A stretch of 62,940 bases of DNA, the filler included, from Folioceros fuciformis (Eukaryota), in assembly GCA_049999805.1 (NCBI GenBank). It is 4 parts of 4 records of this genome, joined end to end, with 100 filler letters (N's around TTAATTAATTAA, not from the genome) between each part and the next. Parts side by side here need not be neighbours in the genome. Positions count along the whole stretch, not along the records: positions 52,681 to 62,940 come from JBNGIO010004096.1; 3 more parts are not named here. One strand, written 5' to 3'. Positions 1 through 62,940 of the stretch are shown piece after piece (position 1 is the stretch's first letter; every line of letters begins with the position of its first letter). The notes below the pieces were generated by a model, which saw nothing but the letters and a program-made list of their open reading frames with translations, had not been told where the DNA came from and made no database searches. The translations under genes were made by a program, and so were the position numbers.

Positions 1-3000
1 CGCCTTGTACCTCTCTTGCCGCCCGGCGCACTCGGTGTCCGTCGCCGAAGGTCAGTGCTTCGTCCTTCCCTCCTTCCTCGCGCCTCTAATTTCGTGTCCG
101 CCGCTTACCGATCCGGTGGCCGTCCCCCGCGCAGAAAATGCGTTGCAGGCTTTGAGTGCCGCCTGGAATGGGAGGCTCGCGCTGGGCTGGACCTCCGCCA
201 ATGTTTGCGATTGGAATGGGGTGACGTGCTCCCCGGATGGCTCCCAGGTCCAGCAACTGTACGTCCACTTCCCCCCTCCTGGCCCGTGCTCTTGCCTCCT
301 CCTCGCCTTTAAGCCTCGTCTCCCACCGAGGCTTACTGTGGGATGGGAATGGCAGGAACTTGCAAAGCGAGAATGTGACGGGAGCTATTCCCCAGGAAAT
401 ACGAGACCTTGCCAACCTCCAAATTCTGTGAGTCTCGGATTGCTTCCGCCTCGCTGGGCCAGCATGGGAATCCTCGCTTCTTCTCTGACCTTCCGTCTGA
501 TCGCAGTGAGTTGGCCTTCATGCCTGGGCTGGGCGGCCAGCTTCCCGCACAGTTGGGTCTGCTCATCAATTTGGGCACGCTGTACGTCTCTTCACTCCAC
601 GCCAAGTCAGTCGTACTTGCTTGCCTTTCGTTTAGCGTCTGGCTTTCAGCACTCGTTGTGCTTCTGCAGGAATCTGCAACAATGCGCCTTCTCTGGACCT
701 ATTCCCGTGGAGCTAGGTCAACTGAAGAATCTTAAGTTCTTGTACGTCCATGCTTTCTATGTGCTAACCTATATATGTATGCTGCCTCGGTGCTTCTCTC
801 CTTGAGGTGAAGTGGGTGATGAGTGTCCACCTAGTCCATCTTCTGAATGGGGGCTCGGTTTGCTGTAACAGGGCGTTGAATGGCAACAATCTTAACGGAG
901 GAATACCTGCCCAGCTTGGTGCTCTTTCCGAACTCTACTGGTTTGATTTGTCTGACAACCAACTGCAGGGACCGATTCCAGTGTCTTCGACCTCTCCCAT
1001 TAATCTTGGCATGGACAATCTTACCGATGTCATCCACATGTGAGACTCTCGCTGTGCCGGACCGGCTTGCCCATACATTTTGCGTGCAAATTGGCTCATC
1101 TTTGTCTCAGAGCCATGTTTTCTCACCTCCTACTTTACATGTGCGCCAGGCATTTCAACAACAACAGTCTGTCAGGGGGATTACCGGTTGGAATACTGAA
1201 TCTCCCCAAGCTGCTTCATCTGTAAGCGCCTTCATTGAGTTGCTATTCCTCTTGCTCTTCCCGTCTCGCACCTCTCGCCTAATTCGCCTCTTTTGCGAGC
1301 AGATTACTGGACTCTAACAAGCTTGGTGGAGTAATTCCTCCTGAAATTGGAAATCTTGCGAGCCTGGAGATCCTGTACGTCCTGCAACTCATCTGATTTG
1401 CCCTTTGCTCACCAACCTGTGTCGACTAACACATGGAAAGGGGTGCTGCAGGAGGCTTCAACAAAATGCTTTCATTGGTGACATTCCCGCGGAAATCTCT
1501 CGACTCAGTGCCCTGGTGGAGTTGTACGTGTCTACAGCGCGTTCCTTTTCGTTTCTTCGGGGTTCCCGCATGTCACACTAGTGTTCCATGTTTTCGTTCA
1601 TTCCGCAATGAAGATTAAATCCTGTCTATCGACAACTACGTGCTCACACCATCGAGTTGGCTGTTTTCCAGACATCTCAACGACAATCAGCTAGATGGGA
1701 CTGTACCAGATCTATCAGTTGGGGGAGGATTGAGTAAACTTACGTTGTTGTAAGTGACATCCACCAGCCCTTGTCCTGCCTCGTATCCGGAGTCAAGTAA
1801 TGTTGTTCCTGAGTTGGGCTCAAATGTTATGTGTATCCCAGGGACGTGAGCAACAACAGCTTCACTTCTCAACCGTTTCCTCCATTCCTCGTTAACTTCC
1901 AAGAGCTCGTGACATTGTAAGACTTTGATTGAACTTCTTTCTCGCTTGCCCATGTTGTGTACAGACGATTAAGGTAAGCCTGCTAACTGTCTTTCTCCAT
2001 GTAGCGTGGCGTCTGGCTCCAATCTGGTTGGACCGATCCCCTCCAGCGTCTTCGCTTTGAAAGGCCTGAAAGAACTGTAAGTTCTACAACGTACCATTCC
2101 GCGTGCCCCTTGGACCTGGCCTGCTAATGCTGCTGCTTGGCCACGAGGCTCACAGTGAACAGTCATGATTTAGCAACCTGGTTGTCATCTTTTGGTTGGC
2201 AGGATTCTGAGCAACAATGCCTTGAATGGGACCTTGCGATTTGGTAGCCCTGTTTCATCGGGTCTGGACATTGTGTTACTGGATAACAATTTGATCGACG
2301 CTGTTGCTCAACCGCTCCCGTCGAACAGCTTTGACGACATTTCGTGAGTGCATGGTTCTATACTGTTGGACTTGTCATGTACCCTCTGGTGCCACAAGGC
2401 AGTTATCTCATTCTCTGCCTCTGCGAATGCAGGCTAGTGAACAACCCCGTGTGTGCCAACGGGGGTGGGGTCCTTCCAGCCCCTTGGTGTTCGGCACAAC
2501 CTGGACCGGTTCTCTTCTCTCGACAGGATTGTGGCGGAACGAAGTGCGATGGAACCAAGAGCCTGAATCGCTTCTGCGGATGCCGCTTCGCTCTGGCTGT
2601 GACCATTCAATTGACATCGCCGCCTTTCTCATATGTGAACAATGACAAGGTGACGCAGTTTGAGGCTCTTTTGTCCCAACAAACGTCCACACAGGTGGTT
2701 GTGCCAATTGCACAGTCTGCGCCCAACACCCGTATCAAGATGAGCTCACTGTTCTTCGCTAGTGACGGTGGAGATTTGGATCTTGTTACTGCGAGAGCTA
2801 TAGTGGCAAACCTGTCAGGCCAAGTGATTGCGATTGCGGGATTTGGTCCCTACTTGGTTTTCACACCTCCTCCAATCGAGTATCCTCCTCTGAGTAAGAA
2901 CATCTGTCCCAGTGATTGCCTGGCTTGCATGCTGGATCAAGTCTTGGTTTTTCCTAATGGCCCTGGTGTGCGTTCAGTTCTTTCCAGGAAATCAAAAATG

Positions 3001-4413
3001 TCAGCTGGAGCGATAGTCGGGATACTTATAGCAGCTCTGGTCGTTGTGCTTCTCGTTGCTGGTATAGCATGGTATGCCTTCAGGCAGAAGAAGAGGGCTG
3101 ACAAGGCTGAAGTGTTAAGCAAGCCATTTGGTATGTGTTTGGAAAGAGAAACGGGTTTGACAACTGCGTGATCCCTTGTCGGGCCTGCCTGCTAACTCAC
3201 TTTTCGCTTATGCAGCCTCGTGGCCCGGAAAGGGAACAGGAGATGGCGGGGGTGCTCCCCAATTGAAAGGGGCTCGGTGGTTCTCATTTTCCGACCTGAA
3301 AAAAGCTACAGGCAGTTTTGTTGAAAGTAATGAGATAGGAGTGGGGGGGTATGGCAAGGTTTACAAAGGCAGACTTGAGTCAGGAGAGATTGTGGCCGTG
3401 AAGAGGGCGCAAGAAGGTTCAATGCAAGGGGCTGCCGAGTTCAAGACAGAGATAGAGCTTCTTTCCAGGGTTCATCACAGGAACCTTGTGGGCCTTGTTG
3501 GCTTCTGTTACGAACAAGGGGAGCAAATGTTGGTCTATGAGTTCATGGCAAATGGCACATTGAGGGAGCACCTTCTTGGTTTGTTTTCGTCCGACTACTG
3601 CTCCTCACTCGTTACTCCTCTTGGTTGGCACGTGTCATGTTTGTTGAGGGTGTATGGGTGTGCTCTCCCTGCAGGTAAGATTGGGGTGCCTCTCAGCTGG
3701 AGCTTAAGATTGAGCATAGCCTTGGGCTCTGCTAGAGGGCTTGCTTACCTACACGACCTAGCCAATCCACCAATCATTCACCGAGATGTCAAGTCCAGTA
3801 ACATTCTACTGGACGACAAGATGATCGCAAAGGTGGCTGATTTTGGCCTCTCCAAACTGGCACCAGATGGCGATGGCAAGGCTCACGTTTCAACACAGGT
3901 CAAGGGTACGCTGGTAAGTGATTTGGGTGTACGTGGCGCTTGCTTTGCTTTCTCGTAGTTGCGTCGGTCTCTTTTACCTCTTCACCTTTTCTGGTACAGG
4001 GATATTTAGACCCCGAATACTACATGACACAACAGCTGTCCGACAAGAGTGATGTTTACAGCTTTGGTGTGGTCCTCCTCGAGATAATCACAGCCAAGCA
4101 GCCTATCGAACGAGGGAAATACATTGTGCGTGAAGTGAAGACAGCACTGGATAAAGGGGGCATGGCTGCCTTGCGACCTCTTCTCGACCCATTTGTCACA
4201 GACTACAATCCCCAGGATCTGAAGACGTTCTTGGACCTTGCACTTCGATGCGTTGAAGAGGCTGCAGCAGATCGACCAACCATGGGAGAGGTTGTAAGGG
4301 ACTTGGAGGCTCTGATGGGACAAAGCTACCCCGATTCCGGCAACGTCACTATTAATGTGAACGAGAAGTACGACTCAGGGGAATATGCAGCAGACCTTCC
4401 GGCTGCTCGATAG
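1..4413 (+). CDS. LRR receptor-like kinase, LRR-VIII-1 (HPCA1/CARD1-like) subfamily; 5' end lies outside the window
   Basis: GT-AG exons traced by hand: <1-50, 135-258, 356-427, 507-581, 670-741, 872-1039, 1150-1221, 1303-1374, 1452-1523, 1672-1749, 1842-1916, 2005-2076, 2203-2343, 2433-2893, 2978-3130, 3216-3578, 3675-3913, 4000-4413. Features: [13 protein letters not shown] cap, 72-78 nt one-LRR exons, Cys-rich ectodomain (NPVC..DCGGTKC..FCGC), TM ([22 protein letters not shown]), [12 protein letters not shown] juxtamembrane, RD kinase ([32 protein letters not shown]). Confidence 0.93.
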
Positions 4414-4899
4414 TGTGGGGTTTTCAGAGCACGGAGTTTATTTCTAGACCTCTCCTGCCTCGGCGGGTTGAATTGAAACGTTGAGCGCCTCTTCATCTTG
4501 GTACTCTCCGTCCATGTTCCTCGGGAGAACAGACTTGGAGTCGCGTTGTGGATTCATTGCCACGTTTCCAAGATGGAAGAGGCGGGGATGTTCGGAAGTC
4601 GGTGGGGCTGGCCATGATCCTGTACGAGTCTGAATCCCATTTCTTGCATTTAAAAGTTGTGGTGTGAATTTTCTTGCATTTTTTGATCTGAGACCTTCTG
4701 TGCGTGGACGACGTTCCACATTTTGTTCCTGAGCGTGGCCATGAATGGATGGCCAGGTCTCGGAATTGTAGTATTTAACTTGTTCAACACACTGTGCATG
4801 CACACTCAACAGTGGAGTCTGCCCACCTGTAGCTCACTAGATCAACTCTCTGGACTTTATTGCACTTCATCAATGGACCATTTGTCTTGCAGTCTTGCC

Positions 4900-7081
4900 T
4901 CAAGGCTTCTTCACATCGGCTTCTTCTATCTCCCTGGGAGTGTGCTCGCTGTACTCCACGATGGATGCAGGCGGAAGTTGGCCCGTGGCAATGGAGTGAA
5001 CGGTCGAAAAGAGTGGAAAGGCTTGCTCCCAGCCCCTTGCCCTGAGCACTTCGAACACCTCCGCAGCTGTCAGCACACCCTGCCGTCCAAGCTGTTCGTC
5101 AGCCTTCAGCGCGAACTGACAAGCAGGGCCCAGGTGGGCAGGGACATTCATGCCGGGTGAACGCGAACATCCATACCTGGAGCTTCTGTCCTTGGAGGAG
5201 TTCTGCTTCCAGATCGTCAAATGAGCTGCCGTATTCCAAGGAGTGAAGCCACGTGATCAGCTCCACTTTAGGGTTCTAGAAGACGCAACAACCTTAAAGG
5301 ATGCAAACGCGTACCGTTGGCCACCGGCCTTGGCGAATGCTTCGGCCACCTTTCTGTTGCGACCGCCAACTGCGGGAGTGACAAGTAGAGCGTACAATGA
5401 GGCTACAGTTACAGAGAGAGATCACAGGGCTTCCGCAAAGTTGATGCGAAGGAGTGGCAACATTACGGCACGTAGTGATCAGATCAGCCACTCCACAGCT
5501 CTCAAAGAACGTCGTGTCTCGTACTGAAGGGAACAATTTCTTCGATAAGGAGCGCATCTCGCTGAAGCCGATTCTCATGATTGCAGCCTGCATCCAGTCA
5601 CGTCGGGCTTGGCGATTGCAAGCAAACTGGGCCCCAATGATTTTGCTGTTCAAGCTTGGAGAATATGCATACCTTAGTATTGTTGCCCATCTGCAAGCCA
5701 TCCACCAAACCTATCAAGCAGACGATGTGGATCAGTAATAGCCCGACGGTATACAAGATGTTCAGCTTGAACATGTCTCTGTCGCTACCTGCGGCGATGG
5801 CAACGACATTTTTCAATGTTCCACAGAGCTCCACACCCTCCACGTCTTCCACCTGCGGAGGACCGTCCACTTGAGCGGCTTGAGGCATATCCTTCGACCA
5901 GCAGCATTCGAGGACTGAAATCTCACCGCGGTCACTTTGAAATACGGTGTAGCAAAAGCTTGCACCCATCTGTCTGCTGTGCTCCGGTCTCCTCTGTAAC
6001 CAACCGTGGCTTCGCTGAAGAGTTCAATCGCGATCTGCCCAGCCGAGAAGACAAGGATGGATAAGCCAATTTCTATAGTTCCAGTTCAGTTCAGGTCATC
6101 GACATCCATATGCCAAACACATGAAGTACCTCGTTAGCAATGTTGGCTCCCATGAGCACAGAGCATTCTATACCAAGCTGCTCTGAGATCTCGGCAGAAA
6201 CCATGCGGGGGCCCTCCCTTTTCATCTGTGAAGGAATCCGGGGAACTCATCAGGAGGAAAAATGTTGACAACATTGGCATCCCAGATGCACAAGGTGTGC
6301 ACTCACCTCCATCCCCTTAATCAATGAAATGGCCTTGGCATCACTTCTTATCTTTCCTTTCATCCTCCTGCAAATTCCTTGAATGAACTGGTGTGGAGTG
6401 ACGAAAACCAGCATGGTAGCATCCCTTACTGATGAAAGCAGTCCAGGGTTAATAACAGACCACAAACAATTTCGGTAACAAAATTGCTTTCTAAGACGAG
6501 GAATGGCAGGAAAGCTGCAAGAGTACCTGTGTTCTCGAGGTCAGGATCAGCAACGACGTTCTCACCCAGGTGAATACTCGGCAGGTACTTGGCATTCACC
6601 TGAAACGTCCATAACTAGAAGCGTCAGAGGTTGAAAATCCATCAACGATTGAAAATTCTGTACAGTCTCACAAAAATGTTGGGGTCTGTGAGATGTTGGG
6701 TGTGTGATCCTCATAACCTTCTTTTCATTGATGTGTTCAGAAAGTTTGGCTCCACAAGGTAGGATTTCTTCGTACACCCACATCCTCACCTCATCTGCGG
6801 ATGCACTCCCACACAGAGACACATGTTTTTCATCTGCCAGACCAGAACACAATCTGCTACCCCGTGACGAAAAGGTGGACAAGAATTGGGCTGAACGCAC
6901 CATGGAAAGAGATCTGGGAACGCGCGTTGCTGGCCAACAGCTTGGCTGCCACGCTACCCCAATTTCCGCTCCCGATAACTGCAATTTTTTGCTTTCCAGG
7001 AGCCAATGCATCGTGTTCGCTGTTATGTTGCACACCGTCACTCAGAGGCTGGGCATCAACCACCTCAACCCCTGGAGCCAT
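4900..7081 (-). CDS. NAD-dependent glycerol-3-phosphate dehydrogenase (GPD1-type)
   Basis: 12 GT-AG exons (7081-6901, 6794-6718, 6599-6527, 6428-6307, 6225-6130, 6034-5927, 5852-5789, 5710-5673, 5587-5467, 5369-5315, 5225-5177, 5079-4900). Motifs IGSGNWGS, VRMWVYEE, PHQF, SLIKG, LMGANIANE, GVELCGTLKNVVA, GVADLITTCLGGRN, GQKLQG. Confidence 0.95.
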
Positions 7082-7985
7082 GGCCTGTGGTCGCAGCAAG
7101 AAAATGCCGCAGCGATGAACAAACGTTATAACAGTCCTGACTCTCATACTGAATTTCGTCCTCTAGCTGGTACGGGACGCCAGACACATTCCCAAACAAA
7201 CAGAACCTGCCTCTTTGGGAAGAATGGCCAGTGAAATTCGCATGCAGCTCGGCTGATAACAACGGCACGCACGCACCGGAATGGAATGCTGGTGATTCGA
7301 GAACAGGTGGATTGAATGCCTTAATGTAGGACAGTGAAGTTGTCCTCTTGCTCTGGGATTCTCGGGAGGTTTCACCTGCTCCTCTCCTTGCCCAACACCT
7401 CTCTCTTCCAGGACCGACCGACTCCCGCATCCCCTTGCTGTCCAGCGATTGTTCCTAGGGCCAAGCATTCGAAAGGAGGTCCTCGCGGCGGACGGCGCTT
7501 CAGTTCCTGGAAGCCCACATTGGGATGTGCGAGCCTGCGTCTTCCTGTGCACATCTCCGAAATTTGAAGCTTCGATCGTACGGAGAGGCCAAGAGGGCGG
7601 CATCGGGCTTCCCGCTCCCTCTGCATGTTGGGACGGAGGTCATCGGTACTACAGTGGATCGATCATTAGATGCTGCTTCATGTTTGAGATGGATGAAGAA
7701 GAGGACTCGGTGCATACATTGAAAGCACAAGACAAGCCAGATGCTGGTCTCATCTGAAGGAAAAATGGTCACACTAGTTGTCAGATCCAGGCTCGAATGA
7801 TCTCGAGATACTCGGTAACTAGCTGATCTCCGTCTCCCTTATCCGTCTGAGCCATGAGAGTCTCCGGCGGGTAGACCTATCTGGTCCGGATAGGGACAAG
7901 CGCATGGGTTGCTGTACAGTGTACAGAAGGGTGGTGGTGAACATGAGCCCGCCCTCGCCCAGCTGCCGGGATGTGTTAAACCCTG

Positions 7986-10024
7986 TCATGCAGCAACAGG
8001 AATCTTGGCACCGACTTTGCTCAAGATCTCGTCATCTGTTGAGAAGTCGGCAGCCTTCCGGAAAGTGCCCCGGCCGAAGTCCAAACCGTAGGAGTGGGCC
8101 AAGCCGTCGACAAGGCCGAATTCTGGGGCCCATCCCAGCTCCTTCTTAGCCTTGGCTATGGAAGTGAAGAAATGCTGCACACCCCGTAGCCCCGACTCAG
8201 AACATGGCACCACGGGCTGCCATTGCAAATGTCGCAAAGTCACATGCAATTGCGGTGTACCTGATCGCGGAGAGGAAAGGGTTTCTTCTTGCCGAAGTCG
8301 AATTCCTTGGGGTTGTAGTGCACTAACTCCGGGGCAGGGAACCCGCCAGCCTGAAGGTGGCGAGTCGAAGCTTAGTAGGAGGGCTTCCCGTGGGCATCCA
8401 TACTTACAGAACTCGTGAAGCAGTAAGTACCTCTGCGCAGGCCTTGGCGATGCCATCGAAAGTCACGTATTTCTCGCCGGAGATGTTGTAGATCTCCCCG
8501 TAGGCGGTCTCATTCCCTAACACTGTGACGAATGCCCTGGCTAGGTCCTGCAGTCACAAGCGGATGCAAAGTTTTGTCACACAAAGCGCCTAGCCTAGGT
8601 GATGGTGAATGCAAGACGACAACCCTGAAACACACAAACCTGGACATGGCCGAGTTGGGTGATTTGCAGACCAGAGCTTGGCACAGGGATTGGACGATTG
8701 GCTTTCAGTCGGTGGAAGAACCATTCCTCTACTGGGTTGTAGTTGAGGGGGCCGTAAATGTAAACTGGTCTGAGGGATGTCCAAGGGGTGCTTTTGCTGG
8801 CAAGCAAGGACTCTGTGTCGAGTTTGCCCTTGTGCCTACTCTTGGGGTCCACAGCATCTACCTGCAGACGCGGCCTCCGTTAGACCACATCCTCCTCACA
8901 TGACTCTGGTACGACGAAGAGGACAAGAGAGGATGGACTGAGCGTACTTCGTAGTGCGGAGGCAGGTCGGTCTTCAAATACACACCAGCTGACGAGCAGT
9001 AAATGTACCTGCAGACAGAGGAGCCATGGCATGGCGGTGAGAAGAATCCGTTTCCTTCTCATCACTGTTGGATTCGGAAGAGGGGCTGCTTTAGCTTACT
9101 GCTCGAGGCTTGGTAGCGCCTCGAGGATGGGCTCCACCTCTGCCGCTTCCCGTCCTGTTTCAGGGACCTGGAATGAGCCCCCAGCAAGAAAGACGGCGGT
9201 GAGCAACATAGCTCAGGAAGGATGACTGACCATTTATGTCATAGACAACATCGAAGCCCGTGCCTGCAAGCTTGCCCTTGAGCCCTTCAAAATCCTGGCG
9301 GTCTCCTTGAATGTGCTTCACCTGTTCAAACATGAAAACATCAGTGCTGCCGTCTCGGTTTCCCTGATGCGTGCACGACACAACGTTTCCTGCAGAATCT
9401 GGATGAACCGTGGGCTACCTTGGAGGCGTAAGCACTGTATTCCGAGTCTTCTTCTCCTGGCAGTTGCTGGGTAATTGGCGCTTTGCCTCGCGTGAAGAGT
9501 GTGACCTGCAAACAGCAAAGATAAACAGCGGTGGTTAACGCTGGGACTACTGGGAATGCATGTGCAGCACTCTCAAAAGGCTGTGAGCTTCACCTCGTGG
9601 CCATCCTTGACCAGGAGTCTGGCAAGATAGATGCCGATGAACCGCGTGCCACCCATCATCAGAATCTTCTTAGGAGCCACAGCGGCGCATCGTGCTCCTT
9701 GCTGCCTCTCCCGCTTCACAACGCACAGGCTATTGCTTGCCTGCACAACCTGGCAATCTCACACGCGATAATCACAATCCGCAAATGCTGACTCAATACA
9801 CTCCTCTGAAATTCATTCAGCATGACGGCCACGACGCCCACCTGCTGCGTGTGCTGGCTGGAGGCCAAATCGTGGCAGTGCAGGCCCGAGAAAGAGGCCT
9901 GCAGCCTGCTGGAAGACGCAGCCAGACTGGCGTTCTTGCCATTGCTGCAGCGGCAGGGATTTCCTTTGGAGATGGAGACGGTGGCAGCACCAGTAGCCAC
10001 AGCAGCTGCATTCACGGCAGCCAT
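7986..10024 (-). CDS. CSP41B: Chloroplast stem-loop binding protein 41b (epimerase/dehydratase fold)
   Basis: Ala/Ser-rich transit peptide. Multi-exon peptides KILMMGGTRFIG, DVVYDING, RPVYIYGPLNYNPVEEWFFHRLKA, QITQLGHV, C-terminus QHFFTSIAKAKKELGWAPEFGLVDGLAHSYGLDFGRGTFRKAADF. Confidence 0.95.
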
Positions 10025-10351
10025 TTCCGCGGGGCGCAATGGAGCATCGCCCACGTACCAGACGGATAGCTTACTTTCGTATCTTCTTCTCAAGTTCTAT
10101 CCACAACGATCGCCAGCCCCTCGTTTCTTACGTGCAGTAGATTACAGATATTTGGGAATTTCTGGTTCCGATCCAGCACGCCTCCTTGTCGCGATTCCGC
10201 GATTCCTGCACTCGGTAAGCTAAAGCGAAGAGTGCGTAATGGTAAAGAGGGTGATGAAATCCTGGAGATGGCTTCATGATTGGCGTGCAAAAGGAGAGCA
10301 CGGGTCCCTGGGCATGCGTCCGGTTTCATTGGAGGGTACAAAGAAGCCATC

Positions 10352-11479
10352 TCATCTCCTGGCGTCGCGGATCGACCTGAGGACAGTCCACATGAAAGTG
10401 GAGACGAAGAAGAGGAGAGCGAACACGATGACGGCATATTTCACGCCTAGGCTCACCACCAGATTCATCAATATCCCTGCAATGACCACCCCGAAGAAGT
10501 TGGCCCAGACTGCATTCCAAAACGGCATGCCCAGGACATACGCGGCTATGGCTCCGGTCCACGCCCCTGTGCCGGGGAACGGGACAGCCACAAACAGCAT
10601 GAGGCCTAGCCACTGGAATTCCTGGATTGGCCCGGCTTTCCTTCTGGTTTTCTCGAACAAGCGGTGGAAGAAGGTCCTGGCTCTGCTGCTTCTTCTCGAC
10701 AAGAAGTCCGAGAGGCTTCCCAGGTAGAGCAGGATAATTGGCACCGGCACCATGTTCCTGCAGTCAGTCTCACGGAGTCATCACGGGGGGGTTCAGCGGG
10801 CAGCAGCAGCAAAGTGTTAACCCTTTCCGAAGCCCAGCATTCGCAGAGGACAGCAGTCACTCACTCACCCGACGACGGCCAGAATGTAGCCTTTCCAGGG
10901 ATCCAGCTGTAGCCAGTACCCGATGGGCACGGCACCACGGAGCTCCAGCACGGGCAGCATGGCGGTGGTGAACACGATGGCCTCGTCCGCCCAGCCCGAG
11001 CGTCTCAGGAAGTCCGCCACCCGAAGGCCCAGGCTGGAGGAGCCGATGGAGTCTGCTGCAGCGTTTGCCGTCCCCGCCGACAAGAGCATCGGCAGCCATG
11101 GCAGCAGCAAGAGCACTCCCTTCAGGACATTGGCTGGCCATGGCGGGGGTTCAAAGGGCATGCACTCTTGAGCGTGAGATTGCACCTGGTCATCACATCC
11201 GGCGGCCCTGGCCTTTGCTGGGGATGACTGCAGTCTGCGCCGGCGGCTCTGTGAAACCTGCAGGGGAGCAACCAGGACACAGTGAACCTCAATGCGTGCA
11301 GGCCCATCACAGGTAACAAGCACAGGAGTCCTAACCGTGAGAGCGATTCTGCCATGTGCCTGAGCCGCCGCGTGTTTGAACGAGGCCGAGCGGGGGGGGC
11401 TGATAACAGGGGTCCGAGAATGAGGTTCCAGGGAGTTCCCAGCTACATGGATGCTCGGGGCGTAGGCGGCGGCGGCCAT
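10352..11479 (-). CDS. Putative small multidrug export family membrane protein, probably plastid-targeted
   Basis: Two exons (11479-10869, 10757-10352). Motifs MLPVLELRGAVPIG, GNMVPVP, GLMLFVAVPFPGTGAWTGA. Long N-terminal transit-like extension; start codon uncertain. Confidence 0.88.
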
Positions 11480-11996
11480 TGATGCGACTCTCACACAATC
11501 CTTCCAGTCTTCATTGAGATGGCAAGCTTCCAATTTCCCTGTCGGCGATTCCAAGGCAACGTGCTATTCAGGTGTGCGTTCGCTCCGGATTTGTCGATGA
11601 CCGGTGTTAATTAGCTTCCAGCGAAGATAAATCCCGTTAAGGAAGATAGCAAAAAATGGCCAGCCCACAGAAACATGGCACTTGACTGTGCAGGATTCGG
11701 AGTACAAGAACCGTTCAGGTACATAGACGTCCAGTCTCCAAAGTATGTATTCTACACCCTCGGGTTCAAGTCCTTCATGTACCGGCTCCCAGGCGGCATT
11801 TATGTCTCCTTCCATCGGATACGCACGAAGTAAAAAATGACGGCACTTTATATCGGAACTCCATAACTAGCGTCTCCTCGACTGGAAGAAACTAGTTTAC
11901 ATACACACGCGGATGTCAACCAGAAAAGCAAACGAAGGAGCTTGCCGCAAAGTTCATCCGAGGGAGAAAACTGGAGCACATGCTAATCTGATGTGG

Positions 11997-12787
11997 TCAG
12001 TACTCTTTAACGGGCATTTTGTACGTTCCAAAGTCCTCAGGGAACGGGAACTCTCTGGGAGTCTGAAACATGCAGAGACGGGGAGTCAGTCGCATCAGTT
12101 TTGATTACAAATCCAGGCCTGCCCTAACTACGCAGATGGGACGTATGAAGCACACTACCCAGGAAATCCTCGATGCTTTGTCATTCCAGACTGCCAAGAC
12201 CCCGATGACAGCGAAAAGTCCCATGCCCCCGGACAGCCACAAGAGTCCCTCGGTCTGCAAAGGCAGCACAGGATAGTCAGTGCGCCCTGCAGGGCACAGA
12301 GTGAGCACTCGCACAAACGCAAGCATGCCGACAAGCCCCACCTTGGAAATGTGCGGAGCCACGACGTCGATGCAGGGTTCCGGCACAAAGTTGCCATCGT
12401 CCCAGACCAGCTCGTCTTGCTCATGAAGCTGCCAGGCGCACCAGCGAAGGATTCAAAGTGAGTCAATCTGCGAGCAAATCAGAGGCGGCCATACCCCCTC
12501 CCTGCATTCCATCAAAGGTCTGCTTCAGCGAGATCAGCCAGCTTGCGCGCTCCCGGCGCCACACCAGTGCAGCATAATAACCTAAGGAACCATGAGAATT
12601 GAAGCAAGCAGGACGTGAGCCCTCAGGCGAGGCAGGGGAGCATCACCGGACTGTCCGGAGGCGGATTCGGCTTCACCGGCAACCCCATGCCCCCCCGCAG
12701 CCGCATCGCAGCCGAGGTCTGTGCCATGCCAGCCCTTCGCATGAACCCGCTCGTGATCCGCCCGATGCTCATCCCGCTGCTCGCCAT
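11997..12787 (-). CDS. NDUFB8: Mitochondrial complex I accessory subunit B8 (ASHI)
   Basis: Four exons (12787-12647, 12428-12342, 12254-12159, 12062-11997) giving ...RGGMGLPVKPNPPPDSP|LHEQDELVWDDGNFVPEPCID...|TEGLLWLSGGMGLF...NDKASRISW|TPREFPF..., which matches the plant B8 pattern. No single ORF in the track covers it. Confidence 0.88.
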
Positions 12788-13752
12788 TTCGTTTCCTCTG
12801 CCCTTGGCAAGGCCTCTGCTCTTCCCCAAGCCTGTCCTTCTAACTCGTAAGCAGTAAGTTAAGTTTCGCACACATTAAGTTTCACTAAGATGCTTTGAAA
12901 TTATGACTAGGTGATCTCATTCGATGAGAGTCTAAAGGTAGTAATTATCCTTTAAGGAAAAATGACCTTTGTCAACAGAGAAAACGGAACGGAGTGGGAT
13001 CGGAGGTCCCGTTGAGGGAGGAAGTCTTCAATTAGGCCTAATAAGGGCCCAATTAGGGTAAAGGGGATCCGTTCAGACAATGAAATATGTACTGTAGTGA
13101 TAATTATGATTTAGTAATAGACTTTCTCTCTGAGTACACATGACGTACATATACATTGGCCCCACTGTATAGATATATTATCCTCTCTCTAGGCCAGTCT
13201 AAAGTTTTGGAAGAATCTGTTGGAAAAAAAGATGGGAAAGGATGTGTACACCCGTCCGTCTTAAGGGTTTTTCCCCTAAGGGTTGTCTCGGTGGAACACC
13301 CTTCGAATGGGACGGACCTACAGGACATTTCGTATACAACGCAGGGCTGGGCTCGGTAGGTTCCTACCAATGCGGTTGCCGCATACGGCTGCGGCTGTAC
13401 GTATCGGTGTTTGCCAGGGATTTGTTCTTATAGCGCTTATAAAAGGCGAAGGAAGCTCTGGCAGAACACAGGGGCAAGAAAGAAAGCAGGCAGAGAGAAG
13501 GATTGATTGGTCGAAAGGATTGGTGCGGGAAGCAGCCAAGGGCGGGGGGAGGCCAAGACCGGGCCGGGCAGGGGAGGACAGGGGCGAGCACAGCCGATCG
13601 AGCAGAGCAGGGCAGCGAGGAATCTTCGGCACCGTTAGCCAGCAGCAGAGCGGACAGGTTCTGCTGTCGCTGCATGGTGCATGGCACCCAATTCTCCAAC
13701 TGGAAGGCAGCGTGAACTCGAAATCCCTAGGGGACCTTCCGCCACTTCGTCC
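12788..13752. promoter_or_regulatory. Divergent intergenic region shared by NDUFB8 and DCAF1, with site-II-like GGCCCA
   Basis: Head-to-head starts about 0.96 kb apart; GGGCCCAAT near 13045-13053. Regulatory function is inferred only. Confidence 0.35.
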
Positions 13753-16700
13753 ATGGACGGTGTGTCCGCAGCGCAACCTGGGCCTGATGCTGGAGCTGGC
13801 GGAGCATCCACATCCGGAGCCAACGATGGCGGCGCATCGGCGTCCGCATCGCAGTCCGCGGATGCCTCCGGGGTCACCGAGGACGTGCTCGGTCGCGCGC
13901 GGACTCTCATGCGCCGCATCGTTTCTAACAGGAGTAAACCCGATCCCTGCGACCTTCACTGCCTCGCCACCATTCTCGAGCAGGAGGAGCTCCGGTGGGA
14001 CCTCGTCCGCCACCCCTGCCTTGCGTCCTTGCGATTGAATGAGCTGCCAGACTCGCTTGTTGGGAGTCTTAGTTGTACACTGCTTCGGGGGCCACCCGGG
14101 AGCTCCTGGTTACCGTCCGTGGGGTTGGATTGGACTTGCGCCAGTTCGACGCTTGGAGCTGGTCCTCAAGTTGTAGCTTTGGAGCTCCCCGCCGCAGGCC
14201 GATGCAATTCCAGGCTTTCGGACTGTGGCAGTTTTCTGTGGTGTGTGGTAGACATTGGCAGCTGCACAGCTGAGCTAGCTTGCTGAGGTCGTGCATTGGC
14301 TACGTGCACCTGAGCTAGTCTGCCGAGGTCGTGCATTTGCTACTCCTGCGGATTGGCCGTAGGGGAATGTGCATGCGCCGTTGGAAGATTGTCGCTGCCA
14401 AGTCCCGAGTCCTGGACGTGTGTGAATCCAGTCCTGAGTCCTGGATGTCTGCAAACGTTTGTTGTATGGGCTGTGGTGTCTCGGGGTTTGGTGCCGCTTT
14501 CTCATGTGTCGTTTTTCTTCCTATTCTAGGTTTGAGCAGCAAGGGGGTCACACCAATAACTCGCGTTCGGCGCACAATATAGGCAGGCTGGTGTCCATGT
14601 TGAGAGTAATCTCCTCATCTCCTCTTGTTTTCTTCCAAAGATGTTGTATGCTGTTATTCGTCCCGGCGAGTATGTGAAATTTTGTGTGTGGGTTTCCTCC
14701 TTGCAGGATGACGATGAGTTCTTTGAGCTCTTGTCCACAAACCTGTTGGTAGACAGTATCTACTCCACAAAAACACGCGCAGCAGCAGCTCGACTTTTGT
14801 ATTCTTGTGTTTCCGGCTGGGTGGTAATCTCTTTTTTTTACAGCGGTTTTTCATCGGAAGGGATCTTGGAGATGGTGGCAAGCATGCTGATTGATGATGT
14901 CTCCTCGGTTGGCATTCCAGTACCCACACGATTTCGAGGAGGCGGTTGTGAATAAGATCAAGGAATGGGTTGTTGAAGATATACTCCAAGATGGGATATC
15001 TCACAGGAGTTCACGGAGAAAAACCATCTCTAGTGTAGAGGATGTGGACCGTGAAATTCTCAGGACGCATGCAACTGGCCTCTTGGCTTTAGCGTTGGCT
15101 GGGTATGTTTCGCCCTGCGTGTTATTTTCAGCCGACTCTATGTCATTCCAGTTTTTTCTTCTTTCACATGCGCGCTGTAATCTATGTTGTAATTGCAGAT
15201 CTGATATAGTTGATGAAGTCTTGGGAAGTGGTATGGTCTCCAAGTTCATGCACTACCTTCGTATTCAAGTCCTTGGTCACGAGGCTATTGAACCCCCAAG
15301 TTCGGACAGCCGGTCAAATGCGGGTGTTGGTGCTGCTCGTGGAAGGGATGAGTGTCGAGGGCGAACTCGACCTCCCTTGGATGATGGATCGCTGGGTGAA
15401 AAGCCAGCGAATGAGCCATTCTTTCAGGAGCCTTCTGTTGATGGTACGGCTGAGGGCGATGGGGAACGTGATGATGACACGAATAATCTGGCGGATCAAC
15501 ATCCGGTAGATGCGATCTCTTACGCACTAGGGACTTCTGAGGCCAAGCCGAGCATGCACGATTCAACAGAGGAAGGTGATTACACCACTGAAGATAGACG
15601 GAGGAGGAAAGACCGGAGAGATGGGAAGAGTAGAGGTTTGGACTGGAGTAGGAATCACCGTGATGTTGAGACAGAAGAGCTTGGAAAATTGGAGGCAGCT
15701 AGGCGTTGCGGTGACGTTAGGGACCGTGTAGGTGGTCGAGGTAGAGGGAAGGGCAGGGCCGGCGATGTGTTGAATGATACTGTACAATATTGTTCTGGTG
15801 TAAGAGATGCCAGCCAAGCTCGAAGGGCTCTTCTGGATAGAAGTGGCGGTTCAGACTCTGTTATGGCCTGTGACATGGATACTGCCCTAACAGACAGTGA
15901 TGCTGGTCTCTCTGATCATTTCAGGCCCTATGAGGATAACAGCAGGAGCCTGGTGATTGGGAGTCTGGATTTATCTGCAGTGGTTAGGCAGGCTTCCAGT
16001 GCTGCTGAAGCTGAGGCAAGGGCTGCCCAGGCCCTACCAGAAGCGGTTAAGGTTGCAGGGGATGCAGCTGCTGAACTTGTTAGATTTGCGGCAACAGAGG
16101 TGATGCGATAACATTTTTCATGTCCTGTGCTATTTTATTGTGTAGATGTGCTCTTCATTTACTTGAGATGTCGTGTGGTCTAATTGTGTGTGTGTGTGTG
16201 TGTGTGTTTTTCTTTTTGGTAAAGTTAACATTCTTCTTGGCCGTACTAGGCTTTAGGAGAAACGAATGACTTGGACGCCGCACTAGCAGCAGCGGAAGCA
16301 GCAGTGGCCTCAGTCGTGGATGCTGGAAGGGCAACAGCAGTGAGCAGGTCTGTTATGTTCTGGTCTGGAATGCTTTGGTCAGGTTGGATTTATGCAAATC
16401 AAGTTCAGGCGGTGAATGATGTTCATCTGTGGTCATCAGCAGTGCTCCAATTGCCTCTGGAGACACTTTTGTTGAGAGTAATATAGGTCAGAAGGCCACA
16501 GAGGAACACTTGTGCGATTTGGATACTCAGAGAGGGGATTGTCAAATGGACATTGAAGTGTTGGCCTTCCTAAGAGAGCGCTTCTGTGTTCAATGCTTGG
16601 AGAAGATGGGAGAGTATGTTGAAGTACTGGGTCCTATACTTCATGAAAAAGGAGTGGACGTCTGTCTAGCATTGCTAGAGCGTGGAGCGAAGGACAGCTT

Positions 16701-19700
16701 GTCTGTCAGAGACATGGGAATGCTGACAGATGTACTGAAACTCATCTGTGCTTTCTCTGCACATCGTAAATTTGCAGCTCTTTTCGTGGATCGTGGCGGT
16801 GTACAAAAGCTTCTTGCCACCCCACGAATCCCACAGACCCTCTCTGGCATCTCTCTCTGCTTTTCTGCTTTGGCTTCGTTGCAGGTACTTGTTTTGCTTG
16901 GATGGGGTCTTTTATCTTTGTAGCCTACTGATCGGAAGTTAACTTCAAAAATCTGTGTTCATTTGTTGCGTCAACTGTTGCTCCAGGGTGTTGTTATGGA
17001 GCGCGTCTGTGCTTTGCCTACGCCCATAGTGCATGAGATCGTAGCTCTGGCCCTTCAGCTCCTAGGGAGCTATCAAGATCCAGCTCGACGGCATGCTGCC
17101 GTGTTTTTTGGAGCTGCATTTGTGTTCCGAGCGGTCTTGGACGCCTTTGATAGTCAAGATGGGCTCCAAAAATTTTTGCTTGTTCTAGGAAATGCTGCCA
17201 TGTTGAGGACTGGGGGGTTTTCTGCAGCACCAGGTACCAGTTCAATTTCAGCAGGCTCGAGAAGTGACCGGGGATCGGGTGCAGAGGTATTGACCTCCTC
17301 AGGAAAGCACATTGCCTTCCAGACATGTGTGGCATTGCGGCAGTACTTCCGAGCTCATTTTGTGCTAGTTGTCGAGTCACTGCGTCCTTCAAAAGGTCAT
17401 CGAAGTGGTTCCCGAGGCACAGCTAATTCCAGGGCTTTTTACAAGCCCTTGGATCTTAGCAACGAGGCAATTGAGTCCCTGATTACTCAGCTGCAGCGGG
17501 ACAGGAAGTTGGGCCCAGCTTTTGTGCGTTGTAAATGGATTGCACTTGAAAAATTTATGGAGTCGACGGGGCACATCACTTTATTACAGCTTACCCAGGT
17601 ACATTCCCGGCATTCCCAGTTTTACGCTTCCAGCTGCATACGTTTATGTGAAGATCATGTTTGAGCTCAACTTTCAACGTTTGACTGTGCTGTCTTTAGC
17701 GTTGGCAGGCCGCACCTGGCGACAGGTATTTGAATGACATTGCCCGGCATGCACTGGATGTACTGCAAATAGTTACTTTAATGCCGTTAATTCGACGACC
17801 GGTGGTAGGAGCCACACTCTGGAATGAACGTTCTGGAATGGCTGTTATTCTGGAAGCAGCAAGTGGGGCAGCATTTGGGGATCCGGAGGTACTTCAGCTG
17901 GCACATCGATTTGTAAGCTTTTGCTGTGGGAGGGGGTATATGTGTCAACTGTGTAGAGTCATTGACTCCCATGTGTTCTGGATGCAGGTCCTTCAAGTAG
18001 CCCTAATGGTGCTAGTTAATCTGGTTTGTCCACCACCATCGCTGTGCAGTCGTCCCTTGGTCCCTAGCACACCTGCTGGGCAGCAGGTTCAGAATAGTGG
18101 GGTAGGATCACAACCAGCTTCTGGTCTAGGATCATCCGGGGGTAATGGTGAGGGGCGAGAACGTCTATTTAAGGATCCAACACTTGAGAGAATCATGATG
18201 CAAACTCCAAGTGCCGGAACACCTGGTTCAGCAGTTGTGGGGGATCGTAGAATCTCTCTTGGGCCAGGGGCAGGGNNNNNNNNNNNNNNNNNNNNNNNNN
18301 NNNNNNNNNNNNNNNNNNNNNNNNNNNNNNNNNNNNNNNNNNNNNNNNNNNNNNNNNNNNNNNNNNNNNNNNNNNAGGGGCAGGGGGCTCTGGTATGGCG
18401 TCATTCATAGAGCATGGTTATCGTGTTGCTCGTGAGGCAGTGCGTTCAAACAATGGAATTCGAGTTCTCTTGCACCTACTCTATCCTCGCGTAGTTTACC
18501 CGGCAACTGCTCTTGACCGGATTCGGGCTTTGGCATGTCGTGTGCTCCTCGGACTGGCCAGAGATGACACCATTGCTCATATTTTGACAAAGCTTCAGGT
18601 ATGTCATGGCCCCTAAGTTGGTTGCTGGTTTTCACCTCGTCAGAGTTAATGGGCCATAAGGTGATGCTTTCTAGCATGCAAATTGATGCTGTCAATCATG
18701 TTTCAGGTTGGCAAGATACTGTCTGAATTGTTGAGGGACGGAAGTGCAGCAGGGCGAGATTCGGGTTCTGCTGTAGGTGGGGAACAAGGAAGGTGGCAGG
18801 CTGAGCTTAGCCGGGTGGCCCTAGATCTTATTGCAGTGAGTTATCATACGCAGGTTTCATAATGATCAGCAATTGTGTGAGGATTTGCATTGGTGGGAAA
18901 TCTATATGCTTGGGTTTCTGGATGCAGATCGTGACAACTGCGGGAAGAGCCAGCACTGTTGCTGCTAGTGAAGCGGCTGCACCAACACTCCGGAGGATTG
19001 AAAGAGCTGCTATTGCAGCTGCCACTCCTATTAGCTATCATTCAAGGTTCTGGTTTTTCTGTTCCTTCCTTCTTTATGCCTTGTGCTTGCTAAGCGTTTT
19101 TTGAGTTTGCTTGACATATTTCACGGCAAGGGTTGTATTGCAAGATTATCAACTTCATGAGAAGCTTGTTGTGTTGCACAGAGAACTGCTTCAGCTTATT
19201 CATGAACATCTCAAGGCTTGTGGACTTCAAGATTCGGCTAGTGCCCTTATGAGGGAGGCCCAACTGACTCCATTGCTGCCTTCGCTGGTCCCTGGGGCTC
19301 TAAGCCTCCGTGTTTCGCCCTATGAGGACAAGATGGATTTTATGCAATGGCCCACTGGGCGTGTACCTGGAGGATTTTTTGACTCTCATCCACAGTTGAG
19401 CAGGGAAAGGGAGTTGAACACATCTGTGAACTCAGGTACAAGTAGCAGGAGGACTCCCGGGTTTTCTGCTGGGCTGGGAGTTTCCAACGCTACTCCAGGA
19501 AAAAAAGCTCTGGCTGGAAAGGATGGCAAGGCGCCTGGCAGCCGTGATCAGGAAGCTCATGCTGGACCTAGCAAGATCAGCAATGCCGAGTCAGAGAATG
19601 TATCCAAAACCCCATCACGTGGACTATCTTTGAAGCGTAAGGCCAATGACAAAGAGTTGTCAACTATGTCTCCTAACAAGCGGGTTGCTCCGTCTGATGC

Positions 19701-21648
19701 AGCTTTTCCATCCTTCCCCCCATCAGCCTTCTATACACCTGCCCAGTCTCGTCTCAGAAGCAGTTTTTCCTTGGATGCCAGTTATCCAACACCTACGACC
19801 ACTATAAGCTCACAAGATAGTCTGCCAAGGCCTGTGTTGTTTGGAACAGCGGAAAAGGCAGAAGCTGCTAGTTGGCCGAATGACCCAGCACATGCAGTTG
19901 AACAGTTGCCATCGCATGCTCCTCACATTCATAGCTCAAGCCTCTCACAGGGTCCTCATTACCCAACAAACTCACCTTTGCTTCCAGATACCCGCTGCCC
20001 TGCTGAGAGGGCCACCTTAGATTCACTGGTGGTGCAATATCTCAAGCACCAGCACAGACAGTGTCCAGCGCCTATAACAACTTTGCCTCCCCTTTCTCTT
20101 CTGCATCCCCATATGTGCCCTGAGCCTAGTAGGAGCTTAGATGCGCCCTTGAATATAGCTGGAAGACTGGCTGCGCGGGAGATTTGTCCTCCACATGGGG
20201 GTCTTCATGGACGCAAGCGAGATCGTCACTTCGTTTACAGCAGGTTCCGACCATTACGATCATGCCGGGATGATGTTGGTGCACTGTTGACGACTACGAC
20301 ATTCCTGGGACGCGCCGCCTATCTTGCAGCTGGAAGTCAGGCTGGAGATATTCGGATCTTTGATTCTAGCTCAGGGAACACCCTCGAAATACAAACTTGT
20401 CATACATATCCGATCTTATCGGTGCAGTGTGCCCCTCGGGAGTTATCGACTGCTGCAGAGGTATTGACTTCCCATTCATCTTATCTGCTACTGTCATCTA
20501 CTACTCAGGATACTCGCCTTTGGGATTCATCAGCCTTGAGCAGTGGGCCTCTCCACATTTTTGATGGTTGTAAAGCTGCTCGCTTCAATCATAGTGGAAC
20601 TCGATTTGGTGGTATAGAGCCAACACTAAAGGAGGTGTTGCTTTATGATGTCAGCACTGGGAAACTGGAGCAAAAGCTGACGGATAGTGTTGTGGGTGCA
20701 CTACGATCACATAATCAAGCTTATGTTCACTTTAGTCCCACAGATACATTAGTGCTGTGGAATGGAGTGTTGTGGGATCACCGAATGTTTCTCTCTATCC
20801 ATAAGTTTGACCAGTTCACGGATTATGGTGGTGGTGGTTTCCATCCTGCAGGCAATGAGGTGAGACTTGCAGGTTGTTGGTCATCTATTTACCCCTATTT
20901 TTAACAATGCACTGTCCTTGAAAGAGGCTCTTGATGATCTGCTCACTGTGAAGTGACGTTGTTGTGATTGACGCAGGTTATCATCAACTCAGAAGTCTGG
21001 GATTTGCGCTCTTACAAACTTCTGCGAAGTGTTCCAGCCCTTGATCAGACTGTTATCAACTTCAATGCCACTGCAGATGTAATATATGCCTATCTTCGCC
21101 GTAGTAGTGATGATATCTTGGCTGCTGTGAACTCTAAAAGAAGCCGTCATGAGCTGTTTTCTTCCTTCAGGACACTAGATGCTGTTGACTATTCCGACAT
21201 AGCGACCACAGCGGTGGATCGCTGTGTTCTGGACCTTGCTACGGAGTCTACTGATTCTTCCATAGCAGTTGTCGGCCTTGATGGACCTGATCAAATGGAG
21301 TCGATAGTAAGGCTTTATGAAGTGGGACGGCGGCGACCAACTGATGACGATTCTGATCCAGATGATGGTGGGGAATCTGAGGAAGAGGAAGAAAGTGAGG
21401 GAGAAGATGAGGATGAGGATGGAGACTTACATGGAGACGACTCAGACATTGACCTTCGCAGCGCTGGGGATGGCAGTGGCGATGATGCTGACTTTGCAAG
21501 CACTGATGAGGACATCAGTGATCGGGTAACAGGAGATATTTTGGAGCTGATATCTGATGACGATGAGGATGATCATAGTAGAGGTGGTTTCAGCAGTGGT
21601 GATGAATCCGAAGGGGACTTTGACGTCTATGCAGATGGTATTCGTTAG
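13753..21648 (+). CDS. DCAF1: DDB1- and CUL4-associated factor 1 (VPRBP homolog)
   Basis: Multi-exon. DDDEFFEL, LICAFSAHRKFAALFVDRGGVQKLL, LRRIERAAIAAATPISY, LisH (ELLQLIHEHLKACGLQDSASALMREA), TLDSLVVQYLKHQHRQCPAPI, WD40 repeats with HKFDQF and FHPAGNE|VIINSEVWDLR, acidic tail. Alternative in-frame ATG at 13681. Confidence 0.95.
16185..16206 (+). repeat. (TG)11 microsatellite in a DCAF1 intron
   Basis: Read directly. Confidence 0.9.
18276..18375. other. 100-N scaffold gap inside a DCAF1 exon, probably a spurious overlap gap
   Basis: AGGGGCAGGG occurs on both sides; merging the flanks restores the frame (SLGPGAGGSGMASFIEHGY). Confidence 0.8.
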
Positions 21649-21958
21649 TCCTACTTAGGGAGTCCGTTGTTTGGCATTTTTGTAATGCTCAACACCTCCA
21701 TGCGATTTAGGGTGGTGATAGACGAAACAGTCTTCAGTTTTGAGGTGAAGCATACACGAACCTGTTAGGCCGGACCTTGTACAGAAGTGAGGCTGGCACA
21801 GGCGATAGGGAATTTGCTCTGCGTTGTAAAAGTTGGCTAAATGGACGGCCAATAGCAGATCTGTCTAAAGGAACGCATCAAACATCTGGGAGACCAAAAC
21901 GACAAGACTATTGTCCTATGAGTGTTTCATATGTATTGTTGTAACGTCCACAAGCTGA

Positions 21959-23479
21959 CTATGTGTAAGCCTGGTGGTGGGTTGCCTTGGGCTTCACCTT
22001 CTGGGGTCTATCACAAGTCAGGCATTTTCTCACTTTGGCAGCCCACAGGTCCAAGCAACATGGATAACAAACGTTCACGTGTCCGCACGTGTACAAGGCC
22101 CGTTGTCTAGTGGGCTCGAATACCTTGGTGCACACGCTGCATTTGTTGCACTGGACCTGGGCCGCTTTCTCTGGCTCTCTCTTGGCTTGCTCGACTTCTT
22201 CCTTCATCTTTTCCTGCTTTGCCAGGGTCTCTTCGAGTAACAGTTCCTTTTCTTTCTGCTGCTGGTCTTTCAGGTTCATAAGTTCTCGGTTTTGCTTCTC
22301 TTGCAGCTCCACCTTCCTCTTGTTTTGCTGCTCCGCTAACTTAGCAAGTGCCGTCTCCATCTTGACTCGCAGTTCATAGTGGAAGTTGACATTCTTCATC
22401 GCAGCCAGCTGTCTTTGTTCTGCCTGACGTTTCCTGGACAAGTCCTCCTTCTGCTCGCGAAGCAATTCACATGCCTGGGTCTCCTTGGCATTTTCTGCCT
22501 CCCACATCTCCTTGTTTCTCTCCAGCGCTTCTCTGATTCGTGACTCTGTCTGACGATATTGGAGTAAAACGATTTCCTTCTCGTCCTCATGCTGCATCTT
22601 CCTTTGAGCCAGCAGGGTCTCGTGCTCCCTCTGAAGCTTCTCCTCCAGTCGTTTCCGCGACAGAATATCCAGCCTCTTCTGCTCCAGCTCCTGCGTCAAC
22701 CTCCCTAGATCGGTCGCTGCCGTCTCAAGCGTCAACGCGATTTCCTTCTTCTGTTCCTCCAACATCTTCAGCCTCCGTTTCTGCTCCTCTCTCTCTCTCT
22801 GGGCGTTGTCCAGAGGCCTGAGCACTTTCTCCGTCTTACTCTCCACCGTCCATCTTTTGAGCACTCTTCTGTCCCGGTCTATCTCCTCCAAATCCCTGGG
22901 CTGCGCGAGGTAGCCGTAAATGATTCTCTTACCGTCGTCGCTCACAAGCTCGGGGGTATCCCATCCCCCGATGGCCCACGGATTAGCATCACGGGGCCTC
23001 ACTCTCATGAACGTGTCCCTGCCCCTGTTACTCCTTTGAAGTAGCTCATGCAAATCCTCAGCCTCCATGAACCCCAAGTACGTCGGTGCAAAGGTGATCA
23101 GTGTCCTTCCCCGATGCCCCCGTGGACCATAGAGGCAAAGAACCCTGTTGAACTCAATATCCTTCTTCAGCCCTCGCACAAACATGCGTATTTCATCGTT
23201 ATCCAACCCTCGGATCCTCTTGGTCGCAGGGTCGTATCCCACCCTGGTATTCTCCAGCACAATAACAGGAGGCCACACGATCGACACATCCTCACGATTC
23301 TCCGATCTCCGGTGCACATGCACAGCTCCTCCCTCATTCACACGTTCTTTCTCCTTGGTCTCAGGCTCAGATCCCACTCTGGTCCTCTCCTGAACGTCGC
23401 TCACACCATCCTCAGTCTCCCCCATCATCTCATCCTCATTCCGCACCTCTCCGTCTTCCATGGCGCCTGAGAATTTCAT
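21959..23479 (-). CDS. Intronless SGS3-like protein: XS domain + coiled coil + C-terminal C3HC4 RING
   Basis: Single 506-aa ORF. XS motifs IVWPPVIVLEN, YGPRGHRG, GFMEAEDLH, RIIYGYLA; SGS3-like KMQHE in the coiled coil; C-terminal CSVC-x14-CGH-x3-CYPC-x11-CLTC. Start at 23479 or 23461. Confidence 0.85.
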   Translation of the reverse strand: MKFSGAMEDGEVRNEDEMMGETEDGVSDVQERTRVGSEPETKEKERVNEGGAVHVHRRSENREDVSIVWPPVIVLENTRVGYDPATKRIRGLDNDEIRMFVRGLKKDIEFNRVLCLYGPRGHRGRTLITFAPTYLGFMEAEDLHELLQRSNRGRDTFMRVRPRDANPWAIGGWDTPELVSDDGKRIIYGYLAQPRDLEEIDRDRRVLKRWTVESKTEKVLRPLDNAQREREEQKRRLKMLEEQKKEIALTLETAATDLGRLTQELEQKRLDILSRKRLEEKLQREHETLLAQRKMQHEDEKEIVLLQYRQTESRIREALERNKEMWEAENAKETQACELLREQKEDLSRKRQAEQRQLAAMKNVNFHYELRVKMETALAKLAEQQNKRKVELQEKQNRELMNLKDQQQKEKELLLEETLAKQEKMKEEVEQAKREPEKAAQVQCNKCSVCTKVFEPTRQRALYTCGHVNVCYPCCLDLWAAKVRKCLTCDRPQKVKPKATHHQAYT

Positions 23480-24424
23480 ACGAAATACAATTCACGTCAA
23501 TTATGCCCCTTCCTCGTCCACGCTCTGCCAGGTTCAGCCCGCCATCCTCGCCCACCACTGGTGCAGCGCATGCAAAGGATCGGACACGTCTTGGCTCCGT
23601 CCTGCAGCCGCCACCAGTGTCGAGACTGAGAGCTTAGAAATGGCCTACGAGACGACTCAAATTTGAACTGATCAAGGGTTCGAACCCGAGTGGACGAACC
23701 GGGGGCGGGTGGGGATGTACGTTGGAAGTCGTGAATCGCACTGGACTTCTCCCGCCGAGAAGACAGGAGTGAGAGCCTGATGACTCTGAAGCTGGTTCCC
23801 GGCCTGCGGTGGCGGGATCCTTCAGGCAGGCTGCTGTGGACAAGGCTGGCGCGCCAAGGCAGATCGTACGGGTTGTGTCAGCCGGACCAGGACTGATGAG
23901 CACTCAGGGCATCTGATGCATGTGTGAGCGCCTATTGGTGTGGGAGCCTGTTCCAAGAGAGAGACGGAGGGAGAGACCAACGGCTTGACCGTGCGAGCTG
24001 CACCCAAAGTGCATTGAGGGTGCCCCAGCTGTGGCCGTGGATTTTGTCTGCTGGTCAGAGCGTGGATCGGGGAGGCTTGCCCTTGAGGCATTCGCCATAG
24101 CTGCTTGCGAGTTCACTGGGTTGGGGAGTTTGTCATGCGACAGTAGCAGAGGCAGACCAGTTTGTTCCCGGTACGTACCGTGCGCGCTCAACGTCTTGTG
24201 CAGCATTGATTGCTGTTGTCGCTAGTGGTGCAGAGGGGTAGCGTAGGAGAAGTGGGGTGGAGACTGCACTTGCAGTTGCTGTTCTGCCCGTAAAGAGGAC
24301 GCATATTTGGGAAGCGGAAGGAGTGGCAGAATAGTTAGGGACGCGTTTTGAAGGGCTCTGAGTGACGCTGCAACTCATTGTCCTTGCCTTGGTGGATCTG
24401 AATGGACGGATCATCCATGCGCAG

Positions 24425-26580
24425 ATGGATGCCATAAGGAAGCAAGCGCGGAAATTCCAGGAGCAAGTAGCGAAGCAACAGCAGGTGCTTGCTCTTTTCT
24501 GTTACTTTATTTGTCTCCTTGCTTGGGCCCTCGTGCCTGCCGCCAAGTTTGACGAAAGCGGTTTAATGCGCACAGGCCGTATTCAAGCAATTTACCGGAC
24601 ATTCTCAAGGCGATGGTGTCATTACGGATGAGGCTGAGTTGCAGCGGCATCAGCAACTAGAGAGGCTTTATACCTCGACCAGAGCTGGCAAGGTTGTATG
24701 GACCCCTACGTGGACTTGTAGGAGCTCAGCTCAATAATTTGTTAGTCTGTAAGTTGCTTGGACGACACATTCCATTGGCTCCGGTAACCTGCCGTACTGA
24801 CACTCCACCCTAATCTTTTATGTCGAACAGCATTATCAACGTGACATTGTGAGGGGAGTTGAAGGTTTGATACAATCAGGACTGAAACAAATTGAAGTCT
24901 GTGAGTTCACCACTTTCCCACCAAACTACGTTTGAGAGCTGCATTTACTTTGGGAGTCTCCTGAATGAATTGCCTTTTTTGCAGCTGCAAAACTTGCAGA
25001 TGATTGCCGCAAATATGCAACAGAGAGCCCAGGGGTTGGTGGCTCCCTTGGTAAGGCTTCGTTGCACTTCAGCAATGCATGGATGCAGGTGGAAAAGGAA
25101 AGGGATATTTTACACCGTGTACTTGGCACCCAGGTTTGGATACCAACCCCGAATTCTTTCTCTTTTTGAAATTCATTTTTATCATGGTCATGAGTTTAGC
25201 TGTTAGGTCAATCCATAAATGGTGTGGATACCTTTCGCTCATGGTTTGCTTCATTGTGTACGGTGGGCAGGTTGCAGAACCTCTGAAGGCCATGGTCATG
25301 GGGGCACCACTAGAGGATGCTCGCCACCTCACTCAGCGCTATGATCGCCTTCGTCAAGAAGCAGAGGCCCAGGTCAGTGGAAGGTGACATTGCTGGAATT
25401 GGTAGAACTACTGCTCGAACACTATGTAGTTACAGTCACCCGAAGTTGTGTTTGAGATGTACAGCTGCATCTGTGAAACACGAAGGGTTACTGTCTCTGT
25501 CTTCTTGGGGGTGGTTGTATTTTAATCAAACTGTGGGTGTTTGGCCAGGCAGCGGATGTTGGGAGGAGGCAAATGAAGAATAAAGAGGCTGGTGGAAATC
25601 TTGATAACACTGTGAAACTCCAGATGGCCGAGACAAAGCTGGCAGAACTTGCATCAGCAATGGCTGTCCTTGGGAAGGAGGCAGCTGCAGCCATGACTGC
25701 TGTAGAAGCCCAGCAACAGCGACTCACCCTTCAGAGGCTTATTGCAATGGCAAGTTGCCTCCAAAGTTCTGAAAGCTGCCATCGATTTTTTCATAAAGAA
25801 TGTCATGAAATGATGATGAGGTTTTGGTACCGGCAGTTGTTATTCATCAAATCTAGCAGCTGGCTTACGGCCCGTTGGTGTTCATGTTGCAACAGGTAGA
25901 AGCGGAACGGTCGTTTCATCAAAGAGTTGCAGAGGTCCTTGATCAGCTTCAAGCGCAGGTGCCCCTTGTTCATCCTACCATTTTTCTGCGGATGGCAGGT
26001 TGGTACTGTTCTTGTTGTATGCTGACTGATGTTTGGTGCAGATGGTGTCTGAACGACAGCGAAGTGAGTCTCTGCCACCCCCGGTTACCGGAACTCCTGT
26101 TGAAGTGGCACCTCCAGCTTACGAAGATCTAAAGCCGAATGGACAGACTACCCCGGATCCTGCTCCAGGCATTCCTGCCCAGACTGCAGCTCAGAAAGCC
26201 TTGTTCTTCCTGGCTGAGGTAGGCCACACTCCACTCTCTCGCTTGGTTAAGCGTGCCCTTTAGAGTTGTCACAGAGTTTGACGTCTCTGTGCAGGTGATG
26301 CATTCCTTTGAGGCAGAATCAGAAGGGGAACTTAGTCTCGCCGTTGGAGACTATGTTGTCGTACGTCAGGTACGGTGCACTGCCCATGAAGAGATCACTT
26401 GTATGTGTGTCTCTCAGTCACTAGCACCAGGTGAATTTTTTTGGGGTTTGGCAGGTTTCAGGCACTGGCTGGTCGGAAGGAGAATGCAAGGGCAAGGCTG
26501 GTTGGTTCCCAACGTCGTACGTGGAGCAGAGGCAGAAAGCACCCGCCAGCAAGATTGCTGGAGGCAACTCCTTTCTGTAG
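24425..26580 (+). CDS. BAR + SH3 domain protein (plant SH3P2/SH3P3-like)
   Basis: MDAIRKQARKFQEQVAKQQQ start, STRAGK|HYQRDIVRGVEG, GAPLEDARHLTQRYDRLRQEAEAQ, QQQRLTLQRLIAM|VEAER, SH3 (ELSLAVGDYVVVRQ|VSGTGWSEGECKGKAGWFP). Includes a GC-AG intron at 25750-25895. Confidence 0.93.
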
Positions 26581-27907
26581 AATCCTTCACTGGTACACAT
26601 GACGCTACCTTTTCTGGAGGGGCATGACCATTCCTGCGTCCCCAACCCCTTTGGCTCATTGGTATGTTTCTTTTCTCGTCTTAAAGCCTGTATGGTGGAT
26701 CGGCCTAGTGTTCCCGCAGGTGCCATTCTGGCACTTCAAAACGTGAAAGTAGGGGTAGAAGTTGACACCATGTGTAAGGCTGTATTTATCCTGTCCTTCA
26801 TTTCGTAGAAATATTTATAATTATCCTAGGCTGTAGGTTTCTTCAATCGGAAAAGTGAGTACACTGTTGGGCCTGCGCCTGAGGGGGCGACATTTCCGAC
26901 TACTTATAATCGTATCCCTTGCCTTTGTGCTGTTTGGCAATCCTTGTATGCAGATACTGTCAAGTGTTCCACAATTGTTTAACGAGTTGAAGTCTTGGCC
27001 TGATTATGGCTTGGTCCGTAGTTGTGTTATGGCATCCGACAGATACTCACAGTCATGTTCGTACAACGGAAAATTTCCGGACTACACTCTGATGACAAAA
27101 TAGAGAACACACTAACTACACTTCGATTCAGCCACGATGCCGCGATGGAATACACGCTGGGCACAACTCACCGTACCAGTGCATGAACAACTTGGCCTAA
27201 AAGTACACAGTGATAAAATACATTATTATTTAGGGAACTATTCGCTAGGGTACCAATAAATCCTTAAAATAAATCATTTAATTAATTTTAGGGCTAAAAA
27301 TAATTTCTTAGGAAGTTATTTAAGTAATTAGTGGTCATATTGGTTACAATTACCGATAATCTTTTATAGTAAGAAAAAAATTTACTCCAACCAACATAAT
27401 AAATGCGGAGCATATCCTTGAACAAGCTATTATTCTTATCATGATATTAGAGCATTTTGCTCTTAATTCTTTAGCATTCGACTTGCTACCTACAAAGTCT
27501 TCAATTCTTTTATCACTTTTCTATCCTAACATCTTTTAGTTGCGAAATACGTAGTCAGAAGGCTTTACATTTGGCAACAACTTTATTTACTCAAATTTTC
27601 ATAATGCACAATTTGTATATCCAATTCTCTTCAAATGACAATAAATTTTTCATATCCATTTAACCATAGACTTTGAAGAGCACATTTGGTTGCAAAAATA
27701 TTGTGTTAAATACTAGTCTATGTCAAGCACATGCTATACAAATACCCCTTCATGCCGATAGTTGTTTTATTTCTTACATCAATAATACATCATTTACTAT
27801 CTGCATAGACATGTTTGAAAATGGACTTCACAACTTGTCAGTCCAAGTGGGTCCCACACGTTCCATCAATGTAGTGTCCCAAGCTTATGCTACCTTCTCA
27901 CACCATG

Positions 27908-28180
27908 CTCTAGTACGGTCATCTAGGTCATCTCCATAACAAAAAATTAGTACAAATGTCTAAGGGAAGTTTGTATAGAACTTCTTGTCTCTCAAAAAAA
28001 CATAGCACATACCCTAGTGCAAAGCTTGAGTCCTTACCAAACAACATCCAGCTCCTTTTAAGAACATCTTACCACAAACGGGTACATCACCTATTAAGCT
28101 TGTTCATACAGACATTTGTAGTCCAACATTTGTAGTCCAATTTCTACACCTCAAATGGAAGTAAATACCTTTTGACCTTC
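27908..28180 (+). mobile_element. Decayed Ty1/copia pol remnant (GAG-pre-integrase and start of integrase)
   Basis: Fragments L*YGHLGHL (cf. LWHxRLGH), PIKLVHTDICSP and GSKYLLTF, with stops and frameshifts, in an AT-rich block. Confidence 0.65.
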
Positions 28181-28438
28181 ACATACAACTATTCCCATCT
28201 TTTTCTCACCTATACTTGAGCTTCTACATCCTCACCTGTACTTGAGCTTGTAGAAGTATCAACATTTAATAAGCATCCTATAGAAAGTTCAAGAGTACAC
28301 ATAAAAGTGAAGTGAGGAACAAGTCAACATACTTATAGACTTCAAGGATGAGGACATTGTACAAAGCTTCATCCACCTAGGCGTGTTGTGTGTTACATGG
28401 AAGTAGAGGGCATATGAATCATATCAATTTAGATTACA

Positions 28439-28746
28439 TGTTATTGATTAAAACCTCTATTGATGGCCTTCATAGATGTTTGAGGACTATTTAAAAGGCC
28501 TATTCACCTAGGAGAGGTATTGTGTCACATAGAAGTAAAACACAAGTTAAGAATCAGGTGTGGTATGTGTAGTATATTAGAATATAGATAATTATCATCC
28601 TAGTTATTATGGAGTAGATAGGTGAAAGGAAGCACCCCTTCACCTTGACACCTTTATAAGCACGCTTGTGCTCACACCTCATTGAATCACTCCTTCTCTC
28701 TTCTGTTTTCCTAGCCATCATCTCATTCTAATATGGTATCAGAACC
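28439..28746 (+). mobile_element. Putative LTR followed by a tRNA-iMet primer-binding site
   Basis: TGTTA (28439) ... TAATA (28733, degenerate TAACA end), TATA-like TTTATAAG near 28653, then TGGTATCAGAACC (28734-28746; canonical TGGTATCAGAGC). Left boundary uncertain. Sequence 28747-29365 may be decayed gag. Confidence 0.45.
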
Positions 28747-29365
28747 CAGATAATCCTGGTTGAAGAACAAACAAATTTAGATCATACATCCGGGCCATGA
28801 TCTAGTGCTGGGGTGCTGAACCCCGGAGTTCTTATGGGAGCCTCGCTATTCCCTCCCTTCCTTTCCAAGCCTGCTTCATATCCGCACTTCTGGAGATATC
28901 AACAGTCAGCAATCCCAATGAACTTAAAAAGCTCCATGCCTCTCCCTTTCTCTCACACTTACCTCCTGCGTGGGCAAACCCGAAAGATTTCGAGGCCACC
29001 ACCCTACAATCAATGGCAAGGACGCCCAGATTCGGCTACAAGCCCTCCCCGTGCCTGAAGGCTGGAGTGCCTAGGTTAGCGCGCCCCCATGCCTGTCTTC
29101 GAATCGTCGCCTCCGCTTACCATCGCTCCAGGAGGAGGACACAACGCGCACTAGCAATTCCCAGTGGAATCGCTACCACTTACCAACTGCGCTCTCTCCT
29201 CCAAGGCTTTAGGCGGGTTCCTTGGCCATGGGAGCTCTGGCGTGTCCCCCGCCACTACACCTACAGTCCCTATCTTAGCCCTAGGGAGGACTGTTTGGTC
29301 CATGGCTTTTCTGAGGACGGCTTCGTCCCCGGGGCCTCCCACAACCTTCTGCCCCTCCCCACAGA

Positions 29366-29465
29366 NNNNNNNNNNNNNNNNNNNNNNNNNNNNNNNNNNN
29401 NNNNNNNNNTTAATTAATTAANNNNNNNNNNNNNNNNNNNNNNNNNNNNNNNNNNNNNNNNNNNN
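29366..29465. other. Artificial contig-join spacer (N44-TTAATTAATTAA-N44)
   Basis: Six-frame-stop linker flanked by 44 N each side; the identical structure recurs twice more. Confidence 0.95.
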
Positions 29466-32087
29466 CAGCTACCGTGGTTGCATGCAATCAGGCGAATGTG
29501 GCAGGGGAGAACAACAAGCAAGGGGCGGACACTGGTCAGAAAGAGCGCTCAGGATCGATCTTCTTCCACGTCTGGCATTGACGAATACCTCCCAATCCCT
29601 GAGTCACCTGTGCAGGAGGTCTTGGATAATCTTGAGAATGGCGTTACGATTTGAGACGCTGGAGAAGATTGCTCAGCTTGCTGGCTTCTGAAGGAAGAAG
29701 AGGAAGACTCTGCAATGGCATCTCGAAGGTTAAGCAAAAGTTGAGGAAGGCGTCTGAGAAGGACTGCTGTTTCATTTTCCGTTGTTGACCTCCTCGGATA
29801 TAGTGACGTACGGAGACCCAAGAGCCTGAGTGCAAGGAGTTGGCCTTTTCAGCATATGCTTGCAGCACGCCAAGTCATACGCTCAGCATCAGCATATGTT
29901 TGCTGAAAAGAGTGGGAGGATGCATCTTCCGTGAACTGACTGAAAAGATGCATCTTCGGTGCAGTGGCGTGCTTAATAAGCCTGGCAACTACTGTGGCAG
30001 CTGTCTTTCAGATCAGACAGATGCCTGATGAGTTGACGCTGACGCGCCGATGCTTTGTGAATGTTTGGTGGAGTCAGATGTTGCCAGTTAGGGACGTGGC
30101 TGCATTGGATCTGCTCTTCGTGGCTGCTTGGCTGCGGTTGGAATGCCGTGGTTGTTGCTACCACTTTATCATTTGGATGCCCTTCCTGTTCGCGTCTTTT
30201 GATGTTCGTAGCTTTTGAAACTTTAATTTCTGAGTTAGCCAATTACTCAGAGCCTCACCATGACACCGCGCAAGTTGGAGAGGAATCGGAGGCTCGAGCC
30301 ACGCTTGACTACCCTCCAAATTTTGCTGGCAAGAGAAGGGTGGCTAGCCGCTTGTTGCTGTATCTTGAGCGCCAGGGATGTGGGTGCAGTATCCCATATT
30401 CCACCTGTGTATCGATGCCAGTATTGCCTTATACAAGGAAGAAAGGATCTGGGCATCCGTGATTCTCTGTTGAAGGCTCTCAGAGCCCCTTTACAGAGTG
30501 TGGGACGCTTTGTCCTAGGTGGTTGTAAGCTATTCGTGTCAGGGCCATCAAGAATGCAGCAGCTTTGTCTCCAAAGACCCAGCAGCTGTCCGTGCCAAAT
30601 TTGATTCTCTCCTCCAACTCTTTTATCAGACTCGCACAGATTATGCATCTGGAACTAGAGACTGGATTTCGCTTTCATGGCTGATCAGGCAAACGCAAGG
30701 AAGCTAGAGCTGCGGAATGCATATGATTGGCGATGGAGCAAGGCAGCTGGAAGGCGAGCACTACCTGCAGTGCAGTCAGAGTCTAAAAGGATGCCGGATG
30801 TGATGGAGCATTAATGCGTGAATGGTGCATGTGGCCTTTCATGGCGGGCTATCTTCATCCTTCCAGCCAGGCCCCATCCAATCTGCTGTTGGCCGACCCA
30901 CGTGCCTGCCGGCCGGCTACTCAAACCCGCGGCTACATATGTTAGATGAAGCCGGTAGATAAGATCCTTGAAGATCTCTCTCCACTGCTGTGAACGAGTT
31001 GTCATCGTCCAACACCTGGGTTGAAGCCACCAAGCGGAAAAGCTTGCTACCTGATGCTGACCACATACAGATAACTATGATGAGCACTCGGGGCTGTACA
31101 TTACCTTCCCTTAGGTGCCCGTCCTTCAGTCCTCATCATGGCTGCAACAGCGACACATCGTAAACTTTGTGCAATGCTCTATCTTTGGGCCCAAGAAGGG
31201 GACGTTACCATTTTTCGCTGAGTTGATGTCCAGGTCTAGGAAGTCGGAACCTCAACCGCCGCTCCATGGTCCTGATTGTGCGCATGCTAAGAGTTCCATC
31301 TAGCCTCGAGCATCTCTGGCTAATGCAAGACGGAAAATTACCAGAGCTGGACCTTGACAGGTGCGTGTATAAGCAGTGCTGCGAGGACAGGTGGATGGGG
31401 ACCGATCATGAAGTCGGCGGTACAGAGAAAGGAAGTGAGAGGAGTACGTTGGCAAGGCAGCGGAAGGTGGTCTGTCCTTCTCCTGGTTTTCACCACGTCT
31501 GTTCATGGTCGTGGGATGTTTTTCACCGTTGCCTTCTGAGAGCTCACATCAAGATGACGGACAGGGGCAGCTGGAACAGGAAGGCATGGACAAGGCATGC
31601 TCCGGCTCCCTGTAGAAACATCTTGAGCACTAGGCCACGGTGTCGCTCCTGCTGCATTCCTTCTTTGCGTCGCTGGACTTTTTGGCTTTATAAATTCTCT
31701 GTAGCTCTTCCCTGTCTGCTTCGTCTCTGTGCAGTATGTGATTTCCTGCTCTGTGAGCTCTTGGCATCCTCCATGCCCTTCCCAGTTTTGCAACTTCTAG
31801 TGTATCAGATTCCAATATGTCCTGAGGCATTGCTCTTGCACAGCAAAGTTGTGTCATCGATTTGTGTCTAGTCCAGTGGAGGTAGATTTCCAGAGAGACC
31901 CATTGCTTGCTTGAGTATACGAGTGCACTCTCGCCAGTTCTGTGCTGGCTCGTCAGCATGTCAATGGGTTTCCTCCCATGGCTCATGGGAGCTTACATAT
32001 CTGAGTTTCTGGAGACCTTTTCCACGTCTTGAAGAGAACCCAGTGAAAGCTTGTTCCTGAAATTGAAGGAGGTCGGGTCCTAGTGGA

Positions 32088-33448
32088 ATGATGACAGGGG
32101 ATTTCGGCAATGGAAATGGCACGTACAAGAAAGGGGACTCCAGACCTGCACCCAAGTTCACCCCTGCAATGCGTGGAGGTAATGGAGACGGTAGCTACGC
32201 AAAGTGCTCCAAGTCACAAGCATACATCTTTGGAGCTCTGAATTCGGTCATGTTCAAAGGGATCCATTCTGTGAGCAGACTTCCTTCAATCCCGTTAAAT
32301 GCACCAGCCTTTAGGATTGCAGATCTGGGATGTGCTTCCGGAAGAAACACGGTAACAGCCATGGACCTTGTTCTTCGAGAAGTGCAACAATGGTATGCCT
32401 CGAAGGTGGTAGAAATGCCACGAGAAGTGGAGGCTTTCTTCGCCGACTTGCCCTCCAACGACTTCAACAATCTGTTCCAATTGTACTTGCCCACTTGCAA
32501 GCCTGGTGCTGGAGAAGGCAAACCGTACTTCGCAGCCGCAATCCCAGGCTCGTTCTACGGCAGGCTGTTTCCTGCCAGAAGTATGCATGTGCTCATGTCT
32601 TCTGCTTCTTTACACTGGATGTCTAAGGTGAGAGACTCGATCAAACCCGTCGTTCGTCAGATCCTAGCAGTCTCGAAGCTTGAATCAAGCTGACGGCCAC
32701 TATAATTGGCTTGCAGATTCCAGACGCGGTGCTTGACAGGAACTCTCCAGCCTACAACAAAGGGAGGGTGTGGGTGCAGGACGCTAGTGTGGAGACGGCA
32801 TTAGCGTACTCCCAGCAATCCAAGACCGACTTAAGGAACTTCCTCCTTTCCAGAGCCGAGGAACTGGTGTCGGGGGGAATCTTGTTGCTGCTCTTTGGCG
32901 GCCGGGTGGACCCAAAGCCTCACTGCCAGCTTCACACTGATGTCACTGGCATGCCTATGTTGGGGGATATTCTGAATCAAGGGTGGAACGAACTGGTGGC
33001 GGAGGTAAGTTAAACCGTTTGGCTTGTTCCCAGTCTACCCCGTGGGACCGCCTCACCCTCACCTGATTCCAACCTTGCGCAGGGCTTAGTGGACGGAGAC
33101 AAGCGGGATGCGTTCAATTTACCCATCTTCGGTAGAACACTGGAGGAGGTCAGAGACGGGGTGGAGGAGACGCAGTCATTTCACATCCATCTCCTGGAAC
33201 AGTTTTCGGCAGTGCCTCTCTTCCCAGCGACAGAGGAGGGGAGATTCAAGAACAACCCGAAAGCCTTCGGCAAATTCTACGCTGGAGTGACCAGAAGCAC
33301 GACGAGCAACCTGGTTGAGAGCATAATTGGGGCGGAACTAGCTAACCGGTTGTATGCTAGGATTGAACGCCTTGCAGCTCAGGACGTGGCTAATCTATGT
33401 GACAAGGTTAAGGTGGTGGTCAATGTCGCAGTTCTCACTCGGCATTGA
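32088..33448 (+). CDS. SABATH-family SAM-dependent carboxyl methyltransferase (Methyltransf_7)
   Basis: Exons 32088-32627, 32717-33004, 33083-33448. Motifs MRGGNGDGSYAKCS, IADLGCASGRNT, DLPSNDFN, PGSFYGRLFP, SLHWMSK|IP, FLLSRAEELVSGG, DAFNLP. Substrate unknown. Confidence 0.93.
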
Positions 33449-34377
33449 GTACGACTCGTATGTGACTGGGCACTTCACACGTTCCATCGATAGTGAAATT
33501 GTACGCCCCCACTACCAACTCCACTCCTGACGATGACTCCCAGCTGGCCTGCCTTTATTCAGCATGTTACTGCTACATGCTCACTTCAACCCACCACCAT
33601 TTTGCAGCTAGAGCTACGAGTACCTGGAAAGGACACAAGGAATCCAATCCTGTCTCGGAGGACATTACATGCTGTAGTGTGAATAGGGCAGCGAAGACCT
33701 GCTTCTGTCATCATCTGGCTAGTCCTCCCGGATTGCTGTAATGTAACTTTCGCAACTTCTGCTTTGTGCTTCCGCAAAGAATAATATCTGCGCTTCACCG
33801 AAATTCTTGGAGACTTCAGCGTTAGGGTCGTGTCGTGCAGACCGGCACAATCGCCTGGGAGGAGCTGCTGTGCTCAAATCCAACAAGACGTCCGTCTGCT
33901 TTTTCTTTCCATCCATTCCCTCACTCTTCTGAACTTCTGCACCGCACTCGCAACAAGTTGGGACTTCTCGCTCTGCAGACCTGCCCTCGAATGTGCACCG
34001 GAGTCCCCAAACACTCGTCAGAAACGAAATGGCGCTCCCTCCCTATCTTGCTTTGTCCATCCCACGAGAACAAAATGCCTGGGGATCCGTGACCCATTGC
34101 GCTCCAGCACAGATGGACACCAAGAACTCCTGGAAAGATCCACGCAAATTTCTCACACTCCCAAACCGGACAATCAGTTGTCCGATTTCCGAACAAAACT
34201 ACGGGTCTGAGGAACGTCCGTGCAGGCACAACTACCCTTAGTAGTACATCCAGATCTCCCCGAAAGGGCTCCGACCTACTTGCCTCAGTTGACCATACGC
34301 TATTAGCCTGTTAAATAGTGGGTACTACTTAACTCAAACACTGATGGAATGCGTGCTCCCAAAGGGGGTACAAACAA

Positions 34378-37153
34378 CTATTGGATGGAGCAAGTTAGCT
34401 TAGATTTGCCTCTAGAGCTTCTTCTAACTTTTCTCAACTTCAAGTTGGATGCAGTAGCCCTTTCCATAGCTTCCTCGAAGGACTTTACATTCTCATGTCG
34501 AGGTGTTGTTGCCCTTGGAGTGATTCCCCTTGGTGGAGTCTGTGTTGCTTTAGGAGATGAATCTCCTCGTGGAGTAGCCCTTCCTCTTGGCGTGGTTTGT
34601 CGCCTTGGTGTAGTTGCTCTTCTTGGTGTTGATTGTGCCTTTGGAGTTGTTCCTCTCAAATTAGCTCCATGGGTGTTGGGTCTTGGCCCTCGAGGTATTA
34701 TGAGAGGTGGTGGTCGATGTTGTTCTGAAGGTGGAATTTGACTAATTCCTAATTATATTGGTAATTGGTATCAAGTAGAGTCTTACACAACTTTTAAAAT
34801 TCTATTATACTTTGTCAAGTGCCTCTACCTAAATTGTTTTGCATTGTCTTAAAGTTGTTGTTGAGATCCAGTAACATTTTGTAGCTTAACGACGGATAAT
34901 CCCTGCAGTTGAAATAAAAGCATTGAATTAGTCATTGAATATAAAGAAACTAATCCTCCTTTAAGGACTAGTCTCTTTTTGACCTTCTTCGTGTTGTTTA
35001 GGGTTTAGGATGTTGTTCCTCCTCAATTTTTTTTGGAAGATGGATCTTCTTTCTCTTNNNNNNNNNNNNNNNNNNNNNNNNNNNNNNNNNNNNNNNNNNN
35101 NNNNNNNNNNNNNNNNNNNNNNNNNNNNNNNNNNNNNNNNNNNNNNNNNNNNNNNNNACTATATCTTAAAAATATATAAATAAATTTTAAAATTAATAAA
35201 TTATATACCTATAAAATATTGTATTGTAGATGATAACTCCAATGCCTAAACTTGCAAATATTGTGCGTAAATAATAAATTTGTGAATTAAGGTCTCCTAA
35301 TCTTTTAAGGTAGATATGTCCATCAAACTTCGTAATCCATATCTCCATAAGAAATGTAGCAAATAAAACTACCAAAAGATTTAGGGTTTAAAAAATTTAT
35401 GGGCATTAAAATATTTATATTATAAAATTATTTTAGCTTTTTTTTTTGAAGAAATAAATATGTACCGCAGTAAAGTAGAGCTCTTGAATTTCTTGTTTGC
35501 TTAGCACTTGTACAAAGCCAACTGAAGAATATTGATGCACTGTAGAATATAATTGTCTTAAAAACTTTTCTGTCAGACAATATAATGTGATGTAGTGTAA
35601 AGAGTTTGTCAATCGACTGAAATACTTCACTCTGCTTTCTCACAAAATCCGCCTGTTCTTGAGATCATATCAGAACAAATACTGGAATTATGAAGTATTA
35701 GTTAGAGACATCAATGTGGCGTTCAATTCACAAGGTAATCTAATAACATGCTAATCTCATGAATTATTGGTTAGGTTACAGTTTTCAAGACATGCAACAA
35801 AGAATAAATCTCTCATTGAGGTTCTTCCAAACCTGAGCATCAAGCATAGAGTTGGAACCTTCAGCAAGGCGGCGATGCATAGATTCCAATTCTTCTTGCC
35901 ATGCAACAAATTCTTCCCTATGAATTCGTGCTTCTTCTGCTAGAGCTGCTAATGAGTTCTTGCTATCTTCCATAGCAATAAATTGTACTTGTTGTAGATT
36001 TGTTAGCTCTACCATGGTTTGTCCTTGGCCGGCCAGAAGTGAGGCTTGATTTTGAAGATTCTTCATAACTGATTCAGTGATTGTGTCAGCTCCTTCTTGA
36101 AGTTGTTGAAGGTCTGTGGATAAAGTATCGGCCAGTGCTTTTTGTTGCTTGGCAAGCTCCATTTGAAGTTCGGTGACATCCTAGCAATTCCACTCCACAA
36201 ATTACACATGTTAAGAGTTATTCAATGAGTTTCATGCACTTCTTATGAGATTAAGATGGACATGGTTTGTTAATGTGGGTGTTTGTGAGATTTACTTTGA
36301 TCTGATTTCCTGCTTCTTTTGCCATTGCACTCAACCCACTTAGTCCACTTTCAAAAGTCCGTTGCAAATTTAAATTTGTAGTTTGCATCTTTTGTTGAGC
36401 TTCTAGCATTTTGTCAGCTTGGCTTAATACAGTCTCAGACCTTTGGTTCATGGTGGTTAATTTATCCTCCAGCCAATTGGCATTTGATTTTAGATCGTTA
36501 ATTACACGATCCGTCTCAAATCTGAATGACTCACTCCTGGATATGTGAAACATTGATACAAAACCAAAAGAATGAGAGCACAATGAGAACCTTGCAATGA
36601 AAGTGAATGAAAAGAATTGTGCAAAGAAGGGTTTTGACAAAGCTTACTGGAGATGATGACACATTGTTGTGGACTCCACAAAAAATGTTAGATAAAGTGA
36701 GTGCACATGATCATCAAGACTTCCAATACAGTCTAAGATCTTCACATCATCCGCACATGGCTTAGGTTGACGCCCGGATACTACTAAAAAGCAATTTGTG
36801 AGCGACATAGCTAATCTTGCCCTGAGATTGTCATCATATAATATGTCTTTACAAGACCTTTCAAGATTTTTGTATGCTTGGTTCCAACATGAATGATCTC
36901 TAGATCTATCCTTCACTTTGGCCACAAAATTTCTAGCCTTATCTTGGTTGTGAAGTACAATGGGAGTTTGTGAGTCATATGGTGCAAGATAGTGAGATGG
37001 TTGAGTAAGTTTTGTGTTGTCGGATAACTGCAGTTTGTTCTTGTCATTTTCAACTCCACATGACCATGGCCAGTTCCAAAAATGACACTCTCCCAAGACT
37101 TTGGTATGCAAGAATAATGTACATACAAACCACAAAAAAAGTGAAGGACTCAT
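34378..37153 (-). CDS. GEX1: Gamete-expressed 1 (GEX1/Kar5/Brambleberry nuclear-fusion protein)
   Basis: Exons 37153-36648, 36536-36296, 36180-35833, 35652-35466, 35368-35209, 34902-34829, 34748-34378. Signal peptide, Cys-rich domain (CWNQAY..SC..LAMSLTNCF..SGR..C..C..LYLTFF...MCHHLQ), coiled coils, three hydrophobic segments, TSAKQT, YR|DY. The 35058-35157 gap appears to fall in an intron. Confidence 0.88.
35058..35157. other. 100-N scaffold gap (within predicted GEX1 intron)
   Basis: N run; the flanking exons splice in frame as FYR|DYP. Confidence 0.85.
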
Positions 37154-37352
37154 GTTTGGTTAGTAAAGAACATGGCCTAGTCTAATAGCTTGTAAAGTAC
37201 TATTTAAAATATAGAGCTTCTTATACTTCCTCTCAGTATATTGGATTGAGAATTACTTGGAACTTGGACACCTTGGGTGAAATCCTAAGGTTCTAAGAGT
37301 GTCTCTGCTTGTGGAAAGGTTCTAAGAGAGTCTTGAATCAAACAAGCAAAAG

Positions 37353-39268
37353 ATGGTGATGAACGCAGCGGTTATGCTAGTTGCAATGAGCACCATGAGC
37401 TTGTGCTTCCATCTTGCCAATGGGGCTGTTTCAGGAGTATCTTCCTGGCCCGAATTTTTTCTGTGGGGAACAGGATTTTGCGAGACATTCGTGGACCCAA
37501 TTGGACCATATAATTACGCTTGCACAGAGCACCCGGTAGGTAATGAAAGGAACCGATTAGGAGGATGCAGGAAGTGGAAGCATTATTCACTTCGTAGGTT
37601 GAGCTGGTTGGCAATGGCAGGTCACGGCGGACTCATATTTGACAACACTGCTTAACATCAATTTAAGGAGTAACTCAGCTGGGCCCTATGTTGGACATGT
37701 TCTGTTCTTGCACACAGTGCTGCTTGGGGGCGAGATGTGGATGGTCCCGAGTGATCCCACACCCCTCAGGTTGGCCGACCAGGGCTACAGTGTGTGGATT
37801 GCTAATGGGAGGACATCACATTGGACCTATGGACACGCGTTCCTCAACGCGAGTGACTTTGTAAGTCATGTTCATGGTTCAGAGGAGTTGCCTTCTCGGT
37901 TAGGGATTCTCAGGCTTACTTTTCACAGGCCTACTGGGACTGGAGCGCAGACGACCTGGCAAGTGGAGACCTGCGGGTGTGGCTGCACTATATCTACAAC
38001 TACGGGTACAATGTGCAGAAAAAGCTGCACGTTGTGGGCTTCTCACAGGCATGAACTTCCCTGTGCCATGGGTCGTAGATTGTTTTCTGTTGCAGGGTCT
38101 TGGAGGTGATGGAGTTGTGAACTGGCAGGGGACTCGAGTTGTGATGTCTGCGCTAAGTTCTCAGAGTACAGACCTAGGACCCCTTGTCGCAACCGTAACA
38201 TTGCTTGCTCCCACAATTCACTTAAGTGGAGCTTTCGCAGTCACACCCGTAGCCATGAAGGAGTCTGGCTATGGACAAGTAAGCTTTCACCTATAATACT
38301 TGATGATAAAGCTCATGAGAGCAAGGACGAGCCCCTTTGATTATGTACAACAGCTACTAAACAGACAAGTTCCTCCGAATGAAAATAACAGGGAATATGT
38401 GGCTACAGATGGCCTACAATTCTGGGATTGCAAGTCTGTGCCTAGCCCAGTGAGTAGCAAGCCCAGCACCAAACTAGCTCGAAGAGAAGAGAGCAAAACA
38501 TCTAATACAGCATCTAACCCACTAATCTCTGGCAGATACGAAACTTGGATGCCGGAAGTGAAAAACAAAACCAGCGTCAAGAATTTGATAATCACCAGTA
38601 TCACAGGTTTGAAGTCAGTTGTGAGCTTGTCTCCGGTTGAAGAGTTGCCTATGCAGAGCAAATGACATGGACGTGTTTTACCACCTGTACAGCTCATGAG
38701 CTTCAGCATCTCCGTGTTTGATTTGTTGGATGTGAGCAGGACCCAACTGCTGCATCAATCCGGACACTATATACGATCTATTCACAAGCGAATACATCTG
38801 TACCACCTACAAAAATGTCGCACAACTGGCCCAGGGTAAGGACTACAATGTGCACTTGAGAGCTGTTGCGTTCTAAGTAATATACAGTGGATCCTGATCT
38901 AGAAGTCTGCTGTTTGACACCAACCAGACATGACATCTCCAAAATTGCGGGCATATGACTATGGGAATTCTGACAAGAACACACAAGTTTATGGAGCTGA
39001 GACCCCTCCGGAGTACAAACTGGACAATGTTCCTGCAAACATACCCATACATGTGGTGTATGGAGGCGCTGATCAATTAGCCACAGTTGCAGACATCCAT
39101 ACTTTTCTGTCTGAACTGCCCACCGATGCGTCTGGAACCTACCCACCAGCCCAAGTCACCCTCACTTTCCTACCGCACTACGCTCATGCAGATTTGGCCT
39201 TCAGCAACGCACTTAACACCGACATCAACCCAGCCATCACTGATTTCCTACAACGGCATCCCGCATAA
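37353..39268 (+). CDS. Secreted acid/triacylglycerol lipase-like protein (LIP1/LIP2 family), divergent
   Basis: Predicted exons 37353-37535, 37621-37860, 37929-38048, 38129-38278, 38354-38433, 38536-38606, 38740-38835, 38928-39268. Signal peptide, LADQGYSVWIANGR, YWDWSADDLA, GFSQ|GT nucleophile elbow, SITG|PNCC, YDYG, GGADQLA (Asp), YAHADL (His). Confidence 0.85.
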
Positions 39269-39843
39269 GGGTAGCAGGTCATGCTTTGACACCACAATCA
39301 GGTTCAGAATAACAATTTCTTTGGAGACTCGTGTTCTATCTCATTTGTGACAATGAAATGCAGCGCAGGCTTGCAGGCATGGGCCATTCACATGAAAGGG
39401 GAGTGGGAGCCTACTTGATTTTGATTCTTGCTGGCTTGGTGTGGCACCTACGGGTAACTGTCCATGTCCCCTCCAAACGCTTGCCTTTTCGAGTCTAAGA
39501 TTCTCCCAGAAAGTACAATATCCTTGCTCTCCAGCCACCCCGCCTTGAAATATGATGCAATACCATCCCTCTAGCCAATCCATTCAGCTGTAAGAGAACT
39601 TGCCCCTGCCTTCAGAGTATGCGCATGGAATTTTATGAATGCTAACGACACGCATCCAGGCAATTTGAATTGGCTCAGTGGAGCTGAATTCACTCGGTAT
39701 CCACCTCCAACGTTCAGGCTGAAAGCGCATGACTAAGATGGCATATTCAGCTACAAGTGACAGCAGGTTTTGTCATTTCCTTCACTGCTCACAGCCGACT
39801 CCAACTAGACATCTGTTAGCCTTCATGTACGGCAGAATCACTT

Positions 39844-42800
39844 TCACTTTGCCCTTTCTTGAGGCCTTTCTCGCCTGCGAGTCCTCACAGGTGAGTCATG
39901 AGATGCATCATTCCCCTGGACGCAGCTGCTAACATGGGCAGCTGAAGTTGAAACCTCCATCCCATTAAGCACACAGTTTTCATCCTTCTTCCGAACCCCT
40001 GCTCGCATTGCTGCAGTTGCCATTGCCGATGCCACATGACTTGCTGGAAACGCGAAGAAACTTGAGCTCCCAAACAACTTGGACCCCACCTCATTTTCGA
40101 ACTCCTCAGAAGACTCCCTGCAGATAGCTATAGCATTCCCTTTCCTGTCATTACCCCTTACAGACTTGATGAGAGAGGAGGACGCCGCTGGCTGTCCAGT
40201 TGGCGAGATGCAACCCGGAGCATCCTGCATGGATCTAGAAGAACTTCCCGATGATCCAAATGGCTGTGATTTTCCAAATCCTCCAGAGAATGACTGTCCT
40301 CTGAAGGAAGGACTCGAAACTCCGTCTGCACCATTCTCTAACCTCTTCGCTTGAAAGGTGAAACCCGTCTGCCCCGAGAGGTCCAAAGGATTCAAGCTTG
40401 GGAGATGGTCATCAGTAACCTGCTCCTTCTCCTTGCTGTTCTCCAAGAGTAGCTTTGCACTGCCCTGCCTCTTGGACTCCTTTTTGCTGAGATTCTTAGA
40501 TACTCTCTCACTGTTGGACCTTCTGCTTCTGGGCTGAGGGGTTACGAGCAGAAGGCGGGACATGACATAAGCAAGCAGCTCCTCCCTGTGTGAGAAGGTG
40601 AAGTCCAGGTGTGCATACTCAAACTCTTCATATGAGGCCTCAACCCCACTTGCCTTCAAGGTGTGGTAGTGTTTCATGACCATGGACTTGGGAATCAGGC
40701 GGTCCTTCCTCCCTGCTACAACATCAACAGGGATGTTTATCACACCATAGTTTGCACCAATATCCAAAGGGTAGGGAGTGCCGTACGCCTCCAGATTGGC
40801 AGCAACACTCCCAAAATCATACATGATAAACCGCTTAGTGCGCATCATCTGTGCCAGATGGAGGGTAACATTGTAGGCTACTCCTGGCATATCATCCATA
40901 TTGTAGTGAGACAGCCCAATTGCACCCACCCAATTTGAGCTGTCACCTCCGACAACGTAACTCATAAAAATCTGCACCAATCCTCCTAGTGCTGGATAAT
41001 TCTGAAAATCTCTAGCTAGTTTGTTGAAAAGCATTCGGAAAAACTTGGTGGGGATATAAAAACCTGGGACAAACGGGCGCAATACAGGCTCTAAAATAGG
41101 AAGCGCATATTGCAAAATTGTACAGGAACGTGGAGCATTCTCATGAAAGCCTGCAGGTGATAGGAGAATGAGTCTGGATAGACGATGTGGCTTCCCTTCT
41201 AGCCGTCTTGTAACTACATACATCAGTAAAGCAGCTCCACCAAGACTGTGAGCTACGGCACAAAGTTTGTAAGGCTGATCCTCCTCAGAAGAACTGGCTG
41301 CAGCTTCCGCCCTATCAGTGTCTGTCTCCAGCTGCTGCAGTTCGGATTTCTTGATCTCGTGGATTCTGTTGATCATGGAAGGTATGTCAAACGTACCATG
41401 CTCATTAATGGAGTACCTCCAATATCTGCAAACATGTGAACGTCAATGATCGATGATCCATCTGATACCTCAATCAATCCCGCACGACAAGTGCCATCAT
41501 CAGCGTATTCGGAGAAATAAGTCCAGAATCATCCTGTTTTCTCACCTCTGCGGTGAAATGTGCTTATTCACGTGCTCTCTCGATGCCAGACCACGAAAGT
41601 TTCCTAGATAGACATCATATCCTGCAGGCCAGCTCACCATTCAGCGTCAAGTGTGAAGCAAGGCAACAATGACGTGTTGTTCGCACGTAAGAGAGCAGGA
41701 CAGCCTGCTAATACCTTGGTCATAGGCCGCAAAAGCTTGTGAACCAACAACTCCATTCGAAACCCATCTACACGAGTGAAAAAAGGCCCATCACAAACCA
41801 GACCTCAGAGGTGCAACTGGCAAAACCTGCAGAGGGCTCCGCAGCATGCTTGAATTGCACGAACATGAAAACAAAAACACATACCCCAACGACGAATCCA
41901 ACAAACCATGTTGCAAATATAAAGCTTTCCGGGACTGCCGCCTGCAGCAGGGACATGGAATCAGGTCCACAACTCTGCCTTAGCCAGATCAGCATGTAAA
42001 AGAAAGCACTAAAAAACTGCAGTCGTTCACAACATAAAAACCTGCCTCGGAATTCTCTCAAGCAGCAAGACATGTCCGTCAGGGGTGGTGACCCGCAAAG
42101 CTTCGTAAGGATACCTGAAAGGTCAGAATTGTTTAACACAATATGAGAGAAACAACGTCAAGACGCGGGTAAGGATGGAAACTGCGGCAGCAACGCACCC
42201 AAGGTTGGTGATGACGTCTTCACAAGTCCGAGCATCCGTGTTCAAGGACTGGTTGGATTGGTATCTTTCACTGGGAGCAGGATCGGCATCCCCCAGCGTA
42301 GCAACAGGCTCCAGGTCTCGCCCAGCGGGATACTGGGTGTCCCCGAAAACAATCTTCCTCACAACGAGCTTCAAGGTTTCCAGCGGCGAGAAAACAGGAT
42401 AGAACATGACCCGCACCATATCGAAAACCTTTTCTATGGAGAGCTCAATCAGCAGCTGCAGATCCTGCAACACAACGAACCCATCAGACCCCGCGCCAGG
42501 GAGGAAAACGCTACACACTCACGCAAAGAGCCCCCAAGACACCAACTTCGATGACTCCTCGCCGACGGTTGGGAGCATCGTGGCTTCCGAAATCCTTGAT
42601 GCTGCTGTGGTGCCGACTGAGGAAGTACATCTTGTTCAAACTCTGTGCGCTGCTGGACCGGCTGTGAATCCTGGCCCCAGGTCTAGCAGGCACCGTAACC
42701 CCTAGCAGCCAGCGCAGCGGCAACGTGAGGAAGCGCAGAATCCAGCGCAGCCACCAGAAGACGTGCACACTCTTATCGTGCCGGGAGGCGGCCACGACGC

Positions 42801-43234
42801 TTCGGCGCGAGAAACTCGAGCAGGGCGACGACGGCGAAATACTGCTGTCGTCGTCCTCCGCCACGGACGAGGCGCAGTCTGAGTCCCCATCCAATTCGTC
42901 ATCCGTCTCGTACTCGTCAATGAACTGGTTGAAGGACGACACTCCTCTGCATGCCAACCCGATTCTTCCGTCACCACACCCGCAGTCCGCTCCCCACAAT
43001 CAACAGCCCACCATACCCCAACAAAACCCAACACCAAGATCAAGAACCCAGAATCCATACTCTTCCATCCACCGCGGCAGCCTGGGCGGCCGAAACGTAG
43101 GCCTCAGCTCCCACCCCTGCACGCCCTCCATGACCGAAGTCCTCCCGGGCAGCACCGCCAGCAACAATGCAGAGAAGCCATTGATGAGCTTCACCGCAAT
43201 GTTAAAGCTCTCCTGCGTGATGGTCTTGGTGGAC
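39844..43234 (-). CDS. Alpha/beta-hydrolase lipase with long N-terminal extension; first exon not found (probably lost at the 43309 join)
   Basis: GWELRPTFRPPRLPRWM, RRRGVIE|DLQL, LNTDARTCEDVI, AYDQ|GYDVYLGNFRG, YSINEHGTFDIP, AHSLGG (Ser), GRKD (Asp), YAHLDFTF (His). Confidence 0.88.
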
Positions 43235-43308
43235 CTGCCCACACCCCGCGCAGAAAAAGGTCACAAGCTCCGCCACTGCATCGCAATTTCACTCCCAGGA
43301 CCCAAATC

Positions 43309-43408
43309 NNNNNNNNNNNNNNNNNNNNNNNNNNNNNNNNNNNNNNNNNNNNTTAATTAATTAANNNNNNNNNNNNNNNNNNNNNNNNNNNNNNNNNNNN
43401 NNNNNNNN
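43309..43408. other. Artificial contig-join spacer (N44-TTAATTAATTAA-N44)
   Basis: Same linker as at 29366. Confidence 0.95.
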
Positions 43409-44288
43409 GCACCGCCACCTCCCACGCAATCTTCAAAACCAAGTCGTCCGTCCACGCATCCCTAACGGCAAATGCACTTCCCAGCACCACTCCCAGTTCA
43501 ACAATGCCAGCAGCTGTCCGCGATTTTCTTGCTCCCTGTCAACGCCACTTCTAGAAGAGCTCTCGACAGGCAGCCAAGATTCTCGTGACTCTGCGCTGGC
43601 CTACGCTACCATGCACCTTCGCGTACCTCCGGCGCTCTGTGGAACATTACGAAACCTGTGCACTCCGCGCCCGCGGTTGCCAGCTAGCGTGCTCCTCCCC
43701 ATCGGGAAACGATCTCAGATTCTGCCTGGCAGTAAACAAACAGTCACCTGCTACCGCTATCAGCCTGCATGGCAGAGGCTCCGCCCGTGATCAGTGTATC
43801 ATGCGCCTTCCCAGACCTATTCTGGCAACAGGAATGACAAGGGAAGCAAGATGTGTCACTGCAGCCACGAGTAACCTGGTACAATGCAGGGAGCGACGGG
43901 TCCCAAAGAGCGGCAGCAAGCGCCTCCCATGCGTCGAGCTCCTCAGGGAAAGGCATGAAATGCCGCGTATTTTCAAGTCGGGAGAGATCGGAGGGAGAGA
44001 GAGAGTGACCTGGATGCCCAAACCGGAGGTTCGAAAGAGAAGCTCTGCCTCAACGGGTCGAGGCCTGCTGTCAAAAGTTAATTACAGTCGACGGTGACCT
44101 CGGTACTTAACAACTCGTTCATACCTACTTGCACGAAGGCATACCTTTTCTTAGGCACCCCAAGTGAGTGGGCAGGATCCTTAATCACAGTCTTCTTAGA
44201 GATGTGTGTCAATTTGGGCTTAGCCATTTCGACACACAAGTTAGGCACACCCTAACCAAGTTATAAACACCTTGGCATATCTCTTCTA

Positions 44289-44392
44289 TGCTTATCTTGT
44301 ACCTCTCCTACTCTTGTTTATCTTGTACCTCTCTTACTCTTGCTTATCTTGTACCTCTCCTACTCTTGCTTATCTTGTATCTCTCCTACTCT
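44289..44392 (+). repeat. 26-bp minisatellite, 4 copies
   Basis: TGCTTATCTTGTACCTCTCCTACTCT at 44289, 44315, 44341, 44367 with 0-2 mismatches. Confidence 0.9.
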
Positions 44393-44444
44393 TACTTTGT
44401 TTTTGATTTTGCCATGATCCCCTTTCCATCACATTAGCCCCCCT

Positions 44445-44520
44445 TGCTCATCTAGACAATGCTCATCTAGACACTACCCATCTAGACAATGCTCATCTAG
44501 ACAATGCTCATCTAAGACAA
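44445..44520 (+). repeat. 15-bp minisatellite, about 5 copies
   Basis: TGCTCATCTAGACAA units from 44445. Confidence 0.85.
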
Positions 44521-46505
44521 TGTAAGCCTCGTAGTCAACATTAGGAGACTCAGAAAACTATGGAAGGATGGCAAATAAACCTATTATGCTAAGGTTCGTA
44601 CGAGGAATGGGATGGCACTCCCTAGTCAAGAGGAGCAAGGAGGCCGGCTGGGTGTTCACAACCTGAGGCCATGGCAGCTTGGACCACGACAATGGAACCA
44701 TGCTTGCACATGATTTTGGTTTCCACATCCAAGCTAGACGGAATCGCCTGTTCTTCTGCACTTTGGTTGGCTGTCAAGAACATGTGGATCGAACGCTCCG
44801 GAAGTCCCTGCTTCTGACTGCAGCATGTCTTCACCTGTAAGTAATCTCCCTGCCTGTTATCCCGCTGTCCAGTCTGCGAAAGACTAGAACCTCGTTTCTT
44901 GCTCATCAGCATGGGGTAGGCGCACGCAGCACCTCAAGTTCCGGACACAGTTCCTCCCTAGGTCACCGATGAAGCAACTAAGCTGCTTCTGTGTGGTGAG
45001 CAAATCTTAAACCTGCATGACCACGCCATTACCCCTCCTCCTAAGACGCTCATTTGAATTCAAGTCTGTTCGAGAATTTCCAAGACTGTCGAAAAAGCTG
45101 CTCTCTGCGACGCTTGTTCAAGCATGCTTGAACAGAAGACACACTTCCCAGGCAGTACGACGCCCTCCGACTCTCCTGCACAGGCAGGACTCTGCAGCCC
45201 ATGTGCTACAGCAGAACCGTACGATCATTGGAGTCCTTGTCAGCACACGTATGGCGTACGTAGCTATGTCCTGTCACATAGTTGGCTCCAATCCCACATG
45301 TCTGCGAGCACCTTTCGAGGTCGCACCAATTGGTTGACTCCAATGCCACCTCTCTGTGAGCAACTTTCAGGGACGATAGATGCGCGATACATCGACCTCC
45401 CTTCTACGCGAATCCACCAGTAGGCCCTTCCGTTACCAACAGGACAACAAGTTAAAGCCCTCCTTCACGACCTTCGCGTGGAGCAAGGATGTCTCTCACA
45501 CCACCGCGGCACGTGATGCATACTCCGGCGGTAGCAGCATTCCCGTGCTGGCTTGTGTGCGTCCGTTCTAATCTAGCCCCGTCCACGACATCGTCCGTGT
45601 AACATCTCTTCCTGGACGTAGTCTAGTTATCTGGCCCCACGGAACGATGTAGAAATCTTGTCCAGGGTAAGTCACAAGGCCCCTGTAGAAGTTGGACACA
45701 TTCGCCGTCGCTGCAAATCTCATTGTAACTCTGCCCCACTTGCAGCATTTCACCTGCTCTCCACGATGAGACGCCAGCCACGTGTAGAGGCCTGCCGTGA
45801 CCGTGTCTTCATAGATAAACTGCTCTACTCAGCTCCGGCGAGCAATGTTGTTTGTCATGGGGTTTGTGATTCGTAGCTTGTAGGATTGGAGTTTCAGGGT
45901 GGCGTGTGCTGCACATCACCCTTGGTGTGTTGTTGTGTATTGCGAGAGACGTACCGAGAGACACAGCACCCGCAGCCCATACCACTGTTCGGGATTGGTC
46001 TTGGCCAGGGCCGGGATAGCGCTACCCTCACCCCAATGCAAGAGGGAAGCTCACGCTGCTTGACGAGCACGCCACCATGAGTAGCGCACTGCTGGAACCT
46101 TGCTTCTCGCCTTTCGGTATCGACATCGGCATCGGCTTGGCTGCGGATGCGTCGATATGACCGTGTTGGCAGACGCCGTTATGTGAACTTTGCTGATTGG
46201 CAGTTAGGCCGTGGTGAATAGCAGGCAGGTTTGCAAAGCGAGTGTTCATATTTGGGCCAGCGTCGAGGCCCCCGTGTAGGGGAATGTGATTTGTGTGTAG
46301 CCTGAGGCCCCCGATCGGCAGCGCGGCCATGTGAAATGGACGCTTCCGCGCCTGGGAATGGCAGGTAGGAACCATGCCCGCGGGGAGAGCCGGCGGCGGA
46401 GCGCATGCAGAGACGTCGCAGGCTGTGGCGTCGAGGACAGGGTAGGTCATCGTGGGTGACATCCCATCCGGTGCACGTCGGAAGGAGGCGGTTGGAACTG
46501 AAGAT

Positions 46506-47694
46506 ATGGCGGAGACGGAGGTGCTCCTGCATGTGTACGATGTCACGAACAGCATGTCGGTGAGAGCTAACAGTGCGATAGTGCAACTGAACAAGCTGAT
46601 GCGGGACGGGCTGGCTTTCGGTGGAATTTTCCACGGCGCCGTTCAGGTGTGGGAGACTGGAAGTTCCATATCCGGTCCGGTCCGGAATGTGATGTGAGAT
46701 GTGCTGGGATATAGGGTAGCGGCGAAGAAGGCAAGTTTTGCCCTAATTCTGCCGTGCCGTGGTGTTTGTGTGGCAGGTGTATGAGTATGAATGGTCTTTT
46801 GGGTATTGTGATAGCGGTACCGGGGTTTTCCCCTGTGTGCCCAAGGGGAATTCCATGTATACATACAGGGAAACGCTCTCTCTTGGAGCAACCAGGTTGT
46901 CTGCAGATGAAGTGGAGGATGTGTTGAATCGTCTTAAAAGGGAATGGCCAGGGTATACCTACGATCTGCTTTCCAGGAATTGTAACCATTTCTGCGAGGA
47001 GTTTTTGGAAAGGCTTGGGGCACAGAAGCTGCCTGGTAAATGATTTCATTTGTGGATGATGATGTTCACGTCTTGTGTTCTTCTCCGTCACTTCCCCTTC
47101 GGTTGCCTTGTCTTAAGGAGATGGGATTCCTGAGCCTGAGCCTCTGTTGTCTGCGATGGTTACAGCCTGGGTGAATCGATTTGCAACAGCCGGGGATGCA
47201 GCCGTGGAGGCTGCAGCTAACACTATGGATAAGGTCTGTTTTCGTTTTGACACCCGTTCTTGCTACCCCCCTGTCTCAATTGCCCCATTTGTTTGGGGGC
47301 AACCTCTTTTCCCTCCTCAGACTGTCTTCGTGCCCTCCAGAACGATGAGCTAATACTTCTCGTGGGATTTTTCCATGAACAGCTGAGGCAAGCCAAGACG
47401 GAAATTGTGTCAGCCGGTAGAATTGCCTTGAAGTTTATTTTGGGCAACACTGCAGTACGTCCTGATCCGGCTTCCCCAGATGGAAGCAGTTCACGTTTGC
47501 TGGGCTCATTTACCAGGAGCAACTCAGGTGGGTCTGGTTCATCAAGATTGAGATATTCACCTAGGTCATCGCCATCCATTTCTGAGCCATCCGCAAGGAG
47601 GGAGTCGGGCTTTGGAGGAGAGAAGGTGAACTCCGACAGGCCCGACAGAAGCAGTCCTTCCTTTTGGGGTGATTCTTTTGGAACTAGTTTCTGA
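46506..47694 (+). CDS. PPPDE/DeSI-like deSUMOylating/deubiquitinating thiol peptidase
   Basis: VLLHVYDV, GGIFHGAVQ|VYEYEWSFG (catalytic His), YDLLSRNCNHF (catalytic Cys), P|AWVNRFA; four exons; Ser-rich tail. Confidence 0.92.
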
Positions 47695-48211
47695 AGTGAG
47701 GGGACGGGCTAGTTGTGTACCAATAGATATCAACGATTGCACGTTAGGACGACTAAACCAGAGTACCTAGGTGTATTTGTTCACACGCTTGGGTCCGAAG
47801 AAAATATTCTTGTGCTGTATGGAGATATTCCTGTGGTGTGAAAAGATATTCTTGTGCAAGACTATCACACTGTACATTCGACCTCGGGGATATTTTTTCA
47901 AGTCTTGACTACACTGTGCAGTTACCTGAGCACGTGTGTCTCGCTTGAAACCCGGAGGATGTTGCCCGTGTTTGCCAGTTCGCTGTTCATTGCGACTTGT
48001 TCGTTGTGGACGTGCTTGTGCATCCAGGATTGAACCTATAACTTTGGGAGTGACTTGGAAAAAAATTGACGTCCGTTGAACGAAGTGACAGTGTACAAAC
48101 TAGTATTCCAAGCTTCGCTCTCACGGGATTAACTGATACGGAAAAATTGAGACTGTCCCAATTTCTCGTTCGAGTACGGGCATCGAAGTTGCTGGAAACG
48201 GCAAGCTGATC

Positions 48212-49719
48212 CTATCTCCTCTGCGTAGCCGAGGCAGGCTGATGCTGCCGCTGAAAAAACTCTTGAATTTGTTGAGGCGTCATGACGGCACTTCCGATCT
48301 CGTGCTTCGACTCAATCATTTGCGACTGCAGCTGCAAAACCAAACCAAGAAACGAAATAGTTTACGATCTTTCCTCTGCACAAATGATTCACTGGTCTAA
48401 GGGAAAGCATAACCTCTTTCAAAGAGGAACATAAACAAACATCCAGGGGCAAGGAGATGACGGAACCACTCTGCATACCCCTTGGAGGAAGCTCCTCTGC
48501 TGATCCACGGGGAGGCCCCGCACCTGCTGTAACATTCTGAGTTGCTGCAAACATTACGCCCAGCACATTTGCTAAGCAGATCTTTTCCTCTGCGGCACAG
48601 CTACTCATCCAGGTGCTGCGCAGGGTAGCACCTATTTCACCTGTTCCTGAAGCTTCTTGAACTGTTGCATCTTCTGTTGGAAGGCCTCTGGACCTAGCTC
48701 TGCCTCATCACATGCCATTTCTTCCCTGAGTGGAACCAACAGCATTCCATCATCAGCCTCCAAAACCTCACCATAGTTATGTTTCTCCAAGCCACAGTGT
48801 ACACTAGTCAGCATGAAAGATGCGGGTATTAATGGGTAAACACCTGGAGACAAACTCATAAAATTTGAGCATTAATTCTCGATCATCCTTGTACACAGAG
48901 TTGACTTTGGAAAGGCAGGTTATACCAAACTTAGGTTCTGTGACATGACAGCTAAGAGTGTTACTTCGTCTAACATGTCAGAACATGACACAAGAAAGCT
49001 ATCTTGTCGGATTGCCTGTGGAGAAGGCTCACCAACACCCATTTTCTTAAGAAGATCCTCTTGAATCTCCGTAGTGACGGATACTGCCTCCTGCTCAGAC
49101 AGCGATGCCTCATAAGCTACGTGTCCACAGCATTGACCTAAACCTTGAGCCCGCCCTTGCAAGAAAGCTTTCTTAGCACTAGCTTACACGTTCACTCCAC
49201 TATTACAACCTCATGATACCATCTACGCTCATTGGACGACTTCTTCTACGTAAGGCAGTTTCACAAGTCAACCACTTCAGCTGGACCTTTACAAAAACTA
49301 CGAGCCAGCAAACGCACCTGTTTGGCTTTCACAGCGTCCGAAATCCTGCTTTTAACCTCTGCTCAAATACAACAAGCACAAACACAGCCCTTGCAATCTC
49401 AATCTGATCGGCGAACGCCGCGTCCAACCAACGCATTTCCACACCCAAGATTGCATCAGAACAGGCCGGATGAACAAGACATGGACATGCATCCACGGCT
49501 CAAAATTTCCTTCCATCGAGAAGAAGGACGTTCGCACCTGCACTACAGGTTCGGGGAGTGCTCACCAGGCTTCTCAAGGGCTGCAGAAAACTCCACAAAG
49601 AGCTGAAGCAACTGCTCTCGGGACAGCATTCCTGATGTTTGAAGGCTAGGTCCCCCGGAAGTAGCCCCGCCGGCGAACAGGGAACTCGTGGAATCCGACA
49701 ACCACTGAAACACAGACAT
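48212..49719 (-). CDS. Conserved hypothetical helical protein; N-terminal half loosely resembles protein C10/GRCC10
   Basis: Seven GT-AG exons splice in frame (49719-49566, 49358-49318, 49090-49033, 48937-48844, 48725-48641, 48544-48479, 48331-48212): LSREQLLQLFVEFSAALEKPEVKSRISDAV..AVSVTTEIQEDLLKKMGVEPKFGITCLSKV..YKDDRELM..REEMACDEAEL. The gene model is solid; the family assignment is tentative. Confidence 0.75.
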
Positions 49720-50160
49720 CCTAATCAACCACGATGTTGATGTTACTGCCTTGACCAAGACCTGCAGTCCACGAGAGGAAATCAGAGGGCAAGAGCATAA
49801 TCTGGGAACATCGTTTTCGCTTCGTCGGCAGACGCAAAGGAGGCGCCGTTCAGAAGCGAAAATCAAACGATACCACAGACAATAGCGATTTACGACACCA
49901 GTACCGCAGCCAGAAGCCGGCACGAATTCGCGTTTGAACGTCGACGACGGGTTCGAATCCAACAACTTCACAGACGGCAAGCAATAAAAGAGCTTTGTCT
50001 CCAGTCATCGTACCGCGATCATATCCGAGTGCAGACTGAGACGGCCTTCGAATATTTTAAATACAATCCTTCTGATATCTTAAAGTATGGTATGGTATAC
50101 ATTGTAAGCCTCTAGGACCTATACCTAGTGTAACAACAGGATAAAATAAATATACATAAA

Positions 50161-50990
50161 TCAGTGGCTTGTGAGTCGCTTATGACCAGCCTTCATAATA
50201 GCAATCACATTGTTGTGAACTTCGGGTCCTCCAACATGGAAATCACATTGTTGTGAACTTCGGGTCCTCCAACATGGAATGTGCATAATAGCAATGGTCC
50301 TCCGGGTCCTCCAACATGGAATGTGCATAATAGCAATGGTCCTCCAACATGNNNNNNNNNNGCATAATAGCAATGGTCCTCCAACATGGAATGTGCATAA
50401 TAGCAATGACATTGTTGTGAACTTCGGGTTCCCCAATGTGAACTTCGGGTCCTTGGGGAACTTCAGGTCCTTGGGGTCCTCCAACATGGAATGTGAGCTA
50501 AGTGAACTTCGGGTCCTTGGGGAACTTCAGGTCCTTGGGGTCCTCCAACATGGAATGTGAGCTAAGAGTCCTTGGGGTCCTCCAACATGGAATGTGAGCT
50601 AAGAATGCACTTTAAGAATGCAAGCAAGTGCATGGGGCTTCAGTGCTTTAGTGGCTTGTGGCCAGCCTTCAGGCTTCAGTGCACTCTAAGAATGCAAGCA
50701 AGTGCATGGGGCTTCAATGCTTTAGTGGCTTGTGGCCAGCCTTCAGGCTTCAGTGCACTCTAAGAATGCAAGCAAGTGCATGGGGCTGCAGTGCTTTAGT
50801 GGCTTGTGGCCAGCCTTCAGGCTTCAGTGCACTCTAAGAATGCGAGCAAGTGCATGGGGCTTCAGTGCTTTAGTGGCTTGCGGCTAGCCTTCAGCCTTCA
50901 TAATAGCAATGACATTGCTATGAACTTCAGGTCCTGCAACATGGAATGTGAGCTAAGAATGCAAGCAACTGCATGGGTTTCTTGCAGACT
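50161..50990 (+). repeat. Compound nested minisatellite (~33-bp variant units and a 74-bp unit, ~3.8 copies)
   Basis: GGTCCTCCAACATGGAA(TGTG) recurs about 8 times in 50220-50600; 74-bp period TAAGAATGCAAGCAAGTGCATGGGG... at 50613, 50687, 50761, 50835; 10-N gap at 50352-50361. Confidence 0.9.
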
Positions 50991-52580
50991 TAGGAGGAAA
51001 GCTAAAATGTTTGTCTATGCACTATAGTGTGGGTGTAGCTACTACACACACCCATGGCCCTATCCAACCTCATCACAAAGAATGAAATAGAGGAGCTTAA
51101 TCGTGGGCAGACTGAACAACCCTTTTGGTAGATTTGGTATACTTGGAGGAACCCTTGAAACTGCGATGAGCACTGAACCAAGCACATGTGTTACATATGC
51201 CAATGCAATCTCAGTTAGTGGTGCAAGCAACCTAGTGTACTCGTTCTTGGATTGTGGCTCCAAGTTTGATATCGAAGAGAATTACGCATCCTTCCTGCAA
51301 GCTACGCATGTGCCCTTGCTTCCAACATAATACTAAATCCTTTGCGAAGGGTGAACACTTGCAAAAGAGACCTGAAGGCCTCTCATGCCCTATTCCTCCA
51401 CTGCACTTGCGGTGTTATTGTGTAAGGTAGATACAAAGGCGCACCTTCACCCTAAACCATCCATCCCTGCATGGATGGAAAGAATACCCATGCACAAGAT
51501 GTAAGCGCCGTCTGGGCACAAGGTGTAGGTGCTGCTCCTTGCCCGTTGAGCTATAGGGTGAAGTGTGGAAAAATGGTGGTATGAAGTCCAAGGAATGATG
51601 GGGGTAGAAAAAATGTAGGACAAAGCAATGCATGGAGAAGGAAGAAAGGTATGGATCAGAAAAGATTATGAACGAAGAAGAAATAGAAGAAAAGATTGTG
51701 AACGAAGAAGAAACTAAGTTATGGGAATCTTCTCAATTTTTGATTGGTCCACCCAAGTGCCAGAAGAAAAACACCTTCATCCTGTATTGTACCTCATAAT
51801 GTGATGTGGAACCCTAAAATCAGTATCTTACAACTAATAAAAGCCACCTAACTTGTGCTAATAATATACTTTAAAATATATATTTTTTCTTTCATCGCAT
51901 CTCGAACATAATGCATGATATTCACTTGGTTGGTGTGATGTGTATTCCAGCACTCCACTGGCACAATAATAGATTGTTCTTCACGTAGATGCATTTTCTC
52001 TTGGGCTTGGTGCGTCCTCTCTAGCTTGCTTGCTTTCAAGAATCCGACGTCGCGCTATACGCGTTTCATATGGCCCTTTCTTCTCCCACAAGGAGATTCT
52101 TTGTAGTTGTGCTTCATCTGTGACGAAGGCCATGGCTATGGCAGCCGTAGTAGCGAATTCGGCATGCTGCGGGGCGGCATGCGCTGGCAAGGGAGGGAGG
52201 TCAGATGGACGAGCCGTGCTGGCCATAGCGGCTGCGTGCAAGCTGGGGATTCACGCCTGCGAGGGCTTGGGAGGAGGATGGGGCTTATCCAGCCTGTCGC
52301 AGCGCGCTGCAGCAGGCCTAGTGGCTCGGGACGGCGGCGAGGAGCGGGAAGGAGAGTCCATGATCGGGGACTACTGCTTGCTGTACTCCCCCATGAAGGA
52401 GTTGTCTCCTGCGCGGGGCAAACGCAGAGTCGGTGTTGGCTTGGTGGCTGCGTCGGGGCGTGCTTCCGGACGGAGGTGGCAGGCTAAGGTAGTCCCCGAT
52501 CAGGTCACCAATGGAGCGTTTGCGGATGCTGGTGCAGGTGTGTTGCGTCGGAATATGCTCCTTGGCAGTGTGATTTGGAG

Positions 52581-52680
52581 NNNNNNNNNNNNNNNNNNNN
52601 NNNNNNNNNNNNNNNNNNNNNNNNTTAATTAATTAANNNNNNNNNNNNNNNNNNNNNNNNNNNNNNNNNNNNNNNNNNNN
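52581..52680. other. Artificial contig-join spacer (N44-TTAATTAATTAA-N44)
   Basis: Same linker as at 29366 and 43309. Confidence 0.95.
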
Positions 52681-52755
52681 TCCTCTCTGCCTCCTCTTCT
52701 CCTCTCCTCCACCATGCTCCTCTAGTGTTCCTACAACATTATGGCACCTTAACCG

Positions 52756-53721
52756 TTGACATACATGATGGCACCTCAACAACGACCATACATGATGGTA
52801 CCTCAACAACAACCACATAAGATGGCATTGCAACAAGAACCATATAAGATGGCGCCTCAACTACCACCAAACATGATTGCACCTCCATATAGGATGGCGT
52901 CTCCACCTCAGAACATAAGACCATCGGCCGGGAACATAGAAGCATCAGGTTCAATGATGGTGGGGAACATAAGAGCATCGGGTTCAATGATGGCAATGAA
53001 CATAGGAGCATCGGGTTCAATGATGGCAGTGAACATAGGAGCACCGGGTTCAATGATGACGGCGAACATAGGAGCATCAGGTTCAATGATGGTGGGGAAC
53101 ATAAGATCATTGAGTTCAATGATGGTAGCGAACATAGGAGCACTGGGTTCAATGATGGCAGCGAACATAGAAACATCAGCGGGGAACATAGGAGCATCAT
53201 GTTCAATGATGGCAGGGAACATAAGAGCATCGTGTTCAATGATGGCGGCAAACATTGGATCACCAGGTTCAATGATGGCAACGAATATAAGAGCACCGGG
53301 TTCAATGATGGCGGGGAACATAACACCACCAAGTTTAATGATGGCGGGGAACGTAGGAGCATCGATGGAGAACATAGGAGCATTGGGTTCAACTATGACA
53401 GATACAATCATAAGACAATTGCAACAATGTAACACGATGGCAAGTCATGATCAAAACACAATACCAACACCAACAACATCAATAGTGGCAAATGCGACCA
53501 CTAGACAACCTGCATAGATGATGGCAAGTCAAAACACAAAACCAAGACCATTACATCTGAAGAATCCGGAGAAGGGAGATAAAATGTTGAAGCAGCCATC
53601 CCATGCCATGGCAAGTCAAGATAAAGAGGGAATGGGCCAACCCCAACCTTGTGTGATGTTAGGTCAAAGCCCACTGTGGAGTAAAATGTTGTGTCCAAGG
53701 ACACCACGAGGTTCACACTAA
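52756..53721 (+). repeat. Met-rich tandem-repeat reading frame (27-bp then 33-bp units) with one in-frame TAG at 53515-53517
   Basis: 9-aa units (YMMAPQQRP-like) then about 14 11-aa units (NIGASGSMMAG-like); the frame continues as ORF 53518-53721. Confidence 0.75.
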
Positions 53722-54574
53722 CCCTCTATGTCGTTGTAGCCATGGGATTCGTTCCCAAGGGAATGATTTGTGCTAAGTAACATAGGTTTCTTCTACTACT
53801 GACTCTTACCTAGGTCAAGCCTTATCCACTACCGTTTCTACTACCCACTAGCTCCCTACCACGACCCCATGGTTAGCCTAGCTACCGTGGACTCTACTCT
53901 ACGACTCCGGTCCCTACCCTACGACTGCGGTCACTGGTTCCGCAACCAGTAGTGGTCTCCACGATCATGGCGGGTCCCACCCAAAACCCTAACTAATATT
54001 TTCCGGCACATGCGCCGCCGCGTGTTTCCAGCATGGGTTTCTACCCCAGGGGCTTCCAGACTCACGAATCTGGTCTTATTGGATGCTCCTCACACATGCA
54101 AATAATAATCCTTGGGGAACAAAACCTCGCGGATCAGCCACACTCTCTCGCACGTCCATGCATCACTCTCCACACATGCAAAACACACCAAAACTCTGGT
54201 GTACACTTATTCCTCACAGGTCTGTCTCCAAGTTTCTCCAATCTCCTAGCAACATCCACAAATCTTCAGCGGTTCCTCAGCAATTCTTTACAACCCCTCA
54301 CAAGCTTCAACAATCTCCAATCGTTCTCCACAAATTCTCAGAAATTCTTCAGAAATCATGTCCAAGCCTCAGCAATCTTTCTCAACCATCCAGCAATTTC
54401 TCAGTGGTTCTCTTCAGTCTCCAACAATCTCAGCAATCTTCCAGGGTCCTCCCCGGTCCCTCAACTCACTCACTCCTTCTCTTCACTCACTCCTCCAATC
54501 TTCTTCTTCTTCTCACACACCCACTACAACACCTCGTCTTCTCACACACGCTCTTCAACACCAGATTCGAAACG

Positions 54575-54861
54575 TAGCCACGGTTCAGGGAACAAGGGAA
54601 GGAGAAGTCCCCCTCCACTTCCACTCTACGCAACTGGCGGATTCACCCCCCTTACCTTCAATTGCGGACCATAGTTAGCCGTTCAGGGAATAAGGGAAAG
54701 AGAAGTTCTCCTTCCACTCCGCGCAACTGGCGGATTCGTCCCCCTCACCACTCACCGTAGAGCACAACTAGCAATTCAGGGAATAACGGGAAGGTGACCT
54801 TCCACTCAGTAGGGAATTTGCTTATTCGTCCCCCTCACCACTAGCTGCGGAGCAAAAAGCT
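54575..54861 (+). repeat. Three diverged ~95-bp tandem repeats, typical of retrotransposon non-coding internal regions
   Basis: TAGC..TTCAGGGAA(C/T)AA.GGAA...CCACTC...ATTC..CCCCCT.ACC recurs near 54575, 54676 and 54769. Confidence 0.7.
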
Positions 54862-55159
54862 CTTGATCACCCCTAGGATCATCGCGCACACACTACCCAC
54901 CTAGACATCTCCAATCTAGCCATGGGCAGTGTGGGGATCTCAACCGGGAAGAGTCTCCAACATTTGCTAATTTCTGAGACCCAACAGGCCTCTTTGTACA
55001 ACTCACCAGGGCGGGATCGTAGCCGCCATTAAGTCTAGTCTTACGCAGTCAAGCGCTCTTAATTGCGAGCAGCATTAGGTCCAAGAAAGCATCCTCACCA
55101 CATCTTAACTAAATATTATTCTAAGATGCAATGAATTCTGGCCTATCCTATTACCGTGC

Positions 55160-56840
55160 TCACCTCCTATCCGGCCTTCGCGTACTCCTTCCTTGGCTGC
55201 CAAATCCCTGGGCTCTCCTCCCTCTTTGCTTGTTAGGTAGGTCCTCCCATAGAACCTCCCCCTCACTTTCGCTGCCGCCTGACTTCTCCTGTTGGGGCAT
55301 GGGTGGTGTCCACCGGGGGGTCCTTCCCCCACCTTCCGATCGTCTTTTAGTGAGGACAATTACAGGTTCTTGGTCCACCCAGGCCTGCGCTTCCTCTTCT
55401 ATGAGTTCCTCCAGGACTGCCTCCGAGTAACAGGGAGACAACCCCCACACTCGGAAGCAATGGGAGAAGCATTGCCTGCGGGTCCTCAGTTGCAGGCAGT
55501 AAGCCCTTGTCCCTCCTATTTCCACACGCACATGGAAAGTAAGGTTAAGTACACAATCCCCATTCACGTAGAGACCAGGAATATAAGATTCCTCATCCAT
55601 ATGCTATAATACAATCTGGCCTCCTGCTGTAGATGAGGTGCTTACCCCCTCCTCCCGTGGGCTACCTCGAACTGTCTGTCTTCTACTCTCTAAGGGTACT
55701 AGGGGGGTCCTCTGTTCTTCTGGCTACCACTGTCCCCAACCCCATCCTCCTGAAGCAGGTTGTCATTCCAACTACCACGGTTGCGGGTTCCGCGACTCTT
55801 CCTACTTCCTCAGCTTTGGTGGGGCTTTCCTCTACCGCTGTGGTCTCCCTCTGACTAGTAGCGGCTTCTGCTATCACGGTCGTGGACCTGTTGCTTCGTT
55901 TGACCTTCCCTTTCCCTTTGACTTGGCTCCGGGCCTCATCCTGTTCTCGTTTGTAACGATCCGCGAGCTTCTGGACCTTCTCCACTGCAACCGCCTCTTG
56001 CTCCTGCGCTCTCAACAACTCCTACTGCATTTTCTGATTGGCTTCGTGGACCTCTTTGACTTGAGTCAGGAGCAGTTCTTGTTGATCTTTCATTGCTTGC
56101 ACTTCCTCCCAAGCCTGGCGTACTTCCTCCTACGCCTACGCCTTTGCTACACTTAGGGCCTGTCGGGCTTCCTCCAGTTGCTCTTGCCTTGCTTCCGCTT
56201 CACACAACTTGACCTGACCTCCCCTTCTCTTTGTCCCTACATGCTCAGCCAAGTGAGCGCCCGTGTAGCCTGATCCAGCATATCCACTTGCGCCCGGACC
56301 ATGGCCGCTGTTAGGCCCGGAATATCCATCTGTTAGGGTGCACCTCCAGTAGCCATCCCTTTGTCCAGGATTCTCCTCCCCAACAGGGTGCGCACCCTTG
56401 CCAATTCCTTCGCCTGTAAGTTCGCCACCAAAGGGGTGTCCTTGAAGATCTCTTCCCACCATGGAAAGAGTTCTTCCCCCAGAGTCAGCCCTAATTTCCC
56501 TGCCACCTCAGTCGGTTTTACCTTCTCAGCTGGCATTGATTCCTTGGATTTCGCTAAGGAGGTGGCCGGCTATGTGGCCCTTGTTTTCTGGGCAAACTCC
56601 TACAGCGCCAAATTCGTTGCTAACCTGGTGACGCGTGCACTCGCTTTCCTCCTCTTCGCGGGAGTCTTTCGCCCGGCTCCTGCCTTCCATTTCTTGCTGA
56701 CCAACGCCTCCTCTTCCAAGCTTCCCGTCGCCCCGGACTCCAAGCTGCGATTGCACTCCACTTCGAAAATACCCCATGACACTTGGGTCCCCACTTAGGG
56801 TTTCCATTCGTTCGCGGCGCTTTGGTTCCATAACCATCCT
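55160..56840 (-). mobile_element. Decayed coiled-coil ORF, probably an accessory ORF of an LTR retrotransposon
   Basis: Consecutive minus-strand ORF pieces (WEEIFKDTPLVANLQAKELARV, EARQEQLEEARQAL, LLRAQEQEAVAVEKVQKLADRY) separated by single stops and frameshifts. No RT or integrase motif seen. Confidence 0.45.
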
Positions 56841-56948
56841 GGAGCTCTGCTATTGATTACTCCCTCCACGACGGTTGTCCATCTTCCCCAACCGTTGCTG
56901 AGTTAAAGCTACTTCCCTTTTCAACCTAAGTCCATGGTTCCTTTCATC

Positions 56949-57048
56949 NNNNNNNNNNNNNNNNNNNNNNNNNNNNNNNNNNNNNNNNNNNNNNNNNNNN
57001 NNNNNNNNNNNNNNNNNNNNNNNNNNNNNNNNNNNNNNNNNNNNNNNN
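56949..57048. other. 100-N scaffold gap
   Basis: N run. Confidence 0.95.
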
Positions 57049-57398
57049 CCTTACATAGGCTCTTTAGGACCTTCAAGGACCGAAGGCCAAGGAACAACTA
57101 GCACCCCTCTTGACTTGGTCCACGGACCAATTATTGGTCAACCCTATTCCTAACCTCAAAACTTTGAGACCCAAGGAGGTCTTGAGTATAAATACCCTGG
57201 CCCATTCTTAACCTAAGCCACTTTCACACCCAACTTACCAAAAAGCAAAAAAAACACTTAGTCTCACACTTGGGCAGAGGATTTCTAAACATTTTTCCAT
57301 TTACACTCAACAACATTCATATCTTATAAAGGTGGTAACACTATAGGCCAAGGAAAGGTCACCAAGCAAAATTAAAAGATTTAGAAATTGGCCCATCA

Positions 57399-58151
57399 TT
57401 GGAACCAGTTTCTTACATGGATGTTAATCCCATATTAAATGTTTATCACGACTTCACAAAGATGGATCTAGAAGAAAATGATGACTTCAAAAGGATATAC
57501 AAGGAATTTCAAGATATGATAGATTCTGAACAACATCCTGACTTCACTAAGAGGGACAAGCAAGTTCAAGCATGTGATATCTATAAATCTCAACAATATG
57601 ATATCCATGATCTCGATCCTAAAGAACATCATGCCTTCATAGAGATCTGCAACAAATTTCAACAAGATGTAGTTTTTAGAGTATATGATAACAACCTTCA
57701 TGACTTTGAAGAGCTGTCCAAGGACTCAAAAGATATTGTACATAAATATTGTGTGGACGACTCCTAAAAGCTGGACAAGGAATTTCAACATGATCTAGAA
57801 CAATATTGTGACATAACTGAAGTTTCTCCTCTTGAACTCCAAAGTTATAATGATAAGTCATATCTTCCTCCTTTGGATACCTTGACCAAAGAATGCGAAG
57901 AAGGTGCTTTACTCAAAGATCTTCACAATCAACAACAAAGAATTCTAGCAAGCCAAGAACATATTGCAGCCCATGAAGATCTCCAAACTCAACAAGAAAT
58001 CACAAATGAACAACAACTTGAAGACATCTCGAGAAAACTCTCGAGCAACCACCTTCATGCCACAATAGCCCAAGTGGAAAAAAAAGATTACGCACAGAAA
58101 CATCACATGCATCTAGTCCACACAAAAGCAAGAAAAGGAAACAAATCTTAG
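57399..58151 (+). pseudogene. Acidic ~250-codon reading frame with one internal TAA; unknown product, probably element-borne
   Basis: ORFs 57399-57767 and 57873-58151 are in the same frame, interrupted only by TAA at 57765-57767; TATAAATA near 57187. Confidence 0.4.
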
Positions 58152-58530
58152 AGGAACATTATTCATTGTTTGTACCATGTTAGGGAAGAGGCTAGTTTCT
58201 CCTCCATCTAAGGGAAGAGGCTAGTTTCTCCTCTCCCTCTTTTTGTCTCTCTGTCTCTCTCTATTTTTACTAGTTTTCAACAATATCAATCAAGTTGTTT
58301 TATATTCGTCTCGAGTAGTAGCATCTTATCTCGAACAAATCATATTAATACGTGACACTTGTTTCTTAGCCTTAGCATTGGCCTCTTGCTTCATCTCCTA
58401 ACATGCGTTATGACTTGGAATATGGTGTGGAGAATCTGGAGCTAGCAATCTTCCCTCTCCATCTTTCTTTATGCATGTCATGGACATGCTTTTTCCGGAT
58501 GCTCGGGAATAACTACTTCCTTCAGTTTCT

Positions 58531-59136
58531 TCAATCTTCATCGCCAACAACCTTACCATTGTGATGCAAGTTTGGGCCCGCTCTAGTTTGTGACCATCTT
58601 GTTTCCTCACCTTGGACAAAGTGGGGTATGTAAGCCGCGCATCGCAAGTCCGCCTCAACTACGATGCAATTCCTTCTTGAAAGCAGCCCTGCCACTGTTG
58701 TTGTCCTACGGCCAGAGCAAGTATCCACCACCTAATCTCCTCCCTCGGAGAATGCAAGCACAAGTTTCATCATAAGACCCAGCGGTCGCTGATACGGGCA
58801 TACCACATGTTTATCATGCGACAGATAAATCTGCTTCTTCACAACCGAGTCATGGACAGTGATAGATCTTCCTATGTTGAATGGTGGACGGGATACTCCA
58901 GGAAGCATGAATACTCTATCTTTTCCATAGCTGTCTTTTGCACCCCAAGCCACTGTGTTGTACTCCACAGTCTCATAAATTGGAGCCCGCCTGCGGAGAA
59001 AAAGGAAATGAGGAAAGAAAAACGTAAAACCTACGTAGCGAGTAATAGCCGCTAGCATCACCATACAAAACCTGATGGCAAGGAAACATAGGGCAAGTAC
59101 ATACCAATTCTTACAGGTATATATGTTACGAAGTTG
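58531..59136 (-). pseudogene. Beta-class (circularly permuted) N4-cytosine/N6-adenine DNA methyltransferase, C-terminal half, intron-containing and disrupted
   Basis: QLRNIYTCKNW|(GT-AG intron 58991-59104)RAPIYETVEYNTVAW...CPYQRPLGLMMKLVLAFSEGGD*VVDTCSGRRTTTVAGLLSRRNCIVVEAD. This follows the N6_N4_Mtase pattern HPxQKP..L...LI...S..GD.VLDPF.GSGTT.VA.....R..IG.E.D. In-frame TAG at 58732-58734; catalytic (D/S/N)PPY motif not found. Confidence 0.78.
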
Positions 59137-59235
59137 ATTGCAACTGATTGTAACTGTAGACCGACAATGCATTTTGTGGTTGCACGGTGTGGGTGGAGTT
59201 GTGCTTGTTGTTCGCGCATGCAAGGTGTGTTGCAG

Positions 59236-60112
59236 GTTGTTGCTTCGGATGGCCCTAACCAAGCAGCATATTTAGTAGTGGCGTTTGGGCATGCTCTCTA
59301 CAATTTCCTTTCAGTGTAATACCTTGCACAAGCAACCCTACTCTCCACATTGTAGTTGCTTGTTGTGCGTTGTGCTAATTGCAAGTGGTGGTAATTATTA
59401 CCCACACCCCCTTTTGTGCTTTATGCAGGCATTGCAAGTTGCCCAGGACAACGCCTATATGAAAGGCCTGGAGGGATTGGACTATCTCCTTGATATGTAT
59501 CGCTTGCACTTGGCCTTGACCACATTGTGCAAAGAGTGCAAAAGCAGAATGGAGCCCTTGGATGCCTACCTACATGCTCGGACGTAGGAGAAGGCCACTC
59601 CGTGGGCGTGGACAGGCATTTGCCTCCTTCACTCTCGGCAGTAATGGGGGGAGGGGGGGATATGTCCGGTGCCTTAGGGACGTGTGTGTTGTGGGGTGAG
59701 ACCCTATGTAGCTTTGCCTTGTCCTCATGGGCTTTGAAATAAAGGTGGGCATTTCATTCCCCACTAAGGTTGTGCAAACCTCCTACCGTTTGTTTGTCCC
59801 CCTTGTCCTCCTCACATCCATGCAATTGCATAGTGAGGAAGGCATGGAAGGGATGTCCCCTTTAGTAGGTTGTGGATTGGAGTGGCGAATACCCAGAAAT
59901 GAACCCGAGGCCGGTCTGGGGTGTGCATGGAGGTGAGAGAGATGTGTGCACACAAGATAGAACGCTGAATGGTGAAGTTCGTCGTGAACCTTGCAATCGG
60001 AGGATGGATGCTAAACCACAAACCCTATTCCTAATAGAAAAAAAAGTGAATGACTGTGAGTGAGAGAGTCGGATCCGCATACGTGAGGAAGAAAATATTA
60101 TCACACCCTAAG
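59236..60112 (+). pseudogene. Spliced coding remnants of an unknown element gene, weakly resembling KDZ transposase C-terminal helices
   Basis: Exon-like pieces after pyrimidine-rich AG acceptors at 59235, 59428 and 59868: HALYNFLSV*YLAQ, ALQVAQDN...LDAYL, LFLIEKKVNDCE*ESRIRIR. Confidence 0.3.
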
Positions 60113-60469
60113 GTCTGTCCCGATCGGGACACCTAGATGGCGCCCTACGACCGAAGGGGGCATATGTGTTATGTCCAAAAGTTTGAATCGTATACCGCCG
60201 CACAAAACTTTGTGTAAAAGCCTACGTGACCGTATCATATTCCATATGTCATACCTACAATACTCATCTTATTCAATAATTACCATATGCCACTTCAAAC
60301 TTCACAGCATCCTTCCACGTTCGGCTTGTTGATGCCGGCTCCCGATGCTAGTTGCTTGAGTTCCTTGTTTTTCCTTTCTCTTCTATCTTTGTGGTCTATA
60401 CTGGCTACTGTCTCCGACTACTAGTGACTGTCCCCTGTCCCTACTATCACTTGCTATCCTCTCCTAGCA

Positions 60470-62500
60470 TGCTAACCGCCCTTGGTTGTAGCTGGTTTGT
60501 GTGTATGCGTGCTTCACGTAGCTGGTCGGGATGGTGTCAAGTAGTAGCATCTTATGTGACGTCGCAAAGATTGTGGACAAAATTTTCCATCCGAAGAGAA
60601 GCTTGTGCAGCATATGTGTGGAAACATGAAATGATCTAATATTCTCGAGGTGTTGCAAAGGTCAACATAATTAAAGCGCTTCAGCATGTCTTCATCTATG
60701 TACCACTTCGAAGCCACATCCATGGAGTCTTTAAAAACAATTTCAAGGAAAGTTGAGCTTAGCATCGCTTGTTGCTTGGTTTCCTGCAGTCTAATAATAT
60801 AAGGTTTCCTGCAATCTAATAATGATTTGTTATTGACCTATGGGTTGAAGGATACAACAATACTCTGACCATCACTTGGGCTCCACTTCCATGGATGAAA
60901 TTTGTGTAACTATATTATGAAACTAAGCTTTGATCAAAGTTGAGAGTCTTCTGGATTACAAACAAGAATATTACCAGGTAAAATGTAGTTTCTATTTTAG
61001 ATTCACGTAGGACTAGTGACGTTTGTTTTTATTCAGTACTAAGATGTATGAGATAGACAATAATAAGGTTCAATTTTTTGAACTTCAAATCATTGATGAA
61101 GATGGGGATTATCACAGAAGCATATGAAATGGAATCACACTGAAAAGATCCTAACTCCCGAGCAAATAGATTCTCTTGTTCCACCTGTTCGGGAGTTAGG
61201 ATGTTCTGAGTATGAAAGATGTAGATTAAGAGCCTCCATTCCGTGTGCTTCTGTAACAACCTTCCATCTTTATCGATGACTTGAAGTTCAAAAAAATAAA
61301 CCTCACTGGCGTCTATCTCATAGAGCTTGGTACTAAATAAAAACAAACATACATAAATACCTCAAAAACACTTATCCTATATGAATCTATAAACCGTATT
61401 TTACTGAGTAATAGTCTATCTATATATAGTCTAGAAGATCCTAAACTTTGATTAAAGCTTAGTCTCGTAGTATAGTTGCACAAATTAGAAGCCCGAGTGA
61501 TATCAAAGTATTTTTATATTCTTTAACCTGTAGGTCAGTATCAAATCATTATTAAACCACAGGAAACCTTATCAGACCAAGATCAGAGTACTAAGTGACA
61601 AGCATGCTAAGCTCAACTTACCTTGAAATTATCTTTTGAAGACTGCAACAACTTGAACTTCAATAACTTGAAGTTCAAAAAAAAACCTCACCAACATCTA
61701 TCTCGTAAAGCTTGGTAGAGAATGAAAACACATGTATAAAGCACTAATAACATTCTTACCTGTAGTTTAGAAAATCTGAAACTTTGGTCGATGCTTAGTC
61801 TTTAGACGTCTTTCATCCGTGGAAGAGGAGCCCAAGTGATGGTCAAAGTATTACTGTCCTGTAAATAAGTGACAATCATCGTCCAAGGCACATATGATAA
61901 ATATATATCATTATTGCAACATGAAACCTTATCAGACCAAGTGATAACGAAGATAACCTCAACCTACGTTGAAATTGTCTTGTGCTCAACCTACCTTGAA
62001 ATTGTCTTGGGAAGACTCTATGGCATTGTCTTGTGAAGACTCCCCAAAAGTCTCTATGGCATTGTCTTGTGAAGACTTCCCAAAAGTCTCTATGGCATTG
62101 TCTTGTGAAGACTTCCTCGCACATGCCTTCAAAGTGGCAGGTCCCCTCGAAGTGGTATCACAAGACTCCATGGCAAGTGCCTTAAGAAGTATGTAGCTGG
62201 AGACGATGTCGCTGCGCTGTTAAGCTCTCTTGCTACAGATGACGTATTAGTTAAGCTATCTTGCTAGAGACGATGTCGACGCACTTAGGTTAAGCTCTCC
62301 TGCTGCACATGATGTCGACGTGATTTAGTTAAGCCCTCCTCGTACGCTGACCTCTGCAACATCTGAAGAGAATTTCATGTTGCCGAAGCTCTGTCTACAA
62401 CCTATGTGAGGACAAACAAAAAGCTGCACACTTGACACCATCCCGACCAGCAATGTGAAGCATACAAAGAAAGCAGCTACAGCCGAGGGCAGTCAGCAAC
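60470..62500. repeat. Large diverged inverted repeat (fold-back) centred near 61175, right arm partly tandem-duplicated
   Basis: Central stem ATCCTAACTCCCGAGCA (61148-61164) / TGTTCGGGAGTTAGGAT (61186-61202). 60725-61105 pairs with 61262-61645; 61660-61990 repeats part of the right arm; CTTGACACCATCCCGACCAGC near 62430 is the reverse complement of the stretch near 60520. Confidence 0.8.
62016..62116 (+). repeat. 36-bp tandem repeat, ~2.8 copies
   Basis: CTCTATGGCATTGTCTTGTGAAGACT(C/T)CCCAAAAGT at 62016, 62052, 62088. Confidence 0.85.
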
Positions 62501-62660
62501 AGCTGAAAGAGGGTAGGGAGCAGTAGTCAGCAGAGGAACCCCGACCCTAGACGGGAGAGGGGTTTACGGTCCCCGGGGACAATCAGCAATAGCTGGGAGA
62601 GAGCACTCTGCCGGCAATAGCCGAGGAAGAGCAGCCAACAATAGCCCACATACAGCTTTG

Positions 62661-62870
62661 GAGCCAGCCTGCAGAGAAAAAGGAAATGAGGAAAAGAAAA
62701 ACTTGGAACCCACGCAGTGAGCAACAGCCGCCAACATCACCATACAGAACCTGATGGCAGGGAAACATAGGGCAAGCACATACCAATTCTTCCAGGTATA
62801 TATGTTGCGAAGTTGCAGCCCGGGCGGCTTGGCTCGGCTGATGACGCGCAAATATTGCCCCTTCTATGAA
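62661..62870 (-). pseudogene. Second fragment of the DNA amino-methyltransferase gene (exon + intron)
   Basis: ~155-nt diverged direct repeat of 58983-59136; translates S*KGQYLRVISRAKPPGLQLRNIYTWKNW|, matching the beta-class GF.LRN.I.W.K segment; same intron position. Confidence 0.7.
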
Positions 62871-62940
62871 AGATGCCGTCGACCTTGTAGGATCACTAGA
62901 GGAGCATGGTGGAGGAGAGGAGAAGAGGAGGCAGAGAGGA

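Follow-up and report, generated by a model that had tools for sequence, protein, structure and literature searches.

A decayed beta-class DNA amino-methyltransferase fragment in Folioceros fuciformis points to a ParB-fused methyltransferase family of streptophytes

The stretch of DNA analyzed here (hereafter, the window: 62,940 nucleotides, filler included, joined from 4 parts of 4 records of the Folioceros fuciformis assembly GCA_049999805.1) contains, on the minus strand at 58990-58534, within the part that comes from JBNGIO010004096.1, coding sequence for ~150 residues from the C-terminus of an N6_N4 DNA amino-methyltransferase (MTase) of the beta class. The key features of the locus are summarized in Table 1. 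The minus-strand frame 59271-58531 reads ...QLRNIYTCKNW YVLALC...FLFLRR RAPIYETVEYNTVAWGAK...VVCPYQRPLGLMMKLVLAFSEGGD[TAG]VVDTCSGRRTTTVAGLLSRRNCIVVEADLRC..., and the stretch of the last exon that is homologous to the relatives spans about 58980-58591. Exactly as the original prediction had it, a single TAG joins the two open reading frame (ORF) pieces, and the accompanying guess that this codon derives from TGG agrees with the alignment, in which the respective column is occupied by W (GDW/GEW) in most relatives. In the degenerate motif I, RR stands where the SGSG of the relatives has S-G. The (N/C/S)PYQKP motif of the family, the counterpart of PYQRP, has invariant Q and P and a nearly invariant K. 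The N-terminal, catalytic half of the MTase, which includes motif IV, is absent across the window in tblastn and profile searches, and the match of the family profile in the window is limited to profile positions 108-226. Because the reading frame is interrupted by a stop codon, motif I is not intact, with the GxG lost, and motif IV is missing, we judge this copy to be dead and inert now, as originally proposed.

Table 1. Coordinates of the MTase remnant and associated features in the window
Feature	Position	Strand	Basis
MTase last-exon remnant; RAPIYE...PYQRP...GD[TAG]VVDTCSGRRTT...RNCIVVEADLRC...	58531..58990	-	tblastn of relatives, family profile, alignment
Final stop of last exon	58531-58533	-	sequence
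SAM-binding motif I, degenerate (SGRRTT; SGSGT[TG] in relatives)	58699..58716	-	alignment
In-frame TAG at the column of the family Trp (GDW)	58732..58734	-	sequence and alignment
PYQRP, corresponding to family (N/C/S)PYQKP, K to R	58783..58797	-	alignment
Putative GT-AG intron, 114 nt, phase 2, in Trp codon TG/G	58991..59104	-	sequence and relatives
Upstream-exon remnant QLRNIYTCKNW, ends in split Trp codon	59105..59136	-	sequence
Second partial copy: LQLRNIYTWKNW/intron/ and first 9-10 nt of last exon	62658..62815	-	88.6% over 158 nt

The assignment of the remnant to the beta-class amino-MTases, made originally from motif order, is upheld by Pfam, phmmer and a profile of the family itself. 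The suggested comparison with the PF01555 profile gave E 3.8e-5 but a score of 24.2 bits, below the Pfam cut-off of 26.7 bits, with a match that spans just profile positions 159-213 of 221; the same cut-off is passed by 10 of the 10 relatives scanned. A phmmer search of 1.84 billion representative proteins with the remnant yielded 45 matches at E<=1e-3, headed by P0002 and P0003 (E 4.5e-12 and 8.9e-12, respectively). The family profile, built from 13 relatives and run over the six-frame window, matches only the two ORFs of the remnant (E 2.3e-11 and 3.7e-11) and scores 98.2 bits on the read-through last exon. One candidate, P0004, a 1653-aa bacterial repeat protein, matched the intron/junk part of the read-through alone and was rejected as spurious. 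In another protein homology search, none of 94 candidates scored with the fragment as query, and at least 7 proteins were retrieved with the family alignment.

The last exon is preceded by a putative intron with the donor AATTG/GTATGT (last exon base 59105) and the acceptor TTCTCCGCAG/G (first exon base 58990). The peptide RNIYTCKNW had been placed before a GT-AG intron in the original prediction, and the sequence is as described there. Of 80 related loci, 42 have an intron, 77-110 nt long, that interrupts the conserved Trp of the W-x-K-x-N motif in this phase, compared with 0 of 80 on the reverse-strand control and 2 of 80 among viral loci. Given this shared position and phase, we consider the 114-nt intron to be probably genuine, and the exon-final W is most likely the conserved Trp of the MTase family. 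The motif reading 'RN.I.W.K' that had been offered for this region was imprecise, with the expected x-K-x-N missing after the Trp. In the closest proteins (P0002, P0003 and P0013), the sequence continues uninterrupted across the position of the intron.

Alternatively, the MTase fragment could begin at the 'acceptor' (~58989), the 158-nt block upstream being an unrelated abutting repeat and no intron at all, so that this copy would carry no evidence of eukaryotic gene structure. We regard this possibility as unlikely, although it accounts for several features of the locus. The block recurs in the second partial copy, both flanks of which are unlike those of the first, and the likeness ends 9-10 nt into the last exon. 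Inclusion of the upstream exon adds only 1.6 bits to the score against the family profile (98.2 to 99.8 bits), a gain reached by 5 of 300 random controls, and the exon of the second copy gives 98.5 bits, which is equalled by 20 of 300 controls. In addition, the second block is crossed unspliced (62336-62813) by a contig of run X4, the RNA label of which is a guess, and the Trp of the window copy is not followed by the x-K-x-N of the relatives in the alignment. What this scenario leaves unexplained is a Trp codon split as TG/G by a 114-nt sequence of the form GTATGT...polypyrimidine-CAG, the same phase at more than half of the related loci and hardly ever in the viral loci or the reverse-strand control, and the resemblance of ...YTCKN...W to ...STCKG.....W of the closest relatives. 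Contigs of run X4, with its guessed RNA label, are absent over 57100-60219, a stretch that takes in the MTase remnant, but this says nothing on expression either way. A further run, X3, has the look of bisulfite-converted DNA.

The relatives of the remnant are distributed across streptophytes, namely, Chara braunii, a liverwort (Riccia sorocarpa), Ginkgo and plant-like assemblies; among the 30 of the 45 phmmer matches for which records were checked, 5 are from Chara braunii, 1 from Ginkgo and 1 from Riccia sorocarpa. Judging by these matches, the nearest relatives of the remnant are eukaryotic, not bacterial. We group them here as the 'streptophyte ParB-fused MTase family', a grouping made in this analysis. 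The full-length relatives combine a ParB-like N-terminal domain with a C-terminal beta-class MTase and also bear spliceosomal introns and acidic low-complexity tails. The ParB-like domain was revealed by the fold search alone: in Foldseek, the modelled N-terminal region of the relative L036 (pLDDT 77) matches ParB, Noc, KorB and sulfiredoxin (best match, E 5.4e-6, probability 1.00), whereas Pfam recognized no ParB in 10 relatives (E<=0.01) or in the L036 N-terminal ORF (E<=0.1), and a sequence search of the PDB found none at E<=1. In the window, no ParB-like domain was detected by tblastn or profile. All relatives that preserve motif IV have it in the form D-[F/I/V/L/P]-P-[Y/H/R]. Because motif IV of the three closest proteins reads DLPRG and so has no aromatic residue, some of the family may be non-catalytic.

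The family is under strong purifying selection in the relatives. Of 45 pairs compared over the MTase exon, 17 have a measurable dS and give dN/dS values of 0.02-0.25, dS being saturated in the others; over the ParB-like region, 1 pair of 28 is measurable (dN/dS 0.03). In the phylogenetic tree, the window sequence falls within a 28-row eukaryote-type clade, with support of 96/86 against a thin outgroup of 4 prokaryote-type rows; its branch is long (1.45), and its placement inside the clade is without resolution.

The genomic context of the relatives bears on the question of mobility. For two complete relatives, the ParB-MTase gene and an adjacent DUF7869 gene are enclosed in an element of ~7.6 kb with a terminal inverted repeat (TIR) at each end. 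In one of these (L020), TIRs of 37 nt, 97% complementary and 7.5 kb apart, surround both genes; in the other (L036), the TIRs are 33 nt long and the element splits a Ty3/gypsy pol gene. A third locus (L028) has one matching end. The DUF7869 gene adjoins the MTase gene in 4 loci, and the N-terminal region is represented by at least 25 diverged copies among 80 loci. The TIR elements come from plant-like metagenome/ENA contigs, with 26-38% identity to the window peptide. The DUF7869 protein is presumed to be the transposase; its structure model, derived from a 3-sequence alignment, was unusable (pLDDT 35.7). Target-site duplications were not made out in the flanks of the L020 and L036 elements.

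The window itself presents a different picture. A search that allowed <=7 mismatches revealed no TIR of the L036 or L020 type in it, tblastn and profiles revealed no remnant of DUF7869, and 10 neighbouring ORFs (52742-60636) match no Pfam family. The remnant had been described as lying between inverted termini, which did not hold: within 54000-62940, no inverted repeat pair brackets it, every pair being located at or beyond 60470. Thus, the window sequence ties the fragment to no transposon. The contigs that cover 58660-59049 sum to a depth of 77-90, compared with 10-14 for window-identical contigs (depth is not copy number here), so the remnant is also covered by diverged contigs from this organism. 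The idea that the MTase is cargo of a mobile element accordingly stands for the relatives, with their DUF7869-containing TIR elements, and is in keeping with the diverged contigs, but not for the window copy, which has neither termini nor a transposase or ParB remnant.

Outside the family, the ParB-MTase architecture is typical of phages, and the closest solved enzymes are adenine-specific. Fusions of ParB with N6_N4 MTases are reported to be enriched in phages (PMC12704722). The full-length relatives share with these phage and prophage fusions the two-domain plan, that is, a ParB/Noc/KorB-like fold combined with a beta-class MTase, but differ in being eukaryotic, in their spliceosomal introns, acidic tails and TIR elements, and in having D-x-P-Y rather than DPPY as motif IV; the window retains the MTase tail only. 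Among the solved structures, the best matches of the family profile are adenine MTases (1.3e-13 to 1.8e-9), with the proviso that the target base is not readable from the beta-class fold. The matched beta-class adenine enzymes are 5hek (deposited as 'DpnA'; 1.3e-13), 2zie, CcrM 6pbd (5.3e-12), MboIIA 1g60 and RsrI 1eg2, compared with 5.6e-9 for the N4C enzyme 8s9m and 0.008 for PvuII. We take 5hek to be M1.HpyAVI and 2zie to be TTHA0409. The solved adenine MTases have the W-x-K-x-N, (P)xQKP and D-x-F-x-G-S-G-T motifs in common with the family but are prokaryotic enzymes that stand alone, with no ParB domain; the window copy is without the catalytic half.

Two eukaryotic 4mC writers of bacterial origin provide a further reference point. 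DN4MT1 is described in a 2021 preprint as a beta-class enzyme of bacterial type, present as tandem duplicates in Marchantia and carrying a TSPPY motif; bdelloid rotifer N4CMT, which contains a chromodomain, was reported with 'no eukaryotic homologs'. DN4MT1a/b and N4CMT have in common with the family the Pfam domain, the permuted (beta) order and the status of eukaryotic intron-bearing genes of prokaryotic ancestry, but they differ in the TSPPY motif of DN4MT1 and the chromodomain of N4CMT, as opposed to the D-x-P-[Y/H/R] motif of the family, its ParB-like domain, its many copies and its association with transposons. The possibility that the remnant is a decayed paralogue of a non-mobile host amino-MTase gene, such as the Marchantia sperm-specific 4mC writer DN4MT1, would suit a bryophyte-grade host, the tandem DN4MT1 genes and the Riccia sorocarpa family protein, the annotation of which is that of an ordinary gene. 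We nevertheless find this very unlikely: no motif-IV-bearing relative has TSPPY, the adenine MTases outscore the N4C enzymes, the relatives are multi-copy, TIR-bounded ParB fusions, and there is no Marchantia protein among the 30 of 45 phmmer matches with checked records. For the same reasons of motif IV and of closest solved enzymes, a kinship with DN4MT1 and N4CMT, enzymes that the original prediction brings up, is unsupported, DN4MT1 having been compared by description only.

That the locus is eukaryotic rather than a contaminant, as first proposed, is supported by its plant surroundings, including a DCAF1 exon in the window with 54% identity to liverwort DCAF1, by membership in the eukaryote-type clade and by the intron position. 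Exact contigs from the DNA runs of the organism cross the remnant. A scan of the locus for bacterial promoters and terminators gave chance-level results, which are irrelevant for a plant. Bacterial or phage DNA, present as a contaminant or through a recent horizontal transfer with no eukaryotic past, is an extremely remote prospect, notwithstanding that prokaryotic R-M systems and phages are where this domain typically occurs, that the same fusion is reported to be enriched in phages (PMC12704722) and that phage clusters make up most of the protein-language-model look-alikes of P0003: the remnant sits in 63 kb of plant DNA crossed by the organism's own contigs, its top matches are eukaryotic, its intron position is common to eukaryotic relatives, and the viral contigs yield only generic phage beta-MTases (24-31% identity), with no close viral donor in the collection.

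Taken together, these observations are, in our view, quite likely to be explained by a non-functional 5'-truncated pseudogene fragment, at 58531-59136 on the minus strand, of a eukaryotic beta-class MTase that belongs to a streptophyte mobile-element family. Under this pseudogene scenario, a copy of the element, or a rearranged part of it, would have been inserted into a repeat-rich stretch and, once there, would have been silenced and have decayed through transitions, deletions and later insertions. The last exon, a single intron and ~11 codons from the exon before it would be what is left. By homology, the intact members of the family are predicted to hold SAM via the C-terminal motif I and to transfer the methyl group to the exocyclic amino group of a flipped base via the D-x-P-Y of motif IV, with N6 of adenine a somewhat likelier target than N4 of cytosine, whereas the ParB-like domain would supply DNA or nucleotide binding.

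A more far-reaching proposal, which we consider doubtful, is that streptophytes, among them land plants, harbour ~7.6-kb cut-and-paste transposons (with TIRs that start with AACAC and a DUF7869 transposase) that carry a phage-derived ParB-amino-MTase actively writing 6mA (or 4mC) on nuclear DNA, and that the remnant is their fossil. The enzyme could, for example, mark the element's own DNA via ParB-type binding to palindromes between the two genes, and the bryophyte-grade genome that contains the fossil may still have active copies.

Mobile elements that encode DNA-base-modifying enzymes are a known phenomenon, and transposons with their own DNA MTase have been described with other enzyme families and other carriers. 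KDZ transposons carry TET/JBP. DAM-retrotransposons and Gypsy-DNMT3 elements carry DNA MTases (bioRxiv 10.64898/2026.05.21.726589), DAM-LTRs being stated in that preprint to be absent from Streptophyta, and giant-virus Mariner elements contain MTases as well (PMC3627910). The elements of the relatives resemble all of these in encoding a base-modifying enzyme; however, the MTases of the other carriers are Dam/NPPY, C5-DNMT and Methyltransf_26 enzymes, in contrast to the ParB-fused N6_N4 enzymes of the relatives, for which the carrier is a DUF7869-bearing TIR element. We did not find a description of the ParB-fused N6_N4 MTase family of streptophytes in the searchable literature, although the supplementary tables and figures of the DN4MT1 and DAM-retrotransposon preprints could list it. 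That literature likewise yielded no publication on DUF7869 or on PF01555 in Chara braunii; among the papers listed for N6_N4_Mtase, none concerns plant transposons by title and abstract, and among those listed for DNA transposons and TIRs, none mentions N6-adenine methyltransferase.

The inert fragment in Folioceros fuciformis thus points to a streptophyte family of ParB-fused MTases that, in two complete TIR elements, is packaged with DUF7869. If the enzymes of these elements are active, they would be a concrete and testable source for the disputed 6mA/4mC signals of plants and would add a new instance of epigenetic marks of a host being manipulated by a mobile element. Were the proposal of active transposons true, such elements could be an overlooked origin of non-5mC methylation signals in plants.

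The methyltransferase (MTase) remnant reads on the minus strand of the window, from 59271 to 58531, as QLRNIYTCKNW, a 114-nt intervening stretch, RAPIYETVEYNTVAWGAK...VVCPYQRPLGLMMKLVLAFSEGGD, TAG, VVDTCSGRRTTTVAGLLSRRNCIVVEADLRC and a stop, just as was originally written. The read-through peptide matches Pfam PF01555 (N6_N4_Mtase) over residues 149-209 (E 3.8e-5, 24.2 bits), slightly under the 26.7-bit cut-off that is passed by all 10 relatives scanned, and gives weak NCBIfam matches to adenine MTases, CcrM among them. Among 1.84 billion representative proteins, scanned in full with phmmer, 45 matched at E<=1e-3, headed by P0002 (4.5e-12) and P0003 (8.9e-12). When a profile of 13 relatives was searched against every stop-to-stop piece in the six frames of the window, the sole matches were the two ORFs of the remnant locus (2.3e-11 and 3.7e-11), covering profile positions 108-226 only; read through the TAG, the last exon scores 98.2 bits against the family profile. 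Judged by sequence, the MTase homology exceeds chance, and PF01555, phmmer and the family profile agree in bearing out the MTase reading. The copy is also dead, as predicted: the alignment column of its TAG is the W of GDW in most relatives, SGRRTT stands where relatives have SGSGT[TG], and neither tblastn with relatives nor profiles found the catalytic half anywhere in the window. The alignment further has QRP in the remnant for QKP in the relatives.

Coordinates of host genes and of the MTase remnant in the window
Feature	Position	Strand	Remarks
Receptor-kinase-like ORF set	near 2335-4413		name read from ORF list
DCAF1 homologue	14891-21648		confirmed by protein search
Coiled-coil/zinc-finger ORF, 510 aa	21959-23491		name read from ORF list
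Lipase-like ORF, 532 aa	39844-41442		name read from ORF list
Donor AATTG/GTATGT	last exon base 59105	-	
Intervening stretch, 114 nt	59104-58991	-	starts GTATGT; ends in pyrimidine run and CAG
Acceptor CGCAG/G	first exon base 58990	-	
In-frame TAG	58732-58734	-	between VVCPYQRPLGLMMKLVLAFSEGGD and VVDTCSGRRTTTVAGLLSRRNCIVVEADLRC
Final stop	58531-58533	-	after VVDTCSGRRTTTVAGLLSRRNCIVVEADLRC
Second copy of 158-nt block (exon end, intron and 9-10 nt)	62658-62815		88.6% identity, flanks unrelated

The window is nuclear DNA from a land plant of bryophyte grade, because its 599-residue DCAF1 exon (19105-20904) is most like liverwort proteins (Riccia fluitans 54%, Marchantia 52%, Calypogeia 51%), followed by those of a lycophyte and a moss. 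Positions 1-52000 are gene-dense plant DNA.

The GT-AG intron of the remnant, predicted to be spliceosomal, splits a Trp codon (TG/G, phase 2). It is probably genuine and inherited, because introns of similar length interrupt Trp codons of related loci in that phase. Among 80 related metagenome loci holding MTase-family genes, 42 have a phase-2 intron (77-110 nt) in a Trp codon ahead of x-K-x-N, compared with 0/80 on reverse strands and 2/80 in viral loci. In the related loci L036 and L021, the exons end ...GLTW and ...NLAW, respectively, both with TG/GTAA, and the next exon reads G + VKTNVN.... The closest protein matches, P0002, P0003 and P0013, which may come from transcripts or from intronless genes, are continuous across the intron position. 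By itself, the upstream mini-exon argues weakly for the intron, adding 1.6 bits to the profile score, a gain equalled by 5 of 300 random controls. Its small gain, the recurrence of the 158-nt upstream block elsewhere in the window and the loss of x-K-x-N (about six codons) after the split Trp would all fit an unrelated repeat adjoining a truncated MTase fragment, but the same-phase introns of the related loci, with none in the reverse-strand control, make this alternative unlikely, and a genuine, inherited intron is the preferred reading. The eukaryotic nature of the remnant, proposed in place of contamination, is likewise supported.

Records were examined for 30 of the 45 phmmer matches. Five belong to Chara braunii, annotated merely as 'DNA methylase N-4/N-6 domain-containing'; Ginkgo biloba Gb_37443 and Riccia sorocarpa KAL3685543 are also among them, and the others are Logan, ENA or JGI entries or bear generic methylase labels. 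P0004, a bacterial repeat protein, was rejected as spurious. Full-length members share the motifs W-x-K-x-N, (N/C/S)PYQKP and D-x-[CF]-[SA]-G-[ST]-G. Motif IV is of the Asp type: DFPYG (Chara, P0015), DIPYG (P0026, L036, L021), DIPHG (Ginkgo), DVPYG (Riccia), DPPYG (P0024) and DLPRG (P0003, P0013, P0019). The last three, all from Logan, have DLPRG in place of D-x-P-Y and lack the long ParB-like N-terminus; they include two of the closest matches to the remnant, P0003 and P0013, and may be derivatives that are not catalytic or act in another way. P0005 (Chara braunii GBG86584, 1825 aa) comprises two ParB-like + MTase units, both complete and arranged in tandem, with low-complexity sequence rich in Ala/Pro and Glu between them and motif I partly lost in the first; it is probably two neighbouring element copies fused by gene prediction.

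In a maximum-likelihood tree (32 rows, 111 columns), the remnant falls within a clade of 28 family sequences, with 96/86 support against 4 prokaryote-type rows; its branch is long (1.45) and has no settled place within the clade. Because this outgroup is thin, eukaryotic monophyly is not established. The solved structures nearest to the family profile are those of adenine-specific beta-class enzymes, 5hek (1.3e-13), 2zie, CcrM 6pbd, MboIIA and RsrI, with weaker matches to the N4C enzymes 8s9m (5.6e-9) and PvuII (0.008). These adenine-specific neighbours, along with Asp, not Ser, in motif IV, tilt the guess for the target of intact members toward 6mA rather than 4mC; according to the available part of Rodriguez et al. 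2022, the N6_N4 MTase domain has switched repeatedly between the two.

Neither Pfam nor a sequence search of the PDB gave a match to the long N-terminal region of the full-length proteins. An AlphaFold2 model of this region of L036 (14-row alignment, pLDDT 77.1, pTM 0.65) retrieved ParB, Noc, KorB and sulfiredoxin in Foldseek (best E 5.4e-6, probability 1.00), with TM normalised to target of 0.36-0.50. On the predicted structure, the matches to ParB, Noc and KorB make the family a fusion of a ParB-like domain with an N6_N4 MTase. The accessible part of a recent survey (PMC12704722) reports that phages and prophages are enriched for this combination.

The original prediction of transposon cargo between inverted termini is not supported for the remnant itself and is supported for its intact relatives L036 and L020. 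The repeat search of 54000-62940 found no inverted repeats bracketing the remnant, the window contains no ParB-like or DUF7869 remnant, and the neighbouring ORFs match no Pfam families; the one clear inverted pair nearby (60470-60579/62392-62498) lies upstream. In L036, an 873-residue ORF with Pfam DUF7869 (3.7e-51) stands head to head with the ParB-MTase gene, and both are enclosed by 33-nt inverted repeats (698-730/8389-8421) that sit precisely at a break in a Ty3/gypsy pol frame, between the RNase H/pre-integrase part and the integrase zinc finger. In L020, the same two genes lie between 37-nt repeats, 97% complementary (180-216/7737-7773), and the terminal repeats of both loci start with AACAC. 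L028 has both genes in a different arrangement with one matching end, and L003 has a DUF7869 fragment at the contig end. Diverged copies of the N-terminal region (52-88% amino-acid identity) occur in at least 25 of the 80 loci. The ParB-MTase genes of the relatives are under constraint: dN/dS is 0.02-0.25 for the MTase exon in the 17 of 45 pairs with estimable dS (saturated in the others) and 0.03 for the ParB-like region in the one pair of 28 that could be measured. Clusters of DUF7869 look-alikes come from eukaryotes, most often Streptophyta, Oomycota and Echinodermata, and we infer that this protein is the transposase of the TIR elements. The element-bearing loci are plant-like (SDR gene, gypsy fragments, GT-AG introns) and distant from the remnant's peptide (26-38% identity over 50-110 residues). 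The stretch between the divergent genes of L036 (4103-4304) contains a ~36-nt unit in five copies, based on a perfect palindrome whose 31-nt arms are 100% complementary, and the equivalent place in L020 (3629-3669) holds a 20-nt palindrome (95%); possible roles for both are ParB-type binding or bidirectional promotion of transcription.

The same genome contains diverged relatives of the remnant. Contigs from four runs carrying this organism's label, three of DNA and one possibly of RNA, were mapped to 57100-62940 at >=80% likeness; summed contig depth over 58660-59049, which is not a copy number, is 77-90, compared with 10-14 for contigs of the run X1 identical to the window, and 307 of 383 mapped X1 pieces are <99% alike to it. 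Separate, more abundant repeats reach summed depths of 150-277 (59245-60219), 273 (57100-57294) and 2441 (62755-62940), with neighbours at ~10-30. The region is the patchwork of decayed repeats that was originally sensed. Beside an N run, 62885-62940 matches 52736-52681 inverted (98%). The upstream inverted pair (111 nt, 76.6%) encloses ~2 kb dense in internal direct and inverted repeats, a foldback or MITE-like element (60470-62498) between the two copies of the MTase intron; contigs of X4, a run that is RNA only by guess, derive from diverged copies and span 60220-62813. Just downstream of the remnant, AT-rich DNA (57339-58151, plus strand) holds two adjoining open frames of 142 and 127 aa, made of a degenerate ~19-31-codon repeat (D.F.K..KEFQ...) that matches no Pfam family; a same-organism contig omits 57548-57802. 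The run X3 differs from the window over 57100-62940 nearly always by C>T (339) and G>A (317), the pattern that bisulfite conversion of a library would produce. Data on cytosine methylation in this organism are therefore likely to exist and could reveal any 5mC silencing of the repeat patch.

The suggested kinship with Marchantia DN4MT1 or rotifer N4CMT is not supported. As described in the portions of the sources available, DN4MT1a/b have TSPPY and group with the N4C enzymes of prokaryotes, whereas the remnant's family has D-x-P-[Y/H/R] in motif IV; N4CMT, reported without eukaryotic homologs (Rodriguez et al. 2022), carries a chromodomain, whereas the full-length relatives carry a ParB-like domain. 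Likewise within the available text, Iyer et al. 2015 describe many eukaryotic N6A-MTase clades, few in land plants, with ParB links in chlorophyte/chytrid Dam-type and haptophyte families, not the remnant's; the MTases of DAM-carrying retrotransposons belong to the Dam (Asn-Pro-Pro) family, DAM-LTRs being reported as absent from Streptophyta (bioRxiv 10.64898/2026.05.21.726589); and Mariner elements resident in giant viruses carry MTases of other families (Bao and Jurka 2013, PMC3627910). Literature coverage, which was partial and had supplements outside it, turned up no description of a ParB-fused N6_N4 MTase family or of DUF7869. In itself, the remnant is ordinary debris of the genome; it is of value because it points to a streptophyte family, apparently undescribed, of TIR elements with a ParB-fused amino-MTase.
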